IMG/VR virus record: IMGVR_UViG_3300046777_001793 | Location: 56,529-120,528 of that record | Direction: 5' to 3' (one strand) | DNA from: a virus | Length of the DNA: 64,000 nt | Shown here: positions 1-64,000 of the stretch, in pieces | Layout of the letters: the number at the start of each line of letters is the position of its first letter | Position numbering within the stretch: position 1 is the first letter of the stretch | Notes under the pieces: generated by a model | Database searches by the model: none | Seen by the model: the letters and a program-made list of their open reading frames with translations, nothing else | What the model was told of the DNA's origin: nothing | Translations under genes and position numbers: made by a program

Positions 1-263
1 TATTTAAGAGTTAATACTTTAACTACACTCATTTGTGCATTTAACACTTCACCGATCGCATGATTATAAAGTGTATCTGCTAATGGAGAAGCACCCAGAT
101 TTTTTGCTCTGTACTCTTGTTCCAAAAGATCTGCTGCTTTAGCAAATAATATTTTTGCTTGTGCTACTTTATCATCTGCTGAAGGATTAAAATTTAATCC
201 TACCAATTGCTCTCCAAACGTTAGAGATCTTACTTCTACTTCCATTTTACCTTCTACTACCAT
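1..263 (-). CDS. Acb2/Tad1-hairpin-like small helical protein (candidate nucleotide-signal sponge); 3' end at window edge
   Basis: Not in ORF track. Manual translation from ATG 263: MVVEGKMEVEVRSLTFGEQLVGLNFNPSADDKVAQAKILFAKAADLLE...NHAIGEVLNAQMSVVKVLTLK. The GxxxVGLxFNPS and AxxExxxAQMxxVK pattern recalls Acb2-like helical hairpins. Confidence 0.6.
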   Translation of the reverse strand, partial: MVVEGKMEVEVRSLTFGEQLVGLNFNPSADDKVAQAKILFAKAADLLEQEYRAKNLGASPLADTLYNHAIGEVLNAQMSVVKVLTLK

Positions 264-264
264 C

Positions 265-360
265 TTACTTAGATTTTGTGATTTTTGTTTTTACTATTAC
301 TAAATGCTGAAGCCATCCTTTTAAAGCTTCAATCTTTGCTTTGTTTCCTGTTTTACTCAT
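265..360 (-). CDS. 31-aa peptide
   Basis: MSKTGNKAKIEALKGWLQHLVIVKTKITKSK; exactly fills the gap between co-oriented genes. Confidence 0.45.
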   Translation of the reverse strand: MSKTGNKAKIEALKGWLQHLVIVKTKITKSK

Positions 361-361
361 G

Positions 362-979
362 TTATTTGATTTTTGATAAGTTACGTAATCTTTCCAAAAC
401 ATCTTGGCCATTGTGGCCATCAAAAGGATATTTTGCTTTTTCTTCTACAGGTATTTGGAATAAATCCCAATCTTCTTCTTTGTAGTGATTGGTTATCATT
501 CCATCTGGTAACATTGCTACTACAATAAACCATCCGCCACCAAAACATTCTTTTCCATCATGATGTTTCCATGACTTATGAACATCATATTTGCAATGAT
601 TATATGGTTGCCCTGTGTTTTTCCATTTTGGATTCCACAATTTATTTGCAGCCCACTCATTGAACAATGCAGCATTGTACATTTTTCTGAAATCATACAA
701 CTCATTGTATGTATGGTATCCATCAGAAAATTCTCCAATCTCTGCTTCAGTTGCATAAGTCATTTCAAAGATGTCTGGTTTGCATGCGTAAAACTCACCC
801 TTTACCCCTTTTATAACATAATCTTCAAGACTTGCTCTCATGCTACCTTCCAATGTATGAATAAACAATGCATCACCTTGGAACTCAATATCATTTCCTG
901 CAAATGCTCTAATTTCATTTGCATTTAATCCTGTCCATTGAACAGCTTCTATTACTACTGGTTTCTTTGCGTATTTCAT
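362..979 (-). CDS. Two-domain protein: N-terminal [17 protein letters not shown] domain (PGDYG/Acb4-like) fused to a WDGH-type domain
   Basis: Start moved to ATG 979, next to the upstream stop. Domain 1: [43 protein letters not shown]. Domain 2: [35 protein letters not shown]. Confidence 0.7.
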
Positions 980-980
980 A

Positions 981-1334
981 CTACTTTTCATTTTTACCTT
1001 CAACTTGTCTTCTCTGTCTATCCTTAGTTCTTGCATCTTGCCAATGAATTGCTTCTTCAATCTTTGTGATTGATAAAGCATTTTCTCTACAAGGAAAAGC
1101 TTCATTTAGACTTTGAAATAAACATTTAACATATTTCAACATGTCTAATGCTTGACAACCATTTACACCCACTTCAGAAATAGGATCTGATTGAATTGTA
1201 AATTTCACTACTGGTGCAACACCTTTTACATCTTCTGCATTTTCAATTTGAATAAAATTTATTAAATGCATCTCTTGTGATGTGCTATCCATTTCTCTTT
1301 CAAGAAGATTTCTTGCTTTTTCTACGTGCCTCAT
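981..1334 (-). CDS. tad1: Thoeris anti-defence 1 (Tad1)-family sponge protein
   Basis: C-terminal [34 protein letters not shown] matches the Tad1 signature F.xRENAxAxTxxEEAxxWxxxRxxxRxxRxVxG; preceded by Q..P..EVGVNG. Confidence 0.85.
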
Positions 1335-1723
1335 TATTTATTTCTTTTTCTGTAAGACTTCAAGATTGCTAAGTAGTTGATTGCATCATCAATAGTATCA
1401 TCTACCGCTTCATCTTTTACCATTCCCTCTTTATCTAACAATGTAGATATGCGTGACATTTTATCCATTAATCTCACCAAAATTCCACGTTCAACCGGAA
1501 CACCAGCAATTGTAGAATTTCTAAAGTTTGCATAAGGATCTTTGTTACTACCCCCATAGTCATGATTTTTTCTTACTGCTGTAGCAAGACAATCAGAAAA
1601 GGTTTTTTCCATGTCATGAAGTAATGGGTTTACTTCTAACTTCTTAAGAGTTACAGGTCCGCAAACAGCTCCAACCTTTGCTTCAATTTCTGCAAGTTCT
1701 TTTAACACTTTTTCTTCAGCCAT
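1334..1723 (-). CDS. DUF1599 / nucleotide-modification-associated domain 1 (all-alpha NTP-pyrophosphatase-like)
   Basis: RKNHDYG..DPYANF..GILVRLMDKMSRI..DEAVDDTIDDAINY pattern. Confidence 0.75.
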   Translation of the reverse strand: MAEEKVLKELAEIEAKVGAVCGPVTLKKLEVNPLLHDMEKTFSDCLATAVRKNHDYGGSNKDPYANFRNSTIAGVPVERGILVRLMDKMSRISTLLDKEGMVKDEAVDDTIDDAINYLAILKSYRKRNK

Positions 1724-1725
1724 AT

Positions 1726-2157
1726 TTATTTTATTAATTGGTTACTTTTTAATATTTCACATACTTGCTCAAAAATCCATTCAGTCAAGTATGCTTCAAA
1801 CTCTACTTCTACCTTATTCAGAAAGAAGATTCTTCTTATGTGTTGCATTATGTGTACAATCTCATGAACCAATGTTTTTAAAATATTATCATCAATCTTT
1901 CTAATCACCAATGACAAATAATAATTACCTTCTTCAGTCTGATAATATTCTACATAAGCATCTGTGTAAATCTTTACATCATCATATCCATCAAATACCT
2001 CATTGACTAATTTATGCATATCCTTATCAAAATGTTTGCGTAAACTTTTCATATTTTTTACGCCACATATAAACAAGAACTCTTGATTAATCAAAGGTAT
2101 CTTGATAGACTCAACTATCTCATTTGATTTTGTAGAATTTCCCAAGGATGTTTGCAT
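1726..2157 (-). CDS. small HExxH metallopeptidase-like protein
   Basis: TLVHEIVH followed by EFEAY. Confidence 0.6.
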   Translation of the reverse strand: MQTSLGNSTKSNEIVESIKIPLINQEFLFICGVKNMKSLRKHFDKDMHKLVNEVFDGYDDVKIYTDAYVEYYQTEEGNYYLSLVIRKIDDNILKTLVHEIVHIMQHIRRIFFLNKVEVEFEAYLTEWIFEQVCEILKSNQLIK

Positions 2158-2542
2158 TTAAAAATTCATCACTCTCCAATACACCATAAGCAAATTGATA
2201 TTTACACTCCATGTAAGTCAACTCTGTTGCAGAGAAACAGATATGTAACATATCACGCTTTAGCACAATACCATCTTTATGGGCTTGTTTCAATATCTCA
2301 TTACTACTGAAATAATTTTGATAAGCAGCTTTTTTCTGAATAGTGTATTTTTTCAAACGCTTGTCTGTTACAGCAGCCAATTCCCTTTTACCCATCTTCT
2401 TTTTTGTCTGTGAATAAAAGTTCTTCTTACCAATATATCTCACAGACTTTCCATCAACAATACCACTTATCTCATAGATAAATCCTACTGCATTATCTGG
2501 AATGTCACTATCCTTAAACTCTTTACCTTGATACAACCACAT
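2120..2542 (-). CDS. GIY-YIG family nuclease
   Basis: GFIYEI...YIGKK motif, later ELTYME and FLNANI. Confidence 0.7.
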   Translation of the reverse strand: MWLYQGKEFKDSDIPDNAVGFIYEISGIVDGKSVRYIGKKNFYSQTKKKMGKRELAAVTDKRLKKYTIQKKAAYQNYFSSNEILKQAHKDGIVLKRDMLHICFSATELTYMECKYQFAYGVLESDEFLNANILGKFYKIK

Positions 2543-2690
2543 AAATAAGAATTATTATAATTAATACTACTATGAACAAAAAAGGAACAAGACATCCACC
2601 ATGAACTCTACCCTCATAATCATCCCAATCATCCAATCCCTGTATATAAACCTCATTGTATTTAAAATCTGTGTTTTGCTCTTCTGCCAT
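2523..2690 (-). CDS. 55-aa membrane protein
   Basis: Manual translation MAEEQNTDFKYNEVYIQGLDDWDDYEGRVHGGCLVPFLFIVVLIIIILIYVVVSR; C-terminal TM helix. Confidence 0.5.
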   Translation of the reverse strand: MAEEQNTDFKYNEVYIQGLDDWDDYEGRVHGGCLVPFLFIVVLIIIILIYVVVSR

Positions 2691-2928
2691 AATTTAATGT
2701 TTGTTTACTAAATGCGTGTGTTGTACTAAAGTGATGTGCTGAAACAACAAAGTCATGTGGATTTTTGTATCTCTTTTCCACTCTTTGTCCAACTGCAACC
2801 TCTACAAACTTTGGAAAAAACTGATTAAGTTCTACTCCTATGCAATACGTTCCTATAAAAAGTTTCTTCTTGCACATATCACTAAATACAGTAATTGCTC
2901 TAATCATCAGCTCCCACAATTTAAACAA
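2662..2928 (-). CDS. hypothetical protein
   Basis: ORF in operon order; start uncertain. Confidence 0.45.
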   Translation of the reverse strand: MFKLWELMIRAITVFSDMCKKKLFIGTYCIGVELNQFFPKFVEVAVGQRVEKRYKNPHDFVVSAHHFSTTHAFSKQTLNYGRRAKHRF

Positions 2929-3086
2929 CCCTCATCATCATCTTCTTCCGGATGAGTTTCAATTCTAGGATTTAGAATTTTTTTCAACTCATAAATCTCC
3001 TGTTGTATATCTCCATCCTGGAAAATATCACCAGTCAATTGCGTTCTCAATTCCGCAATCTTTGCTTTGATTTCATTTTCTTCCAT
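2907..3086 (-). CDS. small protein with acidic C-terminal CxxCGS tail
   Basis: MEENEIK...EEDDDEGCLNCGS; ATG 3086 preferred. Confidence 0.6.
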   Translation of the reverse strand: MEENEIKAKIAELRTQLTGDIFQDGDIQQEIYELKKILNPRIETHPEEDDDEGCLNCGS

Positions 3087-3203
3087 ACTTTCTAGCTCTT
3101 TGTACTTTTTTAAACATTCTCTTACCTTCCTTTTCCATCTTGTGTTTCTTATACTCAAACTCATTCATTGGAGCACATGCTGAAATAAAAAGAAACAATA
3201 TCA

Positions 3204-3725
3204 TTACTCTATACATTCCTTCTTTTTAAATTTTTCAAACACATCAAACACCTTATTCTCAAAAACCTTTCTCTTTCTTGACAAAAATGGATTCAGCATA
3301 TAACACACACGCACCTCACCATAAATCCTACCCTTAATCTGATATAACACCCCAGCAGAAACCAAACGTGTAATCAACTTCATAAACATGCTCTTTGATG
3401 AAATCTCTAAATACTTTTGTAGAGATTCATTTGTATGAGGTATAGTATTATTAAATACAATGTTCAAAGGAGTCTTTGTAACAACACTCATCTTAATCAC
3501 ATTTGCAAGATCACTATTGTTCAACAACTTTGTTAATTCCAATAAAGCTTCAGTTTCTAATACAGCATAATCATTAGAAGTAATCATACTCATACCAGTT
3601 TCCTTACTCACATTAACTCCTTCAGGAACTTCAGCCAATACCTTAACCTCACCTGTAACCTCATCTACATAAGATTCCAAATCTAACTCCACGTTACTCT
3701 TTAAGGACTTTACTTTAGCACTCAT
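3204..3725 (-). CDS. RepL-like winged-helix replication/regulatory protein
   Basis: HTH-like region followed by YMLNPFL, typical of the RepL family; adjacent iteron-like repeats. Confidence 0.65.
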   Translation of the reverse strand: MSAKVKSLKSNVELDLESYVDEVTGEVKVLAEVPEGVNVSKETGMSMITSNDYAVLETEALLELTKLLNNSDLANVIKMSVVTKTPLNIVFNNTIPHTNESLQKYLEISSKSMFMKLITRLVSAGVLYQIKGRIYGEVRVCYMLNPFLSRKRKVFENKVFDVFEKFKKKECIE

Positions 3726-3745
3726 CTGTCATTTCATTTACAGGA

Positions 3746-3753
3746 CAAATATA
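3746..3753 (-). promoter_or_regulatory. Bacteroidetes -7 element (TATATTTG) for the repL operon
   Basis: Matches TAnnTTTG, 20 nt upstream of the repL ATG; no clear -33 element. Confidence 0.55.
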
Positions 3754-3754
3754 A

Positions 3755-3851
3755 CTAAAAATAACACTTTTGTGCTAAAAATAACACTTTATTTTTTACC
3801 CAGGTGCTAAAAATAACACCTGTGAGCCTTGTGAGGTGCTAAAAATAACAC
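3755..3851. repeat. four iteron-like direct repeats CTAAAAATAACAC
   Basis: Exact 13-mers at 3755, 3775, 3807 and 3839 (spacing 20, 32, 32); last two extend to the pseudo-palindrome AGGTGCTAAAAATAACACCT. Confidence 0.9.
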
Positions 3852-4236
3852 CTGATAAAAACCCCCACAACCCTTGAAAACATTGGGCTATCCCCCCATC
3901 CTAAGCAAAAACGTACTTATTCTTATTTAGGAGCACATGATGCTAACGCTATAAAGAGAAATTCATGTGTGTGGCGGAGAATGGGTATATTGAAAATTAT
4001 GGATATAATGGTGTGTATGGGTCCTTCCATTATTTGCCCCCCGGGCAAACACAATGTCAGGTGTACCCCCTAGGCAAGCAGCAGGCACAGAGGTTATTGT
4101 TATAGCATAATGACATTAATTTTCTCCAGGGAAGAAGTTTGTGTGCCAGAGGAGAAGGGTGCTTGTCAAGAGAGTGCTTGGGAAGCAGAGCAAGAGAAGA
4201 GAGTGACACAGGAAGGAAGATGCAGGGCAAGGTCTT

Positions 4237-4264
4237 ATTCTATATTAATGACCTCTCGGTCATT
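4237..4264 (+). promoter_or_regulatory. hairpin repeat 1 (candidate virion-RNAP promoter)
   Basis: ATTCTATATT + AATGACC-TCTC-GGTCATT, 15 nt before ATG 4280. Confidence 0.55.
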
Positions 4265-4279
4265 TTAAATTTTATAATT

Positions 4280-4462
4280 ATGAAAAATTTTTCAGTAAGA
4301 GAAATGATTATCATACTAAATGTTGTGGTAATCATTGCATTAGCAGGTTCATTGACTGCTTTATGCATTACAACTAATGTTGTGTTTGTGTACACCTTTG
4401 TGTGCACAGCACCAGTTGCTATGCTTTGTGTTTTAATACTTGATAAGTATGAGAAACAATAA
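4280..4462 (+). CDS. small two-TM membrane protein
   Basis: ATG 4280 (MKNFSVREMIII...), two hydrophobic segments. Confidence 0.65.
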   Translation: MKNFSVREMIIILNVVVIIALAGSLTALCITTNVVFVYTFVCTAPVAMLCVLILDKYEKQ

Positions 4463-4754
4463 TTTGAAAAGGGGAGCTTCCGTAGGGAAGTTCTACCTTT
4501 ACACTATGGTTATTATAACCATAGTATTAATATTTATAATGAGTTCTTGTTCTAAAGGAACATACTATAAGTATGCCTACATAGATTGTAGGAAACAAGA
4601 TGTGGTTACAACTCATTTGATTCCAGTTAACCACACCTTATCTGATGCAGAGATTAACCAAAGACTCTCTGTATATAGAGCTGAAAGAAACAGTTATGTC
4701 CTTATGGATACAATTGTATTGGAAACAGCTTCTACATTATTTATGTTAAAATAA
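4449..4754 (+). CDS. putative lipoprotein
   Basis: Hydrophobic signal ending FIMSS-C. Confidence 0.6.
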   Translation: MRNNNLKRGASVGKFYLYTMVIITIVLIFIMSSCSKGTYYKYAYIDCRKQDVVTTHLIPVNHTLSDAEINQRLSVYRAERNSYVLMDTIVLETASTLFMLK

Positions 4755-4759
4755 TTATT

Positions 4760-4927
4760 ATGAAAAAGAAAATAGAAAAGGCACTATTATATATAGTGTC
4801 AATCATACTAGTGCTTGTTGGATTAACAGGCACTATGTTACACAACCAACTAATTGGTTGTGTTAGTTTATTAATGTTCATTGCAGGAATAATTGCCTTT
4901 ATAGGCACAATGAACAAGTATGAGTAA
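4760..4927 (+). CDS. 55-aa two-TM membrane protein
   Basis: Manual translation MKKKIEKALLYIVSIILVLVGLTG...IIAFIGTMNKYE. Confidence 0.6.
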   Translation: MKKKIEKALLYIVSIILVLVGLTGTMLHNQLIGCVSLLMFIAGIIAFIGTMNKYE

Positions 4928-4999
4928 GACATTCTTGACCACGCATTCTACTACGGTAGGTGTGTGGTCTTACGCTTTAGGACAAACGTGTAACCTTTA

Positions 5000-5026
5000 A
5001 TTCTATATCAATTACCTTTGGTAATT
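5000..5026 (+). promoter_or_regulatory. hairpin repeat 2
   Basis: ATTCTATATC + AATTACC-TTT-GGTAATT. Confidence 0.55.
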
Positions 5027-5196
5027 TTCCCAGTGCGTTACATTCACACCCATTGATAGGCTACGCCTATCATCACCCACATCAAAGACAAGGCACACCA
5101 ACAAAGAGATTACTATCATCAGCACCCAATGTAACACAGCAATGCACCGGCCTTCGGCCTATGCCTATCGGCATCAACAATGTAATGTAATCTTAC

Positions 5197-5223
5197 ATTC
5201 TATACCAATTACCTTCGGTAATT
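5197..5223 (+). promoter_or_regulatory. hairpin repeat 3
   Basis: ATTCTATACC + AATTACC-TTC-GGTAATT. Confidence 0.55.
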
Positions 5224-5229
5224 ACTTAT

Positions 5230-5650
5230 TACAAAAAGTCCTGTTGCTGATTAACTGAACAAATGATGTTTCAGCAACAGGCATTATGTCGTTGTAGGTG
5301 TATTATTATAACCTTCTGTTTGCAGTTTTAGAATAAAACTGTTGTTTGTATGTTAGGCCTAAACATTCACCACCAATACCATTAAGCGTATTGGGTATTC
5401 TCATTCAAGCAGATTGTATAAAGCAATGTTAAAAGGGTTGCAACCTTATGAGAATACAACAACTATGGGGGAAAGTCCTTTAAGGATACCAATTATTACC
5501 GTCTAACATTTGGTAATAACGGTGCGTAAAGCCATAGCGTGAATTAGAGATAGCCCTGATTATAGGGTGTTTGAGAATGAGTGACCAAGGTTAGTGGTTA
5601 GAGCATTTGGCTAATTAAGTGTCAACGAGATAGACACTATTTTTTCCTCA
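5230..5650 (+). ncRNA. candidate ~420-nt structured non-coding RNA
   Basis: No ORF of 60 aa or more. Helices 5240-5250/5271-5281, 5395-5404/5448-5457, 5463-5468/5532-5537 and 5618-5623/5633-5638, the last followed by a T-run. Confidence 0.4.
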
Positions 5651-5659
5651 CAACCTTTC

Positions 5660-5686
5660 ATTCTAAACCAACTACCTTCGGTAGTT
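5660..5686 (+). promoter_or_regulatory. hairpin repeat 4
   Basis: ATTCTAAACC + AACTACC-TTC-GGTAGTT. Confidence 0.55.
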
Positions 5687-5811
5687 CTTACGCTACGCGT
5701 CTTATGCTTTTGCATATATTCCTAAAATTTGGTTAGGGAATTAAAATAATTAACCAGCATTTATTAATTTTTAGAAACCTTGTGGTGTATAGGTCAACCC
5801 AATCTACGGTA

Positions 5812-6486
5812 ATGGAAACTTTAAACACATTAACCGCAAAAAAAGAGTTCATTAAAAACAATTTGGACAAATTGTCTGATGAAACTCGCCCATCTGCATC
5901 TCAAATTAATGCTTTCAAGGCTGGTGACACAAACCACGTTGATGCTTTAGTAGAAGAGATTAACTCATTTGTTGCACCTGCAAATGATGTTATAGCAGAT
6001 GAAACTGTTGAAAAAGTTGATACACTTGTGTATGAAACATTAACAACAGAATCAGGTGCAAGTGTTGAAGTTGTTTGGTTGCCATTCCTTAAATATGGAA
6101 TGCGACAAGACAAACAAACACGCAAGGTTAGAACTAATTACCAATTTGGTTTTGGCTCTAACATAGTAACCATTCAAAACTCTTTACTTGACCCAATCAA
6201 GAAGAGCATTGAAGTAGGTGCAATGTTCCCTATCAAGGTTGAAACTATTCAGCCTATTGTAGCAGAACGCACTTATGGTTACGGTAAACAAGTATTCTCC
6301 GCAGGTATTGCTGAATTTGCTTGTGAGTTGTTGCTTGATGCACGTGCAGAGAAAATGGAAGAGTTGGAAGAACTTTCTCAATTATCTGCGGAAGCACAAG
6401 AGATGGTTATTAAAGCAACCGCTTTAAGCCAAGCAGAGCAATACTTATTGAAGAAAGGTATTAAGTTACCTTCATCAATGAAATAG
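5812..6486 (+). CDS. hypothetical early protein
   Basis: 224-aa ORF from ATG 5812, followed by a terminator. Confidence 0.8.
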   Translation: METLNTLTAKKEFIKNNLDKLSDETRPSASQINAFKAGDTNHVDALVEEINSFVAPANDVIADETVEKVDTLVYETLTTESGASVEVVWLPFLKYGMRQDKQTRKVRTNYQFGFGSNIVTIQNSLLDPIKKSIEVGAMFPIKVETIQPIVAERTYGYGKQVFSAGIAEFACELLLDARAEKMEELEELSQLSAEAQEMVIKATALSQAEQYLLKKGIKLPSSMK

Positions 6487-6493
6487 AGATAAT

Positions 6494-6526
6494 GGAGTGG
6501 TGTAACAACCACTCCTAATCTTTTTT
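6494..6526 (+). terminator. intrinsic terminator
   Basis: GGAGTGGT-GTAACA-ACCACTCC then TAATCTTTTTT. Confidence 0.6.
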
Positions 6527-6710
6527 GTGGGAGCTCTTTGAAACCTCCGGTTTCAGCCGCAAGGCAACCTTCCCTGAAATTACAGGCTGATTGCGTGTGT
6601 AGCGTAACGTATGGATGTTTAAATTACCGTTCCCATAATATGCAGGGTGTGACAATAACACCCAGAAATTACCGTTCCCATGCGTGTGTAGCAACGCTTT
6701 AAAGGATAAA

Positions 6711-6722
6711 TTACTATCATCA
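6711..6722 (+). promoter_or_regulatory. recurrent intergenic motif TTACTATCATCA (also at 5110, 10670, 15447, 42717)
   Basis: Exact 12-mer seen five times, always intergenic. Confidence 0.55.
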
Positions 6723-6757
6723 TAACACAGTATCACATTTAAAAAACCCTAGAAAAA

Positions 6758-6940
6758 ATGAACAATAACTTAATGTTAACTGAAATAACACTCAACCCAA
6801 AAGAGTATTACCAGTTCAGATTACTAGCATTACAGCACAGAGTAATGTTCACAGTAGAGTGGACCAAACAAGGTGCATTAGTTTCTTGTGAAACTCCATT
6901 CCTAATTGCATTTGGTTACATCAATCAAGTAGAATTTTAA
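6758..6940 (+). CDS. hypothetical protein
   Basis: ORF with A-rich leader. Confidence 0.6.
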   Translation: MNNNLMLTEITLNPKEYYQFRLLALQHRVMFTVEWTKQGALVSCETPFLIAFGYINQVEF

Positions 6941-7223
6941 TTAAATGACTATCAGCATTTTACATTTTGCCTTTTTACCTGTTTTCGCTTTTATATAGGC
7001 ATTTTGTAATTTGCTGATTAATAACCGGTTAGTCTACTTGTTACACCGGTAAAACACAACAAAAATTACCACTTTCAACTAAGAATTTAATTGATAACAC
7101 ACAAATTGTAGCAGATTGTGGTAAATTTTTTTGTGTAACGTGTTGATTTGTAAGTGTTTGGCGACCAGTCACCCAAATCATCATATTTCATAAAACCCCT
7201 AAACCCTAAAAAATTTTAATAAT

Positions 7224-7559
7224 ATGGCAATAAGACAGTTTATTACAGGCTTCAAGACCTTTGTAGTATTGACTACTTGTATGTTAGCAATGCAGAACTT
7301 ATACACAACAATACAGTATGGTAGGCTTAATGCTTACTATGACTTTGATGTTATAGATTGGTCTTTAATGACTATATGTGTTCTCTTTAACTTATCTATT
7401 AGTGTTATTGATGCTATAACAACCACAGAAACGTGTATAATACAAACAGATACAGACACTTTATCATATCTGGAGAAAACATTACCATTCATACCAGATG
7501 GAGATTTTAAACAAGAGATTACAGAGCATATAGAAAACATATATGTAGAGAAGTATTAA
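7224..7559 (+). CDS. membrane protein
   Basis: Two hydrophobic segments. Confidence 0.65.
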   Translation: MAIRQFITGFKTFVVLTTCMLAMQNLYTTIQYGRLNAYYDFDVIDWSLMTICVLFNLSISVIDAITTTETCIIQTDTDTLSYLEKTLPFIPDGDFKQEITEHIENIYVEKY

Positions 7560-7627
7560 GGGTGAAGCCGGAGATAATATCAATGGCTTTCATCATTATA
7601 TGGCAATAAAAAATAAAAGACATTCCT

Positions 7628-7864
7628 ATGATTAAATTAACATTTATATGGTGGTTACTTACAGGAACAGTAACACCAACAGGTGAACAACATGAAGGAC
7701 ATAAACTTTATCACGTTCTAGTAGATAAGAATACCGCAATTGAGAATGCCTATAAAGGTGAGATTCTTAATTACATTAAGACAGGAACATTTGTGTACAA
7801 TGATTTCTATGAATGGGAAGATGAAGACCAGATCATAGAAGAAACATTTTACACAAAAAATTAA
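7628..7864 (+). CDS. small putative secreted protein
   Basis: Short hydrophobic N-terminus. Confidence 0.6.
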   Translation: MIKLTFIWWLLTGTVTPTGEQHEGHKLYHVLVDKNTAIENAYKGEILNYIKTGTFVYNDFYEWEDEDQIIEETFYTKN

Positions 7865-8261
7865 ATAACATTCCACACTACTGGATTATGTTACAGCAGT
7901 AGTATATCAACGGTATCCTTAACAGGGCTTGGAGATGGGTTGTAACAATTAAGTCCACAAAGTAATACGTAATTAGTCAACTCTATTATCTTTGTGGCAT
8001 GAATGGTAGTCAGGCTGCTTACTATGTGCATTAAACTACAACGCAATAGTTTCACATAGTTCCTGATGATTTGCGTAGATTGACCCAAAGGCATGGGTTG
8101 TGTAAAAAATATGGCTATCAAGTGTCATACAATCTGAACAGGTGCTTCCTGTTATTTATAAAAAAGAATATTATGAACAGATGTATTTATTGCAATGCAA
8201 AAATTATTGATGAAGCTGAACTATGTGATGAATGTAGTGTAGGTGAAAGTATTTAAAATAT

Positions 8262-8351
8262 GGTGGTATGGCGGAATTGGTAGACGTATTAACTCTTTAA
8301 GATGATTTCAACAGGAGAAAAGATATACAGGTTCAAGTCCTGTTGCCACCT
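8262..8351 (+). tRNA. degenerate tRNA-like element with Leu-type body; anticodon unresolved
   Basis: Acceptor GGTGGTA/TGCCACC, D-arm GCGGAATTGGTAGACGT, T-arm ACAGG-TTCAAGT-CCTGT; anticodon stem pairs poorly. Confidence 0.6.
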
Positions 8352-8483
8352 CATTTTCCCCTGCAATAAGTGGATCGGAGTGAATAATCAGGTAACAACT
8401 CCCCTCAAACGGTATGAGAGAATGTAAGGCTAAACAATAGTCTGATAACCGGAAAATAGTGACAGCCAGGAAAGACTGGTAAC

Positions 8484-8606
8484 TGGTTGGTAGCATACAT
8501 GGTGTATGTATAGGTTCATAAAGTGTCGGTAGTCAAGACTGTGATTAAGCAATATAAGCATGAGAATAAAGCACACCTATCACAGGTTCAAGTCCTGAAC
8601 CAACCA
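8484..8606 (+). ncRNA. tRNA-like element with a 61-nt expanded anticodon loop
   Basis: TGGTTGG/CCAACCA acceptor, D-like hairpin, ATAGG(8510)/CCTAT(8576) stem, T-loop TTCAAGT; T-arm shared with the upstream element. Confidence 0.55.
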
Positions 8607-8836
8607 CGAAGTTCGCTGGTTAATGGGAGAGATTGGTATCTTATCATCTCACGTGAATGGATTGTTTTAAAGGCAACAAATACTCACACCAACCTCTGCA
8701 ACTTGAAACAAAACTGTACTGCTTTAGAAAGATAGCACCTGATAGGCTTTGACCTATGAAGATACCGGGAAAAATTTGATGAAGTATGTATGATGTCCGA
8801 CAAGTTTGCCACAGGGTATGTTTTAGCAGGACAATT

Positions 8837-8899
8837 AACCGGTGATTAGATAAATATTTACTTGACATTCATAAATATCTATCACCGGTTTCTTTTTTT
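8837..8899 (+). terminator. long hairpin terminator
   Basis: AACCGGTGATTAGAT...ATCTATCACCGGTT followed by TCTTTTTTT. Confidence 0.6.
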
Positions 8900-8922
8900 A
8901 GTAACCCCTTAATACATAATAA

Positions 8923-9546
8923 ATGAAGAATCTGTATGAGATTTTAGCTGTAGCAAAGGATGCAACAGCAGAACAAATTAAAAAAGCTTACCGTAAGTTG
9001 GCAATGAAACATCACCCAGATAAGGGCGGTGATGACAAAACATTTCAAGAACTATCAAAGGCATATACCATATTGTCTGATGAAGATAAGCGTAAACGCT
9101 ATGATGAAACAGGACAAGTTGAAGAAGAACGTGATCCATTCAATGAGATACTTGCATCATTTATATCTGATTTGCAAGAACAAATGGATAGTCTTAATGA
9201 TGACATCATTGAGAAAGGTAAAAAGAAAATCAAGAAAGAAATAAAAGAAATCAATCTTGCTCGCATACAAACAGACAACAAGATTAAGTATCTCAATTTC
9301 TTTTTAAAGCGTATCAAAAAAGATACAGAGTCAAATGTCTTTAAGCTGGTAACAGAAAATAAAATTCAACAACTTACTACTAAGCTTGAAGCTATAAATA
9401 AATCTATGGATATACTCAAACGTATGCAAGATATATTCAATGGAGATTTAGAGTATGACTTTAACTCTGAAGATGAATACACATCATCAAAGGAAGAATA
9501 CCCTGATGATGTATTTGAAACATTACACCAGAAACTTTTTAAATAA
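8923..9546 (+). CDS. J-domain (DnaJ-like) co-chaperone with coiled-coil C-terminus
   Basis: LYEILAV..IKKAYRKLAMKHHPDKGG..AYTILSD..R..YD. Confidence 0.9.
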   Translation: MKNLYEILAVAKDATAEQIKKAYRKLAMKHHPDKGGDDKTFQELSKAYTILSDEDKRKRYDETGQVEEERDPFNEILASFISDLQEQMDSLNDDIIEKGKKKIKKEIKEINLARIQTDNKIKYLNFFLKRIKKDTESNVFKLVTENKIQQLTTKLEAINKSMDILKRMQDIFNGDLEYDFNSEDEYTSSKEEYPDDVFETLHQKLFK

Positions 9547-9554
9547 TAACCCCT

Positions 9555-9752
9555 ATGAAAACAGGAAAGAAAAAATCTATCAACGTGATAGAGTTAGGCA
9601 AACATGTAGCATGTCTTGCATCAAGTATTAACACAGAGATAAGCAAACAAACTTATTTCAAAATCACACCAATGTTTTATCATAAGTCTGGTAGTGAGTT
9701 GCGTTTAGAGCAACAACAAAGAACAAAGTTATTAACCCTTTCAAATTATTAA
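9555..9752 (+). CDS. hypothetical protein
   Basis: Tightly packed co-oriented ORF. Confidence 0.55.
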   Translation: MKTGKKKSINVIELGKHVACLASSINTEISKQTYFKITPMFYHKSGSELRLEQQQRTKLLTLSNY

Positions 9753-9754
9753 TT

Positions 9755-10048
9755 ATGAGCACAGGAGCATGCTTTAACATGAGAGGTAATTTATGTACAG
9801 TTAACTCTTTTGATGACCGTATGAAATACAAAGACTCTCCATACAAACCAGATAATGCAGAAATGTTATTCATATCTGAACAACCAGTAATAAACCATGA
9901 AAAAGTTGAAGATATTGATAACCCTGATAAATATGAATGGTATGAAATAGGTGGTGAAAAATATGGGCGTACCATGTATTGTCCTAAATCTAACATAAGA
10001 AGAACACTAACATTTGCAGAGTTCTATCAGTCATCAACAGTAGATTAA
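9755..10048 (+). CDS. hypothetical protein
   Basis: Tightly packed co-oriented ORF. Confidence 0.7.
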   Translation: MSTGACFNMRGNLCTVNSFDDRMKYKDSPYKPDNAEMLFISEQPVINHEKVEDIDNPDKYEWYEIGGEKYGRTMYCPKSNIRRTLTFAEFYQSSTVD

Positions 10049-10049
10049 A

Positions 10050-10664
10050 ATGGGAACAAGTAATTTTCATTCAGTAAATGCTCATAACACATACGCCATA
10101 TTTATGAGTTATGAGCAACCTAAATTAGATGATGAAGGTAAAGAAATAGTAGGAGAAACTGAAACGGTTTCTCCTGAATCTTGGGAGTGTGATGATTTTA
10201 TAGCTGAATTAAAAATATCAGCAGAAAAACTAGCTATAGAAAATAATGTGAAGTATTATAAATCTGTAGAGAAATCAGATCCTCATGAACTACATTCATT
10301 CCCATCAACAGAACTATTTCAACTATACACCCAAAAAACTTTTGGTGATATAGAAGTTCAAGTAAACATTAATTGTGTAATTCGTTCAGGATACTATGAA
10401 GGTGCGTGTCTTGATTGGTACATAACAGCATCTTATGCCAATGAAGTTTATTACATAAAAGATATAGACTATACAATTGATGAGTATATGTCTAATATGA
10501 ATGCAGGCTTACGCACAATCATTGCACGTAAAGCACAAGCATGGGTAGAAAAATCTAAAGATATGCTAGTCAATATTATAGAAGAGTTTTATAAAATCAA
10601 TTCAACTCCTCTTATGGTAACAGCACGTTTTAGTAACGGAGAAACAGTCTATCAAAAAATATAG
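10050..10664 (+). CDS. hypothetical phage protein
   Basis: RSGYYEGA motif and C-terminal ARFSNGETVY. Confidence 0.75.
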   Translation: MGTSNFHSVNAHNTYAIFMSYEQPKLDDEGKEIVGETETVSPESWECDDFIAELKISAEKLAIENNVKYYKSVEKSDPHELHSFPSTELFQLYTQKTFGDIEVQVNINCVIRSGYYEGACLDWYITASYANEVYYIKDIDYTIDEYMSNMNAGLRTIIARKAQAWVEKSKDMLVNIIEEFYKINSTPLMVTARFSNGETVYQKI

Positions 10665-10726
10665 TATATTTACTATCATCATCAATCAGTAAACAATAAA
10701 TAGTTAATAATCAAAAATCAAAAACA

Positions 10727-11062
10727 ATGAACAAGTTAATCAACAAGTTATCAGCTGGAGAAGCTGTAATCAGAAACCAAAGAGCACAAATTGTAGCAGA
10801 AGACATTCAATCAGAGATTGAGTCATTAATTGTGAATTTGGAAAAGAAAAAGCGTGAAGTAATCAAAAACAAGTTATCTCATACAGATATAGGTCCAAAT
10901 GAAACTACATCATTAAGAGTAGTTGATGAGAACTTTAATGCATCACAATGGGTTGCTACATTACATACAATTGAAAAAGAATTGTTGAATGTAGAGATTG
11001 AGTTGGAAATTGCTAACCGTATCAAAAAGGAATGGTTAGAAGAATCTGAAAGCAATGACTAG
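10727..11062 (+). CDS. coiled-coil protein
   Basis: Heptad-rich ORF downstream of TTACTATCATCA. Confidence 0.75.
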   Translation: MNKLINKLSAGEAVIRNQRAQIVAEDIQSEIESLIVNLEKKKREVIKNKLSHTDIGPNETTSLRVVDENFNASQWVATLHTIEKELLNVEIELEIANRIKKEWLEESESND

Positions 11063-11528
11063 TGTATATCTATCAAGTAGTAAACATTCAAACCCACAAG
11101 AGTTTAGTTATGTTTACGCAGCATTAAACAATATGCTTACTTGCCCTATCAAAACTTATGAAGGTGGTACGTTTGATAAGACAGCACCAGATGATTCAGA
11201 CTATTTAATCATTATACCACCTGTTAATGCAGGTAGTGATAAAGAGTCAATATATTTAGGCAGAGGGCAATATGATATGGTAGATAGAGCATTAGATAAT
11301 AATCAAAAGGCTATCATATTTTTCAATAAACAATTCTATTTTATTCAAGAAGTAGAATACATGGGAGATGATTGGCAAAAGTCTTATGGTATAGCATTTA
11401 CCAATGAAGAGCATTGTCCATTAAATAGTGTATTTCTTCAGAAGAAAAAAGAAATAATAGTCACTAGCTCTAGCAATATCACATTGCTTCCAGCATACAT
11501 ATTATTTCCAAATAGATATTCCAAATAA
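11055..11528 (+). CDS. hypothetical protein
   Basis: Overlapping start; followed by a terminator. Confidence 0.7.
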   Translation: MTSVYLSSSKHSNPQEFSYVYAALNNMLTCPIKTYEGGTFDKTAPDDSDYLIIIPPVNAGSDKESIYLGRGQYDMVDRALDNNQKAIIFFNKQFYFIQEVEYMGDDWQKSYGIAFTNEEHCPLNSVFLQKKKEIIVTSSSNITLLPAYILFPNRYSK

Positions 11529-11531
11529 TAC

Positions 11532-11560
11532 AAAGCCTGATTAAGTTCAGGCTTTTTTTT
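11532..11560 (+). terminator. intrinsic terminator
   Basis: AAAGCCTGA-TTAAGT-TCAGGCTTT followed by a T-run. Confidence 0.8.
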
Positions 11561-11585
11561 TGTTAACCCTAAAAAATTAAAAGTC

Positions 11586-12083
11586 ATGAGTGTTATCTCA
11601 AAAACAAGAGCACAGGAAATTGCTCAAGATGTATTTAAAAAATCTATCATTGCAAACAATGCAACAAGAGATGAAATACGTGAAGATTTGTACAAAGAGT
11701 ATATGAAAACTTTTTCAGAAGAAATACAAAAGTTTCATGAAAATAATAAAAGTTGTTTTGCAAATGTAAATTTAGCTTTACATGATCATAGTAGTTGTAG
11801 TGTATATAGGCCAATTCCTTGTAAAAACAATAGCACATATACAAGACATCATTGTGATGACCTTAACAGACGTTGGGTAAAATATGATGCAAAGAAAAGA
11901 GAAATTGAAAAAGCATACAAAGACTTGGAGTTGCATTTGATTACATTACGTTCAAAGAAACGTATTCTTGAAGCATACCCTGAATTTGATAAGTATTTTG
12001 CACATGAAACAAGAACACTTGTAAATCTTCCTGCTGTGCAAGTGGATAAGATGCGTGAGTTAATTGCTAATCAACCAATCTAA
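11586..12083 (+). CDS. hypothetical protein, possibly Nmad5-like
   Basis: C-terminal LxxLRSxKRxxExYPE resembles the Nmad5 pattern (weak). Confidence 0.5.
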   Translation: MSVISKTRAQEIAQDVFKKSIIANNATRDEIREDLYKEYMKTFSEEIQKFHENNKSCFANVNLALHDHSSCSVYRPIPCKNNSTYTRHHCDDLNRRWVKYDAKKREIEKAYKDLELHLITLRSKKRILEAYPEFDKYFAHETRTLVNLPAVQVDKMRELIANQPI

Positions 12084-12307
12084 TGGCAAAAATAGACTAT
12101 GACAAGCACATCTGGGAAGGATGGCGTGTCAGAGATTTTGTTCAAGAGTTAACCCCTGTGTTTAATCAAATACAACAGGGGTGTTCTTGGATGAAACCTT
12201 TTCAAACAAAAGAGGAATTAAAAGCTTGGTGTAAAGACAATCAACCACACTATAAGAAACATATTCCTGGAGTATATAATCATTTCCTTAACCTTTCAAA
12301 GCTATAG
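12083..12307 (+). CDS. hypothetical protein
   Basis: IWEGW..WCKDNQP ORF, coupled start. Confidence 0.7.
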   Translation: MAKIDYDKHIWEGWRVRDFVQELTPVFNQIQQGCSWMKPFQTKEELKAWCKDNQPHYKKHIPGVYNHFLNLSKL

Positions 12308-12309
12308 CA

Positions 12310-12489
12310 ATGTACAATAGAGCATTAAAATTTAGAAAAGAATTTCTAACAAAACATCCTGAACTTGAAGAACAAGTTGATGATCATTTACAACTAATGT
12401 TTGATGGAGTAGATGAAGGGGGTAGTATTCAAAATGAAACGGATCAGTTTATTACAGCGTGTGAACAACTATTAATGGATTCAGAATGA
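12310..12489 (+). CDS. hypothetical 59-aa protein
   Basis: Manual translation MYNRALKFRKEFLTKHPEL...; fills the gap. Confidence 0.55.
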   Translation: MYNRALKFRKEFLTKHPELEEQVDDHLQLMFDGVDEGGSIQNETDQFITACEQLLMDSE

Positions 12490-13046
12490 AATTACAAAAA
12501 GAAGACGGTTATTATTACCTGATGGAAGAAGGTAATGATATTGCTATAGCAACAACAGATCAATCCTTTATTGATGAATTAGGTGCTATGAAACTATCCC
12601 AAGAAAACTGTGATGAGATATTTGGAGTTGTTGATGTTGAGAAGTTGGCTAAAGAAGAAGCTATTAAAATATCTGAATCAGAAATAAGAGATGAAAAATT
12701 AGAAAGAATTTATAAAAGGGGCTTCAACAAAGCAATGGAACTTAATAAAGATAAGTTGTTTACTGTTGAGGATATGAGGCAAGCTTATGATAACGGTATG
12801 GATAATATAGATGCAGATGGATGTGCAATTGATAATCCTGATGAGGATTTTTTTGATACGTTAAGATGTATTCAACAACCAAAAGAAATAGAGGTTGAGA
12901 TTGATATGGAAAAATATGGCTATTGTGAAGGTTGTAGAAAAGCAGGAATGTGGCATTGTGCTCATGCAGATACTTGTGGTTATGCAGAAACAAGAGAAAG
13001 GCCTAAACTTGATGAAAATGGTTGTTTAATACTTAAAAAGAAATAA
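12486..13046 (+). CDS. mosaic hypothetical protein with Cys/His cluster
   Basis: CEGC..HCAH..C near the C-terminus. Confidence 0.75.
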   Translation: MKLQKEDGYYYLMEEGNDIAIATTDQSFIDELGAMKLSQENCDEIFGVVDVEKLAKEEAIKISESEIRDEKLERIYKRGFNKAMELNKDKLFTVEDMRQAYDNGMDNIDADGCAIDNPDEDFFDTLRCIQQPKEIEVEIDMEKYGYCEGCRKAGMWHCAHADTCGYAETRERPKLDENGCLILKKK

Positions 13047-13047
13047 G

Positions 13048-13242
13048 ATGGAAAGTCCTGAACTAAAAGCTAAAAACTATCTACAGGAAACAGGTAAAGC
13101 ATTACCTCCTGGAGATTGTAGTGAGTGTCATTACTTTAATTTTCCAAATAGATGTACTGCTTTATCAGAAGAAGGTATGAAAAGATGTAGAAAAAATGGC
13201 TACACAGCAGGGATGAGAAGTATTTACTTAAAAGAAAAATAA
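13048..13242 (+). CDS. small Cys-rich protein
   Basis: CxxC...C...C. Confidence 0.6.
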   Translation: MESPELKAKNYLQETGKALPPGDCSECHYFNFPNRCTALSEEGMKRCRKNGYTAGMRSIYLKEK

Positions 13243-13243
13243 G

Positions 13244-13642
13244 ATGGAAGATCACTTTGTAAATTATAATCAAGCATTAGCTTTGAAGGAATTAGGCTTT
13301 GATGAACCTTGTATAGCTTTTTATAGTAAGCAACTATTAACCTTCCATACACATGGAATAGACCCTCACTTTATTTTCAAAAGAAATACAGAATTGTGGA
13401 GTTCACCTTCAGCACCACTCAAATCACAAGTCTTCAAGTGGTTTAGAGATAAACATGGACTATATAGCTCTTATGGTACAACAAATGATTTTGATGAAAA
13501 AATTAATGGTTATGTTATTAGTGTTTTCAATGATGGTGTAAGAAAAAAACTTCATATAAATTGGGAGGTTGGTACTTATGAAGAAGCTGAATCAGAGTGT
13601 ATAGATAAGTTAATATCAATTATTAAAGAAAAGAAATCATGA
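13244..13642 (+). CDS. hypothetical phage protein
   Basis: ALKELGFDEPC..APLxxQVFKWFR..TYEEAE pattern. Confidence 0.75.
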   Translation: MEDHFVNYNQALALKELGFDEPCIAFYSKQLLTFHTHGIDPHFIFKRNTELWSSPSAPLKSQVFKWFRDKHGLYSSYGTTNDFDEKINGYVISVFNDGVRKKLHINWEVGTYEEAESECIDKLISIIKEKKS

Positions 13643-14409
13643 AAAACATACACATACTTTCAACAGACCAACCAAGTAGGTTACACTATTATGTATTCGG
13701 GTCTTGGTCTTTATCTAAAGAACCATTAAATTGGAGAACAGCAAGTTATATCTACATCACATCTGATGAAGAGATTAAAGAAAGCAATTGGTATCTTAAT
13801 ATAGAAGAAAAAAATGGTATAAAAAATCCATTTTATGGGAAACCATATAAAGCCAACCAATCTATATGTAAAGTTCCTTTAGATTATCTTGTAAACAATC
13901 TTAAAAAAATCATCATAACAACAGACCCAACTCTAATTGCAGATGGTATTCAAGCTATTGATGATGAGTTCTTGGAATGGTTTGTAAAGAATCCTACTTG
14001 TGAGTTTGTTGAAGTTCAAAAATGGACTAATTACAGTGAAGTAAAATACAAACTCATCATTCCACAAGAAGAACCTAAACAAGATTGGTATTGCCCTAAA
14101 TGTAAAAGTTATGTTAGTTCTGAAAGTGTAACATTTGAAGAAATACATCAAATATGTAATACAAGTGTTATTGTTAAGGAAGAACCTAAACAAGAAACAT
14201 TAGAAGAAGCTGCTGAAAAATTAGCACCTAACTCATCTTGGCGGTTAGGTTTCATAGCCGGTGGTAAGCACATGGCTGAAAAAATGTATAGTGAGGAAGA
14301 AGTATTAAATATATTACATGATTACAGGAATCACTTTGAACTTTACAGAAACATTCAAGTTCTCCCTGATATGTTTTTTCCTTGGTTTGAACAATTTAAA
14401 AAGAAATAG
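13639..14409 (+). CDS. mosaic hypothetical protein with a repeat-flanked Zn-ribbon insert
   Basis: EEPKQ duplicated around a CPKC module; ETLEEAAEK and MYSEEEV segments. Confidence 0.75.
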   Translation: MKNIHILSTDQPSRLHYYVFGSWSLSKEPLNWRTASYIYITSDEEIKESNWYLNIEEKNGIKNPFYGKPYKANQSICKVPLDYLVNNLKKIIITTDPTLIADGIQAIDDEFLEWFVKNPTCEFVEVQKWTNYSEVKYKLIIPQEEPKQDWYCPKCKSYVSSESVTFEEIHQICNTSVIVKEEPKQETLEEAAEKLAPNSSWRLGFIAGGKHMAEKMYSEEEVLNILHDYRNHFELYRNIQVLPDMFFPWFEQFKKK

Positions 14410-14410
14410 T

Positions 14411-14848
14411 ATGAAATGGATAATTAAAAACATTTTTCAAATAATGTATTGGACTGCTTTTATAGCATATCTACTAACCAAAGATATTTACTTTGCTATA
14501 CTACAAATGACCATGCTTCTTGCTTGGTATTTTGATGGAAGATTAGGTAAAGTCTTTAACAATGAAGTCAATGTAATAACTCAAAATGATTCTTTAACTA
14601 AGAAAATTGAAAACATTGAACAAAGCTTAGAAATGTTTAGACCTGAAAAAGTTGTTAAAGGAAATGAATTGATATTCATATCACGTATTCATAAATTAGG
14701 ATATGGTGTTGAAATAGTTAGCAACCATAAGATGCAAGACCTATATGGTAAAGATGATTTTCATATTAATAATTTATCAATTAGTAGTGATACTTATATT
14801 GCATCAGGATTCTCAACATTTGTAGTTCAATTAAAACCTAAAGAATAA
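14411..14848 (+). CDS. membrane-anchored hypothetical protein
   Basis: ATG 14411; N-terminal hydrophobic segments. Confidence 0.65.
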   Translation: MKWIIKNIFQIMYWTAFIAYLLTKDIYFAILQMTMLLAWYFDGRLGKVFNNEVNVITQNDSLTKKIENIEQSLEMFRPEKVVKGNELIFISRIHKLGYGVEIVSNHKMQDLYGKDDFHINNLSISSDTYIASGFSTFVVQLKPKE

Positions 14849-14861
14849 AAACAATAAAGTT

Positions 14862-15164
14862 ATGTTTAAAATTTTAAGACCTACCTTATGGTTCTGTAAG
14901 AATGATGAGGTACTTGAATCTCAATTCAAAATCTATTTCTCTGAAAAAGGTATCAGAGAACTTATCAAGTATGGTTTCATTGAACCTATACACAATGAAA
15001 CCATTGCACATCAGCTTGAATTTGAAAAAAGAAAGTTTGAAATAATCAATACTTTTTGTGACAAAGTAATGAACGCTAAAACTATTACTGAAAGAAAAAA
15101 AGTAATTGATAATGAATTAGGTTCTGCTATAGCAAAAATCAATCAATTAAAAGATTTATTGTGA
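14862..15164 (+). CDS. hypothetical protein
   Basis: Co-oriented ORF. Confidence 0.65.
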   Translation: MFKILRPTLWFCKNDEVLESQFKIYFSEKGIRELIKYGFIEPIHNETIAHQLEFEKRKFEIINTFCDKVMNAKTITERKKVIDNELGSAIAKINQLKDLL

Positions 15165-15433
15165 GTACTCAAATAAAAAAAGTAGGAGGTAAAATTTATA
15201 TTGATGTTGAAATTGAAGAAGAAATTTCAACAGAGGATTTATTAGAACATGTCAGAATAGATGAAATTCTAGATCATTTTGATCATAATGATTTATTAGA
15301 ACGCATACCTAAACATACAATCAAACAATTTTTCATGGATAACATATCTATAACAGCTGAAGAAATGTTTGAAATGTATGGTGATAATGCAGGACTTAGA
15401 CAAGAGTTTGCAAAGTATCTCCTCAAAGATTAA
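15161..15433 (+). CDS. hypothetical acidic protein
   Basis: GTGA overlap with the upstream stop. Confidence 0.65.
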   Translation: MSTQIKKVGGKIYIDVEIEEEISTEDLLEHVRIDEILDHFDHNDLLERIPKHTIKQFFMDNISITAEEMFEMYGDNAGLRQEFAKYLLKD

Positions 15434-15486
15434 CAAGTGGTGTGTTTTACTATCATCACATAACATTAACCCTAAACCCATTAGTT

Positions 15487-15768
15487 ATGGTATTACATGA
15501 CACAGAATTAGTTGTTCAGTTTGAAAAGTATTCAAGCAACAACAAACCATGCATCACATTGTATGAAAAAGAAACAGGAGAACCTTATACAGTAGCTACT
15601 GTAAATGTTCCTGGTCTTGAAGACAATGAAGTTGCTATCAAAGATTATTCAGAAAATGAAGGTGTAATGCAAGCACTATTTATGGCTGGATACATTAGTG
15701 AACCGTTGAGAATGCAATCAAGTGGCTTTGTAAGCATTCCTATTTGCAAACTATTAAAAACAGAGTAA
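15487..15768 (+). CDS. DUF4313-like protein
   Basis: GEPYTVATVN..AIKDYSENEG..SGFV pattern; ATG 15487. Confidence 0.65.
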   Translation: MVLHDTELVVQFEKYSSNNKPCITLYEKETGEPYTVATVNVPGLEDNEVAIKDYSENEGVMQALFMAGYISEPLRMQSSGFVSIPICKLLKTE

Positions 15769-15769
15769 A

Positions 15770-16720
15770 ATGCCTTATTTAATAACAGAAGAAAATCTTC
15801 CTGGGTTAAAAGACAATCTACAAGGTAGATTTATAAAAACTCATGAAAAAAGAGGTCCTTTAGTAGATATTTCAATAAAACCTCACAACCGTTTATTGTT
15901 ACAATTTGCGTGTGATTCTGTATATACAGAAGACAACTCAATAACTCCTTTAGATGATGAAATTGCAGAAGTTTTATTTCTATTAGGTAAAAAAGTAACA
16001 GCTGTTAAGCCTGATTTTACTGATGAAGATTGGGAAATAGTAGGCATAGATGATGACATGAACTACCACGTAGGAGTTCAATCAGAAGTCAAAAGGGTTG
16101 ATTTTGTTGAAGGTGTTATATCAGTAGAATTAGAAAATGGATTTTGGTATCCAGTAAGTGCATTAGAAGATAGTGACACTTCAGATAACTGTAGATATGC
16201 TATAAACAAATTCTATATGCCTATTCCTAGTGAAGGATGGATTACAGAATGTTACAAAGTAGCGGACACTATTTTTGTAAAGACTATGATGGGTAATTGG
16301 TTTGCTCATAGTTCTAATAATGCATTTTTCTACACAGATATAGTTCCTGAATGGTTGCGTGCTGATTCTTATGTAGTTTTGTTACATGATTGTAGCGAGA
16401 AAAACAACTCATGGCTTTATTCAATGCCAAAAAATCATGTTTACAAATTAAGAGAAGATGCTAACAGATTTAACTTTATGATTTGTGCAGATATAAATGG
16501 AAGCACAACAAATGGTTGGTATATATTAAATCCTGCTATTTCAAGCGGTTATCTAAAACTTAGACCAGCATATCCTAAAGAAATAGCCGCATACAATGCA
16601 GAAAATTGTCCTGTATCTGTTGTGGATTATATTGAAACTTTTACAGAAAATACTGATGTAGTAGAAGAAAAAGTTGTAGAAATTAAAACAAAAAGAATAT
16701 CTTCAAAAAATTATTTATAA
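15770..16720 (+). CDS. hypothetical protein
   Basis: 316-aa ORF. Confidence 0.75.
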   Translation: MPYLITEENLPGLKDNLQGRFIKTHEKRGPLVDISIKPHNRLLLQFACDSVYTEDNSITPLDDEIAEVLFLLGKKVTAVKPDFTDEDWEIVGIDDDMNYHVGVQSEVKRVDFVEGVISVELENGFWYPVSALEDSDTSDNCRYAINKFYMPIPSEGWITECYKVADTIFVKTMMGNWFAHSSNNAFFYTDIVPEWLRADSYVVLLHDCSEKNNSWLYSMPKNHVYKLREDANRFNFMICADINGSTTNGWYILNPAISSGYLKLRPAYPKEIAAYNAENCPVSVVDYIETFTENTDVVEEKVVEIKTKRISSKNYL

Positions 16721-16740
16721 ACCTTTAACACAAAATAAAA

Positions 16741-17274
16741 ATGGGAAGACCAAGAAAAACAACCACAGAACCTATAGAGCAAAAGATTGAAACAGGTGCT
16801 GATCATGACATAAATAAAGCAGATGCTGCAACAAGACCTGAATTACCAAAGTACCATGAGTTCATATCATCTGTAAACAAAAGACAAGGTATGACTTCAT
16901 TTGAAAAGATTGAAGAGTTTGCTAAAGCATTAGTGGTAAAATGGAAAAGAGAGCAAGACAAAATCAGAAATAGATTTGCTGCATTAAATGTAGAATGTTC
17001 AGAAGAACTAGATCTATTAGACGAAAAGATTACAGATGCTAAATCAGATCTTGATGGTGCATGGTATGACATTCCAGAATCAGCTTTAGCAACAAAAGAA
17101 TCTCAAAGAACATTCATGGTTACTTATGAGAATAACATTGACTCTAAGTTGTTAAAGCTTACAAATCTTGAATCTCAAAAACAAAAGACTATCAACAATT
17201 ATGAAGAAAAGTTGAGAGAGTTAGTAGAAGAGATTGAAGAGCTTGAGAGAAGGATTTATAAAGTTTCAAAATAG
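16741..17274 (+). CDS. coiled-coil protein
   Basis: N-terminal GRPRK; helical and charged. Confidence 0.75.
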   Translation: MGRPRKTTTEPIEQKIETGADHDINKADAATRPELPKYHEFISSVNKRQGMTSFEKIEEFAKALVVKWKREQDKIRNRFAALNVECSEELDLLDEKITDAKSDLDGAWYDIPESALATKESQRTFMVTYENNIDSKLLKLTNLESQKQKTINNYEEKLRELVEEIEELERRIYKVSK

Positions 17275-17283
17275 ATTATTAAC

Positions 17284-17309
17284 TGGGGAGTTAAACTCCC
17301 CATTTTTTT
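17284..17309 (+). terminator. intrinsic terminator
   Basis: TGGGGAGT-TAA-ACTCCCCA followed by T7. Confidence 0.8.
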
Positions 17310-17317
17310 ATATCAAA

Positions 17318-17752
17318 ATGAAAAAATCAACATTAAAAACAATTGAAAAAGTTGGTTTGACAATCTCTATTATGGGTTTATTTTTACTTGCATTGAGATT
17401 ATTAAGCAATGTTATTGAAAAGAATCCTTGGGATGAAAATGTATTCTTTAGTACAACAATAATAATAATTGGTTTATTAATCATAGGTTTTGTAACATGG
17501 TATAATATCTTGTTCAAGAAACATATTATCATTGACAAAGAACAAATCAACACCATGATATGTCAAATCAGATTTACAGCTGAAGATAGTTCAATCAAAA
17601 CAAATAGATTGTACACATCAGAATATTGTGATCCTGAACATGAGTGGATAGATGCTTTACTTAAATTTATTGAAGTTCAAAAAAAAGAAATACAAAAAGA
17701 ACACAAAAAGAATTTTGCTTTTGAAATAACAGTATTCCACAAAAACTTTTAA
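17318..17752 (+). CDS. two-TM membrane protein
   Basis: ATG 17318; two hydrophobic helices. Confidence 0.7.
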   Translation: MKKSTLKTIEKVGLTISIMGLFLLALRLLSNVIEKNPWDENVFFSTTIIIIGLLIIGFVTWYNILFKKHIIIDKEQINTMICQIRFTAEDSSIKTNRLYTSEYCDPEHEWIDALLKFIEVQKKEIQKEHKKNFAFEITVFHKNF

Positions 17753-17753
17753 C

Positions 17754-18098
17754 ATGAAAAAAATTTTTTTTATAAGTATAATCTTACTTATTGCATCATG
17801 CCAAGAACAAGACATAAAAGGATATGTAGTTTATAAAAAACACATTCCAAAACACATGTGTCATGATGAAGATGTAAAAATAGTTACAGAAGCAGGAATG
17901 ACACCAATAGTAGTTCCACATACAACTCATACACATCATCATTCAGAACAAGCCCCAACATGGGAAATTTATGTTTCAAATTCTTATGGTACAACAAAAG
18001 TTTCTGTAACTGAAAATTGTTACAATTCTTTTCATGTAACTGATAAAGTTCATGTATATGGCAATCATGTAGAATTAATTAAAAAAGGTTGCAGATAA
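17754..18098 (+). CDS. His-rich lipoprotein
   Basis: MKKIFFISIILLIAS-C signal; HTTHTHHH. Confidence 0.75.
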   Translation: MKKIFFISIILLIASCQEQDIKGYVVYKKHIPKHMCHDEDVKIVTEAGMTPIVVPHTTHTHHHSEQAPTWEIYVSNSYGTTKVSVTENCYNSFHVTDKVHVYGNHVELIKKGCR

Positions 18099-18256
18099 TG
18101 AAAAAAGTTGTTTGTATTGTACCATTTCCAGGTATGTTTACAAAAGATAAAGAGTATTCTGTAATAAAAAATTTACCTAACAACAGCTACCTTATCAAGT
18201 GTAATACTAATGAGGTAGTTAAAGTTAGTAAAGATAGGTTTTATTTAAAAAAATAA
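18098..18256 (+). CDS. 52-aa protein
   Basis: Manual translation MKKVVCIVPFPGMFTKDKEYSVI...; fills the gap. Confidence 0.55.
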   Translation: MKKVVCIVPFPGMFTKDKEYSVIKNLPNNSYLIKCNTNEVVKVSKDRFYLKK

Positions 18257-18259
18257 TCC

Positions 18260-18724
18260 ATGGAAAAAAGATTTACAGTTTGGGTAGGTGGCTTTGAAGT
18301 AAATGACCACTACCTAACACAACAAGAAGCTGAAGATTTAAAAAGAGAATATGTTGAGAAAGGATATGATGATGCAATAATTGAATCAAAAAAAAAAGGT
18401 TTAATCAAAGCATCAGTTTTTGTTAAATGGTTTTATTCAGATGAATCTGATACAAAAGATTTAGGTAGTGATGCAGTTTTTAATATAAAAACAAACGGAT
18501 ACTTCAACCTAACAGTAAAAGAAGTATTTGATAGTTGTGGATATATTCCTGCGCACATCTGTGATTTATTTCCAGGAGAAGAAGCAGATGAAGATGATGA
18601 TGTTCCGCCTAATGAATTAATATTCATTGATGACATTACTAAGGTTGGTACTTGTCATAAGTGTCATCAACAATACACAGGTGATGTAGATTATTGTCCT
18701 AATTGTAGAGCTTGTGTTGCCTGA
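18260..18724 (+). CDS. hypothetical protein with C-terminal zinc ribbon
   Basis: CHKC...CPNC. Confidence 0.7.
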   Translation: MEKRFTVWVGGFEVNDHYLTQQEAEDLKREYVEKGYDDAIIESKKKGLIKASVFVKWFYSDESDTKDLGSDAVFNIKTNGYFNLTVKEVFDSCGYIPAHICDLFPGEEADEDDDVPPNELIFIDDITKVGTCHKCHQQYTGDVDYCPNCRACVA

Positions 18725-18959
18725 ATGGTATGATAAGGTGGCTTTAACAACAGAGAACAAGAAATTTATCATGGTATATTACAATGATTATAAAGCTCAA
18801 TACAGATGGGAAATTGATCTTACATCTGAAGAGTTTAGATATTTATTACAGTACACCAGTGAGAAATTAAAATTAGTTTTTGAAAGAGAAGACTTTCCTT
18901 ATCAAAGAATAAAAGATTATTACAGAAGAAACTTAGCTTATATAAGATTAAGATTATGA
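18714..18959 (+). CDS. hypothetical protein
   Basis: Co-oriented ORF; start uncertain. Confidence 0.5.
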   Translation: MLPEWYDKVALTTENKKFIMVYYNDYKAQYRWEIDLTSEEFRYLLQYTSEKLKLVFEREDFPYQRIKDYYRRNLAYIRLRL

Positions 18960-19408
18960 AAAAAGGTGATATATTAATTGCCATTGATCCATGTGTAATG
19001 GATGATGGTGAAGTAGCATTAACTATTGGTAAAGAATATAAAGTAATCAGTTCATTAGTAAATGGAATATTGATTATAGATGATTCAGGTAGCCAACATA
19101 GTTATGACTATAATGACATTCCTAATTTCTTTATTACAAAAGTAGATGACTATGAAGTTCTAATTGGAAACATCAAGAAAGATGTTTGGAAAAGAATATT
19201 ATTGTTACCAAATGATGTAACCAAAAACATTATCAATATGCAAGAAAGAGCTATCCTTGACAACGGAGATGCTTATCATTTCTACATTAAAGATAATGAA
19301 CTGATAGATGATATATATCAAAAGTCTGTAAGCTTAACTGATATATGTATTGAAGATTTGATTTATTTGCTAGAGCAATGGCAAGAACTTTTAAATAAAG
19401 AACAATGA
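18956..19408 (+). CDS. hypothetical protein
   Basis: LTIGKEYKV SH3-like N-terminus. Confidence 0.7.
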   Translation: MKKGDILIAIDPCVMDDGEVALTIGKEYKVISSLVNGILIIDDSGSQHSYDYNDIPNFFITKVDDYEVLIGNIKKDVWKRILLLPNDVTKNIINMQERAILDNGDAYHFYIKDNELIDDIYQKSVSLTDICIEDLIYLLEQWQELLNKEQ

Positions 19409-20277
19409 AGTTAAATAACAAAAACATCACAGCAAAAATCATTGCAGACAGTATCAATCCTGTAGGAAATAGGATAACTTCAATGATACTTACAATGCCA
19501 CGTATAGTATTGGCAGAGTTTAATACTCACAGAGCATTAAGTAGAAACTCTGCATCAAGTAGAGCAATACCATTCCGTAAAATGGTACAACAAGTAATGG
19601 ATAACCCATTTATTCCTACAGCTTGGCAGAAAGACCATTCAGGAATGCAAGGTATAGAGTATTTTACAGAAGAAGAAGTAATTGCATTAGGTTTAGAAAA
19701 GCATTGGCTTGATGCAAGAAACTATGCGGTACATAGAGCAACTGAAATGAATGAAAGAGGTTTAACAAAACAAATATGCAATAGATTGCTTGAACCTTTT
19801 ATGATGCATACAATTATTGCTACAGCTACAGAATGGGAAAACTTTATTGCATTAAGAGCTAACCCTGAAGCAGAGATTCATATTCAAGATGCAGCATATA
19901 AAGTTCTTGATGCTTTAAATAAATCAACACCTACATTATTACAGCCTGGTATGTATCATATTCCATTTGGTGATATGATAGATGAAGATAGAGTCAAAGA
20001 GTTGTTTCCTAATCAAGATATTTCTCTTATCAAAATGAAAATTTCATTGGCAAGATGTGCACGTGTGTCATACCTTAACTTTGAAGGTAAGGATGATTAT
20101 GTTGCTGATGTCAAACTATTTGATAGATTAAGAGAATCAGGTCACATGTCACCATTTGAACACGCTGCTCAATGTTTAAGTTTTCCTAGTCAAAGTGGAA
20201 ACTTTATAGGTTGGTTACAATTTAGAAAAGAATTACCAAATGAAAACAGAAGAGAAGAAAGACTCATCAAAAAATAA
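19405..20277 (+). CDS. thyX: flavin-dependent thymidylate synthase
   Basis: AEFNTHRALSRNSASSRAIP motif; ARCARVSY and GHMSPFEH. Confidence 0.85.
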   Translation: MKLNNKNITAKIIADSINPVGNRITSMILTMPRIVLAEFNTHRALSRNSASSRAIPFRKMVQQVMDNPFIPTAWQKDHSGMQGIEYFTEEEVIALGLEKHWLDARNYAVHRATEMNERGLTKQICNRLLEPFMMHTIIATATEWENFIALRANPEAEIHIQDAAYKVLDALNKSTPTLLQPGMYHIPFGDMIDEDRVKELFPNQDISLIKMKISLARCARVSYLNFEGKDDYVADVKLFDRLRESGHMSPFEHAAQCLSFPSQSGNFIGWLQFRKELPNENRREERLIKK

Positions 20278-20363
20278 AAAGGTAGAAGTTGATCCGCAGT
20301 CCACTAATAAAAGGATTGCGGAACTTCTATTAAAGTTTAACAAAGAAATGTTTAAAGAAAAAG

Positions 20364-20558
20364 ATGGCGGAGGAAGTTTTGAACCTGGAAGAAAGTCCTA
20401 AAGACTATACAGTAAAAAAGAATATTATATTCTTTGGAGAAGATGAAAAAGTATCATTAGATGATATGAGAAAAGTATTCACATTGGAAGCAATAGCTAC
20501 CTTAATTAAAAATAATTATGTACAAAGGGATAATACCGGAATCAAGAAACAGCATTAA
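20364..20558 (+). CDS. hypothetical protein
   Basis: Co-oriented ORF. Confidence 0.55.
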   Translation: MAEEVLNLEESPKDYTVKKNIIFFGEDEKVSLDDMRKVFTLEAIATLIKNNYVQRDNTGIKKQH

Positions 20559-21102
20559 AGATAATGCTTTTAGATTAATATTCTTATATGTTTTTACATT
20601 TGGAGTAATAGCAGTATTGTTAATTTCAGGGATTGTAAATGAAACAAGACATCAGCAATCAAACAATCAAGTAACAATACCTATAGTAAAAGACACAACA
20701 AAAGTTGATACATCTATCTACTTTAAAGTGTACAGTTTTATAAATGAAGTAGGTATTAAATACCCTGATTTAGTATTTGCTAAAGCTGTATTAGAATCAG
20801 GTCACTTCAAAAGTAAATTGTTCTTAAACAAAAACAATTTATTTGGAATGAAAAAGGCAATGAGAAGATCTACATTAGGCCAAGGTAATGCAAATGAATA
20901 TGCTTATTTCAAATCAATTGAAGAATCTATAATTGATTATAAGCTATACCAAATGTTATTCATAGATGAAGTTTCCAGCAAAGAAGAATATTTAAGGCTA
21001 ATAGCTAAATCATATTCAGGAAATAAAAATTATGAAACATTAGTATTACAAGTGTTAGATTCTTTAAAAGAAAAGTATAAATGGATAAAGACAAAAAGTT
21101 AA
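20518..21102 (+). CDS. membrane-anchored GH73 glucosaminidase-like peptidoglycan hydrolase
   Basis: N-terminal TM; AKAVLESG..NNLFGMK..YAYF..SIIDY..NY. Confidence 0.8.
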   Translation: MYKGIIPESRNSIKDNAFRLIFLYVFTFGVIAVLLISGIVNETRHQQSNNQVTIPIVKDTTKVDTSIYFKVYSFINEVGIKYPDLVFAKAVLESGHFKSKLFLNKNNLFGMKKAMRRSTLGQGNANEYAYFKSIEESIIDYKLYQMLFIDEVSSKEEYLRLIAKSYSGNKNYETLVLQVLDSLKEKYKWIKTKS

Positions 21103-21290
21103 TTATCTTATTACTGTTTTGTATTGCAAGTACATACTTGTGTGCATACATAATCAATCTTTTAAAAAATGAACTAGGATCATTCCTATCTATGTTATTA
21201 TTTGTTATTGTCTTAATGATAACAGCAGTATTAACATTCATTGTTTCATCTAATTCAATTAACAAGCATGAAAAAAGAACAAGAAAGTGA
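21081..21290 (+). CDS. small two-TM membrane protein
   Basis: Two hydrophobic helices. Confidence 0.6.
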   Translation: MDKDKKLIILLLFCIASTYLCAYIINLLKNELGSFLSMLLFVIVLMITAVLTFIVSSNSINKHEKRTRK

Positions 21291-21690
21291 ATTATTTGCT
21301 AGAGCATTCCTATCAATGTCAAAAAAAAAGCAAACAGAATTTCTTATGAATCTGTTTGAAACAAACAATACATCAACAAAACTTGTTGATTATGTGTTAT
21401 ATAAACCGTTAGAGTCTAATTATGGTTTACGTGTAGGTGAGTATGGTTTACTAGAATTAAATGCTAGCATTTATCCATCAATTAATAAACAATATTATGT
21501 TGATAAAGACTTAGTGATTGACCATGATAAAATTAAAGTAAAAATTGAACGTATTAATGTGTTTGATGCGTATCTTTGGGTTGAAATTTACACAAATAAC
21601 AACAAAAAAGAATTGGTAAGTGTATATGAAAGCTATATAAAACCTTTACCAACACTTGATGAAGTTATAAGTGAAGCATTTGATTTTTAA
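21268..21690 (+). CDS. hypothetical protein
   Basis: ATG 21268. Confidence 0.7.
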   Translation: MKKEQESELFARAFLSMSKKKQTEFLMNLFETNNTSTKLVDYVLYKPLESNYGLRVGEYGLLELNASIYPSINKQYYVDKDLVIDHDKIKVKIERINVFDAYLWVEIYTNNNKKELVSVYESYIKPLPTLDEVISEAFDF

Positions 21691-21915
21691 ATGATCTATC
21701 AACTTCCTAATGGCAAAACAATTAATATAAGTATGGAAGCATATCTGAATATGTCAGATGATGATTTTAAGTATCTTAATGAAATGAACATAGGAAGTTC
21801 AAATGTTGACAACCCTTTCATCAGTCCTGATGAATTAGAAAATTTAGATTTAATCATTGATGATGATGACATCTTAGATATAGACAGTATAGACATAGAA
21901 CCTGTCGAAGATTAA
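21691..21915 (+). CDS. small acidic protein
   Basis: MIYQLPNGK..YL..SDDD; Asp-rich tail. Confidence 0.7.
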   Translation: MIYQLPNGKTINISMEAYLNMSDDDFKYLNEMNIGSSNVDNPFISPDELENLDLIIDDDDILDIDSIDIEPVED

Positions 21916-21940
21916 TTAACCCCTTATTAAAATTATTTTT

Positions 21941-22396
21941 ATGAAAGCTGAAATATACAACAGCTTACAGGAATTGGAATATTCTGGTAAGTTAGCTCAC
22001 AAACAATTTAAAAGTTCAAGCATTGTAAAATATGAAACTTTATCTATAGTTCAGAATGAGCTATACAAAAGATGTCTTATTGGTTTAGAGTTTTACTCAC
22101 CACAAGAACTATACTTTATGAACTCTGCTAAAAAAGCAAAGATCACTAAAAGACACAGAGTAGTTCAAGACCATCTTAATCTATGGAAACAAGAGTTAAC
22201 AAATGGAGCAGTAAACAAACTGTTAAAAACATTGTTTCCAAAATCTGACTGTATTGTATCTATCATAAACAATAATGATACAGATAAGACCTTTAAAAAT
22301 ACTTTAACTTTTAAAGATTTAGGTATATCAAAATCACAAATAATTGATAGATTAATTGAATATAAATTTCTTCCTAATAACTTTGCATCATTATGA
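21941..22396 (+). CDS. hypothetical protein
   Basis: 151-aa ORF. Confidence 0.75.
   Translation: MKAEIYNSLQELEYSGKLAHKQFKSSSIVKYETLSIVQNELYKRCLIGLEFYSPQELYFMNSAKKAKITKRHRVVQDHLNLWKQELTNGAVNKLLKTLFPKSDCIVSIINNNDTDKTFKNTLTFKDLGISKSQIIDRLIEYKFLPNNFASL
22356..22385 (+). promoter_or_regulatory. Bacteroidetes housekeeping-sigma promoter
   Basis: TTG-N19-TAACTTTG just upstream of the HNH gene. Confidence 0.6.
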
Positions 22397-22794
22397 TGGG
22401 GAAAACAAAACTTTGCAACGGATGTCAACGTGATAAGTACATCTACAAAAATGTAACTATTGATGGTGTCCGTTGCAGGTTTTGTAAAGAATGTGCTTTA
22501 AATCCAAAAGTAAATATTACTCTTACACCTACTCAAATAAAAAAGAAAAGTGATAAGAAAGTAATTGAAGATAGATTGTATTCTATACTTAGAAAGAAAC
22601 ACATGGAAGAGTTTCCGCTATGTCAAGCTAAATTACCTGTATGCACTAATGTTGCTGTTGATATACATCACACAGCAAAAAGAGGAGTTAACACTAACAA
22701 TGTTTCTACTTGGATTAGTGTATGCAGAGCTTGCCATAATTGGATACACTTTGTAGATCCAGCACAAGCAAGAGAATTAGGATTATTAAAATAA
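22393..22794 (+). CDS. HNH-type nuclease with zinc fingers
   Basis: CxxC pairs; DIHH...N...CRACHNWIH. Confidence 0.8.
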   Translation: MMGKTKLCNGCQRDKYIYKNVTIDGVRCRFCKECALNPKVNITLTPTQIKKKSDKKVIEDRLYSILRKKHMEEFPLCQAKLPVCTNVAVDIHHTAKRGVNTNNVSTWISVCRACHNWIHFVDPAQARELGLLK

Positions 22795-22797
22795 CTT

Positions 22798-23898
22798 ATG
22801 AACCAAAAAGATATAGTTCAAGCAGAATGCTTAAAGAAAATAATTAACAAAAAAAGATGTTGTACTGTACTTGGTACAGGTTCAGGTAAGACAATGCTTG
22901 CATTAAAACACATGATGCAACAATATACAGACTTATCATTATTTCTTGTTGTTTGTCCTACAAAAGCAATCAAAGATGGCTGGATAAAAGAAATTAAAGA
23001 CAATGATTTAGACTTCTTGCTTAATCATATTACATTCAGCACCTATCTTTCTTTACACAAACAAGATTACAAAAATACTGATTGGGTTTACTTTGATGAA
23101 TCACACAACTTAAAGTTCACACATGAACCTTGGTTGCAGTTGTATGAAGGTAATATACTTGCTTTGACAGGAACACCACCTAAAAATAAACAACAGGAAA
23201 ACTATATACTTACGGATAGATATTTTCCAATAGCATTTAACTTTGGAATAGATGCTGCTATAGCACAAAAGATGTTGAATGACTATAGAATACACATCCA
23301 TCAGTTGAAGTTATCTGAAAAGACAACACACAAAGCAAAGTTTGGAATGACAAGTGAATCAAAAGCATACACTAGTATATGCAGAAGACTTGACAAAACA
23401 CCAAACACAGCAAACAAAATACTACGTATGAAAACTCTTCAAGGGTTTAACACAAAAGTATTATATGCTAAAATGTTGTTAGAAGTTCAAGAAAATAAAA
23501 CATTAGTGTTTACTGATTATACAGAACAAGCAGATAAAATTTGTAAATATTCTTACCACAGCAAAAACAAAAACAGCAAGAATAACCTTGAAATGTTTAA
23601 GTCTGGTGAGATAACTAAACTTGCTTCTGTACAACAGCTTAATGAAGGTGTAAACATACCTAACCTTAAAGTTGGTATCATCATGCATTCATACGCTAAT
23701 GAAAAGAAACTACCACAAAAAATTGGTAGGTTGTTAAGGCTTAATCCTAATGACACAGCAGACATACATATACTAGTGTATCAAAATACTGTTGACATGG
23801 ATTGGCTAAAGAACGCACTTAAATCATTTGATAAAAATAAAATCTTTACTTATGACACAAGAAAAACAGTTGATGCTTTTAAACGACTCCATTCATAG
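22798..23898 (+). CDS. superfamily 2 (DExH) helicase
   Basis: GTGSGKT, DESH, LTGT, LNEGVN, QKIGRLLR. Confidence 0.9.
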   Translation: MNQKDIVQAECLKKIINKKRCCTVLGTGSGKTMLALKHMMQQYTDLSLFLVVCPTKAIKDGWIKEIKDNDLDFLLNHITFSTYLSLHKQDYKNTDWVYFDESHNLKFTHEPWLQLYEGNILALTGTPPKNKQQENYILTDRYFPIAFNFGIDAAIAQKMLNDYRIHIHQLKLSEKTTHKAKFGMTSESKAYTSICRRLDKTPNTANKILRMKTLQGFNTKVLYAKMLLEVQENKTLVFTDYTEQADKICKYSYHSKNKNSKNNLEMFKSGEITKLASVQQLNEGVNIPNLKVGIIMHSYANEKKLPQKIGRLLRLNPNDTADIHILVYQNTVDMDWLKNALKSFDKNKIFTYDTRKTVDAFKRLHS

Positions 23899-24094
23899 TT
23901 ATGACTATGTAAAAGCATGCATACTAAAGTATGTTCACCCATTCAGCTTTATTCAAGCAGAACAATTAGTAACCATTGCTCATTACACAGGAAAAGCATC
24001 AATAAAAGTATCTGATGACATAGTAACGCTTGTTAAAATTCAACAAGAATTGGAAAACAAAGGTCTTAAAACAGAAATAATACCATGCAAATAG
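23852..24094 (+). CDS. clpS: ClpS-like N-degron adaptor
   Basis: LLNDSIHSYDYV..QAEQ..AHYTGKA..L...GL pattern of Bacteroidetes ClpS; ATG 23852. Confidence 0.7.
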   Translation: MTQEKQLMLLNDSIHSYDYVKACILKYVHPFSFIQAEQLVTIAHYTGKASIKVSDDIVTLVKIQQELENKGLKTEIIPCK

Positions 24095-24390
24095 AACCGT
24101 TCAAAGTCATCTGTATTGATGACACAAAAATTCCTAATGAAATACCTAAACATCTACGCGTTGTAGAAAAAAAAATCTACACAGCAGAAGGTATTGTGCA
24201 TTTACTATCATCTAATGTCATAGGTTTACACATTTTAGAGTGTCCACTAACAGAAAAAACAACCTTTCCATATCTTTATTGGGGTGCTCACAGATTTATT
24301 CCATATACAGAAGAAGCCATGGCAGAACTAATGAGTCTGGAAAAAGAAATTGGTGATATGTTAACACCAGATAAAACAAGAATGGCATGA
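24085..24390 (+). CDS. hypothetical protein
   Basis: KVICIDD ORF, coupled start. Confidence 0.7.
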   Translation: MQIEPFKVICIDDTKIPNEIPKHLRVVEKKIYTAEGIVHLLSSNVIGLHILECPLTEKTTFPYLYWGAHRFIPYTEEAMAELMSLEKEIGDMLTPDKTRMA

Positions 24391-24776
24391 ACCATGGAAT
24401 ACTTTGTAAAAAGTATTATAGAAAACAAGAGTGGGATAAAACAGTATATAATTCCAATGAACATTTATTGAGAAGTATTACTGAATATTTTGCTGGTTAC
24501 ACATCAAGAAACATTTACTATGGTGCATTAAAGCATAAGACCATAATGGTATTAAAAGGTTTTGATCATACCCTATATGAGATAAGAGATGCATTAAATC
24601 TTACAAATCATGCTACAGTATGTCATTACCTAACAAAGTATAAAAAGTCTTATGATTATGATACATTCATAGAAGAAAATTACTTGAAGTGTATATATGA
24701 AAAACTGTATCCTGTTACAGTTTACACAAAAGAAGGAGAACTTAGTTATAAATTAGTTAAAAAAGAAGAGCTATGA
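24387..24776 (+). CDS. HTH protein with DnaA C-terminal-like motif
   Basis: TLYEIRDALNLTNHATVCHY resembles the DnaA domain IV signature. Confidence 0.5.
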   Translation: MNHGILCKKYYRKQEWDKTVYNSNEHLLRSITEYFAGYTSRNIYYGALKHKTIMVLKGFDHTLYEIRDALNLTNHATVCHYLTKYKKSYDYDTFIEENYLKCIYEKLYPVTVYTKEGELSYKLVKKEEL

Positions 24777-24963
24777 GCAATAAGAGAAAGATAAGTAGAG
24801 TTTTCCCAGGAAGAACAAGATCAAACACACACATGCTTGTTGTAGAGATTAAAAACTCTATACTCAAAAGTGTAATTGATATTCAAAACAAGAAAAGTTT
24901 TATATCACATGATTACGCTAAAATAACAGGCAACAGAGTTCAAGAACAATGTAATTTAGGATA

Positions 24964-25518
24964 ATGGCTAACTGGTGTTATAATTCGGTCTTATTTGAAG
25001 GAGATGAAAAAAATATCTCTGCTTTAACAAAGATTGTTGAAGACATGGTAGAGAGAGCAAACAAAGGAAATTGTGGTGTTATTCCTTTAGTACAAGAAAA
25101 AGAACTTGACAATTACTATTTTGAGATACACATAAATGAAAAAAGTGAAACTCATTTAGAGATAACTTATAGTACAAAGCACAACCAAAACCCATTAAAT
25201 TTAAACTTTCTTTGTGTTAAGTTTGGAGTTGATTCTATGTATGGTTCTTTTAGTGAAGAGTCATATAAAGTTTATGGCGAGTATAAATTTGAAGACAACA
25301 CATTCTATACAAAAGAATTAACTGATGCGGAATTTGATAGTTGTGAAGTTTTACTAGATGAAAATACAGATGAAGTTCTTAAACGGAGAGCAGATTATTT
25401 AGACAATGAAGAAGAATGGGATGAGTTAACTGAACAAGAAGATACTTATACAACTCATCAATATGAATTGCTAGATGATATATTAGATAAAAAGGATTGG
25501 ATTAAATTAAAGACATGA
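24964..25518 (+). CDS. DUF1281/YubB-like protein
   Basis: MANWCYN N-terminus. Confidence 0.55.
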   Translation: MANWCYNSVLFEGDEKNISALTKIVEDMVERANKGNCGVIPLVQEKELDNYYFEIHINEKSETHLEITYSTKHNQNPLNLNFLCVKFGVDSMYGSFSEESYKVYGEYKFEDNTFYTKELTDAEFDSCEVLLDENTDEVLKRRADYLDNEEEWDELTEQEDTYTTHQYELLDDILDKKDWIKLKT

Positions 25519-25862
25519 GAAATAGAAGTGCTTATAATTACCTGCATATTTCTAAAAGAATACATCAATGTGTTCAACTAGAATTATATTATGTTGGTGA
25601 ACCTGTGTTAAAACTGATCCATTGTGACCAAGAGTATCTTAATGAAATGGTTGAAAGAGCCAATGAATTATTTGATAGTCTTACACCAAGTTTAATTATG
25701 AGTGCTATAAAACTATTACCATTGTTGCCAAAAGATTTTCCTAAATTCCATGACTACATTTGTTATAGCTTAAAAGAATTACTGATTATCAAAATGAAAT
25801 TAGTAGATGATGAATGTATCTCACATTTTGAAATAGAATATGAAAAAAACCACACTAATTAA
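25515..25862 (+). CDS. hypothetical protein
   Basis: Coupled ORF. Confidence 0.65.
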   Translation: MRNRSAYNYLHISKRIHQCVQLELYYVGEPVLKLIHCDQEYLNEMVERANELFDSLTPSLIMSAIKLLPLLPKDFPKFHDYICYSLKELLIIKMKLVDDECISHFEIEYEKNHTN

Positions 25863-26232
25863 ATTCAAAAAAATAGATGGTAAATTAAAACCTGCTGATG
25901 GATTAATGACACACAGGTTTAATCAATTTGTAGCAAATCTAACACCAGATGATGTTGTTGAAGCAATGTTTGAAGCTGATGAACCAGACAATACAAAAGC
26001 TCAATTAGCAAAGATTCATGTGATGATTAGAGAAATTGCTGATGAAACAGGAGAAGATGTTAAGAAAACAAAGAATGACATCAAAGATCAATGTGGATTG
26101 ACTACATACAGAGATAATAAAAAATACTTCAAATCATTTGCTGATTGCTCTAAAAAAGAACTATCAGATGTGATTGAAAAGATTTATATTATTGGTGAGT
26201 TTGTAGGAATTAACTTTCAAAAAGATCTTTAA
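25840..26232 (+). CDS. hypothetical protein, NinB-like
   Basis: TxAQLAKIHVMIREIADETG..KSFADCS..EL (weak). Confidence 0.6.
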   Translation: MKKTTLIKFKKIDGKLKPADGLMTHRFNQFVANLTPDDVVEAMFEADEPDNTKAQLAKIHVMIREIADETGEDVKKTKNDIKDQCGLTTYRDNKKYFKSFADCSKKELSDVIEKIYIIGEFVGINFQKDL

Positions 26233-26497
26233 CATCAATTTCTTGTTCTTCAAGTAAGTTGTGTTCTTTAGCGTAAAGTTCCATTTCATTTATCAAATGA
26301 ATTAAAACGCTAATCATAGCTTCTTCTTTAGTAATGTCATCAGCATTATCTAAAATCTTTGTTAATGATTTTACCTGGTCCGGTTGATCATTCATTAACT
26401 TAAAGAAAAAACCTTTTAGTTTTTTGTAATAGTTAGTATTTAACTTTACAATCAACTCAACATTATCTTTTATAACCTCTAATTTTTGTACAGACAT
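26210..26497 (-). CDS. hypothetical protein, lone antisense gene
   Basis: Occupies otherwise empty 264-nt gap; TACCTTTG -7 element at 26530-26537 on the minus strand. Confidence 0.6.
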   Translation of the reverse strand: MSVQKLEVIKDNVELIVKLNTNYYKKLKGFFFKLMNDQPDQVKSLTKILDNADDITKEEAMISVLIHLINEMELYAKEHNLLEEQEIDVKDLFES

Positions 26498-27053
26498 GAG
26501 TTTTGAAATTAAAATTCAAGAAATTAATTCAAAGGTAGTAAATAAACTTCAAGATACTACTTGGAGTAGCGTGCTTGTTCCTTATATTAATTCACCAGAA
26601 CATTTTGAATTAATGAAAACCTTAATGGTTGAAACAAAATCCGGATTAACATTTCAACCACCATTAAAAGAATGGTTTGTTGAGTTCAATAAGGATTATG
26701 ATAAAATCAAAATGGTTATTGTCACAACAGACTATGAAAACCCTGTTGTAACAGATGATCCTGAAGTTCTACATTTAGTATTAAACAAAACTTCTAACTC
26801 AAAAGAATCACATGGATTTCTTTGGGAAAAATTCAACAAGGATTTAATACTAGCAACTAGTAAAAACAGTTGTGCTTATGTATTTGTAGGACAAGCAACG
26901 TATAGTTATGCTGCACTAGTTCCAAACAATAAAAAGTTTATTATGCCAGAGCCAACACATAAGTTTTGGGATGATGATAAACTTGTAAATGCGTTTTCAG
27001 AAAATGTAAATAAAGTATTGTTAGGACTTGGCACAACAAAAATAAAATGGTAA
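26496..27053 (+). CDS. degenerate uracil-DNA glycosylase-like protein
   Basis: UNG-like W..L...PP...F...KMVIV and terminal N..L...G..KIKW; GQDPY replaced by TTDYE. Confidence 0.55.
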   Translation: MSFEIKIQEINSKVVNKLQDTTWSSVLVPYINSPEHFELMKTLMVETKSGLTFQPPLKEWFVEFNKDYDKIKMVIVTTDYENPVVTDDPEVLHLVLNKTSNSKESHGFLWEKFNKDLILATSKNSCAYVFVGQATYSYAALVPNNKKFIMPEPTHKFWDDDKLVNAFSENVNKVLLGLGTTKIKW

Positions 27054-27058
27054 CTTTG
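27028..27058 (+). promoter_or_regulatory. Bacteroidetes housekeeping-sigma promoter for the replication block
   Basis: TTG-N20-TAACTTTG, 13 nt before ATG 27072. Confidence 0.55.
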
Positions 27059-27071
27059 ATGCCCCCATTTT

Positions 27072-27659
27072 ATGAAGAAAAAATTAAAACAAGTAAGTCT
27101 ATTTAATAAGATTAAATCATTGAAACTCACCTTCAATGTGTATGTAATCTTATATAGAATATATCAAAAAGAAACTGTTGAACAGAGTCTATTAGACAAA
27201 CTTCCTACTGCTTTATATTCAGACGGAAAACTAACTGAATATTCTATTAAAGCATTGGAATCTATTGATGCATTATTCACCACAAATAAGAACATTAAAG
27301 TTGATGAACTTATGGGTGCTGAATACAAAATCAACATTGAAAAATACCTCAAAACATTTCCATCTGAAAAGCTTCCATCAGGTAAATATGCTAGAGCTAA
27401 TTCTAAAAATGTTGAAGTCAATTTTAAATGGTTTTTTAATGAGTATGATTATAGTTGGGAAACTATACTTAAAGCAACAGATATGTATGTTCAAGAGTAT
27501 AAACAAAACAACTACAATTATATGAGAACTGCTGTTTACTTCATCAGAAAAGATGATGGAACAAGAACTGTGCTGTCTGACTTGGCTGATTATTGTAATA
27601 GAGTTGAAGATGGGGAAAGTTATTCTTCACCTAAAATATTTAAAACAACAGTTATATGA
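27072..27659 (+). CDS. putative replication protein preceding the helicase
   Basis: FPSEKLPSGKYAR..ATDMYV..YMRTAVYFI; coupled to DnaB. Confidence 0.6.
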   Translation: MKKKLKQVSLFNKIKSLKLTFNVYVILYRIYQKETVEQSLLDKLPTALYSDGKLTEYSIKALESIDALFTTNKNIKVDELMGAEYKINIEKYLKTFPSEKLPSGKYARANSKNVEVNFKWFFNEYDYSWETILKATDMYVQEYKQNNYNYMRTAVYFIRKDDGTRTVLSDLADYCNRVEDGESYSSPKIFKTTVI

Positions 27660-28663
27660 CACCACAGAAGAAAACAAATCCTTGGAAAAGTCACTCTGAA
27701 CACTACAAGGATGCATTATCTTACATGAAAGATAGAAAGGAAGGTAAAATCTTTTCTTATAAAACACCATGGAGTAAATTTAATAATGCATCTACTCAAG
27801 GTATAGAGTTCAATACTATTACTGTTATTGGGGGAAGACCTGCATCAGGAAAGACTTTATTGGTAGATCAAATGATTAGAGAAGGCTTTAAGTTAAACCC
27901 TGGTTTAAATCTTAGAGTATTACAATTTCAATTTGAGATGCTTGGAAGGACTTCTAAGATGAGAGAGTTTTCTGCTGTAACAAAGAGAACTTATAAGTAT
28001 TTATGTAGTGCTGAACAAGAAGGTTTAACAATTACAAAAGCAGAGTTTGAATTATGTAAACAGCATGCTATATCAGCAGCAAAATATCCAATTGATATTG
28101 TTGATGAACCAATGACTGTTGAAGGTTTAAGAAAATGTATTAATGATTATATGAATCACCATGCGGTTACAATGGCAGGTGGTAAAAAAATATACCATAA
28201 TACAGTAATTACATTAGACCATACTGTACTGGTTAAAAAAGCAGAGAAAGAAACAAACAAGAATGAAACCCTGTACAATTTAGGTGAGATGTGTACAGAG
28301 TTAAAAAAGAAATACCCTATTGCTTTCATATTGTTATCACAATTAAACAGGGATATAGATAGACCTGAAAGAAATGAGCAAGGTAAATATGGTAACTACA
28401 TTCTTGAATCAGACATCTTTGCTGCAGATGCATTATTGCAACACGCAGACCTTGTTGCTGGAATTAACAGACCAGCAAAAAGATTTATTAAGTTTTATGG
28501 TCCTGAAAGATACATCATTGAAGATGATTCAGTTCTTGTTGTTCATTGGCTTAAAGCTAGGAATGGTGAGATAGGTATGAGTTTCTTTAAAGCAGAGTTC
28601 CATAACATGCGTATTGCAGAAATGGAAACTCCAGGACAAGATCAATCTCAAAACAAAAAGTAA
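27656..28663 (+). CDS. DnaB-like replicative helicase
   Basis: GGRPASGKT, FEM, LSQLNR, KARNG. Confidence 0.9.
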   Translation: MTPQKKTNPWKSHSEHYKDALSYMKDRKEGKIFSYKTPWSKFNNASTQGIEFNTITVIGGRPASGKTLLVDQMIREGFKLNPGLNLRVLQFQFEMLGRTSKMREFSAVTKRTYKYLCSAEQEGLTITKAEFELCKQHAISAAKYPIDIVDEPMTVEGLRKCINDYMNHHAVTMAGGKKIYHNTVITLDHTVLVKKAEKETNKNETLYNLGEMCTELKKKYPIAFILLSQLNRDIDRPERNEQGKYGNYILESDIFAADALLQHADLVAGINRPAKRFIKFYGPERYIIEDDSVLVVHWLKARNGEIGMSFFKAEFHNMRIAEMETPGQDQSQNKK

Positions 28664-29204
28664 ATTGAAAAAAGTAAACCCTAAATTAGAAATTTTGGAC
28701 AGAAGAGAGAAGATTGAACAACTGTTTAAACACCATGATAAAGTGTTTAAAAAATTAAAGATTGAAAAGCCATTGTATATTCCAAAAATGGCTTATTATG
28801 ACAGAGATGTTAAAGAAACTGTCATATCATTCTTTGAAAGTGAAATGCATGGAGAAGATATTTTTACTGAATTTATCAGTAGAGATTGTGATTCTGAAGA
28901 TGAGTCAAGAACACTTTATCTTTGGAAATATAACCCTCACTTCAAGAGTGAATATAAAACTACTGCTCCTCATCCTACAACAGGACACGTTAGGTATTTA
29001 ATACCTGTATCTGAATTAATTGTTGTTGAAGAATTAATTAGTGAATTAGTTGAAGAAGAAGAAGAGTTCTTAACTGATATACCTAATCCGGATTTGGATT
29101 TACCAATGGATCAAATGACATTGCGTGATTATGCGTGTATCAAATTAAAGACTCCACAAAGTTTTAAACCTTGGTTAAATGAAATAATTAATAAGGCAAA
29201 ATGA
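28614..29204 (+). CDS. hypothetical protein
   Basis: MTLRDYACI motif; start uncertain. Confidence 0.7.
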   Translation: MQKWKLQDKINLKTKSKLKKVNPKLEILDRREKIEQLFKHHDKVFKKLKIEKPLYIPKMAYYDRDVKETVISFFESEMHGEDIFTEFISRDCDSEDESRTLYLWKYNPHFKSEYKTTAPHPTTGHVRYLIPVSELIVVEELISELVEEEEEFLTDIPNPDLDLPMDQMTLRDYACIKLKTPQSFKPWLNEIINKAK

Positions 29205-29491
29205 CAAAAGAATTTTACTTAGAAAAGTTAGAAGAAGTTAAAGTTAAACGTGCATCATTAGATGCATTTGTTGATAGACTTAAAGCTTCATATATAGAGA
29301 AGAATAAACCATGTAACATAGATGATTATGTAAAAATAACATTAGGTTCTGGTAGAGTAGCAAAAGGTATTGTAGTTTCTTTTGGAATACTTGCTGATAA
29401 GTGTGTACATATTACCGCTTACAAAGAAGGTTCTCAAACAAAATACATTACAGTTCCTACTCAAAGTGTAGAAATAATAACCCCAAAATAA
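29201..29491 (+). CDS. hypothetical protein
   Basis: Coupled ORF. Confidence 0.65.
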   Translation: MTKEFYLEKLEEVKVKRASLDAFVDRLKASYIEKNKPCNIDDYVKITLGSGRVAKGIVVSFGILADKCVHITAYKEGSQTKYITVPTQSVEIITPK

Positions 29492-29498
29492 AAACAAG

Positions 29499-30284
29499 AT
29501 GAGTGAAATTATTTTGCCAAAGAAACCTATAAAAAGTAGGTTAGTTAACCCAAGTCCATTATTAATATTTGGTCCGCCAAAAATTGGTAAAACAACTTCT
29601 GTTGCTGCATTGGAAAACTGTTTAGTAATAAACTGTGAAGATCCAATTCAAACTGCAGATGGTATGGTAATGTATGCAGAGAATCTAAAAGTGTTTAGAC
29701 AAATCTTAAATGCAATCATCAAAGAAGGATGTCCTTATGATTACATTGCCATTGATACAATTACAAAGCTTGAAGAGTTCTGTGTTGTTAGAGCAGAAGA
29801 AATCTATGCTAATTCACCAGTTGGTTCTGGTTGGATTAAACGTGATGAAGCTGGTAAGTTACTTGCTACATCTGGTAAAGCAAAGTATAAAAGTATTTTG
29901 TTCCTTCCAAATGGTAGCGGTTATCAATATTTACGCCAAGCTTTTGATGAAATCATTACGCTAATCAAAAAGGCTGCTAAACATATCATCTATATTGGTC
30001 ACGTTAAACAAGCTAATATTTTAAAAGATGGTGTAGAATTTACATCACAAGATATTAACCTTGTTGGTAAAAACAAACAGGCTATTTCAGCTGATGCTCA
30101 AGCTATAGCATACATGCGTAGAGTTGGTGGTAAAAATTTACTTTGTTTCCAACCATCTGATGATGTACTTGCAGGTTGTAAAGTTAGAAGACTTGAAGGT
30201 AAAGAAATAGTGGTTAGTGAATATGATGAAGAAGGAAATTTAGTTTCTCATTGGGATGAGATATATTTAAAAGAAGAAAAATAA
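29499..30284 (+). CDS. AAA_24/Sak4-like P-loop ATPase
   Basis: FGPPKIGKTT, IAIDTIT, IGH. Confidence 0.85.
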   Translation: MSEIILPKKPIKSRLVNPSPLLIFGPPKIGKTTSVAALENCLVINCEDPIQTADGMVMYAENLKVFRQILNAIIKEGCPYDYIAIDTITKLEEFCVVRAEEIYANSPVGSGWIKRDEAGKLLATSGKAKYKSILFLPNGSGYQYLRQAFDEIITLIKKAAKHIIYIGHVKQANILKDGVEFTSQDINLVGKNKQAISADAQAIAYMRRVGGKNLLCFQPSDDVLAGCKVRRLEGKEIVVSEYDEEGNLVSHWDEIYLKEEK

Positions 30285-30315
30285 TTAATAAGTTTAACAA
30301 TTAAAAATAAAAATC

Positions 30316-31128
30316 ATGTGTGCATTAAAAACTAAAGGAGTAGCTAAAAGTGGAGTTTCTAAAGAGTTAAGACCAGGAAACAGAGTAGCAAGAATTTTCT
30401 CAATTGCATTAACAAAACCAGCATTTGCTAAAGAAGGAACACCAGAGTTCTATTTAGAAGCTGTGTTAGAAGGTGAACATTTAGATAACTTTGAAGGGTT
30501 TGATATTGAGTTTGGTAAACCAGAGAAAGGTAAATTCAAAGGTCAATCTGCAAAAGTTAAGTTGAGTAAATATACTTTCAAAGACTTCAAAAAGAAAGAT
30601 GGTGAAGTAGTTCCATTGGAAGAACAAGTAATGCAATTGTTACACCGTTTAGCAACAGCATTAGGAAATCCAGGATGGTTAGATTCAATGGATGGTAAGT
30701 GTGATAACATTCAACAATTAGTTGGAGAGTTTAACCGTAACACAGCATTCAAACAAAAGTATTTGAACTGGTGTTTAGGTGGTAAAGAAAAGACTGTTGA
30801 AGTTAACGGTAAATTTTATCCAAGATATTATTTACACGTTCCACCATATAAAGACAGAGCTGGTGTTGTGATTTGTGAAACACCTTATGCAGATCCAAAA
30901 GACACATCAACAACTGTAACTGTTTTCAACAAAGACTTACACGTTGAGAAAGAAGAAAGTGCTCAACCATCTGCAGCATTTAATTCAACAGCAGAGTTTG
31001 ATGCAAATGATGAGTTTGTTGATGTAGAAGATAACGCAACTGAAACAACTACTGATTCAGCATTTGAAATTGATGATGATGCATTCAGCATTGATGATGA
31101 TTCTTTTGAAGTAGAAGATGCGTTCTAA
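30316..31128 (+). CDS. putative single-stranded DNA-binding protein
   Basis: Position between Sak4-like ATPase and primase; highly acidic tail ending in F. Confidence 0.6.
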   Translation: MCALKTKGVAKSGVSKELRPGNRVARIFSIALTKPAFAKEGTPEFYLEAVLEGEHLDNFEGFDIEFGKPEKGKFKGQSAKVKLSKYTFKDFKKKDGEVVPLEEQVMQLLHRLATALGNPGWLDSMDGKCDNIQQLVGEFNRNTAFKQKYLNWCLGGKEKTVEVNGKFYPRYYLHVPPYKDRAGVVICETPYADPKDTSTTVTVFNKDLHVEKEESAQPSAAFNSTAEFDANDEFVDVEDNATETTTDSAFEIDDDAFSIDDDSFEVEDAF

Positions 31129-31148
31129 ATAAATAAATAAATAAATAT

Positions 31149-31180
31149 AAAGCCTGTTCATTTGTTGGACAGGCTTTTTT
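31149..31180 (+). terminator. intrinsic terminator
   Basis: AAAGCCTGTTCA...TGGACAGGCTTT followed by a T-run. Confidence 0.75.
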
Positions 31181-31191
31181 ATTTTTGTCAC

Positions 31192-32187
31192 ATGGCATTA
31201 AGAACAAAAAGATTTACTCCAACTCAATTACCATTTTCTTCTGAAATATTATTTGAAAAGATACTTAACTTAAATGAAAAGTTAACAGGTCAATCTGTAA
31301 AAATAAAATCAATATTAAACCCTAAAGATACTGATCCTTCAATGATAATTTTCTTTGATGGAGAAACAAACATTTATAGATTCAAAGATTTTTCAGCAGA
31401 TAAATATGGTGATATAATAGATTTAATTAGTTGTATATACAACCTTGATAGAGTAAAAGCTTATTACAAACTATTGGATATATGTGAGTCAAAAGAATTT
31501 GAAGGCATTGAAAAAATTAATACAAGTGATGTAGTTAAAATAGAAACTAAAATCACTAGATATAAAATTGCTCAATGGAAAAATAGAGATGAAGAATATT
31601 GGAGTCAATATAATATTTCACCTTTCTTTTTACAGCATTACAACATTAAACCAATAGAAAAATATGAGATGACAAAAGTTCAAGGAGATAAAAAATGGTC
31701 CTATATATTTGAACAAGCTTTTGTCTATGGATATTTTACAAAGGATAATAAACTGTATAAAATTTATTCCCCTAAAGTAAAAGATAACAAGTTCATTAAA
31801 ATAAAAAACAACATCTTACAAGGTGAAGAACAACTAAAGTTTGAACAACCTTATCTCATAATGCTTTCATCAATGAAAGATATGGGTGCATTTTATGCAT
31901 TAAAGTTTAAAGGGTTTGAGTTTGTTGCACCAGATAGCGAGAACACTTATATCAACAAAGACAAAATAGATTTCTTTAAAAGTAAATACAAGAAAATATT
32001 TACACTCTTTGATAATGATATTGCTGGAATGAAAGCTATGAAAAAATATCAAGAGCTTTATCAAATACCTTACATTCATTTCAATGTAGAAAAAGATGTT
32101 GCTGAATGTGTTAAACAACATGGAATTGAAAGTACTAGAGTATTTATGAAATCAAAATTGCAAAATGCTATTAGAAAAGAAAATTAA
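31192..32187 (+). CDS. DNA primase (TOPRIM)
   Basis: DPS..FKDFS N-domain; SSMKD, APDSE, LFDNDIAG, KDVAE; ATG 31192. Confidence 0.85.
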   Translation: MALRTKRFTPTQLPFSSEILFEKILNLNEKLTGQSVKIKSILNPKDTDPSMIIFFDGETNIYRFKDFSADKYGDIIDLISCIYNLDRVKAYYKLLDICESKEFEGIEKINTSDVVKIETKITRYKIAQWKNRDEEYWSQYNISPFFLQHYNIKPIEKYEMTKVQGDKKWSYIFEQAFVYGYFTKDNKLYKIYSPKVKDNKFIKIKNNILQGEEQLKFEQPYLIMLSSMKDMGAFYALKFKGFEFVAPDSENTYINKDKIDFFKSKYKKIFTLFDNDIAGMKAMKKYQELYQIPYIHFNVEKDVAECVKQHGIESTRVFMKSKLQNAIRKEN

Positions 32188-32497
32188 AATCTTAGATTAT
32201 TTAAAGTCTAATGATTTAGAATTAAAAAAATTAGGAACTACTATCTTAGAAAATCACCAAAGTCCTCAAATTAATGTTTGGTTTTATTTAAAGCTACCAA
32301 AAGAATTAAGAGAACCTATATTTAAAGATTTAGACAGCTCTTTAAAATTTCATTACTACGTAAAGAAACATTATGAAGAAATGGATAATGATTCTAAACA
32401 AGAATATTGGAATTGGATAATTGTTACTCATGCAAGAGCAATAATGCCTGAAAAAGATAAGATAGATTTAAAAGAAATACATGCATTCTTTAAGTAA
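32165..32497 (+). CDS. hypothetical protein
   Basis: Coupled ORF. Confidence 0.65.
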   Translation: MLLEKKIKILDYLKSNDLELKKLGTTILENHQSPQINVWFYLKLPKELREPIFKDLDSSLKFHYYVKKHYEEMDNDSKQEYWNWIIVTHARAIMPEKDKIDLKEIHAFFK

Positions 32498-33659
32498 AAT
32501 TTGCAAAGATTTAATCTTTGAACAACCGTTTTACGGATATGTATTATTAGGATTACAAAAAGAATTTAGTACCAAAGTTCCAACAGCAGGAGTAGGTATT
32601 AATGGGATTAACTTTAAGTTATATATTAACCCAGAATTTTGGTCAACTTTAAATGAAAGTCAAAAGAAAGGACTTATTATGCATGAGTTAATGCATGTAG
32701 TATTTTTTCATTTAACTGATTTTAAACATTTGAAAAATGCTGAAGTGTCTAACATAAGCAAAGACATTGAAATCAATCAAAAGATTCCAAGAGATATGTT
32801 ACCAGCTGAAGGTTGTTTTCTTGAAGATTTTTTAGAATATGGATTAGAACCTAATGAAGGTACTAACACCTATTACAAAAAGTTAATGCAAAACAATGAT
32901 GTAAAAGAACAGTTAGGTGGTGAAGCACAAGGTTCAGGTGCAAGTCAATTTCAAAATGGAAATGGTAAACCTATACCTGTTCCAGAACATAACTGGGGAG
33001 AGATTGAAAATGCATCTGAAAGTCAAGTCAAGTTAATGGAAAGACAACTTGCTGAAGTTTTAGATAACGCTATAGAACAGGTAAAAAAATCTCAAGGAAA
33101 ATATCCTAAAGATATTGAAAAAAGAATTCAAAAAATTCTTAAACCTGATCCACCAAAGTTTAATTGGAAAGCATACCTTAAAAGATTTGTAGGAAGTTCA
33201 ATTAAAACTTCTATGAAAAAAACTATGCGTAAAAAGTCATTGAGATTTGAACATGATTTTGGATTAAAAGTAATACAATACTCAAGTGTTCTTGTTGGTA
33301 TAGACAGTTCTGCATCTGTTTCTAATAAAGAAATACATGAGTTCTTAAATGAATTACATCACATGTATAAATCAGGAAATGATTTTACCCTTATTTTTGC
33401 AGATACAGAAATGCAAGAACCTATTAAGTATAACCCAAAGAAAGAACTCATACTTAAAAAGCGTGGCGGAACTTCATTTGATCCAATAGTAGATTACTAT
33501 AGAGCAAACAGAAATAAATATTCTACTTTGATATATCTTACAGATGGTGAAGCACCAGTTCCAAGAAACCCTGTAAAGAATATGCTGTGGGTATTATCAA
33601 CAATTAGTAGTGATGCAGATCACTTAAAACAATGTGGTAAAGTAATTAAATTAAACTAA
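32481..33659 (+). CDS. DUF2201-type metallopeptidase plus vWA domain protein
   Basis: TAGV, HELMH, DIEIN; MIDAS DSSAS, GGTSF, LTDG. Confidence 0.85.
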   Translation: MHSLSKICKDLIFEQPFYGYVLLGLQKEFSTKVPTAGVGINGINFKLYINPEFWSTLNESQKKGLIMHELMHVVFFHLTDFKHLKNAEVSNISKDIEINQKIPRDMLPAEGCFLEDFLEYGLEPNEGTNTYYKKLMQNNDVKEQLGGEAQGSGASQFQNGNGKPIPVPEHNWGEIENASESQVKLMERQLAEVLDNAIEQVKKSQGKYPKDIEKRIQKILKPDPPKFNWKAYLKRFVGSSIKTSMKKTMRKKSLRFEHDFGLKVIQYSSVLVGIDSSASVSNKEIHEFLNELHHMYKSGNDFTLIFADTEMQEPIKYNPKKELILKKRGGTSFDPIVDYYRANRNKYSTLIYLTDGEAPVPRNPVKNMLWVLSTISSDADHLKQCGKVIKLN

Positions 33660-33964
33660 TGAAAAAACTATTTATAGCATTATCATTAATAGCAACAAGT
33701 TGTGTTACTAGTAATCAAGAAAAAGACATCAGAATTTATTATCAAAATGGTTCTGTTGAAGATTTAACAATCAGTACAGAACATGGGTATTCTGATCAAA
33801 TTGGCGGTAGAGAAGCAACAATTTATTTTCATAATGGATGTTTGTATAGAAGTCACCAAGAAACTAAATATGATGCAAACTTTACAAGTTGTATCAGATG
33901 TGGTGTAAAGAACTTTGAAGTTCTTGAAATAAGAAATATTAAAATCAAAAAAGATGGTGAGTAA
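33659..33964 (+). CDS. lipoprotein
   Basis: MKKLFIALSLIATS-C. Confidence 0.7.
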   Translation: MKKLFIALSLIATSCVTSNQEKDIRIYYQNGSVEDLTISTEHGYSDQIGGREATIYFHNGCLYRSHQETKYDANFTSCIRCGVKNFEVLEIRNIKIKKDGE

Positions 33965-34136
33965 CATTGATGAACAAGACATAATAAATGTCGCAAAAGG
34001 CATTAATAAAGAATTAAGTGCTGAACAAATAAACAAAGTATTGCACATGTATCCACATGAAGAAGAATGTGATCCAACAGGAACATGGAATTTAATTGTA
34101 GAACATTGTATCTACAAAGTGATTAATGAAAACTAA
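33954..34136 (+). CDS. hypothetical protein
   Basis: Coupled ORF. Confidence 0.55.
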   Translation: MVSNIDEQDIINVAKGINKELSAEQINKVLHMYPHEEECDPTGTWNLIVEHCIYKVINEN

Positions 34137-34983
34137 AGTTTTAAAATCATTACAAATTCTTCCTTCAGGTAGGTCAACAGATTTTATTATGCCTTCAATA
34201 ATATTTGGTTGTGGGTATGACTGTTTATACTGTTACTGTAAAAGACATGTTAATGATGGCTTTGTTGTATCAGAAAACATATCACAAATACTATCTGAAG
34301 TAAACGCACATGCATTCTTTGCAGATGTAAAGAAACCAAATCAAACACATCCTGAATACATAACGTATGACATTGGTTGTAATTCAGATATGGCTTTACA
34401 TTTAAAGCACTATCCTTGGGAAACAATATTTGATTTCTTTAAAGAACATCCTATTGCCATGGGTAGTTTTGCTACAAAGTATGTAAACAAAAGATTGTTA
34501 GAATACAATCCTGAAAGAAAAATAAGAATAAGGTTTAGCTTAATGCCAGAACCTTATAGACAAATTCTTGAACCCAAAACTTCATCTATTGCAGAACGCA
34601 TTGATGCAATCAACTTATTTGCTAAAGCTGGATATGATGTCCATGTAAATTTTAGTCCAGTAATTGTTGTAAAGGGTTGGGCCAAAGAATATGAAAGATT
34701 ATTTCATCAACTTAATGTAGGTGTAGATGATGCTTTAAAACAAAATGTACTTGCTGAAGTTATCTTCTTAACCCATAACATAAAAAAGCATGAAGTAAAC
34801 CTACAGGTTGATCCTATAGGTGAAAGTTTATTATGGAATCCTAAAATACAAGAACGTAAAATCTCTCAATTTGGTGGAGAGAATATAAGATATGCAAAAG
34901 GATTTAAAAGAAATTGCATAGAGGACTTTATAGAAGCACATGATTCTATAATCAGTTGGAACACAATACGTTATATTTTCTAA
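34126..34983 (+). CDS. spore photoproduct lyase-like radical SAM protein
   Basis: CGYDCLYCY (CX3CX2C); YDIGCNSD, SFATK, RIRFSLMP, NFSPVI. Confidence 0.85.
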   Translation: MKTKVLKSLQILPSGRSTDFIMPSIIFGCGYDCLYCYCKRHVNDGFVVSENISQILSEVNAHAFFADVKKPNQTHPEYITYDIGCNSDMALHLKHYPWETIFDFFKEHPIAMGSFATKYVNKRLLEYNPERKIRIRFSLMPEPYRQILEPKTSSIAERIDAINLFAKAGYDVHVNFSPVIVVKGWAKEYERLFHQLNVGVDDALKQNVLAEVIFLTHNIKKHEVNLQVDPIGESLLWNPKIQERKISQFGGENIRYAKGFKRNCIEDFIEAHDSIISWNTIRYIF

Positions 34984-34995
34984 TCAATTTTTAAA

Positions 34996-36174
34996 ATGGA
35001 AGCAACTAAATTATCAAGTAAAGAGTTAAAAGAAGTATTAACTCACGTTATTAATAACAACAAAGTTATTCAAGGACAAAACAAAAAACCTGTATCAGTA
35101 TCTATATTGGGTCATGCAGGGTTAGGTAAAACAACTTTGGTTGAAGAACTTCAAAAAGAATTAAAAATAAATCATTTTGAATATATTAACCTTGCACAGA
35201 TAGATGAGTTAGGTGACTTAGTTGGTATTCCAATTAAACAATATTGGTTGACTACACCACAAGGAAAAGGAAAATGGATAGATGAAACTATCATAGAACA
35301 ATATGCAAAAGAAGGATGGACTATCACAAATAATTCAAGAATGAGTTATGCTAAACCTCAATTTATTGCAGGTAAAGGTGAAAATGGTATCTTATTACTT
35401 GATGACTATACACGTTGTCAACCAAGATTTATGCAAGCAGTAATGGAAATTATTTCTAAACAAGAATATATTTCTTGGAAGCTTCCTAAAAATTGGACTG
35501 TAATATGTACAGAAAATCCTGATGATGGAACTTATAATGTAAGTGATACAGATCCAGCAGCACAGTCAAGAAAGCTAACATTTGAATTAAAGTATGATGC
35601 TGAATCATGGGCTGAATGGGCTGAAAAGAATGGTGTAGATAGAAGATGTATTTCTTTTATGTTGTTGAATCCAGAAATAATTAAAACAGAAACACCTCAT
35701 ATTAATCCACGTTCACTTACAAAGTTCTTTGATACCTTAACAACTATTGCAGACTTTGAATCTAACCTTTCTCTTGTAAGAACATTAGCAGAAGGTGCTG
35801 TAGGATCTGAAGTTGCATCTTTATTTTGTTCATTCATTAATAACAAGATGGATAAGATGATTTCTCCTGAAAGAATAATGGACACTACAATTTCATTTGA
35901 AGCTATTCAAGATGAAATTAAAGAGTTGATTAAAGAAGGTTTGGATTATAGAGCAGACTTAGCATTTGTTGTAACAACAAGATTGATTAACTATCTAGCA
36001 TTTACATTAGATAAAGTTACACCAAAACATATTGATAGACTTGCTGATTTAATTAAATCAAATTGTTTAGGTACAGATTTAAAATTTGTATTAGCTAAAA
36101 AAGTTACTAATCAAGACAACAGATATAATGCACTATTAGTTCATTCAGAAGTTGTTGATATAATTTTAGAATAA
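34996..36174 (+). CDS. MoxR-type AAA+ ATPase
   Basis: GHAGLGKT, LLLDDYTR, ENP, NPRS. Confidence 0.85.
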   Translation: MEATKLSSKELKEVLTHVINNNKVIQGQNKKPVSVSILGHAGLGKTTLVEELQKELKINHFEYINLAQIDELGDLVGIPIKQYWLTTPQGKGKWIDETIIEQYAKEGWTITNNSRMSYAKPQFIAGKGENGILLLDDYTRCQPRFMQAVMEIISKQEYISWKLPKNWTVICTENPDDGTYNVSDTDPAAQSRKLTFELKYDAESWAEWAEKNGVDRRCISFMLLNPEIIKTETPHINPRSLTKFFDTLTTIADFESNLSLVRTLAEGAVGSEVASLFCSFINNKMDKMISPERIMDTTISFEAIQDEIKELIKEGLDYRADLAFVVTTRLINYLAFTLDKVTPKHIDRLADLIKSNCLGTDLKFVLAKKVTNQDNRYNALLVHSEVVDIILE

Positions 36175-37097
36175 TGAAGGCAATTGTTGTTCCATTTAAC
36201 GCAAGTCATGAAATGGATTTAAGTAGAACAGGAAAAGTAGTTTCATTAACTATAACAGAAAAAGGAAGTAATGGAGAACAAATAATTCCTAGAAGTCAGG
36301 TATTACTTCAATATCAATCAGAAAATTTAAATATTGTTGGTGCTCCTAGATATATTGATATACCTTCAAATTGGAAAAATAAAAAAGGTTTAAATATTAA
36401 AGTAGTAAAGCAAAATCAGATTAAAAGGTTTATAGTTGCAGACTATGAACCTTTTATACATTCAAAAAACTTATCACATGTAGAGTTATTAACACTTCAA
36501 CTTTGGGCTAGTAATACATTTGATATATGGAATATTAGTAATGGAGAACCATGTGTATTACTTTTTGATGCTAGTGACAAAATAATTAGAAATAATCCAG
36601 CTTTAAGTGAATTATTACATTCAGAAGAGATTGCAATGGGAGCAATAAACGCAATAATGTCTAATATTGATGAGATTCCTGTTAGTGAATATAATTTATT
36701 GTTGTTTGAAACTAGAGCAATGATTGATGCGGAAAAATACAAAAAATTAAAATCATTTATTGGAACAGATAATGAAAGCATGCTATTAAAAATTATAGAT
36801 TCATGCAATATGGCAATATCAATTACTGAAGTATTATTACTTTTTAATGAAATTCATTTAACTGATAAACATAAAACTTTAATTAATAAGTTACCAAGGT
36901 TAAAAAAAATAATGGGAAAGTTTATTAACAATGCTTATTTTAAAATAGATGAAATTGTTGATTATTCAGAAATGATTAAAGGTAGAACTTTAGGTAATGA
37001 TGAAAAATTATTTATTGCTGAAAACTTTAAAACTAACGTTATAAAAAGTAACACGTTTGATGTAAAATTTAAATTAAAACAACGCTTAAATAAATAA
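36174..37097 (+). CDS. hypothetical protein
   Basis: 307-aa coupled ORF. Confidence 0.7.
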   Translation: MKAIVVPFNASHEMDLSRTGKVVSLTITEKGSNGEQIIPRSQVLLQYQSENLNIVGAPRYIDIPSNWKNKKGLNIKVVKQNQIKRFIVADYEPFIHSKNLSHVELLTLQLWASNTFDIWNISNGEPCVLLFDASDKIIRNNPALSELLHSEEIAMGAINAIMSNIDEIPVSEYNLLLFETRAMIDAEKYKKLKSFIGTDNESMLLKIIDSCNMAISITEVLLLFNEIHLTDKHKTLINKLPRLKKIMGKFINNAYFKIDEIVDYSEMIKGRTLGNDEKLFIAENFKTNVIKSNTFDVKFKLKQRLNK

Positions 37098-37099
37098 AA

Positions 37100-38131
37100 A
37101 TGAAAGAGTTAAATGACAATGAATTGCTAAATGAAAGCAATTTTTATGAAGGAGTAAATAATTTATTCCTTAGTCCAAGTGCATTAAAGATGTTATTGGA
37201 AACACCTGCAAAGTATTATGACTACTATGTGTTAGGTAACAAAGAAAAGAAGAGTGCAAAATTCTTTGATGAAGGAACATTAGTTCATGCATTAGTATTA
37301 GAACCAGACACAGTTAATGAGAAGTTTGTTAAGATGGGAATTAGTACACCATCTGATTCTACAAAAGCTTGTCTTGATCATTTGTTATCATTAGAAAGAA
37401 ATGCTTCTGAACTTGAAGAATACACAGAAGAAATCATTGATTACTTAAAAGAAATTAATCTTCACCAATCACTTGTTGATGACAAGAAACCAGGTAAAGA
37501 TGGTAAGATGTACACAGGTGATGAAAAAAGAATTGCTAAAATCATCAATGAAAATTCTTGTGAATATTTTAAATTGATGGTTGAAGGTAGAGATAAAGTA
37601 ATTGTTGATGCTGCTATGTGGGATAGATGTTATGCTAAAGCAGAAGAAATATTGAAACACCCATACGTTAAAAGATTACTTGAAGAAACACCAACTGATG
37701 AAATAAGAACAGAGTTGGAATTAAGTGCAAAGATTGAAGATGTTAAGTATGGTATTAAAGGTATCCTTGACATTATCAAAGTTGATAAAACTGAAAAGAA
37801 AATCTACGTTGCAGATTTAAAAACATCTTCAGGAAATTTAAAAGCATTTCCTGATTCTGTTGAGAAATATGGTTACTGGTTACAAGGTGCAATATATTCT
37901 GCTTTAGCAAAATCATTAGCAGTTGGTGGTGCTATGAATTATTCTGTTGAAGTTAGTTTCATTGTAATAGATAACAACAACCAAGTATATCCATTTGTTG
38001 TTACAGAAAAATCATTGGTAGAGTGGAGAATTAGAATGTATGAATTAATTAACAAAGAAATTGATTATCATATCACAAATAAAGATTTCACTTTACCTTA
38101 TGAGTATGCAAACAATTTAATAACTTTGTAA
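37100..38131 (+). CDS. PD-(D/E)XK exonuclease (RecE/DUF3799-like)
   Basis: LSPSAL..GTLVH; E..KGILD..DLKT..YWLQGAIY. Confidence 0.85.
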   Translation: MKELNDNELLNESNFYEGVNNLFLSPSALKMLLETPAKYYDYYVLGNKEKKSAKFFDEGTLVHALVLEPDTVNEKFVKMGISTPSDSTKACLDHLLSLERNASELEEYTEEIIDYLKEINLHQSLVDDKKPGKDGKMYTGDEKRIAKIINENSCEYFKLMVEGRDKVIVDAAMWDRCYAKAEEILKHPYVKRLLEETPTDEIRTELELSAKIEDVKYGIKGILDIIKVDKTEKKIYVADLKTSSGNLKAFPDSVEKYGYWLQGAIYSALAKSLAVGGAMNYSVEVSFIVIDNNNQVYPFVVTEKSLVEWRIRMYELINKEIDYHITNKDFTLPYEYANNLITL

Positions 38132-38142
38132 AAAATTATTTT

Positions 38143-38520
38143 ATGTCAGAACAAAACCAACCAAAATCAATGATGATTGTTAGTCAAGATTACATGGATC
38201 AACCTACATTTGGAATGATTCCTGTAACTAATGATTGTCCATTTGTGGAAGTAGTATTCCTACCAAACACACAACAGTTAGCTGTAATGTCTAAAACAAC
38301 AAAAGAAACTTTTCATTTCTTTTCAAGACTAGATGACAACGGTGATCCAATTCCTGCAAAAAGAAGAGTAGAAACAAGAGCACCATACAAACAAGAAAGA
38401 AAATTAATTAATACTTTCTATGAGTATTATTTAAAAGATGCAAAAGATATTCGTCAGTTCCTTGACCTTTTTGCAATCAACCCAGACTCAAACTTGGTTG
38501 ATACTTTCATGAAAAAATAA
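38143..38520 (+). CDS. hypothetical protein
   Basis: 125-aa ORF followed by a terminator. Confidence 0.75.
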   Translation: MSEQNQPKSMMIVSQDYMDQPTFGMIPVTNDCPFVEVVFLPNTQQLAVMSKTTKETFHFFSRLDDNGDPIPAKRRVETRAPYKQERKLINTFYEYYLKDAKDIRQFLDLFAINPDSNLVDTFMKK

Positions 38521-38536
38521 ACCATTAATATTTACT

Positions 38537-38573
38537 AAAATGGCGAGATTCTTATTGATTCTCGCCATTTTTT
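38537..38573 (+). terminator. intrinsic terminator
   Basis: AAAATGGCGAGA...TCTCGCCATTTT followed by T. Confidence 0.8.
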
Positions 38574-38584
38574 ATCTCTAAAAT

Positions 38585-40603
38585 ATGCAATTAGAAAAAG
38601 CTTACGTATATGATTATGAAACTGTATGCAACTGTTTTCTTGGTGTATTTGTTAGTGTTAAAAATCCAAAGAACATAATCTCTTTTGAAGTAAGTGAATT
38701 TAAAAATGATATAGATGCATACTTAAAGTTTATGAATTATTGCATAAAGAATAATGTATTGCTAGTATCATTCAATGGTTTAAAATTTGACAATCAGATT
38801 TCCAGAGCAATCCTTAGTAATAAGATTGATAAGAAAGGAACAGGGTTAGATATTGCTGATCAGATTTATAGAATAGCACAAGAAGTAATTAGGATTTCTA
38901 ACAATAAAAACCCATTAGAAAAAAGCTATCCGTTATTTGGAAAAAAAGATAATCCTTTTAAAGAATGTGATATTTTAAGCATAAACAATTATGACAATGC
39001 CGCCAAAATGAGTTCTTTAAAATGGTTGCAATACAACATGGATTGGTACAATGTAGAAGATATGTCAAAACCTCATAACAAAAGACATAATGAGAAAGAC
39101 ATTCTTGTATTAAAATCTTATTGTATTAATGACTGTTTATCTACCAGGGAACTGTTCTTTAAAAACAAATCTGAAATACTTTTAAGGTCTAAACTTTCCA
39201 CTCACTTTAAATTAGATTTATACAATTCTTCTGAACCAAGTTTAGCAAAAGAGATATTCTTAAAGCTATTGTCTGAAGCTTTAAATATATCAAAAGGGGA
39301 GTTAAGAAAACAAAGAACTTACAGAAAACAAATTATACTTGAAGAACTCATACTTCCGTATATGAAATTCAAGACACCTGTAATGATAAACACTTTGAGA
39401 AAGTTCAAGAGTTTAAAATTAGATGGTGAAAATCTTAAAGGTTCATTTAAACATGAGATAGTTTACAAAGGATTACCTGTAAGTTTTGCATTAGGTGGTA
39501 TTCATGGTGCAAGAAAAGGTGTATATCATTCAGATGATGATTTTATAATCAAATCATTTGATGTTACGTCATTCTATCCAAATCTTGCTATTAGAAATAG
39601 ATGGAGTCCAGCACATATACCTAATAAAATATTCTGCGAAATTTATGAATGGATGTTTGAAGAAAGAAAAAAGTATTCAAAGAAAGATCCATTAAACTAC
39701 ATGTATAAAATTTGTTTAAACTCAACTTATGGTTTATCAAATGAAGAAAACAGTTTCTTAAAAGATAGTGCTTTCACTATGAAAATTACTTGTAACGGTC
39801 AGTTATCATTGATGATGTTGATGGAAGATTTATGTGAATCAATTCCAGGATCAAGACCTATCATGATTAATACAGACGGTGGTGAGGTAATTATTCCAAG
39901 AGAATATGAACAAAAGTTTAATGACATTTGTGATGCATGGCAAAAGCTTACTAAACTTGAATTAGAGTTTGAAGATTATAAGTCATTATACATTGGTGAT
40001 GTAAACAACTACATTGGTATATTCAAAGAGAAAGAAATTAAATCTGAAGAAGATTACAATGAGTTAATGAAAGAGTTTCCAAAACCTCTAATTAAAGAAA
40101 AAGACGGTAAGAAATATCATTGCAAAACAAAATGTAAAGGTAGATTTGAAATAGACAAACCATTACATAAAAACAAAAGCTATAGAATACACCGTATTGC
40201 CTTGTACAATTATTTTGTATTAGGAATAGAACCATCTCAAACATTATCAGAGTGCAAAAACATTATGGATTATTGCGCTGGTGTTAGAGCAAAAGGAGCA
40301 TGGAAATTTGTAGCTACTTGTTTAGAAGATGGAAGTATCTTAGATAGCAATCTACCAAAAACAATTAGATATTACAGGTCCAGACAAGGCTGTAAAATCA
40401 GAAAGCTAAAGCAAGATTCAGAATATGATGTAAAGAGCATCAAACTTGAAGCTGATAACGTATTAGAATTATTACTTAATAGATATGACAAGGTCGCACC
40501 TTTTGAATCATACAATGTTGATACAGGATTTCATTTAAGAAAAATCAACAAAGAAATTCAAAATATTCAACCATTTGTTACACAACAAAATTTATTCTCA
40601 TGA
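38585..40603 (+). CDS. family B DNA polymerase
   Basis: Exo motifs YDYE, FNGLKFD, YCIND; Pol motifs FDVTSFYP, KICLNSTYG, NTDG. Confidence 0.92.
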   Translation: MQLEKAYVYDYETVCNCFLGVFVSVKNPKNIISFEVSEFKNDIDAYLKFMNYCIKNNVLLVSFNGLKFDNQISRAILSNKIDKKGTGLDIADQIYRIAQEVIRISNNKNPLEKSYPLFGKKDNPFKECDILSINNYDNAAKMSSLKWLQYNMDWYNVEDMSKPHNKRHNEKDILVLKSYCINDCLSTRELFFKNKSEILLRSKLSTHFKLDLYNSSEPSLAKEIFLKLLSEALNISKGELRKQRTYRKQIILEELILPYMKFKTPVMINTLRKFKSLKLDGENLKGSFKHEIVYKGLPVSFALGGIHGARKGVYHSDDDFIIKSFDVTSFYPNLAIRNRWSPAHIPNKIFCEIYEWMFEERKKYSKKDPLNYMYKICLNSTYGLSNEENSFLKDSAFTMKITCNGQLSLMMLMEDLCESIPGSRPIMINTDGGEVIIPREYEQKFNDICDAWQKLTKLELEFEDYKSLYIGDVNNYIGIFKEKEIKSEEDYNELMKEFPKPLIKEKDGKKYHCKTKCKGRFEIDKPLHKNKSYRIHRIALYNYFVLGIEPSQTLSECKNIMDYCAGVRAKGAWKFVATCLEDGSILDSNLPKTIRYYRSRQGCKIRKLKQDSEYDVKSIKLEADNVLELLLNRYDKVAPFESYNVDTGFHLRKINKEIQNIQPFVTQQNLFS

Positions 40604-42027
40604 TTTCAAAAACTAAAACAGAAGAATATTTAAGAGCTGTTGAATTACCAGAAAACACAAAGAGCTACACAAGGATTCCTCATGGTGCTATTATAGACCA
40701 AATGAGAGCTTCAATTGAAAAGGAAAACCTAGAAGTTGAATATGAATTATACAAGGGTAGCTCATTAGGACAAGAAGCATTAGGCTTCATCCATATTAAA
40801 TCCACATTAGATTCTGAAATGGGTATGACCTTTAACTGGACAAACTCATACAACAAGAAATTAAAATTTGGCTGCTCTGTAGGAGCTTTCATATATGATT
40901 TGAATGTTCCATTCATCTATGCTGATAACACAATCACATGGAGCAGAAAACACACAGGTACAGCCAATATAGAAACAAAGATTGTAGTTGAAGAAATGAT
41001 TGCTCATTCAGAAGAACATTTCAGAAACATAATCAAAATGAAAAAAGCATTTACCGCAATTGAACTTTCTGATGAAGACATGGCAGGAGTATTAGGTGAA
41101 ATGTTTTTTGCAAAAGATTATTTTGGTCCTGAACAAGCAAACCTTGTTAAAGCTGAAATACAAAAACCAAAATACAACTATACTCACAAAGGAACTCTTT
41201 GGCATTTACATCAAATGCTAATGGTATCTGTAGTTGATTCAGATCCTACTAAATGGTATTCACAACAGATTAAAATCAATACGTATTTAATCTTAAAATA
41301 TAACATTGATGTTAATAATCAATTACTGGATGAACCAAAAAATAAATACATTATAGGTATTGATCCAGCAATTGAAGGTGCTGATGTAACAATAACGGAA
41401 ACATCTTACTTTACAGAAGAAAGAATTGCTGTAATAAAAGATGAGTCATTTAACATTAAGCAAGATTTGACACCTGTTAAGGAACATGAACCTGAATTTA
41501 CAGAAGAACTTGAAGACGAGTTTGTTGAAGAAGTTGATGATGATAATTTTGAACCATTTGAAGAAGCTAAGGAAGATAAAAATGAAGTAATTGAAGAAGA
41601 AGAAGAAATCTTTGAAGATGATTTGTCTTGTCCTGAATGTGGCTCTAAAGATGTAATTGTTACATTACATGGAACAGTAGATTGTAATTACTGTGAAGCA
41701 TCAACAAACGTATCTGAACTTGATGTAACAACAGAATCAACAGCATTTGTAACAACAACTCAAATAACAAAAGAACTTCATACAGAAGAAATCTTTGAAT
41801 TAGAAGATGATGATGACTTAAATGATACATTTTTAAATGAAGATACTTCTGAAAAGTTATTTGAGTTAGAAGAAAGTAATGAGCCAGAAGTGTTAAACCC
41901 ATTGGCAAAATACAGAGAGTTAGTTACAGACTTTTACAATCCTGAAGATTTAGAATCAGTAGAAGATAAATCTCAAGAAGGATACATTGTATTCTATATA
42001 TCAACCGGTGAAATTATGGTAGCATGA
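40600..42027 (+). CDS. DUF932-like domain plus long acidic tail with zinc ribbon
   Basis: NSYNK..G...RKHTG..TLW; E/D-rich C-half with CPECGS..CNYC. Confidence 0.6.
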   Translation: MISKTKTEEYLRAVELPENTKSYTRIPHGAIIDQMRASIEKENLEVEYELYKGSSLGQEALGFIHIKSTLDSEMGMTFNWTNSYNKKLKFGCSVGAFIYDLNVPFIYADNTITWSRKHTGTANIETKIVVEEMIAHSEEHFRNIIKMKKAFTAIELSDEDMAGVLGEMFFAKDYFGPEQANLVKAEIQKPKYNYTHKGTLWHLHQMLMVSVVDSDPTKWYSQQIKINTYLILKYNIDVNNQLLDEPKNKYIIGIDPAIEGADVTITETSYFTEERIAVIKDESFNIKQDLTPVKEHEPEFTEELEDEFVEEVDDDNFEPFEEAKEDKNEVIEEEEEIFEDDLSCPECGSKDVIVTLHGTVDCNYCEASTNVSELDVTTESTAFVTTTQITKELHTEEIFELEDDDDLNDTFLNEDTSEKLFELEESNEPEVLNPLAKYRELVTDFYNPEDLESVEDKSQEGYIVFYISTGEIMVA

Positions 42028-42431
42028 CAAAGAAAGAATTTTCATTAAATCAAATTGAATTGCAAGAGAGAATACAATCTCTTGCAAATGTCAATGTAGT
42101 AAATTGCGGTCATTGTGGAGATGTAATGTTTCATGATATGAACATCAAAAAAATAGAATGTGGTTGCGGATTCTCAAGCAATGAACCATCTGATTTTCCT
42201 GATTATTGGTGTCAAGGTCAAGAATATTACGCAGGTATAACTGAAAGAGAATTACGCATTGCACAAAAGTTTTTATCAGGATATGAAGATGAACTAAAAG
42301 AAATGATTAACACAATAAGAGAACACAAAGATGAAAATGATCTGATAGATTATTTAGATGGTGTTACTCCTTGTGAAGACTTTGAGTTTACATTTACTGT
42401 TAAAGCATTTAAAAACTTAATAACAAGCTAA
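42024..42431 (+). CDS. zinc-ribbon protein
   Basis: CGHCG..CGCG..DFPD. Confidence 0.7.
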   Translation: MTKKEFSLNQIELQERIQSLANVNVVNCGHCGDVMFHDMNIKKIECGCGFSSNEPSDFPDYWCQGQEYYAGITERELRIAQKFLSGYEDELKEMINTIREHKDENDLIDYLDGVTPCEDFEFTFTVKAFKNLITS

Positions 42432-42433
42432 TT

Positions 42434-42706
42434 ATGGCAAGTCATATTCCAACACCTATTACAAATGAAATAGGTAACATATTACAAAATTTTTCAAAAC
42501 AAGATTTTTCAAATGTTAAACCATTTGAAAGAGTAAGAACAGATAATGGATTTTATCAGATGTTAACTGATGAATATAAAATGGATGAATATCATGGTCA
42601 AAAAGACCACACAATATTCTCATTCACACCAAGTCATCTACAATTTATTTATGAATTTCACCTTGATGACAAAGGATTTATTAACCAAGTATATAAAGTA
42701 GAGTGA
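42434..42706 (+). CDS. hypothetical protein
   Basis: Co-oriented ORF. Confidence 0.65.
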   Translation: MASHIPTPITNEIGNILQNFSKQDFSNVKPFERVRTDNGFYQMLTDEYKMDEYHGQKDHTIFSFTPSHLQFIYEFHLDDKGFINQVYKVE

Positions 42707-42756
42707 TGGTAGGGAGTTACTATCATCACACCTACACATACCAAACACCCTAAAAC

Positions 42757-44262
42757 ATGAATAAATTACAAAAAGCTTTATCAAAGCACAAAGAAAAAGA
42801 GTCCACCAAGGACAAAATACTCACCACACGTAGCAATGAAATAGAATTAACTGATGACCAAAAAGCAGCACTAATGAAAGTTGCTGATTTCATTGAAGAC
42901 AAAGAGAGTAGATTCTTTATGCTTGCAGGTTATTCAGGTACAGGTAAGACTACTATTGCGGAAAACATAGTTGGTTATGTAACTAAAATAAAAAAGAAAA
43001 GCATCAGTTTACTTGCACCTACTAACGCTGCAAAAAATAGAATATCTGAAAAGATAAAAATGCCATACAAGGAAGCAAGCACTATACATAGAGCATTGTA
43101 TTCTGTTGATGAAAGAGGCAAGTTTGTTCCTAATGGTGGGTTTTCATCTAACTACTATATCATAGATGAGTGTTCTATGATTGATGTAGATGTATTAAGA
43201 CAGATTATTTTAAAAGTTATTTATGGTCTATCAAACTGTAAAATAATCTTTATGGGAGATATATTTCAGCTTGAGCCTGTTGGTGAGAACCCCAAACTAT
43301 TTGAGTGGGAAAATATACCATTAAAGACATTGTATTCAGAAAAAACAGAAGAACAGTTAAGAGTTCCTGTTTTCTTTGAAAAGAACAAGCATGAGTTAAC
43401 AGAAGTAAAGCGTTATGATGGTCCATTATTAAAGATAGCAACTGATATAAGAACATATCAGAAACCTGTTTATAATGAGATTGACACAAATGATTTAAGA
43501 GAGTTACCAAAATTCTCATCTGTGTTGCCTAAATTAATTGCAGCTGATGGTAATTACATGATCATTACATCTACCAACAGACAAAGAATTTATTACAACA
43601 ATGAAGTAAGAAAATTCAAGTTTTCAAAACAAGAAGGTGTTGATTTGAATTATCCGCAGAATCATGAAAACTTTGTAGCAATAAACAACAGCGTGTACTT
43701 TTCCAATGGAGAAACATTTAAGCCCAAAAATCTTATGCTTATTGAAGAGTTTGAGTTAAAGCTTATTCAAAATGCAACTGAATTTTCAAGAGGTTTAGAA
43801 GAGCCTATCTACAAAAGATTAAAGGCAATGTTGTACATTGATAAGACATTCAATACAAAGTTCATGGAAAACACAAGTAAGTATATCTTAATGCTACCTA
43901 GCATTGAAGAATCTTCTTTGCATGGATCAACAATAGTTTATAATACAACAAGACAGCACACTATTTTAAGTACAAATGTTGAGTCTGTATTAATAACATC
44001 ATTCATGAATCCAAGAACAGGAAAAGAAGTCACTATGTTCAATAAAGAAGTTATAATAGCCACTTATGGTTATGCTATTTCAGGACATAAAGCACAGGGG
44101 CAAGAATGGGATTATGTGTTTATTGATGGTTCATTTATTTCAAGTAATTGGGATGCAGGAAAATGGTATTACACAGCTATAACAAGAGCCAAGAAAAAAG
44201 TAGAAGTAAAAACTAACAAATATTTATCAGTAATCCCTAAAGGAGCTGTAATGGAAGAATAG
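42757..44262 (+). CDS. Dda/RecD-like SF1B helicase
   Basis: GYSGTGKT, APTN, IDECSM, GDIFQL, HKAQGQEW, YTAITRA. Confidence 0.9.
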   Translation: MNKLQKALSKHKEKESTKDKILTTRSNEIELTDDQKAALMKVADFIEDKESRFFMLAGYSGTGKTTIAENIVGYVTKIKKKSISLLAPTNAAKNRISEKIKMPYKEASTIHRALYSVDERGKFVPNGGFSSNYYIIDECSMIDVDVLRQIILKVIYGLSNCKIIFMGDIFQLEPVGENPKLFEWENIPLKTLYSEKTEEQLRVPVFFEKNKHELTEVKRYDGPLLKIATDIRTYQKPVYNEIDTNDLRELPKFSSVLPKLIAADGNYMIITSTNRQRIYYNNEVRKFKFSKQEGVDLNYPQNHENFVAINNSVYFSNGETFKPKNLMLIEEFELKLIQNATEFSRGLEEPIYKRLKAMLYIDKTFNTKFMENTSKYILMLPSIEESSLHGSTIVYNTTRQHTILSTNVESVLITSFMNPRTGKEVTMFNKEVIIATYGYAISGHKAQGQEWDYVFIDGSFISSNWDAGKWYYTAITRAKKKVEVKTNKYLSVIPKGAVMEE

Positions 44263-44263
44263 T

Positions 44264-44677
44264 ATGGAAAGAGAAGTATTAATGCATTTTGTTCCCACTA
44301 CCACAGAAGAAAAACTTTTGTGGGAAAGAGAGCAAAATGCTCTTTTGGTAAAAGAGAACCAAGCTTTAGCAACAAAGATTACTACTTTGGCTAAAGATTT
44401 TGTCAACTACAAAAAAGAAGTTGAGAAGAAGAATATACCACAAATGATTGAAAAGCTTAACAAAGTCAAAAAAGCTCATGCAGATATGGAGATTGAGTAT
44501 AAAAGAGTTGTTAATGCCAACAAAGGATTTATGGATGCAGTTATTCAAAAGAATTTAGAATTGAATGAATTACACCAAGAAAAACTAACATTGATTCATA
44601 CAATTGCAACGCTTAAAAAGCAGATTGAAAATCAAGAAACTCCATATTTTTTACGTATCTTTAAGATAAAGAAATGA
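44264..44677 (+). CDS. coiled-coil protein
   Basis: Heptad pattern. Confidence 0.7.
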   Translation: MEREVLMHFVPTTTEEKLLWEREQNALLVKENQALATKITTLAKDFVNYKKEVEKKNIPQMIEKLNKVKKAHADMEIEYKRVVNANKGFMDAVIQKNLELNELHQEKLTLIHTIATLKKQIENQETPYFLRIFKIKK

Positions 44678-45213
44678 AGGTAAACATAGGTTCAATTTTA
44701 AAACCTTGTAGTAAAGAAGACTCCTTAAAATTAGTGAAGTTGGCAATGATGAGTAATGTAGTATTATCATTGTCAACAGATCTTATTGAAGATAAAAACC
44801 CTTTACTTAAAAACAGATTTAAATCAATAGTAGAAAGAGATTTAGAAAACATTTTGGAACATTTCTCAAATGATTTTCTAATCAACATGAATAAAGCAGA
44901 TGAAAAAGCTGTGTTAAAGCTTTTAAAAATGTTTTATGATTTTAATAATAAGATTGTTATTAAAGAAAAAAATGTTGATATAACAAATGGACACTTGCTA
45001 GTGTCTTATTGTGCAGCTATGTATAGAGTAATACATAGAATGGGATATAGAGATAGAAGTGTAAACCTTGTGAAGAATGTATCTCACAAAATTGTGACAA
45101 CATATAACACGCAATTTTCACACTATGCTGATATGACTTATGAAGATAAAAACTTATTGGAAGTCTTAACAGATGCTATCTATGCTATGTCTGAAACAAT
45201 TCTTTATTCGTAA
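44674..45213 (+). CDS. hypothetical protein
   Basis: Coupled ORF. Confidence 0.7.
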   Translation: MKVNIGSILKPCSKEDSLKLVKLAMMSNVVLSLSTDLIEDKNPLLKNRFKSIVERDLENILEHFSNDFLINMNKADEKAVLKLLKMFYDFNNKIVIKEKNVDITNGHLLVSYCAAMYRVIHRMGYRDRSVNLVKNVSHKIVTTYNTQFSHYADMTYEDKNLLEVLTDAIYAMSETILYS

Positions 45214-45232
45214 CCCCAAAAATCAAATATAT

Positions 45233-45622
45233 ATGACAGAACAATTAGCTTTAGTAAGGGATTTTCAAATCAAGTTTGAACAAACCCTAAATGACAAACC
45301 AACTTTTGTTTCAGAAGATGAGTATGCGTTACGCTATGAACTAATGAAGGAAGAAAACAAAGAGTATTTCATGGCAAATGAAAACATGGACATGGTAGAA
45401 ATTCTTGATGCTTTAGCAGACAAGTTATACATTTTACTAGGAACTATCAATGCACATGGATTGCAAGATTTAATTATTCCAGCATTCAATCTTGTTCATG
45501 AAAACAACTTGAGAAAATTAGGCCCAGATGGCAAAGTAATTAAAAATGAATTTGGTAAGGTAATTAAACCTGAAGGATTCCAAAAAGTAGAATTAAGCAC
45601 CTTATTTGAAAATTTAAAATAA
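45233..45622 (+). CDS. MazG-like NTP pyrophosphohydrolase
   Basis: EENKEY..EILDALAD..VHENN..K..GKVIKP; ATG 45233. Confidence 0.85.
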   Translation: MTEQLALVRDFQIKFEQTLNDKPTFVSEDEYALRYELMKEENKEYFMANENMDMVEILDALADKLYILLGTINAHGLQDLIIPAFNLVHENNLRKLGPDGKVIKNEFGKVIKPEGFQKVELSTLFENLK

Positions 45623-45631
45623 CATTTTATT

Positions 45632-46177
45632 ATGGATTTAGTAGAAGACTTAAAAACATATTGTCAAAAAAGCACAATGTTTTTATGGCCCATGTTGGCT
45701 TTACCAACAAATATAAAACCAATATCCACTTACCTTGTTGTAGATGGAATTGAAACAGATACTCCGGTATTATATGCATTATTTCCAAACACAACCATGA
45801 AGAATGTATTGCTAAAGCAATCTATCATGAGTCATAAAATGTTTGAGTATGTTATTAATGATGGAGATTTTGACATTGTAGTATTCAACTTAAATGAAAT
45901 TGACAAAGACTATTTATACGTTATTAATGGTAAATATTCTCACATTTCACAAAGCAATAAAGTTAAAATTGTAAGCTCAACAAAAAATAAATTAGCAGAG
46001 ATTGGATTATATCCATCAAAATATTATGATTTGTATAGAGATGAATTAGAGATTGACTTTGATGAAAAAGAAGGCCCAGAACTACTGGACCTTCCTGATT
46101 TCAATTGTAATGAAAAATTACATGTTTCAGATAGTGTAAAAAACTATTTAAGTAAAATAGTCACATCACTATCTTAA
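45632..46177 (+). CDS. hypothetical protein
   Basis: QKSTMFLWP..GKYS; last gene of the + strand block. Confidence 0.7.
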   Translation: MDLVEDLKTYCQKSTMFLWPMLALPTNIKPISTYLVVDGIETDTPVLYALFPNTTMKNVLLKQSIMSHKMFEYVINDGDFDIVVFNLNEIDKDYLYVINGKYSHISQSNKVKIVSSTKNKLAEIGLYPSKYYDLYRDELEIDFDEKEGPELLDLPDFNCNEKLHVSDSVKNYLSKIVTSLS

Positions 46178-49100
46178 AGTATGATCTTGTTTTAATCCAT
46201 GGCGAGGATCTATTATTTTACCATCTAAATTAAATTGGTACTTCATATAAAGATTAAATGCTTTATTGTTGTACCATTTAGTTTCAGCACCTTCCTTAAT
46301 ACCTTCTTGCCAAATATAAGGACCAGCATCTTGTTCGTAAGTATCACCATTTACAGCATAACCAAATCCATCAATGATGTCTTTAAAAATGTTGTTTTCA
46401 CCTACTACTGAACCAGACATAATTAAATTTGGCATAGAAGCAACTAATCCTGAATTATAAGGATCCCATGGTGTTACAGGAAGCATAGATTCTTGCTCTT
46501 TGATAATTCTATTTACAATCCTAAGAGCATTCATTTTAAACCATTCCATAGTAGAAAACCTATTACCCCATTGTACAGTCTGATTAGGTTGTACAAGGGG
46601 TAAATTAGGTACACCATTCATTTTTTTCATCATTGCATGTGCACCTTCTTCTCCTGGTGAAAAAGTAAAATCATTCTCCCCATTATCATCTTCATCATAA
46701 TGTGAAAGTCTTTGTTTTAATAACCTCAACATTATGTTAGTTGTAAGAAGTATCAATAAAGAATACAATGCAGTTTTTTGTGGAGCATTCAGTTTTCTTT
46801 TTGAATTTAGTATTGTTGCTATAGCTGTAGCAGCACCTACAAATGTTCCAAGTTCTCTTTGTTGAGTAGAATAATTCTTTGTAGCTGTACCATAAGTTCC
46901 TGTTTTTTTGTTAAACTTCATGTTATAATGTCCACTCAACATACCTGGAATAAACTTCATAATAAAGAATGTAGTTTTTACCCAAATATTTCTGAAAGCA
47001 TCAGGTTCGTTAAAGTCACTTACCGCACCAATATTCTTTTGAATAATTCTTTGGTGAACATTCTTAATTTTTTTTAATTTTTCACCCATTACAATTCTAC
47101 CATCAGAGTCATAAGATATTTTCATATCAGATGGAACTCCTTTAATAGTAACAACTCTTCCTTCATCATCTAATGTAAGAGCATCATAGAGAGCAACTTT
47201 TTTGCCATTAATTTCAAAACTATTATGTCTTAATATAGCCAAAAACTGATGAACAGGAACAGAATCACCCATATATTTTCTATCTGTAAATCTAAGTGTA
47301 CCAGCTCTAAAATCTCCCCAAACAGTTCTTGCACCAAATGTACCTGCATCTTTTTTCATCAAGTCTGGTACAGCATCAGTAACACGTAATAATTGTATTA
47401 ACGGATCTATTTCACCCGACTTATATCTTGCAGCCATAAGTTTTTTAACAGTATTAAATGATTTAGCTCTAGTCATTACTAAATCATTTAAACTATAATT
47501 ATCACCAGTTGCTCTTGAATAAAGTAATGTTTTACCTGAACCGTAGTTTGCAGTAGATGAAACAGCATTAAAACCAAACCAAAGAACAGAAGCATGCTTT
47601 TGCATGTAACTCATAAGTTTTAAATAACTTCTTTGAAATCCTGTTGAAAAAATAAATTTAGGATCAATAACCACATCTTCACCAGCAAGATGTTTATCAA
47701 GTGAATGCTGTATTGCTCTTAATCTTTTTGATTCACTACCGTTTAATTTAGCATTAAATAAGTTTAAACCTTTTAATTTATCTACATAAGACTTCATTTC
47801 AGGTGACATAGCAATATCCTTAATTGTTCTATTAAACAATTGCATAAATGGCATTGCTTTTCTTGCAGACTTATAATGCTCAATTGAATAAGATTGTAAA
47901 CCAATTGATGCAATTATATTTGTAGAAACATCATTAGCATTTAAATGATATAAACCAGTAATAGGTCTTGTCAAAGGTTCATCCATTTTAGGAGTTGCTA
48001 AACCAAAATCAACATCATCCGCTTGCTGTCTAAACACGTTGACAATAGATCTGATTTTAGCCATAAAGTATTCACCAAAACCTTCTCTTCTTTTAAGAGT
48101 ACCATAAAGAGATTTTTCAGTTCCAGATTTTCTAATATTTGGATAACTGATGTAACCTTTTTGAGAAGCATCTAATCCTTTTTGATTATCTAAATGATGG
48201 TCTTTAATCATTAGCATAGCATCAAAAAGCTTTCTGTCTTCTTCAAACATTCTCTGATAATCATCATCAATATAGCGGCGGTCATTAGGATCTGTTTTTG
48301 GCAACCATCTCCCACTATTATCTACGTTAGCTATAACAAGAGTTTCTGCTCCAGTAACAGGATTAACATCAATATAATCTCTTTCTATTTTTTCTCTAAG
48401 AAATTCTGGTTTAATTACTCTTGACCTATAGTTCATATTAGGAACTCTTGGAATACCATCAAGTTCAATATAACCATTAGGAAATAATCCATTTTGAGGA
48501 CTTAAAGGATTTGTAGTTGCTGCTCTTGTGTGGTAATAAGCAATATCCCTTGGAGCTGTAGTTGTCCAAGCTGGTGATTTAATATATTTTTCAACTAAAC
48601 CAATTGCTTGACCACTACTGTTATATTCAATTCTTTCAGCAAGATAGTGGTTATCAAAAAAGAAATCTCTAAAAGAAGGATCAGAACTAGCTAAATCTTC
48701 AAGAAAACTTACATTAGATAATAATTCCTCTAAATGTTCTTTAGATAATGAACCTGTAGAATAAATATCTTCACCAAACAATGCATCAATTTCAGTTGCT
48801 ACTGCATCAAGAACTCCTGTATTATTAAACACAACATCATTAAAAGCAACCAAATAATCATCAGTTGATTCTGTTATTGACATTTCACGTAACTCTTTTT
48901 CAATAGCACGTAATTCAACAATATCATTAAAATTAATAAGACTTTGTGAAATTTTTTGTTTTAAAATATCGTCATAGTATATATAGCGTTGTTCTTCTTG
49001 ATATGTAAGAGTGCTATATGTAGCTTTATTTTGTAAGAAAACAAAATCTTTATAATCATCACCAGTTAAACCACTTAACTGTAAATAAGAATCTTTTGCT

Positions 49101-52100
49101 CTATCTATTTCTTCAGCAAGTTCAGTAGCTTTTCTTTGTTGAGCAGATGTTAGATTAAACCCACTATATTGACCAGCTTCATTTTTTGTAGGCTTTAAAA
49201 TGTCTGTATAAAGTTTTTCATAAATACCAGAAATATCTTGAATAGAATTATTTACAGCAATAAGATCAGCCATAATTTCATTTCTTCTATCTACTAATTG
49301 CTTTCTTTTTTCAAAATAAGCATCATCAATTTCTACACTTGTATTATACTTTATCCACTTTTCAATTGCTACTTTACGGTCATTACCTTGAATATTTGAT
49401 GCATCAAGTCCATGTAAAAATGTGTCAAAACTATTTTCAAATTTCATTGGTACATCAACATATTCATAGAAATCTTTAGTCTTTTCTTTATATTGATTAA
49501 GTAATTCAGCAATTGCTAATTCATCACCAGTCTTGTCATTACCATTAGCATCAACTTTACTATACAATTGTCTAAACTCAACCCATAATTTACTAAGTTC
49601 AATCTCAATATCAAAACTTGTAGGATCATGCATTGTGTTAGCTGTAAGCATACGCATTCTTGTAAATACATCATCAATGCGTTCTTGAGCCATTTCCCCT
49701 ATTGGAGAATCCATCATATAATCAAACTCATAAACTTCATCAACACCATCTCTATTCATATATTCTGCTTCCCATTGCTTATAAAGCTTAACTGCTTTAT
49801 TGAAAGCTTTAAGATTTTCAGGAGTTGGATTTAATGTATGAGTGTCTTTTGCTTCTTGAATTTTAATTTCTAATAACTTTTTATCAGCTCTCCAATCTTT
49901 AAAATTATTAGCAAAAATCCATTCTTCAGAATCTTCAAATCCTGCTTTAGCAATAGATAATCTTTCATACTCTAATTGCTGTTCAGGTGTTCTATTTGTA
50001 ATAACAGATAATTGACTCCACTTTTCTCTTTCTTTTGCTGAAAGTTCATTTCTTGTATTAATTATCCTATCTTTCTTACCAATTGCTCTACCCAAAGCAT
50101 TTTCACCAAAAAGTTTATTTGCGTGAACAGTTCCTTTAAGTTTGCTTTTTAATTTGGCAAGAAGTTCTGCTTGTCTAGCATTGGCATTTCCGGAAAGTTC
50201 ATTAAAAAATTGTGAGATATAGTTATGGAAACCACCAACAATATCATCACTAGAATTTAAATAACCTGTTCCAATAGATGATAACGCACCTACATCACCC
50301 AATGTATTTCCAATAAGAGCTTTTAGTTGCTCTTTTGATATACTTTGAGAATACATACTCATTTGTTTTAAATAAGTGTATCTATTCTCATCTCTGTTTG
50401 CAGGAAGAACTTTTTCTAAATTACTTAATTCAGTATGTTCTGCTGGAGTTAATCCATACCATTGTTTGTATCTTCTTTCATATTCAGCATAAAGATTTGA
50501 ATCTTTTAAAGCTTGTAACTCACTCATAGCTTCATCTTCAATAGGCTGATTAATTTTTTTCATGTGTTCATAGAACTCATCAAAGACAGCATCTGAAAAT
50601 GTCTGTTTAACTTTATTAGAAAGTTGATTGAGTTTACCTTTGCTACTAATATATAATTGAGCAATTGGATCTTGCGTATTATATAAATCAAAGTAACCTT
50701 TAGAAATATTGTCATAAAAATTTTGCCAATTTTCAATATACATCTGCATAGCTAACATCACCTCAAAATCATCTCTTGTAAGTTGATTTGCTCTTAGTAA
50801 GTCAGCTCTTTCATTTAATTTTTCAAATACCACATCAACATTTGCTAACGCTGTAACAAATAATTCAATCTTGTGCTTTACAATTTCAGCATCTGTAGCA
50901 GTTGTATTATCATAAAGTTCTAATCTTTTTATTGCTCTTGTTCCTTTTGATGAAAGCTCATTAAGGTTTTTACGTATAGTTTGTAATATACCTTCATTAA
51001 AATCATCAGAAAGTTCAGCTTTTAGTGTAGCAAAAATTGAGTTTTCTTTAGTTAAGTTACCTACTTGTTTTTGAACAAGCTCATAGAAATCATCAATAAC
51101 CTGTTGTGTTCTTTCAAGACTTGCTTTTGTAAGAACATCTTGAACTTCTTCTTGATATTTTCTTTGGAACATTACAATATCATCCTCGGTAATGAAATCT
51201 GTATTTAATTCAAACATTTCACCCTCATTCAACATATCAAGAAGTTCTCTTAATGTAGTATCCGGTTTTAATTTAGATACATTAACATTTCTTCCAAATG
51301 CTTTTCTTAAAAACTGTTTTATGTTAAATAGAAGTTCTTTAAACCAAGACTTTTTCTCATACCCAAAATCCTTGTTCATTCTTTCCATAGTCTGAACCAT
51401 AACTTCTTCCATAAATTCAGGACTGTTCTCTTTTAGTTCAGGGTAGTATTTTTGGACATAAGTAAATAAATCAAAACCATCATCTGATTTTACTACATCA
51501 CTATACAGTTTGTTAAACAAATCAGGATTATTTTTTGATAAAGCTTTAATTATTGGGTGAGCAAACTCATGTAATACTGTATCATGATTAAATAAACCAG
51601 CAACAAAATAAACTTTACCTTTCATAAAGAAACCTGCTGCTTTTGGAGCATCAGGAAACATTACTTCAAACTCTTCTTCAGTAATTACTTCATAATCCAC
51701 ACCAAGTTGATTAGAAAGCCTCATCATTACTTCAGTAGCCTTTCTTTTGTTTTGAGATTCAAAAATTTCTTTTACTTCCTCAATACCTTTTAAATCATCA
51801 ACCAGTTCTTCTTCTTGATCTATTTGAAATACTGATTCATCTAATTCAGGTTGAATATCTTCAATTTCTCTATTCTTAAAAAGAATTTTATCAATAACAT
51901 ATTCTGGACTTCTAACTTTTCCATTTTGTTCAATAACATCTGTAAATGCTTCATCATACCCTACAACTTCAACAAGAGCATCAAACTTTACTTTATCTTC
52001 TTCAGATAAATTAAGTGGCTTACGCTTTAAATAAGTAACTGTTGATTTTGATGTTGGTGTTTGAACATCAGTTTCAGGTTTAGAATCCCATGTTTGTTTT

Positions 52101-52330
52101 ACACCAAAGAAACCAGGGTTTTCATTTTCTTTTATAGCATCAGTCTGTTCAAACATATCAGGTGTATTTTCTTCCCTAATTTGTAATCCCAAATCATCAA
52201 GTGTAGGAAAAGAACCACTAGGGTTCTTCTCCATCCACACTCCAACTTTTGCTTTTAATATTTCTTCATTTAAACCTGTGACTTGTTGTAAGTTAACAAA
52301 GTCTGGGTGAGTAGTATTAACACATATCAT
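46169..52330 (-). CDS. giant virion cargo (ejection) protein with N-terminal zincin-like motif
   Basis: 2053 aa; LHEFAHP..EEVMV; coupled downstream of the vRNAP gene, as in crAss-like phages. Confidence 0.75.
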   Translation of the reverse strand: MICVNTTHPDFVNLQQVTGLNEEILKAKVGVWMEKNPSGSFPTLDDLGLQIREENTPDMFEQTDAIKENENPGFFGVKQTWDSKPETDVQTPTSKSTVTYLKRKPLNLSEEDKVKFDALVEVVGYDEAFTDVIEQNGKVRSPEYVIDKILFKNREIEDIQPELDESVFQIDQEEELVDDLKGIEEVKEIFESQNKRKATEVMMRLSNQLGVDYEVITEEEFEVMFPDAPKAAGFFMKGKVYFVAGLFNHDTVLHEFAHPIIKALSKNNPDLFNKLYSDVVKSDDGFDLFTYVQKYYPELKENSPEFMEEVMVQTMERMNKDFGYEKKSWFKELLFNIKQFLRKAFGRNVNVSKLKPDTTLRELLDMLNEGEMFELNTDFITEDDIVMFQRKYQEEVQDVLTKASLERTQQVIDDFYELVQKQVGNLTKENSIFATLKAELSDDFNEGILQTIRKNLNELSSKGTRAIKRLELYDNTTATDAEIVKHKIELFVTALANVDVVFEKLNERADLLRANQLTRDDFEVMLAMQMYIENWQNFYDNISKGYFDLYNTQDPIAQLYISSKGKLNQLSNKVKQTFSDAVFDEFYEHMKKINQPIEDEAMSELQALKDSNLYAEYERRYKQWYGLTPAEHTELSNLEKVLPANRDENRYTYLKQMSMYSQSISKEQLKALIGNTLGDVGALSSIGTGYLNSSDDIVGGFHNYISQFFNELSGNANARQAELLAKLKSKLKGTVHANKLFGENALGRAIGKKDRIINTRNELSAKEREKWSQLSVITNRTPEQQLEYERLSIAKAGFEDSEEWIFANNFKDWRADKKLLEIKIQEAKDTHTLNPTPENLKAFNKAVKLYKQWEAEYMNRDGVDEVYEFDYMMDSPIGEMAQERIDDVFTRMRMLTANTMHDPTSFDIEIELSKLWVEFRQLYSKVDANGNDKTGDELAIAELLNQYKEKTKDFYEYVDVPMKFENSFDTFLHGLDASNIQGNDRKVAIEKWIKYNTSVEIDDAYFEKRKQLVDRRNEIMADLIAVNNSIQDISGIYEKLYTDILKPTKNEAGQYSGFNLTSAQQRKATELAEEIDRAKDSYLQLSGLTGDDYKDFVFLQNKATYSTLTYQEEQRYIYYDDILKQKISQSLINFNDIVELRAIEKELREMSITESTDDYLVAFNDVVFNNTGVLDAVATEIDALFGEDIYSTGSLSKEHLEELLSNVSFLEDLASSDPSFRDFFFDNHYLAERIEYNSSGQAIGLVEKYIKSPAWTTTAPRDIAYYHTRAATTNPLSPQNGLFPNGYIELDGIPRVPNMNYRSRVIKPEFLREKIERDYIDVNPVTGAETLVIANVDNSGRWLPKTDPNDRRYIDDDYQRMFEEDRKLFDAMLMIKDHHLDNQKGLDASQKGYISYPNIRKSGTEKSLYGTLKRREGFGEYFMAKIRSIVNVFRQQADDVDFGLATPKMDEPLTRPITGLYHLNANDVSTNIIASIGLQSYSIEHYKSARKAMPFMQLFNRTIKDIAMSPEMKSYVDKLKGLNLFNAKLNGSESKRLRAIQHSLDKHLAGEDVVIDPKFIFSTGFQRSYLKLMSYMQKHASVLWFGFNAVSSTANYGSGKTLLYSRATGDNYSLNDLVMTRAKSFNTVKKLMAARYKSGEIDPLIQLLRVTDAVPDLMKKDAGTFGARTVWGDFRAGTLRFTDRKYMGDSVPVHQFLAILRHNSFEINGKKVALYDALTLDDEGRVVTIKGVPSDMKISYDSDGRIVMGEKLKKIKNVHQRIIQKNIGAVSDFNEPDAFRNIWVKTTFFIMKFIPGMLSGHYNMKFNKKTGTYGTATKNYSTQQRELGTFVGAATAIATILNSKRKLNAPQKTALYSLLILLTTNIMLRLLKQRLSHYDEDDNGENDFTFSPGEEGAHAMMKKMNGVPNLPLVQPNQTVQWGNRFSTMEWFKMNALRIVNRIIKEQESMLPVTPWDPYNSGLVASMPNLIMSGSVVGENNIFKDIIDGFGYAVNGDTYEQDAGPYIWQEGIKEGAETKWYNNKAFNLYMKYQFNLDGKIIDPRHGLKQDHTLR

Positions 52331-55300
52331 TTTGTACAGTTTGCTAAGTTTTTTTGTTCTTCCAAAGATAGAGATAAAAATTGTTCTTGAGTCATACTGG
52401 TTGCCATACCTTTTGCTTTTAAATTAGATTTATACATATCCCATAAAGCCAAATTTTCACTTATATCATCAAATAAAGATAATTGAGTAGCAACTTGAGT
52501 AGGTTGGTTACTTATTGTTGGTTGATTTAATTTATTTAATATTCTTTTTTGTTTTTCATAAAAACTATTTCTTTGTTCATTAGTAATAACATCCGTATAA
52601 TCAATATTTAATGCATTTCTGATAATACTATCTTCATCAGAAAGACCTACTTTTTCTAAAAATATTAATTCATTTTCTTCAATACCTCTTGCTTTTAATT
52701 CTTGAAGTAATTGTTTTTCAAAATCAATATCTTCTGTAGCATAAGAACCTCCTTCATTATATCTATTATATTCCGCAACATCTGATTCAGTTAAAACTTT
52801 ATTGTAAGCATCAACTAATTGCAAACCTGTTAATTTAGAAAATCCATGATTAATTTCTGTTTTATGAATAATAAATTGTCCAGCAGGAATAATAATATTT
52901 TCATTAGAAATAAATCTTTCTTCACCTTCATCACCAATAACCCTATTACCATAGGATTGTGTTCCACCTTCTTTATTTAATGGAAAAATCTTTTCCGCAT
53001 AATCTTTATTTATTTCAATAATAAAAGGATTTTTAGAATATCTATTCCCATAATCTTCTGCTAAACCTCTATTATCTGCAAAAGAAATTCCTTTAGATTT
53101 AAACAATGAATCCTCAGTAACTTGCAACACAAGATTTCCTTTATCATCTAATGTAGGTTTTTTTTCTTGACCTCTGAATAAAGAAGAAGTAAATCCAGTA
53201 GATTTACTAGCAACTTGAGCAGGTTGAGAAAATTTACTCCAAGTACCAATAAGTTGACCATCAACTGTAATTTCAGAATAGTTATAACCTTTAGCTTCCA
53301 TATTAGCATAAAGTCTTTTTTCTCCTGTATTGTAACTACTAGCATCAATGTAGGCTTTGTTATCAGTAAGAATAGTAGCTCCTGCTTCTACAGCTTTAAT
53401 AGCTTCTTTAATAGTTCTATCTTGTTGAGTTTTTTGTTGTTCTTCAGTTCCTCTTCTTCCTCCAATAGAAACAAATATTACATCATTATCAGAATAATTA
53501 CCTGTATTAGCTAAAGCTCCTGCTTGTTGCCTGTAATTTTCTGTAGAGCTTCCAGTTATACCCTCACCAAAACCAATAAATTGAGTAGCAATACTAGCTT
53601 TGATAGTTGCTTTTTTATCAGCAGCTTGTATTGGTGTAACATTAAATATATTTTTTTTATCAAAAGAAAAACTTAAGTTTTGTGTTTGTTGTAATTTATT
53701 TACATCAGGAGTATGTCTTAATGTAATACTATATCTAACGCCTTGCTCACCTTCTTTTTCAACACCATGTTTATAGTTTAATTGAGAATCATATCCCATA
53801 ACTAATACGTGTCCATGTTTAGCATCTACAGTAAGATCATTTCCTGCATATTGTTTAATACCTTTAAAACCAAATTTACGTTGTGCACCTAAAGATAATG
53901 TCAATACAGTAGGGTTAACTTTACCATCTCTACCTGTTAAATTAACTTCAAGATCTGTATGATAACCTAATCCAGTTGAAAGTTCAGAATATTTATTGAT
54001 TAAAGCTGTATCAAAATAACCAGGTTTAACACCCATTCTTTTTTCAATAAGTCTTACAGTTTTTTCAATCCATTCAGGCATTTCTGCTTTAGCATGTTTC
54101 TTGTAAGATTCTCCTGAACCATAAGCATAATCAATTGGACCGTAATAAAGATTTTTTAATCTCCATTGTTTACCTGCTAAAAGAACTTGTTTAGATAATT
54201 CTGCTTCAAATTCTTTATCCATTTTAGCAAATAATCTATCAGCTTCATTTCTATCAAAAACTTCACCATCATAAATTTCAGCACCTTTTATCTCTTCAAT
54301 TTTTCTAAAGTTTTTCATAACAGGACCTTGAACAAAACCAGAAGAATTAGTTTTCAATCCTTGAGGGTTAAACACTTCTTCTTTTTGAAGTCTTTTAGCT
54401 CTACTTGACATAATAAAAGGAAGAACTGAACCCATTAAATGTTTCTCCAAATAAACAGCAGCAGGACTAACACCTATCTTTAAAGCGTTACCATTAGTAT
54501 CAACTAAAAGTTTAGATAAGTTCATTCTTTCAACAGCATTACCTTGGAAATAAGAAGTCAAAGCTTGTTCTGCAATCTGCAATCCATTTTTAATAAGATC
54601 TGATTCAGAAAGACCTTTCATTTTTTCCTTTATAACATTCATTACTCCTGTAATCTGTTTACCAAATGCATCATACATACTAACTTCAGGTTTAGTTACA
54701 TCATAATAAGCTGAAGTCTTACCTTCTAATGACTTATTAAATGAATAATATTTCTGAAAATCAGGACCATATTCAACTACCATCTTATAACCATTATTTC
54801 TTAAATACTGTTTTGCATAAGTTGCAATACCACCAGGAGCAGCACTTATATTAAATGTACTTACACCTGCAGCAATTGCTTTTGAGATTTCAGGAACATA
54901 CTTTTCATTAAAGAAATTTTTAACTGATTCATTATATTCTTTTAATGATGTATTAGCATAAGCATCTTCTTTTAATGAAGCTCCAAATATCCATACAGCA
55001 TCATTAGCAACGTATTCATTTTTATTTAAATCATTCTTTAATTCATCAATATAAGCATGGTGTTTACTTTGATATTTAGGTGCTTGTTTAGCTTTAAAAG
55101 CAATACCTTTTGTTGAACGTGAAGAAATATATTGGTCTGTTACAAATTCACCAGATCTTTTTACTACAGAATTAGCAATACTCATTGCTCCAATTCTACC
55201 CATTTTAGATTTACCAACCAATATAGGTAAGTTACCTCTATTGTCAACACCTAAATGCTCTAACAACATTCTGTCAATTTCATTCTGATCTAAATATTCA

Positions 55301-58300
55301 GGTGCTACAACTTTCTTTTTAGGGTATGCAATTTTAACATCACCATACACTTTAAGTATTTCTTCAACTTGTTCTAATGTAACATCTTCATCAGATTCAA
55401 ATAACATTTCTGGATTAAAAATAAACTCAAAATCAGATTGATTAGCTTGACTTATATTGTTAAACATGTGAACATTACCATACACATAAGCATTCTCTTT
55501 AATTTGAGTTTCACCTTTACCGTAATCCAAATTACCGTCAACAGTATAATTAACACCTTTACCTCTTGAGTTCCATTTATTATTTAAAACTAAATTGGAT
55601 ATTTTATCATAAAACTGACTAAGTAAACCAACATTAATTGGATCAACTTCACTTTTAACTCCCTTATTATATACAACTTTAGCAAACTTATTTTCATAAG
55701 ACCTAAAAGTTTTATAAGCTTCATCAAACAATTGTTCCATTAAATCAAAATCTAATTGATCATAGACTGTATTTAATATAAAATTTTGAGAAACTAATGG
55801 GCCCATAAAATACTTTGATGCTGCATTTAAACCACCCTGCATTACAAGATAATGGTCAAACCCTGCAAAAAATTCAGCAACTTCTGGTGCTATATCATCA
55901 TTACGTAATTCATGTAAATTTTCTACATAAGTTTCCATTAATTTTTTACCGGTATTTTTTGGTAAAAAGATATTAGACTGATAAGCTTTATAATCAGTAT
56001 TGCTTTTTAAGTCATTTATTAAAAGTAAATTATTAAGGTGTGGATGTTTCATTCTCATTCTCTTAATGATTGCATCTGCACCAACATAACTATTAAACAA
56101 ACTATTTGCCGGTTTTAATTGGTATAATGTTATAGCTTTAACCAAATGAGTTCTTGTCATTTTAGGGCTTACCAAAAAGTAATACTTTTCAAAAAGCTCT
56201 TGATCAGAAATAGATTTTAAGTTGGCAACATTTTCCTGAAATAAAAACTTAAACTTTGCATATTCTTTAACATCAGTAACTCCATCTTTTCTATAGATAC
56301 TTTTGATCATTGGATCAGTTGTCATAGAAAGTTCATTTCTAAGTAAGTTTGAATTAAAAGAAACAGTCAACTTATCAGAATCACCTTCAACAATATCAAT
56401 AGGATATTTAGAATTTAAATCTTCAACAACATCAAATGAAAGCATAGTACCATCTTCTAATACAACAGTTGAAGTATTAGAATTATAAACAGCATTTTGA
56501 TACAAGAACCAAATAAAGTCATTTTTAAATGCACTTCTTGATGTATCTGTAAAAGGCATAGCTTTTTTAACATGATCTTCTTTAGAAAACTTAATTGCCA
56601 TTTGATTGACAATTGGATTGTTTTTAATTTTAAAGAATTGCTTAAATAAATCAACAATAAGTTTATTGTTGTTTAATGTACCAACAGGATTCTCTTCAAA
56701 TTCTTTTTTCCAAGATTCAGGAACAACACTTCTTTTGCTAAAAAAGTTTTCTTCTTTAATAATATTGTTTTCTGCATCTGTGATATTAGCAACCTTAGTT
56801 GTATCATGCTTGTTTGCTTGTTGAAACTCTGTCAATTTATTTGACATTTCTTCAATCTGAAGATAATGAGAAAAATAAATAACATCATCATCATTAGGTG
56901 TTAGTGCACCAACTCTACCCCATAAACTTTCAAAGTCAAATTTAGCATCAAATTGATTATCAATGGAAGCTGGGTTTAAACCTTTAAATTTAGGTTTACC
57001 AAATAAAGATGGATGATTCTGAATAACCTTACCATAAGCAGCTTGACTCGCAGCTTTTGGGTTAAATTCAACAACCGGATTACCTTCTTCATAACCAATC
57101 TTAGAATATACACCTTGAAATTCTTTCTTGATTTTATTATACTCCATTACTAACGGATTAGAAGAAAGTGCAACAGCATCTTCCAATTCTACTCCGGACA
57201 TAAGCATAAATAACAATGTAGGTGTATTCTCTTTATTACCTTGAATATTAAATATCCAAGCATCTTTAGCAACATCCACATATCCATTAATTAACTGTGA
57301 AATTGTATCAGCAATTAATTTATTATTTACACTAGAAGTTCTTTTACCTAAAGCAATTCTTTTAACATCATATTTACCAACTTTTTCTGCTGAATAATTA
57401 TGAGCTAACTTTAAAGCATAAGATCTAAACTTTTCAATTTCTTCTTTATTTTGAGTTTTTAAAGCATTCTCAAAGCGTTCTAAAGCTTCTAATGTAGGAG
57501 CATTTAGTTTAGAATCAAATGTTGTAAATATTGCATAGAAAGTAGAAACAACTGCCGCTATACCAAGAGAATCTTTACCTACAGAGTTTTCTTGTTGTTT
57601 AGCCAAGTTATATTCATAATCAAAAATAGTTGTTGGAGATATAACTTTTGAACCTGTTACATCATCATGAATTTTTTCAAACTTATTAAACTTATGCTGA
57701 ATAGCATCTCTTACTCTTTTTGACAATGGTAATGCATCATCAACACTATTAGGAGTAATAAGATCTTTAATATTACTAGCATCTAATATTTTTTCAGTAA
57801 GTAATTGCAATATTTCATTCTCAATACCTTTTGTACTTGAGTTTTTCATTGCTTCTACATTCTCTGAAATTTTATTTGATGTAGCGTTTAATTTATCATA
57901 CAATGCATTAGACTTATCAATTAAAGCCATAACATCAGCATCTTCTTTAAATAATTCTTTTTCTTTAGCAGATCTTTCTTTACGGATGTTTTTAATTTCT
58001 TGTTCTAATTCTTGAATCTTTAATTCAGCTTCTTCAGTAATTTGTTTCTTTTTATTCTTACCAGTTTTAGCTGTAGCAATAGTAGCAATAGTATTGTTTA
58101 ATGCTTCTATTTTCTTTTTATTCTTACCAATTAACTTGTTTTGTTTTTCAAATAATGCCTTAACTTCATCCTTAATTTCAAGTTTTTTAGAAGAGAATAA
58201 TTTATCTTTTTCTTTTTTGACAGCATCAATATCTTTCTTGATAACTTTAAGATCTTCTTTCAAGTTATCATTCTCATCTTTAAGTTGTTCATAAGGAACA

Positions 58301-61300
58301 CTAAGCTGTTTGTATTGATATAGTTTTACTTTACCATTGATTCTTGTAATACTTGGCAACATAAAAAACATTTTATCAATATCATAATCCGCACCAGTCT
58401 TAGCAACAATTTCTGAAGGAAGAATAACAATTGGACCAGCCCATTCAGGTAAAAATTCAGCAACAATAGCAACATCTAATGCATTAGGACCTTGAGTAGG
58501 GATACGCACACCAGGAAACTGTAGTAATGATTTATTTTCTGCAACCCAGTTTTTATCTTTTATAGCTTGATTTAATCTAACTCTTGAAGCTTCCCAATCA
58601 ATATTACCATCATTATCTTTTACAGCAATAATTTTTTTATCAGAAGGATGAGTTAAATAAATTAAGTTTTTAAAATCACCCTGTAATGAAATTTTAACTT
58701 CCATTGCAGCAACAGTAATCTTACCATCAGCATCTTTTTCAATTGGATAAAACTTTAATTCATTTGTACCATACTCTGCTAACTGTTCATCAGTAGGCTT
58801 TTCAAAATTTTCAAAAATAGCACCAGAAACTTGTACCATAGATTCACCATTAACTTTAAATCTACGTAGTTTCTTATCAACCAATGCTGTTAATATTGTT
58901 TCAATTTTTTGTGAGTTAAGATCAAATGACAAGTCTTCAATTAAATTACCATTTACATCTGCAATACCTTCAATCTCATGCTCTAAAAAATCATTTTTCT
59001 TTAACTCTTTTTTGATGTAATCAACAATTGCTTTTGTATCACCAACGTATGTTTGTTTTTCAGCATCCCACTTCATTGAAATATCTTCAAGAAGCTCATC
59101 TTTAAAAACTTGTCTTAATTTACTAATAGAACTAAAATATCTTTCTTTCCAGGCATAAGCTTTATAAGTTCTCTTTTTATCAAGAGATTCTGCTTTCCAT
59201 TGTTCTTCTGTTCCTTCATACTCAACAGGAACACCATTCTCCATTAAACCATGAAGAACCATTTTACGCATCTGTGTAGCAAATGTAGTTTTACCTTTAT
59301 ATCCTTCAGCAAGATAAATAACATTCTTTAAATGACTTGCTGAAATAATATTCTTAACAAAAGGTTTATTGTCCACAACATTTCTATCTTTATCATAGAA
59401 GTTATCTAATTCTCTTTGTAAAACGTATTTTCCTTGTTCATTCAATGTACGTTTTACTCTTGATAATGAAGACAATTTAGAACCTGATTTCATTACAGTA
59501 TAATCAACTCCTTCACGCATCATTTTTTCATGAAGCTTTTGCAGTTTAGTTCCTTGAATTAATGCAGGTATTAATGGCATTAAAGAGTATTTATGGAAAC
59601 CTTTTCCATCTAACGGTTGGTTAAATTTATCTTCTGCTCTAACAGAACCAAAGTATTGGAACTTTCTTACAGGGAATGTAGTAAGATAATCTTCAGTAGA
59701 AATCTTTTCACCTTTAATCATTTTTTGATAAAGAGCTTCCTGACCGTCAGACCATTCACCATAAGAAAAATTTAACAATCTGTACATGTCAAATGAAATC
59801 CAACCTTGACCGTCTGCTTCATCCATACCTAAATAAGATTCTGCTTTCTCGCCAATTATTTCTCTAAATGATTCAATGTATTTTGAATTTGCTTTTGACT
59901 CTTCTAATACAGCAGTATTGATTTGTCCATTATAAACTCTAGGAGTTGTTCCTTGGTAGAATTTAGATGAGTATGCAAATGCTTCAAACTTTTTACTGTT
60001 AACAAAATCTAGAAATGCTTGATCTACAGCAGAAATTTTACCACTTGAAATTAAACCAGCATTACGCTTATGAAAATCTTCAGAAGAGATTTTATACAAT
60101 GCAATATCACCTAAAAATAAATGAACAAAGTTCATGTTATTTATAAAGTTATTAAGAGTAAATGTTTGAAACATTACTTTTTTTGCAGCATCTTCTTCTA
60201 ATATTTTTTCATCTCTATTAAGAGTCATGTATTGTTCTACAGTTGACTTTTCAAAAGGAATATCATTATAATTGATTTCAATATTTAAAGCTTTACTTTT
60301 AAAATATTTAACCATGTCAGAATCAATTAGTGCTTTTAAATCATCAGATAAAAGACTATCTATATCAAAAACAGAAATAGGTTCATCATCAAGTAAATTT
60401 TTTAATTTCCCTCTTGTATCTTTATCTAATAAATTTAAAAATTGCATAAAATCCTGACCTCTATCAAGGTATTCAAAATCAAATACAAACTCTTCATCAG
60501 AACTTAATATTTCTTCTTTAAGATTTTTTAATCTTTGAATCCTTACAAGTTCAGCACCTAAATGATATTTAAACTGTTCATACAACAATGTTCCTTTGTA
60601 ACCAGGTGAAAAAATTTCATGTACTTCATTCTTTTCAAAAATAAGTTTTCTACTTGCATCACCAGTTTTATTACCACGTACTTCATCATTAACTAATTGA
60701 GTACCGTAAAAAGCAAGAGTTGTTGACTTAGCTTCCATACGTGTAACTTCTTGAACACCTTCAAGTGTCATGTAGAAGTCAGTAATAAATTTAGTTTTCT
60801 CATCTGAAGAAATTGATGCAATACCTTTTTCTACTTCAGTAGTTTTTGTTGTACCATCTTCTTCAATTTTAGTTTGAGTATATTTAATTTTAGAACCTGT
60901 TAAGTTTTCCAACTTAAATTCAACTTTAGGGTTTTTTTTACCTCTAAGAACTGAATTAGGACTATCTAAATTAAATAACTGAACAAATGCTTTATTACCT
61001 GCAACAAATGGATTAATATTAATATCAAACTTCTCCATTCCAGGCATAGCCAATAATTCATCATAAGAATTTGCTGTAGATAAAGCGTGCATCTCTAATG
61101 TTAAAGATGAGTTTAATGCTTTCTCTGATTGCTTTTCACCATAAGCAGTTGTAGCCATGAATGAAACATTATCATTGCTATAGCGAGTATGTAAGTTTTG
61201 TAAAGCATTTTTAATACCATACAATGCAGGTTGATTTTCAATTATCTCATCTTTACCAACTTTTGTTTTATAATTGAAACCGTTAAAAATATCTGAAAAC

Positions 61301-64000
61301 TTATACAGCTTACCACCATTTTGTTTAATCTTATTTTCAAGCAACTCTTTAACATAACCTAAATAAGCAGAATCAAAATTAAGTTCTTTAGAACCTTTTG
61401 AGATAATTTCTCTTACAACAGGATCATCAACTACATTAATTCCAAAATAACTCAAAAACTGAAATGGTTCAGAATAATATTTTGAAGCAGCAGTAGATTC
61501 ATATTCTTTTTTATTTTCCTCATTAATGTATTCATTTCTTGTCAAAAATGGTTTTAAGTTTAATGCAGGATTTTTAAGTAAATGTATCTTTAAGTCTGGT
61601 TGAAATTCATCAAAGATTGCTTTAACATCAATGTATCTTTCACCTTTTTCATCTTCTTTAGCGTATGGACTTAATTGTAATAAATCATTAAAATTAGATT
61701 GCCATTCATTACCAATGTAAAGTGAATCTGTTATAGCTCTACCAGAATAAATAGATAACTCAACTTGAGCTTTTTCATTCTCAATAGTATCTGTCTTTTC
61801 AATAACAAATTGTCTTAATAAAATATCAGCTTTATTTAATGATTGCCAAAATGATACCCATTGTTTTTGCTCACTAAATGTTGTATTTGGAGATGAAGGA
61901 TCACCTAATTTAAATAACAATTCTTTTATTTCATTATCAGTTTTAGCAGCATGGCTAAGTTTATCATACATTTTTGTACGTGAAACTGTGTTAGTCAATA
62001 TTTTTGCAACCTTAGCAATCATATTCTCTAATGGAACATGTCTGTTAAAACCTAACAAGTTTAAATCAGGAACACCTTTACCATTCTTTGTATGCTTTGT
62101 AATTGTAGATAAGATTTCTTTTGTATGAGCATCCATTAAATCTTGTAATGAAGTATCATTATTAGTTGTATCAAAAATTAATTTCTCTACTTCTTTACCT
62201 TCATCATCTGAAAGTTTAGAGTCCAAATCTTCTACATCTTGACTTTCTTCTTTCTTAATTTCAGATTTAATTTCAGACTCAATGAAATTAAAATTGTAAC
62301 CAGTATATTCATTAAGGAATAATCCAAATAAACTTGCGTAACCTTTATCTCCTTTAATTTCATCTACGCTGTTAATATCACCTAAATTAGCTAATGCTTT
62401 AACAAGAACATCATGACTAAACTTGATGTTTTTATTTTCAGGGTTAGCTTTAAGTATTCTTTCAAATCTATTCTTTTGTTTCACTAAATTATTAGTAACA
62501 AAAGTAATTGCAGAATCTAAAACAGGTTTATGTTTTTGAACAGCAAATACACCGTAAGCAGTATATTTATCTCTAAGTAATTCTTTAGTTGTTTCAAATT
62601 CTTGTTTAACAGCTTCATATTTTTCTGGCTCTAACTCTTCATCAATTGATGACAATTGAAGCATAAGATTACTAACTTTTTTATTGTTAGCATTAATACC
62701 ATAAGTTAGGTAATCATTAAACAAAGACTTAATGGAATCCATAACTAAATGAACTTCTTCCATAGTAAAGTCTGTTGCAATTTCATTAGACTTATACAAA
62801 GCTTCATTAGCAGATGGAACAAACTTATCTACACTAACATTGTTAGAATATAACGCTTCAAAAGTTTTACTAGCTAATTTAGATGCTCTGTTTAAGTTTC
62901 TTGCTTCAGAGATACGCATATCACCAAAAATAGCTTTTAACATAGTCAAAAGTCTATCAAAAAACTCTCTAACTTTTACATTCAATTTAGATTTACCTAA
63001 TCTATTTTGAGAATAAGCATTAAACTGTTCAGCCAAATATTCTTCTATATCAAGATTTGATGCATCTGAAAACTTAATGTCTTTTTCTTTACCATGGACT
63101 GTAACTTTAAATGATCCTGGTTGTTTACGCATAACATCATAAATTGCATTTCTTTCACTTTCTGAAAGTAAAGTTTGAGTAAATGCGTGAAAAGCTTCAT
63201 GGAATACATCTGTACCCATAGAACCTTTGTATAATGTTATAGCATTTTTAAAGAAATCAGCTACAAAGTTTGGTCCTTTTGCATTAATCTCATCAGTAAT
63301 ATTCAATGAAATTAACTTACTTAAATTATGATTTCTAAACCACTCCAATGCTTTTTCTTGCATTTCTGTTGATATAGTAGGTCTTGGATTAGCAAATGAT
63401 TGAAACCATGCTTCATCTTCTTGCTCATCAATTTCTTCATCAGTAACGCTATCTTTAATTACTGGTTCACCCATTGAAAGATATGGATAATTAGAAATTA
63501 ACGCATTGTCTTTATTTAATTTAACATTTACTGTTCCAAATTTAGCAGCATATTCTTTTAAAGAGTAATAATCAAAATTAATTACTTCTTCTCCTGAATT
63601 TAAAGTTTCTATACTATTTGGAATTTTAATAATTTTTAAATCTTCTGAAAAAGTTCCAGTTGGAATACCAAGTGAAAATAAAGGTTTTTCTAATAAAAAG
63701 TAAATACCTTGTGCTTCATCTAAATAAACATCACCAACTTGAGCATCTTCTTTAGATTTAATATTATATCCAAATTTAACTAAAGACTCTTTATTATATT
63801 TTAATGCTATAGCAATAGGATTATTAACATGTGCTTTTAATGTATCAAGAACTTCATTTAATGCAATATCTCCTTCAACTTTAATAGAACCATCTTTACT
63901 TTGGATAATAACAAATTGTTTATCTCCTATAATAATTCTATTCTTTTTTATACCTGCAAATTTTTCTTCTTTAGTTGATACAGATGAAATAGATATATTC
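52327..64000 (-). CDS. virion RNA polymerase polyprotein, 5'-partial (about 3890 aa within the window)
   Basis: Catalytic GADYDIDK (58375-58389), RIPTQG, ADGQGW; zincin HEAFH (63187-63201); C-terminal AlkB and ART-like domains. I read the frame from 63475 to 64000 and found no stop, so the true start is probably outside the window. Confidence 0.9.
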   Translation of the reverse strand, partial: NISISSVSTKEEKFAGIKKNRIIIGDKQFVIIQSKDGSIKVEGDIALNEVLDTLKAHVNNPIAIALKYNKESLVKFGYNIKSKEDAQVGDVYLDEAQGIYFLLEKPLFSLGIPTGTFSEDLKIIKIPNSIETLNSGEEVINFDYYSLKEYAAKFGTVNVKLNKDNALISNYPYLSMGEPVIKDSVTDEEIDEQEDEAWFQSFANPRPTISTEMQEKALEWFRNHNLSKLISLNITDEINAKGPNFVADFFKNAITLYKGSMGTDVFHEAFHAFTQTLLSESERNAIYDVMRKQPGSFKVTVHGKEKDIKFSDASNLDIEEYLAEQFNAYSQNRLGKSKLNVKVREFFDRLLTMLKAIFGDMRISEARNLNRASKLASKTFEALYSNNVSVDKFVPSANEALYKSNEIATDFTMEEVHLVMDSIKSLFNDYLTYGINANNKKVSNLMLQLSSIDEELEPEKYEAVKQEFETTKELLRDKYTAYGVFAVQKHKPVLDSAITFVTNNLVKQKNRFERILKANPENKNIKFSHDVLVKALANLGDINSVDEIKGDKGYASLFGLFLNEYTGYNFNFIESEIKSEIKKEESQDVEDLDSKLSDDEGKEVEKLIFDTTNNDTSLQDLMDAHTKEILSTITKHTKNGKGVPDLNLLGFNRHVPLENMIAKVAKILTNTVSRTKMYDKLSHAAKTDNEIKELLFKLGDPSSPNTTFSEQKQWVSFWQSLNKADILLRQFVIEKTDTIENEKAQVELSIYSGRAITDSLYIGNEWQSNFNDLLQLSPYAKEDEKGERYIDVKAIFDEFQPDLKIHLLKNPALNLKPFLTRNEYINEENKKEYESTAASKYYSEPFQFLSYFGINVVDDPVVREIISKGSKELNFDSAYLGYVKELLENKIKQNGGKLYKFSDIFNGFNYKTKVGKDEIIENQPALYGIKNALQNLHTRYSNDNVSFMATTAYGEKQSEKALNSSLTLEMHALSTANSYDELLAMPGMEKFDININPFVAGNKAFVQLFNLDSPNSVLRGKKNPKVEFKLENLTGSKIKYTQTKIEEDGTTKTTEVEKGIASISSDEKTKFITDFYMTLEGVQEVTRMEAKSTTLAFYGTQLVNDEVRGNKTGDASRKLIFEKNEVHEIFSPGYKGTLLYEQFKYHLGAELVRIQRLKNLKEEILSSDEEFVFDFEYLDRGQDFMQFLNLLDKDTRGKLKNLLDDEPISVFDIDSLLSDDLKALIDSDMVKYFKSKALNIEINYNDIPFEKSTVEQYMTLNRDEKILEEDAAKKVMFQTFTLNNFINNMNFVHLFLGDIALYKISSEDFHKRNAGLISSGKISAVDQAFLDFVNSKKFEAFAYSSKFYQGTTPRVYNGQINTAVLEESKANSKYIESFREIIGEKAESYLGMDEADGQGWISFDMYRLLNFSYGEWSDGQEALYQKMIKGEKISTEDYLTTFPVRKFQYFGSVRAEDKFNQPLDGKGFHKYSLMPLIPALIQGTKLQKLHEKMMREGVDYTVMKSGSKLSSLSRVKRTLNEQGKYVLQRELDNFYDKDRNVVDNKPFVKNIISASHLKNVIYLAEGYKGKTTFATQMRKMVLHGLMENGVPVEYEGTEEQWKAESLDKKRTYKAYAWKERYFSSISKLRQVFKDELLEDISMKWDAEKQTYVGDTKAIVDYIKKELKKNDFLEHEIEGIADVNGNLIEDLSFDLNSQKIETILTALVDKKLRRFKVNGESMVQVSGAIFENFEKPTDEQLAEYGTNELKFYPIEKDADGKITVAAMEVKISLQGDFKNLIYLTHPSDKKIIAVKDNDGNIDWEASRVRLNQAIKDKNWVAENKSLLQFPGVRIPTQGPNALDVAIVAEFLPEWAGPIVILPSEIVAKTGADYDIDKMFFMLPSITRINGKVKLYQYKQLSVPYEQLKDENDNLKEDLKVIKKDIDAVKKEKDKLFSSKKLEIKDEVKALFEKQNKLIGKNKKKIEALNNTIATIATAKTGKNKKKQITEEAELKIQELEQEIKNIRKERSAKEKELFKEDADVMALIDKSNALYDKLNATSNKISENVEAMKNSSTKGIENEILQLLTEKILDASNIKDLITPNSVDDALPLSKRVRDAIQHKFNKFEKIHDDVTGSKVISPTTIFDYEYNLAKQQENSVGKDSLGIAAVVSTFYAIFTTFDSKLNAPTLEALERFENALKTQNKEEIEKFRSYALKLAHNYSAEKVGKYDVKRIALGKRTSSVNNKLIADTISQLINGYVDVAKDAWIFNIQGNKENTPTLLFMLMSGVELEDAVALSSNPLVMEYNKIKKEFQGVYSKIGYEEGNPVVEFNPKAASQAAYGKVIQNHPSLFGKPKFKGLNPASIDNQFDAKFDFESLWGRVGALTPNDDDVIYFSHYLQIEEMSNKLTEFQQANKHDTTKVANITDAENNIIKEENFFSKRSVVPESWKKEFEENPVGTLNNNKLIVDLFKQFFKIKNNPIVNQMAIKFSKEDHVKKAMPFTDTSRSAFKNDFIWFLYQNAVYNSNTSTVVLEDGTMLSFDVVEDLNSKYPIDIVEGDSDKLTVSFNSNLLRNELSMTTDPMIKSIYRKDGVTDVKEYAKFKFLFQENVANLKSISDQELFEKYYFLVSPKMTRTHLVKAITLYQLKPANSLFNSYVGADAIIKRMRMKHPHLNNLLLINDLKSNTDYKAYQSNIFLPKNTGKKLMETYVENLHELRNDDIAPEVAEFFAGFDHYLVMQGGLNAASKYFMGPLVSQNFILNTVYDQLDFDLMEQLFDEAYKTFRSYENKFAKVVYNKGVKSEVDPINVGLLSQFYDKISNLVLNNKWNSRGKGVNYTVDGNLDYGKGETQIKENAYVYGNVHMFNNISQANQSDFEFIFNPEMLFESDEDVTLEQVEEILKVYGDVKIAYPKKKVVAPEYLDQNEIDRMLLEHLGVDNRGNLPILVGKSKMGRIGAMSIANSVVKRSGEFVTDQYISSRSTKGIAFKAKQAPKYQSKHHAYIDELKNDLNKNEYVANDAVWIFGASLKEDAYANTSLKEYNESVKNFFNEKYVPEISKAIAAGVSTFNISAAPGGIATYAKQYLRNNGYKMVVEYGPDFQKYYSFNKSLEGKTSAYYDVTKPEVSMYDAFGKQITGVMNVIKEKMKGLSESDLIKNGLQIAEQALTSYFQGNAVERMNLSKLLVDTNGNALKIGVSPAAVYLEKHLMGSVLPFIMSSRAKRLQKEEVFNPQGLKTNSSGFVQGPVMKNFRKIEEIKGAEIYDGEVFDRNEADRLFAKMDKEFEAELSKQVLLAGKQWRLKNLYYGPIDYAYGSGESYKKHAKAEMPEWIEKTVRLIEKRMGVKPGYFDTALINKYSELSTGLGYHTDLEVNLTGRDGKVNPTVLTLSLGAQRKFGFKGIKQYAGNDLTVDAKHGHVLVMGYDSQLNYKHGVEKEGEQGVRYSITLRHTPDVNKLQQTQNLSFSFDKKNIFNVTPIQAADKKATIKASIATQFIGFGEGITGSSTENYRQQAGALANTGNYSDNDVIFVSIGGRRGTEEQQKTQQDRTIKEAIKAVEAGATILTDNKAYIDASSYNTGEKRLYANMEAKGYNYSEITVDGQLIGTWSKFSQPAQVASKSTGFTSSLFRGQEKKPTLDDKGNLVLQVTEDSLFKSKGISFADNRGLAEDYGNRYSKNPFIIEINKDYAEKIFPLNKEGGTQSYGNRVIGDEGEERFISNENIIIPAGQFIIHKTEINHGFSKLTGLQLVDAYNKVLTESDVAEYNRYNEGGSYATEDIDFEKQLLQELKARGIEENELIFLEKVGLSDEDSIIRNALNIDYTDVITNEQRNSFYEKQKRILNKLNQPTISNQPTQVATQLSLFDDISENLALWDMYKSNLKAKGMATSMTQEQFLSLSLEEQKNLANCTK
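52488..53226. repeat. 19-nt direct repeat pair bounding the ART-like module
   Basis: TAGCAACTTGAGTAGGTTG (52488-52506) and TAGCAACTTGAGCAGGTTG (53208-53226); 18/19 identical, 720 nt apart, encoding QP(A/T)QVA. Confidence 0.85.

Follow-up and report, generated by a model that had tools for sequence, protein, structure and literature searches.

The virus studied here carries a homologue of the nucleotide sponge Tad1, gene D, in an exchangeable slot of an otherwise conserved gene module. We consider it rather likely that gene D acts as a Tad1 sponge in this slot and that two genes of the module, C and A, probably inhibit nucleotide signalling as well. Homology, residue conservation, synteny and domain fusions are what the analysis shows; that any of the proteins binds a ligand or inhibits defence is inferred from them. 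Tad1 is the one established member of the cluster, and the other genes are candidates. Sponges that soak up immune nucleotides are a main route by which phages get around Thoeris and CBASS, and domains fused to known sponges have recently led to new sponge families.

Genomic context

The window, i.e. the whole stretch of DNA analysed (64,000 nucleotides), belongs to a phage genome of 120.5 kb with terminal repeats. Its large terminase (TerL) is ~25% identical to crAss-like terminases, which supports the crAss-like origin proposed in the first-pass annotation in the form of a distant relationship, judged by the terminase. The five abutting minus-strand genes recognized in that annotation, here named E to A in their reading order (Table 1), are present and abut within 0–1 nt. 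Genes E and D overlap by 1 nt, and gaps of 1 nt separate D from C (362–979), C from B and B from A. The minus-strand run is longer than these five genes: upstream it reaches position 3725, and on the downstream side it takes in a GroES-like gene, a gene for an 81-aa protein and others that are tail-fibre-like. Comparison of positions 1–4000 with phages by blastn returned short patches only. Chance open reading frames are ruled out, as each gene, the one of 31 aa included, has conserved protein-level relatives.

Table 1. Features of the gene cluster, with positions in the window
Feature	Positions	Strand	Evidence
Gene A, conserved protein of three helices, possible remote relative of the Acb2/Tad1 hairpin	1..263	-	sub-threshold family signals
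Gene B, 31-aa conserved micro-protein (MSKTxNKxKIEALKGWL...)	265..360	-	tblastn conservation
Gene C, WDGH domain, residues 82-200, His-rich	380..736	-	PF25311
Gene C, N-terminal domain, residues 1-80, PGDYG-like, beta-rich	740..979	-	stand-alone relatives, weak PF14083 matches among relatives, AF2 model, BFVD names
Gene D, 117 aa, Tad1-family sponge homologue in variable slot	981..1334	-	significant phmmer similarity to 8kbb and 7uav
Gene E, 129 aa, DUF1599 / 'nucleotide modification associated domain 1', backbone gene	1334..1723	-	PF07659, phrog_1485, Atlas
Gene F, 143 aa, HExxH motif, second variable insertion	1726..2157	-	gene maps of relatives
SegE-type GIY-YIG homing endonuclease, backbone neighbour	2120..2542	-	PF19835, E 1.3e-20

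Gene D is a Tad1 homologue

A Tad1 C-terminal signature had been noted in gene D on first inspection, and the sequence search bears it out: by phmmer the protein is significantly similar to solved Tad1 chains, with E 4e-12 for 8kbb (CmTad1) and 3.8e-6 for 7uav (CbTad1); 7uav, 8kbg, 8kbh and 8kbe together span 3.7e-6 to 4.7e-6. The score against PF24729 (Acb2/Tad1 hairpin) is 19.6–20 bits, under the gathering cut-off of 27 bits; gene D has 896 homologues, and 118 of the 120 listed carry a precomputed PF24729 match. On this similarity, gene D is a true Tad1 homologue. The 73 matching records of cultured phages come mostly from Bacillus phages, at no more than 39% identity, with no crAss-like or Bacteroides phages listed among them, and a literature search at the level of listings and abstracts found no paper on Tad1 in crAss-like phages.

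The Tad1 study 10.1101/2023.11.15.567273 names R90 and T97 of CbTad1 and C87, R88, A91, M92 and T95 of CmTad1 as binding cyclic trinucleotides, and F82, N92, R109 and R113 of CbTad1 as forming the pocket for gcADPR and dinucleotides. When these named residues are mapped onto gene D via the phmmer alignments, R90/T97 of CbTad1 become R83/T90, and C87/R88/A91/T95 of CmTad1 are identical in gene D (as C82/R83/A86/T90), with M92 replaced by L87. At the gcADPR/dinucleotide site three of the four named residues are kept (N92/R109/R113 as N85/R102/R106) and F82 is replaced by L76. The 31 crAss-type homologues of gene D all keep N85, R102, R106 and L76, and nearly all keep T90. Since the pocket phenylalanine is a leucine throughout the clade, the ligand specificity of gene D may differ. 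As for the named residues of the CmTad1 hexamer interface, only 5 of 8 are identical.

By homology to Tad1, gene D would be expected to form a hexamer, as a trimer of dimers. Pockets at the dimer interface would take up TIR-made gcADPR as well as some cyclic dinucleotides, and two further pockets, where the trimer is joined, would hold cyclic trinucleotides. Such capture would blunt Thoeris and CBASS signalling in the host, which is probably a member of the Bacteroidota.

An exchangeable slot in a conserved backbone

Close relatives share a conserved backbone in the order SegE–DUF1599–(slot)–PGDYG-like/WDGH–31-aa peptide–gene A–GroES-like, which we take to be a translationally coupled module that heads a leftward arm running into structural genes. 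The slot holds Tad1 in the phage studied here, a 95-aa Tad2-like gene (PF11195, 79 bits, cut-off 25) in relative L077, and nothing in L075 and L076, where the DUF1599 gene directly abuts gene C. The backbone is 66–81% identical across L075–L077, with or without a sponge gene; within it, the orthologues of gene E are 75–81% identical and, in L076 and L077, those of SegE 68–69%. The locus thus behaves as a hotspot, in line with the first-pass idea of an anti-signalling island. DUF1599, C, B and A form a conserved backbone and no mosaic island, which makes guilt by association weaker than was then assumed, and the backbone genes beside the slot may simply mark a favoured site of insertion.

A wider survey of loci speaks to the same point. 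Tad1 or Tad2 lies beside gene A in 7 of 80 gene-A loci, and all such ORFs fall close to it (7/459 within three genes of A vs 0/621 farther off; Fisher 0.0024), where two pairs of loci, L092/L093 and L118/L119, have identical gene maps and leave about five independent cases of the seven. The commonest neighbours of gene A are not sponges; they are GroES-like (41/80 loci) and PGDYG-like genes (39/80). Seen from 68 Tad1 loci, A-like genes lie near Tad1 in 6 and PGDYG-like genes in 9, and at least 50 have none of the cluster's other genes.

These observations have to be weighed against a simpler explanation, possible but in our view doubtful, in which Tad1 alone is anti-defence, the remaining members (DUF1599, PGDYG/WDGH, the peptide and gene A) serve the backbone in some different capacity, such as nucleotide metabolism or DNA modification, and the gap is a tolerated insertion site for morons. 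The backbone identity irrespective of a sponge gene is in its favour, as are thymidylate synthase genes near Tad1 in some loci and a further insertion of unrelated kind close by, gene F with its HExxH motif, which is missing from L076 and L077 and gave no match by tblastn in 50,697 phage records. The same can be said of gene E, since the Pfam text for DUF1599 reads 'nucleotide modification associated domain 1', and of the PGDYG-like domains, which also match phrog_4159, labelled nucleotide pyrophosphohydrolase, and a QueE-like BFVD protein. Against it stand the concentration of sponge genes within three genes of A, the occurrence of gene A homologues in moron-like positions of unrelated cultured phages (in Providencia phage PS3 between internal virion proteins, in Aaphi23 between lysis genes and terS), and the fusions of gene C relatives to sponges described below.

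For genes E and B, which were listed as inhibitor candidates at first reading, position is the only link to anti-defence. The DUF1599 identity of gene E stands in part: the DUF1599 set accounts for 29 of its 30 Atlas feature matches, the best scoring 0.95, and it matches phrog_1485 at E 2e-14, whereas its PF07659 (DUF1599 / Nmad1) score of 18.8 bits lies under the 25-bit cut-off, as does that of the L077 orthologue (20.2 bits). No PDB sequence matched gene E, and the literature search found DUF1599 mentioned in passing only. Gene B was found by tblastn in 14 of 149 loci (E<0.05), adjoining a gene-A homologue in the mapped loci; because it is conserved at the protein level, the 31-aa peptide is taken to be a real gene.

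Gene C and fusions of its relatives to sponges

The proposal of a two-domain fusion in gene C is confirmed: the C-terminal part matches PF25311 (WDGH) with E 7e-33 (113.3 bits, cut-off 27), and a separate domain precedes it. This N-terminal domain has at least 7993 stand-alone relatives of ~80 aa. Its PGDYG-like character comes from relatives, 20 of 34 of which match PF14083 (PGDYG) weakly (best E 6.5e-5), and from structural relatives in BFVD that bear the name 'PGDYG protein'; gene C itself has no PF14083 match. A search of PDB sequences with gene C and a profile search with its N-terminal domain gave no match. We considered Acb4, a family put forward for comparison at first reading, and rejected it, as PF13876 is matched neither by gene C nor by any of the 34 relatives. 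At E<=10, the whole phage genome has no match to Acb4 (PF13876), Tad2 (PF11195) or Sequestin (PF21825).

The near-invariant His, Asp and Cys columns of 150 WDGH relatives are present in gene C, by reading of its sequence, a pattern suggestive of an enzyme or of metal binding. Its conserved His residues are H89, H134, H139/H140, H165 and H189. In two relatives, a Tad2 domain follows both domains of gene C at the C-terminus: P0363 (58% identical to gene C over residues 2–205; Tad2 at 58 bits, cut-off 25) and P0390 (50% identical; 32.8 bits, same cut-off). These two independent full-length relatives are the only Tad2 fusions among the 150 WDGH representatives, and one further representative is fused to PF21825 (crAss001_48/Sequestin), a sponge family according to 10.1101/2025.07.12.664507. 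Such fusions point away from Tad1 as the only anti-defence function of the locus and are consistent with our preferred reading of the PGDYG-like/WDGH protein as a probable further inhibitor. The literature search found no relevant paper on WDGH or PF25311, and among the papers listed from 2022 onward none contained PGDYG or PF14083.

Gene A

The complete ORF of gene A encodes 88 aa (L001:1497-1763), the window edge removing the last codon and the stop only; most homologues begin at Met7, which is probably the start and gives 82 aa. The protein had been likened to Acb2, and what we find for this is sub-threshold evidence, the profile–profile comparison being negative. Gene A itself matches nothing in PHROG, Pfam (PF24729 included) or NCBIfam, and sequence and profile searches of the PDB gave nothing relevant. 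Foldseek gave no PDB match at E<=0.001, with Acb2 (8h2j) at rank 36 and E 5.7, and hhalign assigned the gene A profile a probability of 0.11% against T4 Vs.4, 0.22% against the Tad1 clade and 0.36% against 38 Vs.4 homologues. The family-level signals are of a different kind. PF24729 is weakly matched by 7 of 38 gene A relatives (best E 0.0092), residues 64–116 of the best of them, P0051, aligning to profile positions 1–50; in the Atlas feature search, 29 of 30 matches of gene A fall in the PF24729 set, and the cluster at rank 3 is 88% PF24729 (score 0.90). Residues F25 and K37 correspond to the Tyr/Lys dinucleotide pocket of Acb2 in a non-significant alignment, and F25 is not conserved family-wide.

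In four copies, gene A is predicted to associate with itself, with a score of 0.66 vs 0.08 for the best control, agreement between runs in at least 93% of contacts and a partner pLDDT of at least 77. Among proteins solved as one-chain pairs, 20 of 30 reach the mark for self-association, against 1 of 23 solved as single chains; this calibration is only rough here, as gene A was run with an alignment of our own and in four copies (the Acb2 hexamer has six). Altogether, the models and family signals suggest that gene A may be a self-associating helical protein and a remote relative of the Acb2/Tad1 hairpin.

One could instead see gene A, and perhaps also the 31-aa peptide, as a partner of the neighbouring GroES-like co-chaperonin that acts in morphogenesis or in association with the chaperonin and is no immune inhibitor, but this appears improbable: the GroES-like gene usually lies immediately downstream of it and the module heads the structural gene arm, yet in many of the 80 loci gene A homologues occur in phages without an adjacent GroES-like gene, and such weak signals as exist at family level favour the Acb2/Tad1 hairpin.

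Implications

Returning to the reading of a Tad1 sponge in an exchangeable slot, with genes C and A as probable further inhibitors, the solid Tad1 marks such a slot in a lineage with crAss-like affinity. The PGDYG-like, WDGH and gene A families beside it abound in phages and lack a known function. Should inhibition prove positive, the PGDYG/WDGH/Tad2 triple fusions and the exchange of Tad1 for Tad2 would lead to a function for thousands of phage proteins. We also entertain, tentatively, that the module itself is a set of unrecognised inhibitors. WDGH would then be a new enzyme relying on His, or a binder that depends on a metal, and would destroy or trap an immune nucleotide; the very abundant PGDYG-like domain, with at least 7993 stand-alone protein clusters, would be its ligand-capturing partner or a sponge of its own; and gene A would stand as a divergent third branch of the Acb2/Tad1 hairpin superfamily, with Tad1 or Tad2 added by cassette exchange or fusion. 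Published lists of Tad1, Acb2, Sequestin, Lockin and Acb5 homologues may already contain proteins of this cluster.

Comparison with known systems

Gene D resembles the solved Tad1 proteins (CmTad1, PDB 8kbb; CbTad1, PDB 7uav/7uaw) in length (117 aa vs 123–138 aa), in significant similarity across the C-terminal two thirds, in the kept R/T cyclic-trinucleotide and N/R/R gcADPR residues and in the characteristic ...R..VEG.N tail at its end. It differs in an N-terminal third that cannot be aligned, in its sub-cut-off Pfam score, in the clade-wide leucine and in being encoded by a distant crAss-like phage. Gene A has no significant sequence or profile similarity to Acb2 or T4 Vs.4 (PDB 8h2j, 8h2x, 7uq2), and its invariant N-terminal FGE..G motif is absent from Vs.4.

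The N-terminal domain of gene C is like Acb4 of SPO1 (PF13876) in being a small phage domain of ~80–96 aa that occurs alone or fused; its AF2 model, however, has six strands and two helices, whereas PMC11722364 gives Acb4 three strands and five helices. The WDGH domain is unlike a simple sponge in its conserved His/Asp/Cys set, which is suggestive of catalysis, and its fusions are few (3 of 150 representatives scanned). It nevertheless resembles the fusions behind the discovery of Sequestin (Tad2–Acb4 and Tad2/Acb4–PF21825; Tal et al., 10.1101/2025.07.12.664507): PGDYG-like/WDGH, of unknown function, is fused to Tad2 and to PF21825, and it also adjoins Tad1 or Tad2 genes.

Results

The gene run consists of five minus-strand ORFs separated by 0-1 nt, with the coordinates that the first-pass annotation had given them. 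Only the last codon and the stop of gene A fall outside the window; the gene encodes 88 aa in L001, the locus where it is complete, and Met7 is the start in most relatives. Downstream follow a GroES-like gene of 93 aa (NCBIfam E 1e-4, under the cut-off), an 81-aa gene and a tail-fibre-like gene; Cpn10 is matched by four representatives of neighbour-ORF clusters from related loci. The run lies near the head of a long leftward arm, which starts at the divergent intergenic region and continues through small genes to the tail-fibre, head and packaging genes. The window covers bases 56529-120528 of a virus record of 120,528 bp, which has direct terminal repeats, a G+C content of 30.7%, and matches to phage families for the large terminase, portal and major head proteins. 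Since the terminase shares ~25% identity with its counterparts in crAss-like phages of Bacteroides, Flavobacterium and Azobacteroides, the crAss-like assignment is fair in the form "distant crAss-like phage".

Coordinates of the features discussed (window positions unless a retrieved locus is named)
Feature	Position	Strand	Remark
Gene A	1-263	-	
Gene B	265-360	-	31-aa peptide
Gene C	362-979	-	PGDYG-like and WDGH
Gene D	981-1334	-	Tad1
Gene E	1334-1723	-	DUF1599
HExxH protein gene	1726-2157	-	143 aa; upstream, between SegE and DUF1599
SegE-type GIY-YIG endonuclease gene			upstream of gene run
Divergent intergenic region	about 3726-4448		splits leftward arm (with gene run) from rightward arm
Second Tad1 copy	L005:1619-1972		
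Gene-A paralogue pair	L074:3112-4331		
Protein with Tad2-like part	L104:379-891		170 aa

Gene D is a genuine Tad1, as had been proposed. Searched by phmmer against all solved chains, it matches only Tad1 entries (8kbb, E 4e-12; 7uav, E 3.8e-6) and one 230-aa chain, "gp184". The Pfam hairpin model (PF24729) scores 19.6 bits on gene D, under the cut-off of 27; its homologues number 896, and PF24729 is carried by 118 of the 120 listed. We transferred functional residues of CbTad1 and CmTad1, as named in 10.1101/2023.11.15.567273, onto gene D through the phmmer alignments. Residue numbers in that paper agree with the 124-aa CbTad1 chain and, after a shift of 10, with the CmTad1 chain, since all named residues then match in letter. 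At the trinucleotide site, CbTad1 R90 and T97 correspond to R83 and T90, and CmTad1 C87, R88, A91 and T95 are identical in gene D, with L87 at the position of M92. In the gcADPR/dinucleotide pocket, CbTad1 N92, R109 and R113 correspond to N85, R102 and R106, and F82 to L76. Within the clade of gene D (31 homologues), N85, R102, R106 and L76 show no variation and T90 almost none. Gene D is identical to CmTad1 at five of the eight named hexamer-interface residues. From its sequence, the gene D protein is predicted to bind ligand.

Relatives of gene D occur in 73 of 50,697 deposited phage records, at ≤39% identity and mostly in Bacillus phages, where homologues are annotated "putative structural protein"; no crAss-like phage is listed among the 73. 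The gp184 chain (8y6v_I, E 2.9e-4) and PHROGs of 200-230 aa match the Tad1-like C-terminal part of gene D, so longer proteins also bear a Tad1-like end.

Among the loci retrieved via gene A, three close relatives (L075, L076 and L077; proteins 53-81% identical to those of the window) share the order SegE, DUF1599, slot, PGDYG/WDGH, peptide, gene A, GroES-like, 81-aa gene and tail fibre. The slot is empty in L075 and L076, where DUF1599 directly abuts gene C, holds a 95-aa Tad2-like gene in L077 (PF11195, E 3.4e-22, 79 bits, cut-off 25) and holds Tad1 in the window, where the E/D junction reads TAATG and coupling is kept at the insertion. The HExxH gene is additional in the window; it is missing from L076 and L077, forms a second variable insertion adjoining the slot, and its product has no match among the 50,697 phage records. 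Tad1 is mobile: the L005 copy is 95% identical to that of the window and has very different neighbours (a DUF3127-like gene alongside, no backbone genes), which suggests that phage lineages have recently exchanged the Tad1 cassette horizontally. In most of the 68 Tad1 loci, no other gene of the window is present; A-like genes lie ≤1.8 kb away in six of the 68 and PGDYG-like genes in nine.

Around gene A, 80 loci were counted, kept out of 270: GroES-like genes occur in 41, PGDYG-like in 39, Tad2-like in five and Tad1 in two, divergent Tad2 genes being missed because the Tad2 search had one query. Seven Tad1/Tad2 ORFs fall among the 459 ORFs ≤3 genes from A and none among the 621 farther ones (Fisher 0.0024), a hotspot that counts ~5 independent cases, as the gene maps are identical within each of two pairs of loci, L092/L093 and L118/L119. 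A Pfam scan of 145 representatives of unlabelled neighbour clusters returned one Tad2 and one PF21825 cluster, the remainder being ordinary phage genes (Cpn10, thymidylate synthases, PhoH, thioredoxin, nucleases) or matchless. In the related locus L074, the PGDYG/WDGH gene sits between two paralogues of gene A, with which they share 41% and 91% identity; the conserved peptide comes after the second of these copies, and the GroES-like gene is found on the upstream rather than the downstream side. The L104 protein, encoded between gene A and the gene for the GroES-like protein, could be a further sponge fusion.

Gene C is indeed a two-domain fusion. A clear WDGH domain makes up its C-terminal part; the His, Asp and Cys positions that hardly vary in this domain are all present, and a catalytic or metal-binding role would fit these. 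Its N-terminal 80 residues belong to a family of at least 7993 stand-alone ~80-aa phage proteins (8000 candidates scored); 20 of 34 such relatives match PGDYG weakly and none matches PF13876, the Acb4 family according to PMC11722364. Solved structures include no relative of the AlphaFold2 model, which is of high confidence (pLDDT 93); the predicted viral structures related to it belong to uncharacterised "PGDYG" and "WDGH domain-containing" proteins, encoded by phages that infect many different hosts. Of the best 150 related representatives, 149 carry WDGH, 13 also a PGDYG-like domain, two Tad2 and one PF21825; Lockin is not among these fusion partners. Both Tad2 fusions (P0363, 58% identity; P0390, 50%) align with the whole of gene C and have Tad2 appended C-terminally.

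Gene A had been likened to the Acb2/Tad1 hairpin. Its 146 relatives in a large protein collection carry no Pfam domain, and cultured phages also hold relatives, at moron-like positions. The model shows a short helix and a two-helix hairpin (pLDDT 89). Sub-threshold PF24729 matches occur in 7 of 38 relatives, the best covering the entire hairpin, and 29 of 30 Atlas feature neighbours lie within the PF24729 set; however, all rigorous sequence and profile tests were negative, and structural scores were no better than for unrelated hairpins. Also in favour of the link, self-association is predicted (score 0.66 vs 0.08 for the best control; contact agreement ≥93%, pLDDT ≥77). Among solved proteins, 20 of 30 pairs reach the mark, as does 1 of 23 single chains, a calibration only roughly valid for gene A. 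On balance we lean slightly towards homology, and rate gene A as a candidate sponge below that.

Gene E, a member of DUF1599, forms part of the backbone in relatives; position is its sole link to defence. The peptide (MSKTxNKxKIEALKGWL...) is conserved in 14 of 149 loci, adjoins gene A in the mapped loci and is a real gene.

Discussion

Altogether, a genuine Tad1 occupies an exchangeable sponge slot in a conserved accessory module. The anti-signalling island proposed from the sequence stands for Tad1 and its slot. The surrounding genes are candidates within a conserved module, and two of its backbone genes are credible as candidate new immune-signalling inhibitors. The genome has no match to the Sequestin family PF21825 at E≤10. 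The Pfam name of this family, "crAss001_48", already links crAss-like phages to Sequestin sponges, a family itself discovered, according to 10.1101/2025.07.12.664507, by the logic of fusions such as those seen among the relatives of gene C.

Follow-up and report, generated by a model that had tools for sequence, protein, structure and literature searches.

A conserved two-domain gene of a crAss-like phage as a possible inhibitor of nucleotide immune signals

How phage proteins absorb or degrade the alarm nucleotides of bacteria is the subject of a fast-growing field. A small gene of a complete 120.5-kb genome of a gut-type, crAss-like phage, located among other small accessory genes in an operon that runs leftward, raises the question of whether its product is one of these proteins and, if so, which signal it acts upon. 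The gene and its surroundings were analysed in a stretch of 64,000 nt of this genome (the window), the relevant features of which are as follows:

Positions 1–263, minus strand: downstream 88-aa 'FNPS' gene, which runs 3 nt past the window edge; the ORF is complete on the contig.
Positions 265–360, minus strand: 31-codon ORF between the 362–979 gene and the FNPS gene, found by blastp in 3 of 80 related loci (65–69% identity).
Positions 362–979, minus strand: the whole gene, coding for a 205-aa two-domain protein (ORF and translation; TAA stop at 362–364).
Positions 365–739, minus strand: C-terminal WDGH domain, PF25311, with the motifs SDGYHT, HKSxxHxDG, NHY and FDGH (Pfam E 7e-33).
Positions 740–979 (residues 1–80), minus strand: N-terminal small beta-barrel, PGDYG-like, PHROG 419/1810/4502 (PHROG match and model).
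Positions 981–1334, minus strand: upstream neighbour, a 117-aa homologue of Tad1 (Thoeris anti-defence 1), identified by a phmmer match to solved Tad1.
Positions 1334–1723, minus strand: 129-aa DUF1599-like gene (nucleotide modification associated domain 1), identified with PF07659 and phrog_1485.

The minus-strand ORF runs from an ATG at 979 through 205 codons to its stop. An alternative in-frame ATG at 991 would yield a protein of 209 aa (P0001), the numbering of which is used below for conserved residues; homologues begin at the position of 979. The gene product was matched by 2889 of 2945 candidate proteins at E ≤ 0.001, and the same fused ORF was present in 72 of 80 related viral loci. 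Comparison with five orthologues gave dN/dS values of 0.10–0.32, with synonymous sites close to saturation. The gene is real and conserved, its product has two domains, and its conservation far exceeds chance. Scans for promoters, terminators, tRNAs and Rfam families around the gene showed nothing relevant to it, and neither an NCBIfam search of the protein nor a PADLOC scan gave a match.

The original prediction had divided the protein into a self-contained first part of ~75 aa and a remainder of the WDGH type. This division held: residues 1–75 (positions 979–755) do end in KPDIFEMTY, the motifs assigned to the remainder, FDGH included, were all found in the translation, and the two parts were recognised by separate profiles. 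PHROG 419 matched residues 1–77 (E 6e-31; the 80-aa piece alone matched phrog_419 with E 7.7e-32), while the Pfam WDGH family, PF25311, matched residues 82–200 with 113.3 bits (cut-off 27; E 7e-33), covering profile positions 1–96 of 97. When the full-length sequence was scanned with Pfam (E ≤ 1), WDGH was the only family detected. The AlphaFold2 model of the full protein (mean pLDDT 91.8) also showed two compact parts. Foldseek searches of the PDB gave no match at E ≤ 0.001 for either the full two-domain model or a model of WDGH only (pLDDT 91.8). A sequence search of PDB chains with the protein returned nothing below E 0.1, the best values for the barrel and WDGH profiles being E 0.44 and E 0.86, respectively. 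Both domains thus lack a match to any known fold or solved protein, so that their chemistry is not readable from structure. The barrel was folded only as part of the full model, so the statement that it has no known fold rests on the two-domain model.

The predicted barrel consists of a strand, a helix, five strands and a final helix, with pLDDT values above 90 within the two-domain model, and it is acidic (pI 4.8). Its description as PGDYG-like in the original prediction survived in part. It has neighbours in BFVD that are named 'PGDYG protein' (41–53% identity over ~80 columns), and a scan of 109 proteins, the barrel and 108 relatives, gave sub-threshold matches to the PGDYG family PF14083 in three (best E 0.0012). 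An ESM Atlas cluster in which 26% of the members carry PF14083 ranked eighth for the barrel with a score of 0.83, a result at lead level only. The PF14083 HMM did not match domain 1 itself at E ≤ 10, nor anything in the phage genome at E ≤ 1, and strict membership of that family was therefore rejected. No other Pfam family matched domain 1 at E ≤ 10. Judged from these profiles, the barrel may be called 'PGDYG-like' in a loose sense only.

The WDGH domain belongs to a large family, with 2896 cluster representatives at E ≤ 0.001, that occurs in phages of many host phyla. The best 150 representatives share 54–74% identity within the domain and differ in their flanks. The FDGH of the present protein corresponds to the C-terminal [WF]-D-G-H motif of the family. 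Residues D90, H93, H143, D145, H169, D191 and H193 are conserved in these 150 representatives and in distant members, whereas C149, H138 and N168 are conserved in near relatives but not in distant WDGH proteins. Part of the 'His cluster' is thus lineage-specific, and a structural Zn site formed by the latter three residues, considered as a candidate, was dropped for the same reason. The conserved His and Asp residues suggest that WDGH may be closer to an enzyme than to a sponge. An ESM Atlas search for WDGH from which PF25311 was left out gave no usable match. The domain also occurs in Lactococcus phages P092 and P1046 and in Klebsiella phage LASTA, and it exists as a stand-alone protein of 125–150 aa. 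The second ORF of one related locus (L085), considered as a further WDGH gene, proved not to be one and was left out of account.

The protein is predicted to form a homodimer whose two-fold axis lies at the SDGYHT motif. The prediction scored 0.75, versus 0.00 for the best of three controls; among proteins of solved structure, 20 of 30 that were solved in pairs and 1 of 23 that were solved singly reach the mark used. Contacts agreed in at least 91% among the homodimer runs, and the pLDDT of the partner was at least 83. The predicted interface includes residues 88–91, 93, 95–116 and 195–206, that is, it involves a helix spanning 95–116 and another spanning 195–206.

Fusion partners of the barrel were sought in a set of 109 proteins, made up of 108 close relatives lacking WDGH plus the barrel itself: 22 carried Acb2_Tad1_hairpin, seven PF21825 (Sequestin), one Tad8 and two DUF551. 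In the 120 listed barrel proteins, the partner region contained no recognised domain in 79. The barrel is also joined to non-immune partners, namely a MazG-type PHROG and a QueE-named protein (BFVD). As for WDGH, 148 of the 150 representatives carry it alone and one is fused to Sequestin. The survey of WDGH fusion partners proposed with the original prediction did recover known anti-defence families: Tad2-like domains in phage csAssE-Sib, in P0246 and in triple fusions, and Sequestin in P0229. The triple fusions, found at three loci (L018, L020 and L074), are 300-aa proteins with the order barrel-WDGH-Tad2; in that of L020, Pfam places WDGH at 96–196 and the Tad2-like domain at 205–300. The N-terminus of the csAssE-Sib protein, considered as another barrel, is not one. 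WDGH is further joined to GNAT, DUF4406, DUF3850 and DUF551, none of them immune-related. Both the barrel and WDGH have DUF551 as a partner, a domain that forms the C-terminus of lambda Ea22.

The two modules recombine. The barrel is present in 58 of the 120 nearest WDGH proteins, in 1 of 144 cluster representatives and in 5 of 120 longer proteins. In Streptococcus phage IPP66 the modules are separate adjacent genes (82 and 131 aa) within the head-morphogenesis module, and at another locus (L073) they are again separate, in the order WDGH, FNPS gene, barrel, with that one gene between them. Both domains belong to the fusion network of proven anti-Thoeris and anti-CBASS proteins. Since each is fused by other phages to proven sponges, the present protein is a good candidate for an immunity silencer.

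The original prediction also placed the gene between two sponge-like genes, which was largely right. Upstream, the stop codon of the Tad1 homologue lies 1 nt before the ATG at 979. Residues 37–116 of its product matched residues 51–131 of the solved Tad1 chain 8kbb_A (phmmer E 4e-12), five further Tad1 chains matched with E ~4e-6, and the Acb2_Tad1_hairpin profile gave E 0.0011 (19.6 bits, below the cut-off of 27). Downstream, past the 31-codon ORF, the sponge link is indirect. The FNPS product itself gave no direct match, Acb2 included, and its assignment to Acb2 was therefore discarded; two of its seven aligned homologues matched PF24729 (Acb2/Tad1 hairpin), with a best E of 2.4e-8. The FNPS gene is present in 12 of the 80 related loci. 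The Tad1 homologue was found in none of them, so the upstream slot is variable. The most conserved upstream neighbour is the DUF1599-like gene (PF07659 E 0.0021, below the cut-off; phrog_1485 E 2e-14), present in 14 of the 80 loci. In one of these 14 (L006), a Tad2-like gene (E 3.4e-22) occupies the slot between the DUF1599 gene and the fusion gene; in the other 13 the slot is empty. None of the neighbouring genes of the window was found in 61 of the 80 loci, three of which have a fused Tad2. A NADAR gene directly adjoins the WDGH gene of Bacillus phage Thrax2.

The reading that we prefer, and to which we give a little less than an even chance, is that the protein uses two modules to inhibit nucleotide immune signals, which are most likely of the Thoeris type and derived from ADP-ribose. 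That immune signals are acted upon, which signal is concerned, and whether WDGH binds or cleaves it are points that we infer. In the homodimer, contacts would be made by the first, long helix of the WDGH domain and by its last one, and the two SDGYHT motifs (D90 and H93) would be joined at the two-fold axis. The conserved D90-G-x-H93, H143-x-D145-G, H169 and D191-G-H193 would make up the working site or sites, binding and perhaps hydrolysing the signal. The N-terminal PGDYG-like barrel could be a second, independent ligand-binding or targeting module; the same module stands before Tad1/Acb2-type, Sequestin and Tad8 domains in other phages. The target would at best guess be a TIR-made, ADP-ribose-derived signal of the Thoeris type: as the recognised partners are anti-Thoeris families and never Acb4, such signals are a better guess than cGAMP. 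The strong conservation of WDGH across host phyla would be easier to reconcile with a small-molecule target common to all hosts than with a protein particular to some of them. In an editorial's summary of Tal et al. (preprint 10.1101/2025.07.12.664507), sponges are small homo-oligomers with a deep, positively charged pocket at the protomer interface, which bind an immune signal and protect phages from a signalling defence; the present protein is small (205 aa), is predicted to be a homo-oligomer, and is fused to or located beside known sponges. Several observations count against this reading: a DUF1599 'nucleotide modification' gene ranks first among the neighbours in conservation, 61 of the 80 loci lack the neighbouring genes, the majority of partner regions are devoid of recognised domains, some partners are non-immune, the IPP66 genes lie at a head-module site, part of the His cluster is lineage-specific, the barrel is acidic, and PADLOC gave no match.

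A more specific form of this proposal, which we regard as unlikely, would make WDGH a dimeric His/Asp hydrolase of new fold, possibly metal-dependent, acting on TIR-made ADP-ribose signals, and the barrel a new sponge family. If true, the gene would encode a natural sponge-plus-enzyme 'capture and destroy' protein, and two very large phage domain families would become immune-evasion families.

Other explanations were weighed. The one that survives best, unlikely as it is, would have the modules acting on ordinary or modified nucleotides rather than immune signals, as nucleotide-pool or DNA-modification accessories working with the upstream DUF1599 (MazG-fold) gene. Besides the frequency of that gene among the related loci and its presence in this genome, the barrel matches phrog_4159, annotated as 'nucleotide pyrophosphohydrolase' (E 1e-9), and one of its BFVD neighbours is named QueE; WDGH is joined to DUF4406 and GNAT domains; and at L073 a MazG-like and an ATP-grasp-like ORF, judged by eye from their sequences, lie just upstream. 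The recognised partners are, however, mostly proven immune antagonists (30 of the 109 proteins scanned for the barrel), the adjoining slot holds Tad1 here and Tad2 at L006, and no DNA-modification enzyme was recognised among the scanned neighbours.

It is somewhat less plausible still that the target of one or both modules is a host protein, be it an immune enzyme, as for Tad3–Tad8, or some other host factor. One barrel relative is fused to Tad8, for which an editorial reports a predicted role as a plug of the ThsA effector; both modules share DUF551 of lambda Ea22 as a partner, and the acidity of the barrel would suit such a role. But 54–74% identity of WDGH over 150 representatives, and its conservation across phages of unrelated host phyla, would be unusual for a binder of fast-evolving proteins, and its numerous invariant His and Asp residues are more suggestive of a ligand-binding or catalytic site.

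The original prediction itself, taken as a cGAMP sponge of the Acb4 type joined to a nuclease that would degrade cyclic dinucleotides, now appears improbable. The two-module design is as it proposed, and a symmetric predicted dimer with conserved His at its two-fold axis would suit a symmetric cyclic dinucleotide; Acb5 offers a precedent for small oligomeric phage enzymes that cleave cGAMP. The resemblance of domain 1 to Acb4 was not borne out. Acb4 corresponds to Pfam PF13876 (Phage_gp49_66) in Chang et al. (preprint 10.1101/2024.12.30.630793), which describes a protein of 96 aa that forms tetramers and in which N-terminal helices precede a three-strand core followed by two C-terminal helices (dsRBD-like). 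Its contacts with cGAMP are made by K36, F48, E49, Y57, N63, T70 and K81. PF13876 matched neither domain 1 (E ≤ 10) nor the whole protein (E ≤ 1) nor any of the six frames of the phage genome (E ≤ 1), and the strand-helix-five strands-helix order of the domain 1 model differs from the three-strand core between helices described for Acb4. Because the profile fails to match and the predicted topology differs, domain 1 is not Acb4. No Acb4 entry appeared among the matches listed by Foldseek or VIA for the full or WDGH-only model, and Acb4 was never a fusion partner of the barrel or WDGH in the four lists inspected (0/120, 0/120, 0/109 and 0/150), the partners being anti-Thoeris families. The sole resemblance found between the two is that both are small phage domains in anti-defence islands.

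A morphogenesis or virion accessory role without counter-defence function is highly improbable: the two IPP66 genes do lie between capsid-module genes, and one WDGH gene (L079) follows a 403-aa ORF that by eye has a structural look, but head-module sites are common insertion points for accessory genes, the gene studied here lies in an operon of small accessory genes beside Tad1, and WDGH moves freely among architectures.

In the papers searched, by name and by Pfam accession, neither WDGH nor the PGDYG-like barrel was found, the text matches to 'WDGH' being unrelated. The main-text parts of the Tal et al. preprint mention neither domain, and the supplementary tables of Tal et al. or Chang et al. 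might list them. Both modules are very widespread in phages of many hosts and are without a solved structure. Should either act on immune signals, a large fraction of the phage accessory genes that now lack annotation would acquire a function, and a new catalytic fold might be defined.

Close known systems include the other WDGH proteins (PF25311; PHROG 3392/3769/21846), which have the same domain with the same conserved motifs, although most lack the N-terminal barrel. For the putative activity, RyDEP and Acb5 provide models, as small phage proteins that destroy immune nucleotides by His-based chemistry; any such activity of WDGH is purely inferred. RyDEP is described as an RyR-domain (PF02026) glycosidase that uses H75 and D117 on 2'/3'cADPR, and Acb5 as cleaving cGAMP at a two-fold symmetric site formed between protomers, an arrangement that the predicted WDGH dimer would also allow. 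Neither of them was found to be related to the present protein in sequence or fold; the RyR-domain HMM gave no match in the whole-protein Pfam scan at E ≤ 1, and Pfam assigns WDGH alone to the 362–979 protein.

In its design, the protein is comparable to published fusions of two sponges: Acb4-Tad2 (Pasteurella phage Pm86), Tad2-PF21825 and PF21825-Acb4 (10.1101/2025.07.12.664507). As in these, two independent anti-signalling modules, putative in the present case, are combined in one polypeptide, and the barrel-WDGH-Tad2 proteins would extend the design to three modules. Both halves of the published fusions are proven sponges, whereas those of the present protein are uncharacterised. Sequestin (PF21825, crAss001_48-related) offers a further comparison. 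This experimentally verified sponge was discovered through its fusions to Tad2 and Acb4 (10.1101/2025.07.12.664507). It is a helical protein of 60–80 aa for which binding of 3'cADPR has been demonstrated, while the barrel and WDGH have other predicted folds. Like them, it is found in crAss-like phages, and it was a function-less phage family until flagged by its fusions; both modules described here are in the same network, which includes Sequestin. The fusion logic that revealed this most recent sponge family now flags both halves of the 362–979 protein.

The gene under study codes for an N-terminal barrel (domain 1) fused to a C-terminal WDGH domain (domain 2), and lies among the following genes of the window:

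1-263 (-): FNPS gene, 88 aa, ending 3 nt past the window edge; conserved GEQLVGLNFNPS...AQM motif
265-360 (-): short ORF of 31 codons that separates the FNPS and fusion genes
362-979 (-): fusion gene, ATG at 979 to TAA at 362-364, 205 aa
981-1334 (-): Tad1 homologue, 117 aa, adjoining the fusion gene upstream
1334-1723 (-): DUF1599-like gene
1726-2157 (-): 143-aa ORF, no family match; contains HEIVH, an HExxH-like motif
2120-2542 (-): SegE-type GIY-YIG homing-endonuclease-like gene (PF19835, E 1.3e-20)

Starting instead from the in-frame ATG at 991 would lengthen the protein by four residues (P0001, 209 aa, the numbering of the single residues named below); homologue starts align with the ATG at 979. 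The stop codon of the upstream gene (981-983) ends one base ahead of this ATG, so both genes are probably translationally coupled. Translation confirmed the original prediction as to residues 1-75, which reach KPDIFEMTY, and the motifs in the remainder of the protein, FDGH among them. Matches to the fusion protein at E <= 0.001 were found for 2889 of 2945 candidate proteins, relatives were encoded in 534 of 553 candidate IMG/VR stretches, and 72 of the 80 loci retained carried the same fused ORF. The dN/dS ratio against five orthologues was 0.10-0.32, with synonymous sites close to saturation. The fusion gene is a real gene.

The main result is the company that the two modules keep. With domain 1 alone as the query, the search listing held 120 proteins (114-366 aa) whose partners, counted from precomputed labels, were WDGH (12), PF24729 (18), PF24729 plus PF21825 (4), PF21825 (3) and, once each, PF25189, PF04448, PF13248 and PF26760; 79 were unlabelled. 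Rescanning 109 sequences (the 108 listed proteins without WDGH, plus the barrel itself) revealed Acb2_Tad1_hairpin in 22, crAss001_48 (PF21825) in seven, DUF551 in two and Tad8 in one, single cases being checked. PF21825 is Sequestin, described as a verified 3'cADPR sponge that came to light because no other domain partners Tad2 and Acb4 as often (Tal et al. preprint, 10.1101/2025.07.12.664507). Among 120 longer WDGH proteins listed, 111 had the WDGH label alone; the partners were GNAT (3) and Sequestin, Tad2, DUF551, DUF4406, PF27191 and DUF3850 (1 each). Phage csAssE-Sib joins WDGH to a Tad2-like domain, and three related loci encode a 300-aa triple fusion, barrel-WDGH-Tad2-like:

L018, 470-1372: phage contig of 6.5 kb
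L020, 3995-4897: phage contig of 109 kb
L074, 4175-4897: phage contig of 128 kb

In most of their sister loci (L019, L021-L072) the ORF ends after WDGH. The barrel lay ahead of WDGH in all 64 proteins in which a local HMM found both.

Pfam WDGH (PF25311) matched residues 82-200 (E 7e-33, 113.3 bits, cut-off 27). Counted as representatives of 50%-identity clusters, the family has 2896 members at E <= 0.001; with the threshold set at E <= 1e-10, 1308 are left. The best 150 of the 2896, proteins of 122-473 aa with WDGH at the N-terminus, in the middle or at the C-terminus, are 54-74% identical to this WDGH domain. Invariant or nearly so among these 150 are S89, D90, G91, H93, T94, E97, L98, Y99, R102, N106, N111, H138, K139, S140, H143, G146, C149, W154, N168, H169, Y170, W175, D191, G192, H193, D197 and R201. 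Distant members from Streptococcus phage IPP66, Bacillus phage Thrax2 and Klebsiella phage LASTA (37-43% identity) show substitutions of C149, H138 and N168, and keep D90-G-x-H93-T, E97-L-Y, R102, H143-x-D145-G, P162, G164, H169 and D191-G-H193. The WDGH core thus consists of three motifs of the 'Asp-Gly plus His' kind and, besides them, a single further His, a residue pattern that looks like a putative catalytic or metal-binding site.

The two-domain model reached pLDDT 91.8 and pTM 0.74, and a WDGH-only model 91.8 and 0.82. With E <= 0.001 as the threshold, Foldseek matched neither model to a PDB entry, and PDB chains searched by sequence and by profile yielded no hit with E under 0.1. No fold could be given to either domain, which is not proof of new folds. 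A homodimer of the full protein was predicted with a score of 0.75 (best control 0.00), a measure of model confidence. Of 30 proteins solved as pairs, 20 reached this score; of 23 solved as single chains, one did. Contact agreement between runs was at least 91%, and partner pLDDT at least 83. The predicted interface is symmetric (L98-L98, L109-L109) and involves helices 95-116 and 195-206, residues 88-93 (SDGYH) and the first barrel strand (4-17). The predicted interface would account for the invariance of L98, Y99 and R102. In the predicted dimer, D90 and H93 from both chains lie close to the two-fold axis.

The 117-aa upstream protein matched the solved Tad1 chain 8kbb_A (E 4e-12) and five other Tad1 chains (about 4e-6). 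It was found in none of the 80 related loci and is thus a recent acquisition into a variable slot. The DUF1599-like gene was common to 14 loci, in 13 of which the gap to the fusion gene was at most ~110 nt; in L006 this gap holds a 95-aa Tad2-like gene (E 3.4e-22). A Tad1 homologue here, a Tad2-like gene there and a gap otherwise mark this as a variable slot that accepts sponge genes. The FNPS product had no direct match; two of seven aligned homologues matched the Acb2/Tad1 hairpin (best E 2.4e-8). The FNPS gene was present in 12 of 80 loci. L003 has two paralogues of it, either side of the fusion gene, and L073 has the order WDGH gene, FNPS gene, barrel gene. The 31-codon ORF has blastp relatives in L003-L005 (65-69% identity). 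In 61 of the 80 loci, mostly ~150-kb phages, the search found none of the window's neighbour genes, which counts against the idea of an island.

The SegE-type gene, which lies upstream of the DUF1599/Tad1/fusion group at a distance of two genes, is kept in 13 of 80 loci; homing endonucleases reportedly amplify anti-defence genes, according to a 2026 paper cited in an editorial. In Bacillus phage vB_BanS-Thrax2 (L086, 1483-2680) a 151-aa WDGH gene is followed immediately by a gene of the NADAR family, DUF4326 is encoded close by, and tblastn revealed the same pairing in phage Nate. A weak relative of the fusion (30% identity) lies just past Sir2-like and DNA ligase genes in Erwinia phage pEp_SNUABM_01 (L085); the annotated second ORF beneath the match is not WDGH in the alignment, and the match may be in another frame.

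The viral record, of which the window forms the second half, is 120,528 bp long, has direct terminal repeats, is rated 100% complete and has a G+C content of 30.7%. The large terminase shares 24-26% identity with those of crAss-like phages (Bacteroides, Flavobacterium), so the phage is a distant crAss-like one. As in crAss-like phages there are giant ORFs, here two in 46169-63999 (-), one of 2053 aa and the other of 3715 aa or more, reaching the window end. The fusion gene belongs to a long leftward operon beginning at a strand switch near 3725-4140, which separates leftward and rightward operons; there GC-skew changes sign, local G+C rises to 43%, and neither a tRNA nor an Rfam family match was found. 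The sole tRNA within window positions 1-9000 is tRNA-Lys(UUU), at 8262-8352.

The fusion protein is tentatively read as a two-module antagonist of nucleotide immune signalling, in which WDGH may bind or cleave the signal. ADP-ribose-derived signals are the first guess for the putative target, since the Tad1/Acb2 hairpin, Tad2, Sequestin and Tad8 are all anti-Thoeris and WDGH adjoins NADAR in Thrax2. The strong conservation of WDGH across phages of unrelated hosts fits a universal small molecule as the target. A nucleotide-pool or DNA-modification role, which would draw on the link to DUF1599, appears unlikely. An inhibitor targeting a protein is a poorer candidate still.

The original prediction had combined an Acb4-like, PGDYG-like domain 1 with a domain 2 that could destroy cyclic nucleotide signals. 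The 80-residue barrel matched PHROG 419 (E 7.7e-32), 1810, 4502 and 4159, but a Pfam search as permissive as E <= 10 matched it to no family. 'PGDYG-like' is a fair label: PF14083 (PGDYG) had no match in the fusion protein or genome, and BFVD neighbours labelled 'PGDYG protein' are 41-53% identical over ~80 columns, with weak PF14083 hits (best E 0.0012) in three of the 109 rescanned sequences. The likeness to Acb4 was rejected. Acb4 is PF13876, described as a three-strand core flanked by helical regions (Chang et al. preprint, 10.1101/2024.12.30.630793), whereas the predicted barrel runs strand, helix, five strands, helix; PF13876 matched neither the fusion protein nor any frame of the genome. 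Acb4 was also absent as a partner from the barrel and WDGH lists examined, making Acb4 plus nuclease very improbable. A virion role is scarcely credible; in Streptococcus phage IPP66 barrel and WDGH are separate adjoining genes in the head module.

A literature search found no paper naming WDGH/PF25311 or PGDYG/PF14083, and PF21825 is the only family reported from the fusion screen in the main text of Tal et al. (preprint, 10.1101/2025.07.12.664507). What is new here is that the barrel is joined to domains of three proven families, that a triple fusion exists, that one slot takes Tad1 or Tad2, that a dimer is predicted and that a core of WDGH residues is kept throughout the family. For the antagonist reading, small signal-degrading enzymes would offer a precedent by analogy: RyDEP is described as a His/Asp glycosidase acting on cADPR isomers, and Acb5 as cleaving cGAMP at a symmetric inter-protomer site.

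What the first reader, a model, noticed from the sequence alone, without database searches (positions are those of the whole stretch)
52327..55145. Virion RNA polymerase carries a C-terminal train of enzyme modules: an injected effector array
Seen, in order after the polymerase body: an alpha/beta domain (~54780-55145), an AlkB-type dioxygenase (~53705-54286), a second related alpha/beta domain (~53233-53650), an ART-like domain (~52860-53190) and a short helical cap. The two alpha/beta domains share N..Y..ND.(V/I)...I.KA..AG....GY and may be SLOG-like. Established: crAss-type vRNAP is packaged and ejected with the genome, and phage polyvalent proteins string such domains together. Inference: the obligatory injected polymerase serves as a carrier delivering DNA/RNA-repair and NAD-using anti-host enzymes before any phage gene is expressed.
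Basis: partly seen in the sequence, partly recalled or inferred. Interest (0 to 1): 0.85.

Follow-up and report, generated by a model that had tools for sequence, protein, structure and literature searches.

The report
Virion polymerase carrying swappable enzyme modules
A marine-type crAss-like phage has inserted an AlkB repair enzyme, an unknown but very conserved domain and an ADP-ribosyltransferase-like domain into the giant RNA polymerase that such phages pack into the virion, so these enzymes probably enter the host together with the DNA.

Summary
The minus-strand ORF 52327-63999 is a crAss-type virion RNA polymerase: its DYDID motif aligns with the catalytic DFDID of phi14:2 gp66. Near its C-terminus lie an intact AlkB domain (Pfam E 2e-18), a Rossmann-like domain of unknown family ("dom2"), an ART-fold domain with a conserved R/S/E-type triad, and a short terminal cap.

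Two corrections. The first alpha/beta domain belongs to a ~450-aa block that is colinear in the closest relatives, so it is lineage-conserved body and not a swappable module. A SLOG assignment could not be shown.

Giant relatives from metagenomes carry other cassettes in other orders: RecD-like helicase, NADAR, a kinase, ART-PolyVal, cpYpsA and AlkB. This is the syntax of phage "polyvalent proteins", here riding on a crAss-type polymerase. Delivery at ejection is inferred, not shown.

New in passing: these giant cargo proteins are almost cysteine-free, but carry one Cys at the C-terminus and one at residue 3-6 of the next protein. The pattern holds in this genome, in phi14:2, at one adjacent pair each in p-crAssphage and cr108_1, and in 16 of 16 IMG/VR loci with a complete 3' end. 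It suggests end-to-end tethering.

The gene also runs past the window and contains one in-frame TGA.

The parts
52327..63999 (-). vRNAP gene, the part inside the window (3890 codons plus stop). The gene continues across the circular junction of the contig.
   Evidence: Stop-to-stop length is 3964 codons. It is preceded in frame by a TGA and a 341-codon ORF that begins MKIC.
57010..60312 (-). Polymerase core (residues ~1230-2330) similar to Crassvirales vRNAPs
   Evidence: tblastn found 27 phage records, including phi14:2 g066 and crAssphage gp44. BLASTP to gp66 gives three colinear HSPs.
58375..58389 (-). Catalytic DYDID motif (residues 1871-1875)
   Evidence: It aligns residue for residue with gp66 1361-DFDID-1365. 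Mutating any Asp of that motif abolishes activity, according to passages of the preprint.
63187..63201 (-). HEAFH (HExxH) motif, residues 267-271; possible zincin-type peptidase site
   Evidence: Read directly from the sequence. The surrounding residues 251-350 are shared by ~47-48 of 70 relatives. No Pfam match.
54370..55752 (-). Lineage-conserved C-terminal extension of the body (residues 2750-3210). It consists of an alpha+beta part, the Rossmann-like 'alpha/beta-1' (residues 2943-3092, window 54724-55173) and a helical bundle.
53716..54252 (-). AlkB-type 2OG/Fe(II) dioxygenase cassette (residues 3250-3428). It carries HTD at 3347-3349, H3411 and RYSITLR at 3422-3428.
   Evidence: Pfam PF13532, E 2.1e-18. 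Alignment to human ALKBH2 puts GYHTD on GEHRD and YKHGV on WYHSL. Motif positions.
53218..53664 (-). 'dom2' (residues 3446-3594): Rossmann-like alpha/beta cassette of unknown family, very highly conserved
   Evidence: Block pLDDT mostly 85-96. It is 52-87% identical (median 71%) in 47 of 47 relatives whose polymerase core is only 23-44% identical (median 27.5%). Its position in the protein varies. No Pfam, PDB-sequence or Atlas match.
52495..53217 (-). ART-fold cassette with a helical sub-domain (residues 3595-3835). The ART core is residues 3604-3714, window 52858-53190. Candidate triad: R3609 (LFRGQ), S3639 (GISFA), E3691-x-E3693 (EGEERF).
53191..53226 (-). Upstream copy of an in-frame direct repeat that encodes the linker QPAQVAS
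   Evidence: the repeat finder family D2: 36 nt, 78% identity, spacing 720 nt = 240 codons. Peptide.
52471..52506 (-). Downstream copy of the same repeat, encoding the linker QPTQVAT, followed by QLSLF
52330..52494 (-). C-terminal helical cap (residues 3836-3890). It ends ...NLANCTK and holds the protein's only cysteine in the window (residue 3888, window 52336-52338).
   Evidence: The cap is shared with P0002 and P0072.
46169..52330 (-). Next cargo-type giant gene (2053 aa). Its start overlaps the vRNAP stop. It begins MICV, and its only cysteine is residue 3 (window 52322-52324).
   Evidence: Its position matches that of phi14:2 g065.

Best explanation
What it is. The ORF is the two-barrel virion RNA polymerase of an environmental crAss-like phage with a circular 120.5-kb contig. 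Three enzyme-type cassettes, ~620 aa in all, sit between the lineage-conserved body (to about residue 3210) and a conserved ~55-aa terminal cap. They are joined by Q/P/T-rich linkers:
- an AlkB dioxygenase with an intact catalytic set;
- a Rossmann-like domain of unknown family that is far better conserved than the polymerase itself;
- an ART-fold domain with a conserved Arg / Ser / Glu-x-Glu triad.

Relatives hold different cassettes in different orders at the same place: RecD-like helicase, NADAR, AAA_33 kinase, ART-PolyVal, cpYpsA and AlkB. The tail is therefore a recombining 'polyvalent protein' array.

How it most likely works. The whole polypeptide is packed in the capsid with the other cargo giants. 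It is threaded, partly unfolded, through the tail ahead of or with the DNA, and refolds in the cytoplasm. Its cassettes then act in the first minutes, before any phage gene is translated. AlkB would remove alkyl lesions from phage DNA or early RNA, or undo a host-imposed methylation. The ART would use NAD+ to modify a host or nucleic-acid target.

Shown here: the domain identities, the mosaic variation and the polymerase identity.
Taken from the literature: crAss vRNAPs are packaged and ejected.
Inferred: the cassettes stay attached, are active, and have the targets proposed.
For: Polymerase identity. DYDID at 1871-1875 aligns with gp66 DFDID 1361-1365. tblastn of residues 1300-2700 hits 27 phage records, including phi14:2 g066, IAS virus 'RNA polymerase' and crAssphage gp44. 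The gene order giant / vRNAP / giant matches phi14:2 g067 / g066 / g065.

Cassettes. AlkB: Pfam E 2.1e-18. ART fold: 15 of the 16 rows that align to that part of the model are, as far as I can tell, ART-superfamily or ART-like.

Variation, from my hand tally of the precomputed Pfam column for the 71 proteins (self included):
- AlkB 18
- RecD-type helicase families 16
- NADAR 9
- DUF7831 4
- ART-PolyVal 2
- cpYpsA 2
- AAA_33 1
- none recorded 32

I re-ran Pfam on the last 1600 aa of 12 IMG/VR relatives:
- helicase after dom2: L003, L008
- helicase before dom2: L007, L010 (L010 also has a kinase)
- AlkB after dom2: L014, L015
- NADAR after dom2: L011
- nothing recognised: L005, L006, L016, L017, L019

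Further points:
- dom2 and AlkB also occur N-terminal of the core in some relatives (P0006, P0047, P0061, P0071).
- The closest colinear relatives stop 100-500 aa after the shared body, so the cassettes are an insertion.
- The ART cassette is bracketed by an in-frame direct repeat that encodes the linker.
- The cassettes contain no cysteine, like the rest of the cargo giants. This fits their staying in the mature packaged protein.

Literature, passages read. gp66 is a virion protein translocated with the DNA. crAss001 gp47, gp49 and gp50 were found in virions by mass spectrometry and modelled as ejected cargo. Polyvalent proteins are predicted to be packaged and injected, and the N4 vRNAP is treated as one.
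Against: - No direct evidence that the tail is present in virions. The protein carries an HExxH motif, and the gp66 preprint raises proteolytic activation as a possibility, so the tail could be removed.
- The set of relatives was gathered by similarity to this tail, so the domain frequencies are biased.
- dom2 has no recognisable family at all.
- In this assembly the gene carries an in-frame TGA 342 codons from its start, so the full product may not be made as annotated.
Confidence: 0.68

Rival explanations
1. The cassettes are accessories of the polymerase's own task rather than anti-host weapons. AlkB would clear 1-meA/3-meC-type lesions from the long-stored virion DNA or from single-stranded templates so that the vRNAP is not blocked. 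Helicase cassettes in relatives would open the template. The NAD-linked domains would process RNA ends, as KptA/Tpt1 does. This reading overlaps with the main one on delivery and differs on the target.
Against: The conserved triad is Arg/Ser/Glu-x-Glu. From recall, that is typical of protein- or DNA-targeting ARTs and is not the His-His-type site of KptA. NADAR, ART-PolyVal and cpYpsA in relatives are domains described for conflict systems. Module turnover is rapid, which is more usual for arms-race genes.
Confidence: 0.3
2. The tail is removed before packaging, or acts late in the producing cell. The polymerase gene would then serve only as a convenient late-expressed scaffold.
For: There is an HExxH motif in the same protein. 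The literature considers cleavage of fused crAss polyproteins and proteolytic activation. P1 DdrB is processed before packaging.
Against: A conserved cap with a near-terminal Cys lies downstream of the cassettes, and its partner Cys sits at the start of the next cargo gene. Cleaving off the tail would discard this conserved terminal feature. The cassettes share the cargo proteins' lack of cysteine. The N4 vRNAP is packaged unprocessed despite its peptidase domain.
Confidence: 0.1
3. Artefact: a chimeric assembly, or separate genes wrongly read as one ORF.
For: The source is a metagenome-type contig with one in-frame TGA near the 5' end of the gene.
Against: The frame is open for 3964 codons. 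P0002, from another contig, is colinear with the query at 59-62% identity (62% across the 5' region including the TGA position, 59% over residues 2750-3240) through AlkB into dom2 (about residue 3500), and again in the terminal cap (residues 3805-3888); between them it carries other sequence. Seventy further giant proteins and 18 IMG/VR loci show the same kind of fusion.
Confidence: 0.02

Closest known systems
Cellulophaga phage phi14:2 gp66, the crAss-type virion RNA polymerase (Drobysheva et al.; preprint 10.1101/2020.03.07.982082, passages read)
   Same: Same catalytic D[FY]DID motif in the same local context. Same flanking giant genes. Same terminal-cysteine pattern.
   Different: gp66 has 2180 aa. 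This protein has ~4300 codons, with a long lineage-specific extension plus the AlkB / dom2 / ART cassettes. BLASTP shows no similarity to gp66 beyond query residue ~2290, and phmmer against PDB sequences did not find gp66 at all.
Phage and plasmid polyvalent proteins (Iyer, Burroughs, Anand, de Souza, Aravind 2017, PMC5512222; passages read)
   Same: Several unrelated enzymatic domains sit in one giant polypeptide in a virion-gene context. The domain vocabulary is typical: ART, SLOG-type cpYpsA, NADAR, helicase, kinase and a possible metallopeptidase motif. Those proteins are predicted to be packaged and injected.
   Different: The carrier here is the crAss-type two-barrel vRNAP. The words 'crAss' and 'Cellulophaga' do not occur in that paper's main text. 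AlkB/2OG is not mentioned there either ('2OG' 0 occurrences; 'AlkB' 0 occurrences for that paper in the listing).
Coliphage N4 virion RNA polymerase
   Same: It is a giant packaged and ejected polymerase that also carries a non-polymerase (metallopeptidase) domain, and Iyer et al. discuss it with polyvalent proteins.
   Different: From recall, N4 vRNAP is a T7-like single-subunit enzyme, unrelated in fold to crAss vRNAPs. No AlkB/ART-type train is described for it in the passages I read.
T4 Alt, a head-packaged and injected ADP-ribosyltransferase
   Same: It is the precedent for an ART delivered from the capsid with the DNA to act on host proteins at once.
   Different: Alt is a separate protein and is not fused to a polymerase. 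No sequence similarity was tested or seen here.
AlkB domains inside replicase polyproteins of plant RNA viruses (recalled, no call)
   Same: An AlkB demethylase is fused to a viral polymerase-containing polyprotein.
   Different: Those are RNA viruses of plants with RNA-dependent polymerases made inside the cell. Here a DNA phage fuses AlkB to a packaged DNA-dependent RNA polymerase.

Membership tests
crAss-type (two-barrel) virion RNA polymerase | Catalytic DxDxD motif with Ile/Val at the fourth position, alignable with gp66 DFDID | tested here: met
   KTGADYDIDKMFFMLPS aligns with KTGSDFDIDKMYVMLPN.
crAss-type (two-barrel) virion RNA polymerase | Sequence similarity of the core to Crassvirales vRNAPs | tested here: met
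   27 phage records at 21-38% identity, including g066, IAS 'RNA polymerase' and crAssphage gp44.
crAss-type (two-barrel) virion RNA polymerase | Transcription-block synteny: flanked by two other giant virion-protein genes | tested here: met
   ORFs of 2125 aa / vRNAP / 2053 aa, against g067 / g066 / g065 in phi14:2.
crAss-type (two-barrel) virion RNA polymerase | Two double-psi beta-barrels in one chain | not tested
crAss-type (two-barrel) virion RNA polymerase | Presence in virions and ejection into the host | not testable with these tools
   Known only for phi14:2 and crAss001.
AlkB / 2OG-Fe(II) dioxygenase (PF13532) | Profile match above the curated cut-off | tested here: met
   67.7 bits against 31.2, covering profile positions 11-194 of 194.
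AlkB / 2OG-Fe(II) dioxygenase (PF13532) | HxD...H iron triad and RxxxxxR 2OG-binding motif (the motif definition is recalled) | tested here: met
   HTD 3347-3349, H3411 and RYSITLR 3422-3428. The first two align with ALKBH2 HRD and H.
AlkB / 2OG-Fe(II) dioxygenase (PF13532) | Oxidative demethylase activity | not testable with these tools
   Needs an enzyme assay.
ADP-ribosyltransferase superfamily | ART fold (split beta-sheet core) | tested here: met
   [not shown]
ADP-ribosyltransferase superfamily | Conserved catalytic triad (R-S-E type: Arg on strand 1, Ser-x-Ser/Thr on strand 2, [QE]xE before strand 5; definition recalled) | tested here: inconclusive
   L[FY]RGQ, G.SFA and [QE].EERF are kept in 6 of 6 homologues and lie on the predicted strands. 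I assigned them by eye, not by a structure-based alignment.
ADP-ribosyltransferase superfamily | Match to a curated ART sequence family | tested here: not met
   No Pfam family at E <= 10. hhalign to the ART-PolyVal domain of P0013 was negative. The Atlas gave only leads below 0.9.
SLOG (SMF/DprA-LOG) superfamily, for the two alpha/beta domains | Structural or profile similarity to LOG, DprA, YpsA or cpYpsA members | tested here: inconclusive
   [not shown]
Polyvalent proteins (Iyer et al. 2017) | Two or more unrelated effector-type domains in one polypeptide of a phage or conjugative element | tested here: met
   AlkB + dom2 + ART-fold domain here. Relatives carry helicase, NADAR, kinase, ART-PolyVal and cpYpsA.
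Polyvalent proteins (Iyer et al. 2017) | Virion-associated genomic context, with packaging | tested here: inconclusive
   The context is met by homology to packaged vRNAPs. Packaging of this protein cannot be tested here.

The most novel reading that the evidence does not exclude
The three giant cargo proteins of Crassvirales would be tethered end to end in the virion through their terminal cysteines. These are the pre-polymerase giant, the vRNAP with its effector cassettes, and the post-polymerase giant. The C-terminal Cys of one would pair with the Cys at residue 3-6 of the next, most simply as a disulfide that the host cytoplasm then reduces.

The cargo would then leave the capsid as one ordered thread of ~8,500 residues. 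Effector cassettes could be inserted anywhere between the two conserved ends without disturbing delivery. This would explain three things: why these proteins are otherwise cysteine-free, why some phages fuse them into one polyprotein, and why the cassettes sit upstream of a conserved terminal cap.
Probability: 0.35. Interest if true: 0.85.

Novelty: new variant of a known kind. Interest (0 to 1): 0.66.

Why it matters
crAss-like phages are among the most abundant phages known, and what they deliver into the cell with their DNA is largely uncharted. This case shows that their obligatory ejected polymerase doubles as a chassis for swappable enzymes. That gives a catalogue of candidate first-minute effectors: AlkB, ART, NADAR, helicases, kinases and one very conserved unknown domain. 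Each can be tested one by one.

It also extends the polyvalent-protein idea to a second, unrelated kind of virion polymerase.

The terminal-cysteine pattern, if it marks a covalent chain, would give a concrete and testable mechanism for the ordered ejection of megadalton protein cargo.

Tried and rejected
- BLASTP of the two alpha/beta domains against each other was not significant. Only profile-profile comparison related them.
- Pfam at E <= 10 on six tail pieces gave only noise outside AlkB.
- phmmer of the whole protein against PDB sequences found only ALKBH2, at E 0.017. Profile searches of A1 and A2 against PDB sequences found nothing meaningful.
- Foldseek against the PDB for both models, and against BFVD for the tail model, gave no row at E <= 1e-3.
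- ESM Atlas: the ART piece gave leads below 0.9 only (Tox-ART-HYD1 0.88, PARP 0.85). dom2 gave no usable hit.
- hhalign of the tail alignment against the ART-PolyVal domain of P0013 was negative.
- tblastn of the 939-aa tail against 50,697 phage records hit one record, an AlkB-like stretch in a 595-kb phage.
- dom2 searched among proteins of 88-282 aa gave 29 hits, most on very short contigs and so probably gene fragments. One carried a name and a NADAR Pfam entry; the other 28 had neither.
- The ART cassette searched among proteins of 423-2000 aa gave one hit, P0122.
- The search for related loci with the N-terminus of the downstream giant found no relative.
- Complex prediction on the cap (residues 3790-3890) with the first 200 residues of the next protein returned 'no answer', score 0.22 against a mark of 0.34. 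It counts neither for nor against binding.
- ARAGORN found a single tRNA-Lys and no suppressor tRNA that could explain the in-frame TGA.
- Not in print, as far as my searches reach:
  - The listings showed no paper that links crAss vRNAPs with AlkB, ART, NADAR or polyvalent domains, or their termini with cysteines.
  - 'cysteine' and 'disulfide' have 0 occurrences in the gp66 preprint.
  - 'cysteine' has 0 occurrences in the crAss001 atlas, whose 'disulfide' passages concern tail and portal-vertex proteins.
  - Fig. 3 of PMC7886860 shows 'recognized conserved domains' of the transcription block. I could not see it, or any supplement, so prior depiction of some domains cannot be excluded.

Full report
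**The gene.** The window is positions 56529-120528 of a single 120,528-bp contig. The contig's ends overlap by 27 nt, which is how a circular assembly looks.

The finding lies at the 3' end of one huge minus-strand ORF, 52327-63999, which runs off the window. Read across the circular junction inside a script, the stop-free frame has 3964 codons. Immediately upstream, in the same frame and separated by a single TGA, is a 341-codon ORF that begins MKIC. The closest relative, P0002 (4234 aa), starts MKICITPD. It aligns colinearly at 62% identity straight across the TGA, which falls opposite a Thr. So the real gene is about 4306 codons with one in-frame TGA. No suppressor tRNA is encoded; the only tRNA is a tRNA-Lys. 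I cannot tell whether the stop is a variant, an error or a read-through site.

**It is a crAss-type virion RNA polymerase.**
- tblastn of residues 1300-2700 against 50,697 phage records hit 27 records, all below 60% identity. They include Cellulophaga phage phi14:2 g066 ('Catalytic RNA polymerase subunit'), IAS virus 'RNA polymerase' and crAssphage gp44.
- BLASTP to gp66 gives three colinear segments. The segment KTGADYDIDKMFFMLPS aligns with gp66 KTGSDFDIDKMYVMLPN, so DYDID 1871-1875 lies on DFDID 1361-1365.
- According to the preprint passages I read, each of those aspartates is needed for activity. gp66 is a virion protein translocated with the DNA, and the fourth position is Ile or Val in crAss-like phages.
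- The neighbours match too. A 2125-aa ORF precedes the gene and a 2053-aa ORF follows it, as g067 and g065 flank g066.

**Where the body ends.** Two sets of relatives give different views.

The first set is the 70 giant proteins found with the tail as query. They share residues ~200-2500 with the query, and after that mostly only residues ~3446-3600.

The second set comes from an exhaustive HMMER search of 1.84 billion representatives with residues 2750-3240. It found only 22 proteins. The full-length ones among P0072-P0090 align with the query colinearly in one long segment, from residues ~33-220 to ~3110-3220 at 31-46% identity. They then end after a further 100-500 aa.

**The inserted train.** Three cassettes lie between residue ~3210 and the terminal cap.

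1. AlkB.
   - Pfam 2OG-FeII_Oxy_2 matches residues 3250-3428 at E 2.1e-18, 67.7 bits against a cut-off of 31.2.
   - The PHROG 'alkylated DNA repair' family matches at 4.6e-9.
   - The HxD, His and RxxxxxR positions are present (HTD 3347-3349, H3411, RYSITLR 3422-3428). The first two align with those of human ALKBH2.
2. dom2, residues 3446-3594.
   - It is modelled confidently as a small doubly wound alpha/beta domain with a C-terminal hairpin.
   - It has no Pfam, PDB-sequence, Atlas or clear fold match.
   - It is remarkably conserved. In 47 of 47 relatives that have both parts, dom2 is more similar to the query (median 71% identity) than the polymerase core is (median 27.5%).
   - Its position varies, including N-terminal of the core in P0047, P0061 and P0071. 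Four relatives have an insertion in the middle of it.
'SLOG-like' is not.
3. An ART-fold domain, residues 3604-3714, with a helical sub-domain reaching to ~3835.
   - In the VIA-align wide search, 15 of the 16 listed rows that align to this part of the model are ART-superfamily or ART-like proteins. For some of them the classification is from recall.
   - Three motifs lie on the expected strands: LFRGQ, GISFA and EGEERF. They are kept in all six known homologues of the cassette (the query, P0003, P0018, P0047, P0051, P0053).
   - Against this, no curated ART sequence family matches. The cassette is also rare.
- It is bracketed by an in-frame direct repeat, 52471-52506 and 53191-53226, 240 codons apart. 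The repeat encodes the linker QP(T/A)QVA(T/S). Repeated linkers of this kind would give recombination sites for cassette exchange; that is an inference.

**The train varies between relatives.** My hand tally of the precomputed Pfam column (71 proteins, self included, chosen by similarity to this tail and therefore biased) is:

| Family | Proteins of 71 |
|---|---|
| AlkB | 18 |
| RecD/PIF1-type helicase families | 16 |
| NADAR | 9 |
| DUF7831 | 4 |
| ART-PolyVal | 2 |
| cpYpsA | 2 |
| AAA_33 kinase | 1 |
| nothing recorded | 32 |

I confirmed ART-PolyVal, cpYpsA, AlkB and DUF7831 by hmmscan on P0012 and P0013.

In 12 IMG/VR relatives fetched through dom2, Pfam on the last 1600 residues shows different orders:
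- helicase after dom2: L003, L008
- helicase before dom2: L007, L010 (L010 also has a kinase)
- AlkB after dom2, whereas here it is before: L014, L015
- NADAR after dom2: L011
- nothing recognisable: L005, L006, L016, L017, L019

None of the 50,697 reference phage genomes shares this tail beyond one AlkB-like stretch.

**How it most likely works.** Published work on crAss001 found the three polymerase-associated giants in virions by mass spectrometry. It models them as cargo that leaves the capsid partly unfolded through the tail (passages; review passages). The polyvalent-protein paper predicts that such multidomain proteins are packaged and injected, and it already counts the N4 virion polymerase among them because of its peptidase domain. 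By analogy, the cassettes here enter the cell on the polymerase and act before phage translation starts.

AlkB could repair alkyl damage on the incoming DNA or on early RNA, or remove a host-imposed methyl mark. The ART-fold domain would spend NAD+ on a host or nucleic-acid target. I put 0.68 on the delivered-array reading. I leave about 0.3 for the overlapping view that the enzymes mainly serve the polymerase's own templates. Nothing here shows directly that the tail is packaged.

**An unexpected feature: terminal cysteines.** The part of the polymerase inside the window has exactly one cysteine in 3890 residues, the third residue from the end.

In this genome the arrangement is as follows:

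| Protein | Cysteines |
|---|---|
| upstream 2125-aa giant | one, second residue from the end |
| 341-codon start of the polymerase gene | one, residue 4 |
| downstream 2053-aa giant | one, residue 3 |

phi14:2 shows the same arrangement: g067 has a single Cys as its last residue, g066 has two at residues 3 and 2179 of 2180, and g065 has a single Cys at residue 3.

The pattern holds widely:
- Among the 71 proteins, 67 have a Cys in the last 8 residues, 51 have one at positions 3-5, 49 have both, and 51 have no internal Cys. The four without a C-terminal Cys are P0012, P0017, P0019 and P0071.
- All 13 full-length proteins of the colinear sub-lineage have both.
- Of the 18 IMG/VR loci, 16 contain the 3' end of the giant ORF. 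In all 16 it ends with a Cys in its last 6 residues, and the next ORF, starting -10 to +40 nt away, has a Cys at residue 3-6. In 13 of the 16 that is the next ORF's only Cys in the part seen. L003/L004 and L012/L013 are duplicates, so these are 14 distinct cases.
- At the upstream junction, 5 of 7 loci show a preceding long ORF ending in a Cys.
- In p-crAssphage, gp45 ends ...SCM and gp44 starts MSC. In cr108_1, gp053 ends ...LCK and gp052 starts MANVC. In those two phages some of the proteins also have internal cysteines.

The first protein of the trio has only a C-terminal Cys, the middle one has both, and the last has only an N-terminal Cys. The simplest reading is an end-to-end link, most plausibly a disulfide formed in the virion. 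crAss001 virions do contain structural disulfides. The preprint notes that some phages fuse the three proteins into one polyprotein. I found no mention of these cysteines in the texts I could search.

For the present finding, this means the cassettes lie between two conserved ends. It also argues that the tail stays part of the mature protein.

**Verdict.** It is a new variant of a known kind. The terminal-cysteine pattern is the most novel lead.

Noticed in passing
window 52322-52338; G000:C1:1279-1290 and 1263-1274; L001; L003-L021: The giant cargo proteins are nearly cysteine-free. Each carries one Cys within the last 1-8 residues, and the next protein carries one at residue 3-6. This holds in this genome, in phi14:2, in p-crAssphage (gp45/gp44), in cr108_1 (gp053/gp052), in 67 of 71 and 13 of 13 metagenomic relatives, and in 16 of 16 IMG/VR junctions. 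It suggests end-to-end tethering.
   Followed up: partly
outside the window: G000:C1:249-251 (minus strand): A single in-frame TGA separates a 341-codon ORF (MKIC...) from the rest of the vRNAP frame. The closest relative reads straight through, with Thr at that place. No suppressor tRNA is present in the genome.
   Followed up: partly
window 53218-53664: dom2 is 52-87% identical (median 71%) in relatives whose polymerase core is ~27% identical (47 of 47). It changes position within the protein, and in P0034, P0039, P0050 and P0068 it carries a 70-180-aa insertion at the same point. Its function is unknown.
   Followed up: partly
window 63187-63201: An HEAFH (HExxH) motif lies in a region shared by about two thirds of the relatives. 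It may be a zincin-type peptidase like the one noted in the N4 vRNAP and in crAss gp65-type proteins. Pfam does not recognise it.
   Followed up: no
window ~57850-58300 (residues ~1900-2050): A Lys/Glu-rich, coiled-coil-like stretch directly follows the catalytic motif. Only 17-21 of 70 relatives share it.
   Followed up: no
[not shown]
   Followed up: no
G000:C1, whole contig: The contig ends repeat 27 nt, so the 120.5-kb genome is probably circular or circularly assembled. The window's right edge is the contig end and cuts the vRNAP gene.
   Followed up: yes
window 8262-8352 (G000:C1:64790-64880): This is the only tRNA found in the genome. It is a 91-nt tRNA-Lys(UUU), long enough to hold an intron or an extra arm.
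   Followed up: no
G000:C1:252-17834 and window 46169-63999: All ORFs of the presumed cargo block have 0-0.34% Cys, while most other ORFs of 250 aa or more have 0.4-3.1%. Some other structural ORFs (G000:C1:39558-46721) are also low.
   Followed up: partly

Follow-up and report, generated by a model that had tools for sequence, protein, structure and literature searches.

Polymerases that carry an AlkB-family enzyme on the same polypeptide are known from plant viruses. According to the available portion of PMC544882, the replicase polyproteins of plant positive-strand RNA viruses (Flexiviridae and some Closteroviridae) contain an AlkB domain, whose position varies and whose distribution is patchy. 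Phage counterparts of the two components are also described. The RNA polymerase (RNAP) gp66 of phage phi14:2 is packaged in the virion, enters the cell by translocation and uses single-stranded or denatured DNA as template, and its DFDID motif serves catalysis, as given in the accessible part of the preprint by Drobysheva et al. (10.1101/2020.03.07.982082). The same part states that proteins of the transcription block are fused into one polyprotein in some phages, which is likely cleaved. AlkB-like enzymes of a few jumbo phages have been proposed to reset methyl marks (Iyer et al. 2021, PMC7824862, accessible sections). Finally, polyvalent proteins (Iyer et al. 2017) join many unrelated enzymatic domains, with a zincin-like peptidase, on one injected polypeptide; the accessible main text of that paper (PMC5512222), supplements aside, contains no AlkB, 2OGFeDO, dioxygenase, NADAR or ASCH.

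Here we analyze a 64,000-nucleotide stretch (the window; positions 56,529 to 120,528 of IMG/VR record IMGVR_UViG_3300046777_001793) from a marine-type crAss-like phage that encodes an AlkB domain and a virion-type RNAP in a single giant protein. This fusion is a real feature; both components are known, while their combination in dsDNA phages was not described in the literature searched. The parallel with plant-virus replicases, drawn in a preliminary description of this DNA, was already in print (PMC544882, available portion). It extends to an AlkB domain at variable positions within a polymerase polyprotein and to patchy occurrence. The plant viruses, however, use an RdRp, whereas the phage has a dsDNA genome and a DNA-dependent two-barrel RNAP, presumably delivered in the virion. 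With the jumbo-phage AlkB-like 2OGFeDO the domain shares its origin in a dsDNA phage and its sporadic distribution; the accessible sections of PMC7824862 give a single protein accession for the latter and mention no fusion, so we read it as stand-alone rather than joined to a virion RNAP.

A giant protein combines an RNAP core with an AlkB domain

The protein is encoded on the minus strand and its frame continues past the window end. The features discussed below are:

52327..63999, minus strand: giant virion-RNAP polyprotein ORF, open past the window end
46169..52330, minus strand: neighbouring 2053-aa ORF in this block, sharing 4 bases with the giant ORF
63181..63204, minus strand: FHEAFHAF, HExxH motif of a presumed zincin-like protease module (gp65-like), found by regular expression
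58372..58395, minus strand: GADYDIDK, DxDxD catalytic motif of crAss-type two-barrel RNAP
53665..54354, minus strand: whole AlkB-type Fe(II)/2OG dioxygenase domain, 230 aa (P0002; residues 3041-3270 of the ATG-started ORF), delimited by Pfam, model and Foldseek
53224..53673, minus strand: domain X, a conserved alpha/beta domain of 150 aa directly after AlkB

From the ATG at 63474 the ORF (52327..63474) encodes 3715 aa; the frame has no stop up to 63999, giving 3890 aa up to the window and record end. When the record ends are joined, the protein aligns to the N-terminus of P0004. Genome-wide TGA recoding, considered for an in-frame TGA upstream of the window, is unlikely, as TGA is the stop codon in 16 of the 62 ORFs that reach 100 aa. 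The order within the protein is HExxH motif, RNAP core, unassigned regions, AlkB, domain X and C-terminal tail, which places AlkB near the C-terminus of a protein at least 3890 aa long. Pfam and PHROG searches assigned no family to the neighbouring 2053-aa ORF, and a single-sequence phmmer search gave it no PDB match.

The claim that the AlkB domain is fused to a DNA-phage RNAP holds: GADYDIDK lies in the same ORF, so the two are covalently linked, and this ORF shows homology to virion RNAPs of the crAss-like type. GADYDIDK aligns with the GSDFDIDK stretch (DFDID motif) of PDB 6vr4_A, the structure of phi14:2 gp66. A profile built from six giant proteins matched gp66 with E 5.3e-21 in three stretches with the DxDxD motif aligned, and its AlkB part matched ALKBH3 (1.4e-6). 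Using tblastn, the RNAP detected phi14:2 g066 (2e-7) and the IAS virus RNAP (1e-9). Single-sequence phmmer of the whole ORF against the PDB gave no match, so that gp66 was reached only by the profile, and megablast of the gene against GenBank phages likewise gave none.

Like the phi14:2 block, the giant protein has the homologous core with DxDxD, a very large size and, upstream, an HExxH motif reminiscent of gp65. The two differ in that gp66 has 2180 aa and no AlkB reported in the accessible part of the preprint (10.1101/2020.03.07.982082), whereas the giant protein exceeds 3890 aa and contains AlkB. By analogy with gp66, we infer that the polyprotein of the source phage is packaged and ejected. 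The HExxH motif recurs among relatives; its region matches no Pfam or PHROG family above threshold, and the presumed zincin assignment follows the accessible part of the same preprint (10.1101/2020.03.07.982082). Together, the RNAP, AlkB and HExxH motif of the window protein and the helicase, NADAR and DUF7831 added in relatives show the multi-domain composition of polyvalent proteins, with which the protein would probably also share delivery from the virion.

Domain X accompanies AlkB in several relatives, in either order. Its model is confident (pLDDT 92), and it matches no Pfam or NCBIfam family; the protein atlas returned only an unnamed cluster (0.75 match). Rossmann-type methyltransferases were the best Foldseek matches (E 0.018, TM ~0.3, not convincing), and VIA-align gave a best Z of 5.2, with no convincing fold match.

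The AlkB domain has a complete set of active-site residues

The preliminary description had recognized an intact AlkB domain from a series of motifs. We found all of them in one minus-strand frame, with the five characteristic residues present:

53953..53961, minus strand: HxD of the iron triad, His3172-Thr-Asp3174 (H132 and D134 of P0002)
53767..53769, minus strand: distal iron-ligand His3236 (H196 of P0002), from alignments
53716..53736, minus strand: RYSITLR, the RxxxxxR 2-oxoglutarate/substrate motif (R207 and R213 of P0002)
53989-54003, minus strand: LINKY
53953-53973, minus strand: GLGYHTD
53872-53898, minus strand: LSLGAQRKF
53761-53775, minus strand: YKHGV

The Pfam family PF13532 (2OG-FeII_Oxy_2) matches with E 2e-18 (67.8 bits, cut-off 31.2) over profile positions 11-194 of 194; its envelope spans 53716-54252 on the minus strand (residues 3075-3253 of the ATG-started ORF). 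In a six-frame search of the genome the same family scored E 1.4e-21 (73.7 bits), and PHROG 21963, 'alkylated DNA repair', matched at 4e-9. These profile matches put the AlkB assignment far beyond chance. The interval first proposed, 53705-54286, covers the catalytic core and falls short of the whole fold, which with its N-terminal lid spans ~53665-54354.

The iron triad is invariant in two alignments, in 80 of 80 and in 70 of 70 sequences. Of 160 homologous domain rows, 159 retain all five residues (H, D, H, R, R), the sole exception at HxD being a gap. RxxxxxR contributes to 2OG and substrate binding (PMC544882, available portion). The AlphaFold model of P0002 (pLDDT 91, pTM 0.88) contains the double-stranded beta-helix core and the N-terminal nucleotide-recognition part. 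The domain is thus apparently intact with its full active-site residues, and catalytic activity is predicted.

The domain is ALKBH2/3-like

The domain had also been called ALKBH2/3-like, which both searches bear out. In phmmer against the PDB, ALKBH2 (1.9e-4) and ALKBH3 (4e-3) scored ahead of E. coli AlkB (0.26). The best Foldseek matches of the predicted structure were ALKBH3 bound to ssDNA (E 3.3e-14) and ALKBH2 (target-normalised TM, TMt, 0.79), both ranked ahead of ALKBH5, which in turn preceded E. coli AlkB. The likeness to human ALKBH3 and ALKBH2 covers nearly the whole domain (E 3e-14 to 2e-13, TMt 0.72-0.80), their chains of ~200 residues giving 212-228 alignment columns with the 230-residue model, and includes HxD...H and RxxxxxR. 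By contrast, identity is ~20% and the phage domain sits in a protein of >3890 aa. With E. coli AlkB it shares the family and the predicted chemistry, and it matches the NCBIfam AlkB equivalog NF011930 (1.1e-6), but with 28.3 bits against the equivalog cut-off of 267; by these scores it is an AlkB-family member and not an E. coli AlkB orthologue.

The phage domain also differs from ALKBH2 in sequence. Directly after HxD, ALKBH2 (HRDDE) has an Asp, which we take to contact the exocyclic amine of m1A and m3C, whereas the phage domain (HTDLE) has a Leu. Specificity for m1A/m3C should therefore not be assumed. The position varies both in 18 RNAP-fused domains (Ala in 10, Asn in 4, Leu in 2, Ser and Asp in 1 each) and in 100 short homologues (Asp in 41, Asn in 29); it bears on specificity and is not family-defining. 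In the phmmer alignment an Ala of the phage domain stands opposite one ALKBH2 Phe, presumably the duplex-intercalating residue, a replacement that would fit a single-strand preference. After the second His, the phage domain has an acidic stretch (EKEGEQ), unlike ALKBH2, where we assume this stretch to be basic.

In a FastTree phylogeny, stand-alone short homologues split from the fused phage domains with 97% support, and RNAP-fused AlkB domains fall into at least 2-3 clades.

AlkB fusions recur in giant phage proteins

AlkB is carried by 18 giant metagenome proteins of the crAss-RNAP type, the window's own included, at varying positions, and one IMG/VR locus also has an RNAP-type giant with AlkB. 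The domain lies N-terminal to HExxH in P0005, mid-protein in P0015 and C-terminally in most. In P0032 it forms a ~215-aa insertion inside the conserved RNAP core, ~100 residues before DxDxD, and there it is therefore no separable terminal cargo. AlkB is found, too, in P0078, an N4-like virion RNAP homologue that matches the solved N4 vRNAP at 2e-30. In every one of nine relatives (P0005-P0013), identity with the window's protein is 43-59% over the AlkB segment, against 24-36% over long RNAP-body segments. AlkB is thus the best conserved long segment of the giant protein, which we take as a sign of selection; recent domain exchange could also explain it.

Among 90 deposited phage records sharing the RNAP, tblastn (E <= 1e-3) found the AlkB domain in none, and the single GenBank phage match to the domain is a 595-kb record. 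An IMG/VR scan with a single protein returned no relative while one with nine close sequences returned 3 loci, so that the distribution there is under-sampled. At the DNA level the only relatives are L004 and L005, with a protein identity of 46-53%.

AlkB also occurs in giant proteins without recognizable RNAP, of which 11 were scanned. Their other domains include helicase, NADAR and nuclease types; none of these 11 non-crAss giants has an RdRp or viral methyltransferase domain, which speaks against the long AlkB-bearing matches being plant-virus replicases. When four of the other giants were compared with the PDB, only P0078 gave an RNAP match (N4 vRNAP); P0093 matched ALKBH chains only, and P0043 and P0027 had no match. 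Across homologous giants AlkB is paired with NADAR, PIF1/AAA_30 helicases, PD-(D/E)XK nuclease, DUF7831, cpYpsA and M78 peptidase. Because AlkB is present in giants without recognizable RNAP, what it is tied to may be the injected polyprotein rather than transcription itself.

A virion-delivered dealkylase is the most likely function

With about even confidence, we consider it the most likely function of AlkB that, delivered from the virion, it directly and oxidatively dealkylates phage DNA in single-stranded form, or early RNA. An AlkB-family Fe(II)/2-oxoglutarate dioxygenase, predicted to be competent, is built into the giant virion-RNAP polyprotein, which, as for phi14:2 gp66, would be packaged in the capsid and leave it together with the DNA to enter the cell. 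Inside the cell the AlkB module, still attached or cleaved off, would take up Fe(II), 2OG and O2 and reverse alkylation (of the methyl type) directly by oxidation. The probable substrates would be the single strands present at the onset of infection, that is the unwound phage template, the first transcripts, or both. Early transcription would thereby be unblocked on a genome that is beyond repair while in the virion. The function put forward from the motifs, namely repair of template or nascent RNA coupled to transcription, or the erasure of marks set by the host, is plausible, and is indirectly backed because the fusion recurs, because AlkB is inserted inside the RNAP core of one relative and because a second fusion involves an unrelated virion RNAP. 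The source phage also encodes a spore photoproduct lyase, another direct-reversal DNA repair enzyme.

Several points weigh against dealkylation as repair at the start of transcription. The variable AlkB position and the giants without RNAP fit generic injected polyvalent cargo equally well. With Leu after HxD, canonical m1A/m3C recognition might fail. In duplex DNA, moreover, N1 of adenine and N3 of cytosine are shielded, so few such lesions are expected in packaged dsDNA.

Somewhat unlikely, yet the strongest of the alternatives, is that the injected AlkB strips base modifications placed on phage DNA or RNA by the current or previous host, as one tool of an anti-defence 'polyvalent' protein. 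The targets could be marks read by modification-dependent nucleases or lesions from an alkylating toxin or metabolite, or the enzyme could strip protective methylation from host DNA. The homologous giants mix AlkB with NADAR, helicases, nuclease and other domains, a mixture reportedly typical of injected conflict ('polyvalent') proteins, and the non-canonical residue after HxD is compatible with a different substrate. Three DNA methyltransferase families are absent from the phage, so such marks would be foreign. The role proposed for the jumbo-phage enzymes as methyl-mark resetters points the same way (PMC7824862, accessible sections). Against this stand the nearest structures, which are those of repair enzymes, the m6A eraser ALKBH5 ranking below ALKBH3 and ALKBH2; an oxidative eraser would also have to outpace the nucleases. 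To our knowledge, no bacterial defence acts through N1-adenine or N3-cytosine methylation.

We regard it as unlikely that the role of AlkB is RNA-directed, with the domain clearing lesions from nascent early transcripts or changing the methylation of host tRNA or rRNA, in the manner of ALKBH3 and the plant-virus AlkB domains. The idea draws on ALKBH3 being the top structural and profile match and on the covalent link to an enzyme that makes RNA, within which AlkB is inserted in P0032. Sequence, however, does not separate RNA from ssDNA preference, early mRNAs are short-lived and seemingly poor repair targets, and the giants without RNAP join AlkB to DNA helicase and nuclease domains.

Still less probable is that the presumed zincin-like protease releases AlkB, which then serves in general repair later in infection, for instance on ssDNA during replication, functionally independent of the RNAP. 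Its changing place in P0005, P0015 and the other giants and the swapped order of domain X and AlkB would suit such a cargo, as would the likely cleavage of these polyproteins (10.1101/2020.03.07.982082, accessible part). The P0032 insertion and the independent fusion to an N4-type virion RNAP argue against it, and a late-acting repair enzyme needs no place in a virion protein. An inactive relic, or a purely structural or binding domain, is very improbable given the near-invariant catalytic residues, the conservation of AlkB above other long segments of the protein and the confident, complete model.

Implications for crAss-like phages

Beyond the single protein, dealkylation by a virion-delivered AlkB leads to a broader interpretation that we advance tentatively: AlkB would be a working part of virion RNAPs, a built-in module for cleaning template or transcript, recruited independently twice and once into the core. 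On the same tentative footing, the recruiting polymerases would be structurally unrelated, one of the crAss-type two-barrel and the other of the N4-type single-subunit kind. If this is true, alkylated bases in the incoming genome, whether of environmental origin or caused by the host, pose a genuine obstacle to the first round of phage transcription, and phages carry their own transcription-coupled direct-reversal repair, which is undescribed for DNA viruses in the literature searched.

With the AlkB-RNAP fusion, an environmental branch of the crAss-like phages also gains a new marker. Domain X, together with the NADAR, helicase and DUF7831 domains of relatives, suggests that injected phage proteins bear a broader and unexplored repertoire of 'undo' enzymes acting on nucleic acids. 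Should the domain be active and delivered with the polymerase, AlkB-RNAP would be the DNA-phage counterpart of the plant-virus replicase-AlkB fusions, and direct-reversal repair or mark erasure would enter the cell ahead of any phage gene expression.

The giant protein carries an intact AlkB-type domain

The giant ORF runs on the minus strand from 63474 to 52327 and encodes 3715 aa counted from the first ATG, or 3890 aa if extended to the window end, where the frame is still open. Its AlkB feature is real and the domain is intact.

Features of the giant ORF
53716-54252, minus strand: Pfam 2OG-FeII_Oxy_2 (PF13532) match, residues 3075-3253, score 67.8 bits (cut-off 31.2), E 2e-18
53665-54354, minus strand: domain segment P0002, the 230 residues used for domain analyses
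58372-58395, minus strand: GADYDIDK, in the same ORF as AlkB
63181-63204, minus strand: HExxH motif FHEAFHAF, found by regular expression, upstream of the RNA polymerase (RNAP)

The Pfam match covers profile positions 11-194 of 194, PHROG 21963 ('alkylated DNA repair') matches the giant ORF at E 4e-9, and the AlkB motifs quoted in the preliminary description all lie in the frame where it had placed them. Two histidines, the aspartate and two arginines are kept in 159 of 160 aligned homologous domain segments, the remaining row being a gap. When 80 or 70 sequences are aligned with MAFFT, H132, D134, G156, H196, R207 and R213 of P0002 never vary.

Searching PDB sequences with phmmer, we matched P0002 to ALKBH2 (1.9e-4), ALKBH3 (4e-3) and E. 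coli AlkB (0.26). An AlphaFold2 model built on a 70-row alignment (mean pLDDT 91.0, pTM 0.88) was compared with the PDB using Foldseek, giving alignments of 212-228 columns. The top match was ssDNA-bound ALKBH3 (8jnk, E 3.3e-14), followed by ALKBH2 (3rzh, E 1.9e-13, TM-score normalised to target 0.79), ALKBH5 (1e-11) and E. coli AlkB (1.4e-10). P0002 is therefore ALKBH2/3-like, as had been proposed. The phmmer alignment pairs HRDDE of ALKBH2 with HTDLE of the window, and VFG of ALKBH2, presumably its duplex-intercalating finger, with LAG. The AlkB literature assigns functional meaning to both the post-HxD residue and the VFG position. The former is A in 10, N in four, L in two, and S and D in one each of 18 RNAP-fused domains; among 100 short homologues it is D in 41 and N in 29.

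AlkB is fused to a crAss-like virion RNA polymerase

The described fusion to a phage RNAP was borne out. Using tblastn with giant-ORF residues 1300-2000 we found 90 phage records, every one crAss-like or related, including IAS virus 'RNA polymerase' (1e-9) and Cellulophaga phage phi14:2 g066 'Catalytic RNA polymerase subunit' (2e-7). A profile built from six of the giants reached the solved phi14:2 gp66 (6vr4_A) at E 5.3e-21, with ksGADYDvDk aligned to ktGSDFDIDK of gp66; the AlkB part of this profile matched ALKBH3 (E 1.4e-6). According to Drobysheva et al. (10.1101/2020.03.07.982082), virions contain gp66 and translocate it into the host; the enzyme requires the DFDID aspartates and uses single-stranded and denatured DNA as templates. 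The same source reports a zincin-like protease domain in gp65 and notes that in some phages the three large proteins are joined in a single polyprotein, which probably undergoes cleavage. As the HExxH motif precedes the RNAP, the giant ORF looks like such a fused transcription polyprotein.

The source record, a 120,528-base virus genome, is complete and has terminal repeats; the window (30% G+C) is its last 64 kb. A replication module on the plus strand of the window encodes a DNA polymerase, a primase, an exonuclease, and DnaB-like and Dda-like helicases. The polymerase is family-B-like and, across 92% of its length, shares 31% identity with the phi14:2 enzyme. Further genes at 362-1105 (minus) and 5782-46177 (plus) encode a WDGH-domain protein, DnaJ, ThyX, a glucosaminidase, Nmad5, a SegE-like GIY-YIG endonuclease and a PRA-PH-like pyrophosphohydrolase.

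The giant gene runs on across the ends of the source record (G000; stretch L002). It contains a single in-frame TGA outside the window (minus strand, G000 positions 249-251), about 340 codons after its start (MKICIT...), at a site occupied by Ser in P0004, a close relative. One tblastn segment of the N-terminal 700 aa of P0004 spans the TGA at 61% identity, and the readthrough product would be about 4306 aa. The TGA could be a sequencing error, a true split into two genes or readthrough; genome-wide recoding is unlikely because TGA terminates 16 of 62 window ORFs.

The fusion recurs in metagenomes

Querying with the AlkB region under a length restriction, we obtained 14 proteins of 2589-5514 aa, the window's own included, all 14 with precomputed PF13532. 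An exhaustive representative search gave 633 matches at E <= 1e-3, with numerous giants among the best. The RNAP motif [ST]G[AGS]D[FY]D[IVG]DK was present in 15 of 30 matches of at least 1200 aa, and BLAST to the window's RNAP region added P0008, P0069 and P0024. In the related IMG/VR locus L004, an ORF of at least 4651 aa combines HExxH, DxDxD and AlkB. As to the distribution named as a check in the preliminary description, the fusion recurs, in 18 metagenome giants including the window's; AlkB was found by tblastn in none of the 90 deposited GenBank records sharing the RNAP. This places the fusion in lineages that are uncultured and lie outside the gut crAss-like phages deposited so far. Across 50,697 GenBank phage records, tblastn with the AlkB domain gave one match, a 595-kb uncultured phage.

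Identity to the window's protein is 43-59% for the AlkB segment in nine of nine relatives (P0005-P0013) and 24-36% for the long RNAP-body segments. Alongside AlkB we observed NADAR in P0006, a PIF1/AAA_30 helicase in P0005 and P0011-13, and DUF7831 in P0010, P0011, P0014 and P0015. Reading by eye, we noted DprA/SLOG-like 'GIGSR...SGAAxGxD' stretches in P0004 and P0016 and an ASCH/PUA-like stretch among the relatives.

The search also returned 11 AlkB-bearing proteins of 1423-3708 aa lacking a clear crAss RNAP core, P0024 among them with a short match only at DxDxD. They carry AAA_30/PIF1 helicase, NADAR, DUF7831, PD-(D/E)XK, M78 and cpYpsA domains; RdRp and viral methyltransferase domains were found in none of the 11. 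P0078, a 3708-aa metagenome protein, combines AlkB (1241-1383) with a Pfam N4_RNAP_helical domain and matches the solved N4 virion RNAP at 2e-30, so the same accessory domain occurs on an unrelated injected polymerase. Three other AlkB giants compared with the PDB gave no RNAP match.

FastTree on 159 domains gave a 97% supported split. On the 78-row side are every one of the 18 crAss-type fusions together with the N4-type fusion and nine of the 11 other giants; the 81-row side consists mostly of short proteins. RNAP-fused domains form at least 2-3 clades. Being a quick tree with numerous long branches, this grouping is indicative only.

That replicase polyproteins of plant (+)RNA viruses can contain AlkB domains, as cited in the preliminary description, is indeed established (PMC544882), and PMC7824862 mentions a few jumbo phages with stand-alone AlkB-like enzymes. 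Full-text searches for AlkB returned only an unrelated review for crAss-like phages, only PMC7824862 for polyvalent proteins, and no occurrence among the matches listed for crAss phages and their RNAP or for N4-like/vRNAP literature. In Iyer et al. 2017, the main text contains no AlkB, 2OGFeDO, dioxygenase, NADAR or ASCH, and Yutin et al. 2021 no 'dioxygenase' or 'oxygenase'. None of the papers searched mentions AlkB joined to the virion RNA polymerase of a dsDNA phage; an entry in a supplementary table may predate this observation.

Neighboring functions and possible roles

Two further features are considered here.
53224-53673, minus strand: domain X, 150 aa, directly after AlkB
34126-34983, plus strand: radical SAM protein resembling spore photoproduct lyase (Pfam SPL 2e-22; 4.3e-24 in the genome search)

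Domain X, a well-conserved alpha/beta domain, accompanies AlkB in P0009, P0015, P0017 and P0021, in reversed order in P0015 and P0021, and also occurs as stand-alone small proteins. R74, T87, I88, E90 and D104 are invariant. Its model (pLDDT 92) gave no clear fold match with Foldseek (best E 0.018) or VIA-align (best Z 5.2), and no family was assigned.

A Cys lies within the last eight residues of all 18 crAss-RNAP-type giants (window 52330-52350, P0004-P0016, P0024, P0032, P0069 and P0105; e.g. ..NLANCTK, ..NKEC, ..KACK), and a Cys also lies close to the end of the upstream 1574-aa ORF (..LNTCK) and of numerous small domain-X proteins. By comparison, six of 62 window ORFs have Cys in their last seven residues, and Cys makes up 1% of all residues. 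The terminal Cys may serve as a signal for packaging or processing.

The Pfam inventory of the 51 other window ORFs includes spore photoproduct lyase, ThyX, DnaJ and Nmad5; with the lyase, the phage has a second direct-reversal DNA repair enzyme besides AlkB. DNA methyltransferase families PF01555, PF02086 and PF00145 had no match across the 120-kb genome, while controls gave the expected matches. It is possible, if doubtful, that AlkB serves in counter-defence or as an eraser, as one part of a polyvalent protein; a role directed at RNA seems unlikely. The position of AlkB varies: it is mostly C-terminal, N-terminal to HExxH in P0005 and mid-protein in P0015. This variability and the giants without RNAP argue for generic cargo, whereas a link with the injected polymerase is favoured by P0032, where AlkB is inserted internally, and by the second fusion, which arose independently with an N4-type virion polymerase. 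In P0032, AlkB forms an insertion of ~215 residues ~100 residues before DxDxD, between blocks that are ~10 residues apart in the window's protein. We consider it improbable that AlkB would be independent cargo, cleaved off the polyprotein. An inactive relic is hardly credible beside the conserved active site.

The analysis shows what the domain is, its intact active site, its fold, its covalent link to the RNAP and its recurrence; how it is delivered and processed, its activity and its substrate are inferred. We give an even chance to the best-supported reading, an active enzyme delivered with the polymerase: the virion RNAP polyprotein would bring the AlkB-type dioxygenase into the host, and early RNA or single-stranded phage DNA would be its target as infection begins.
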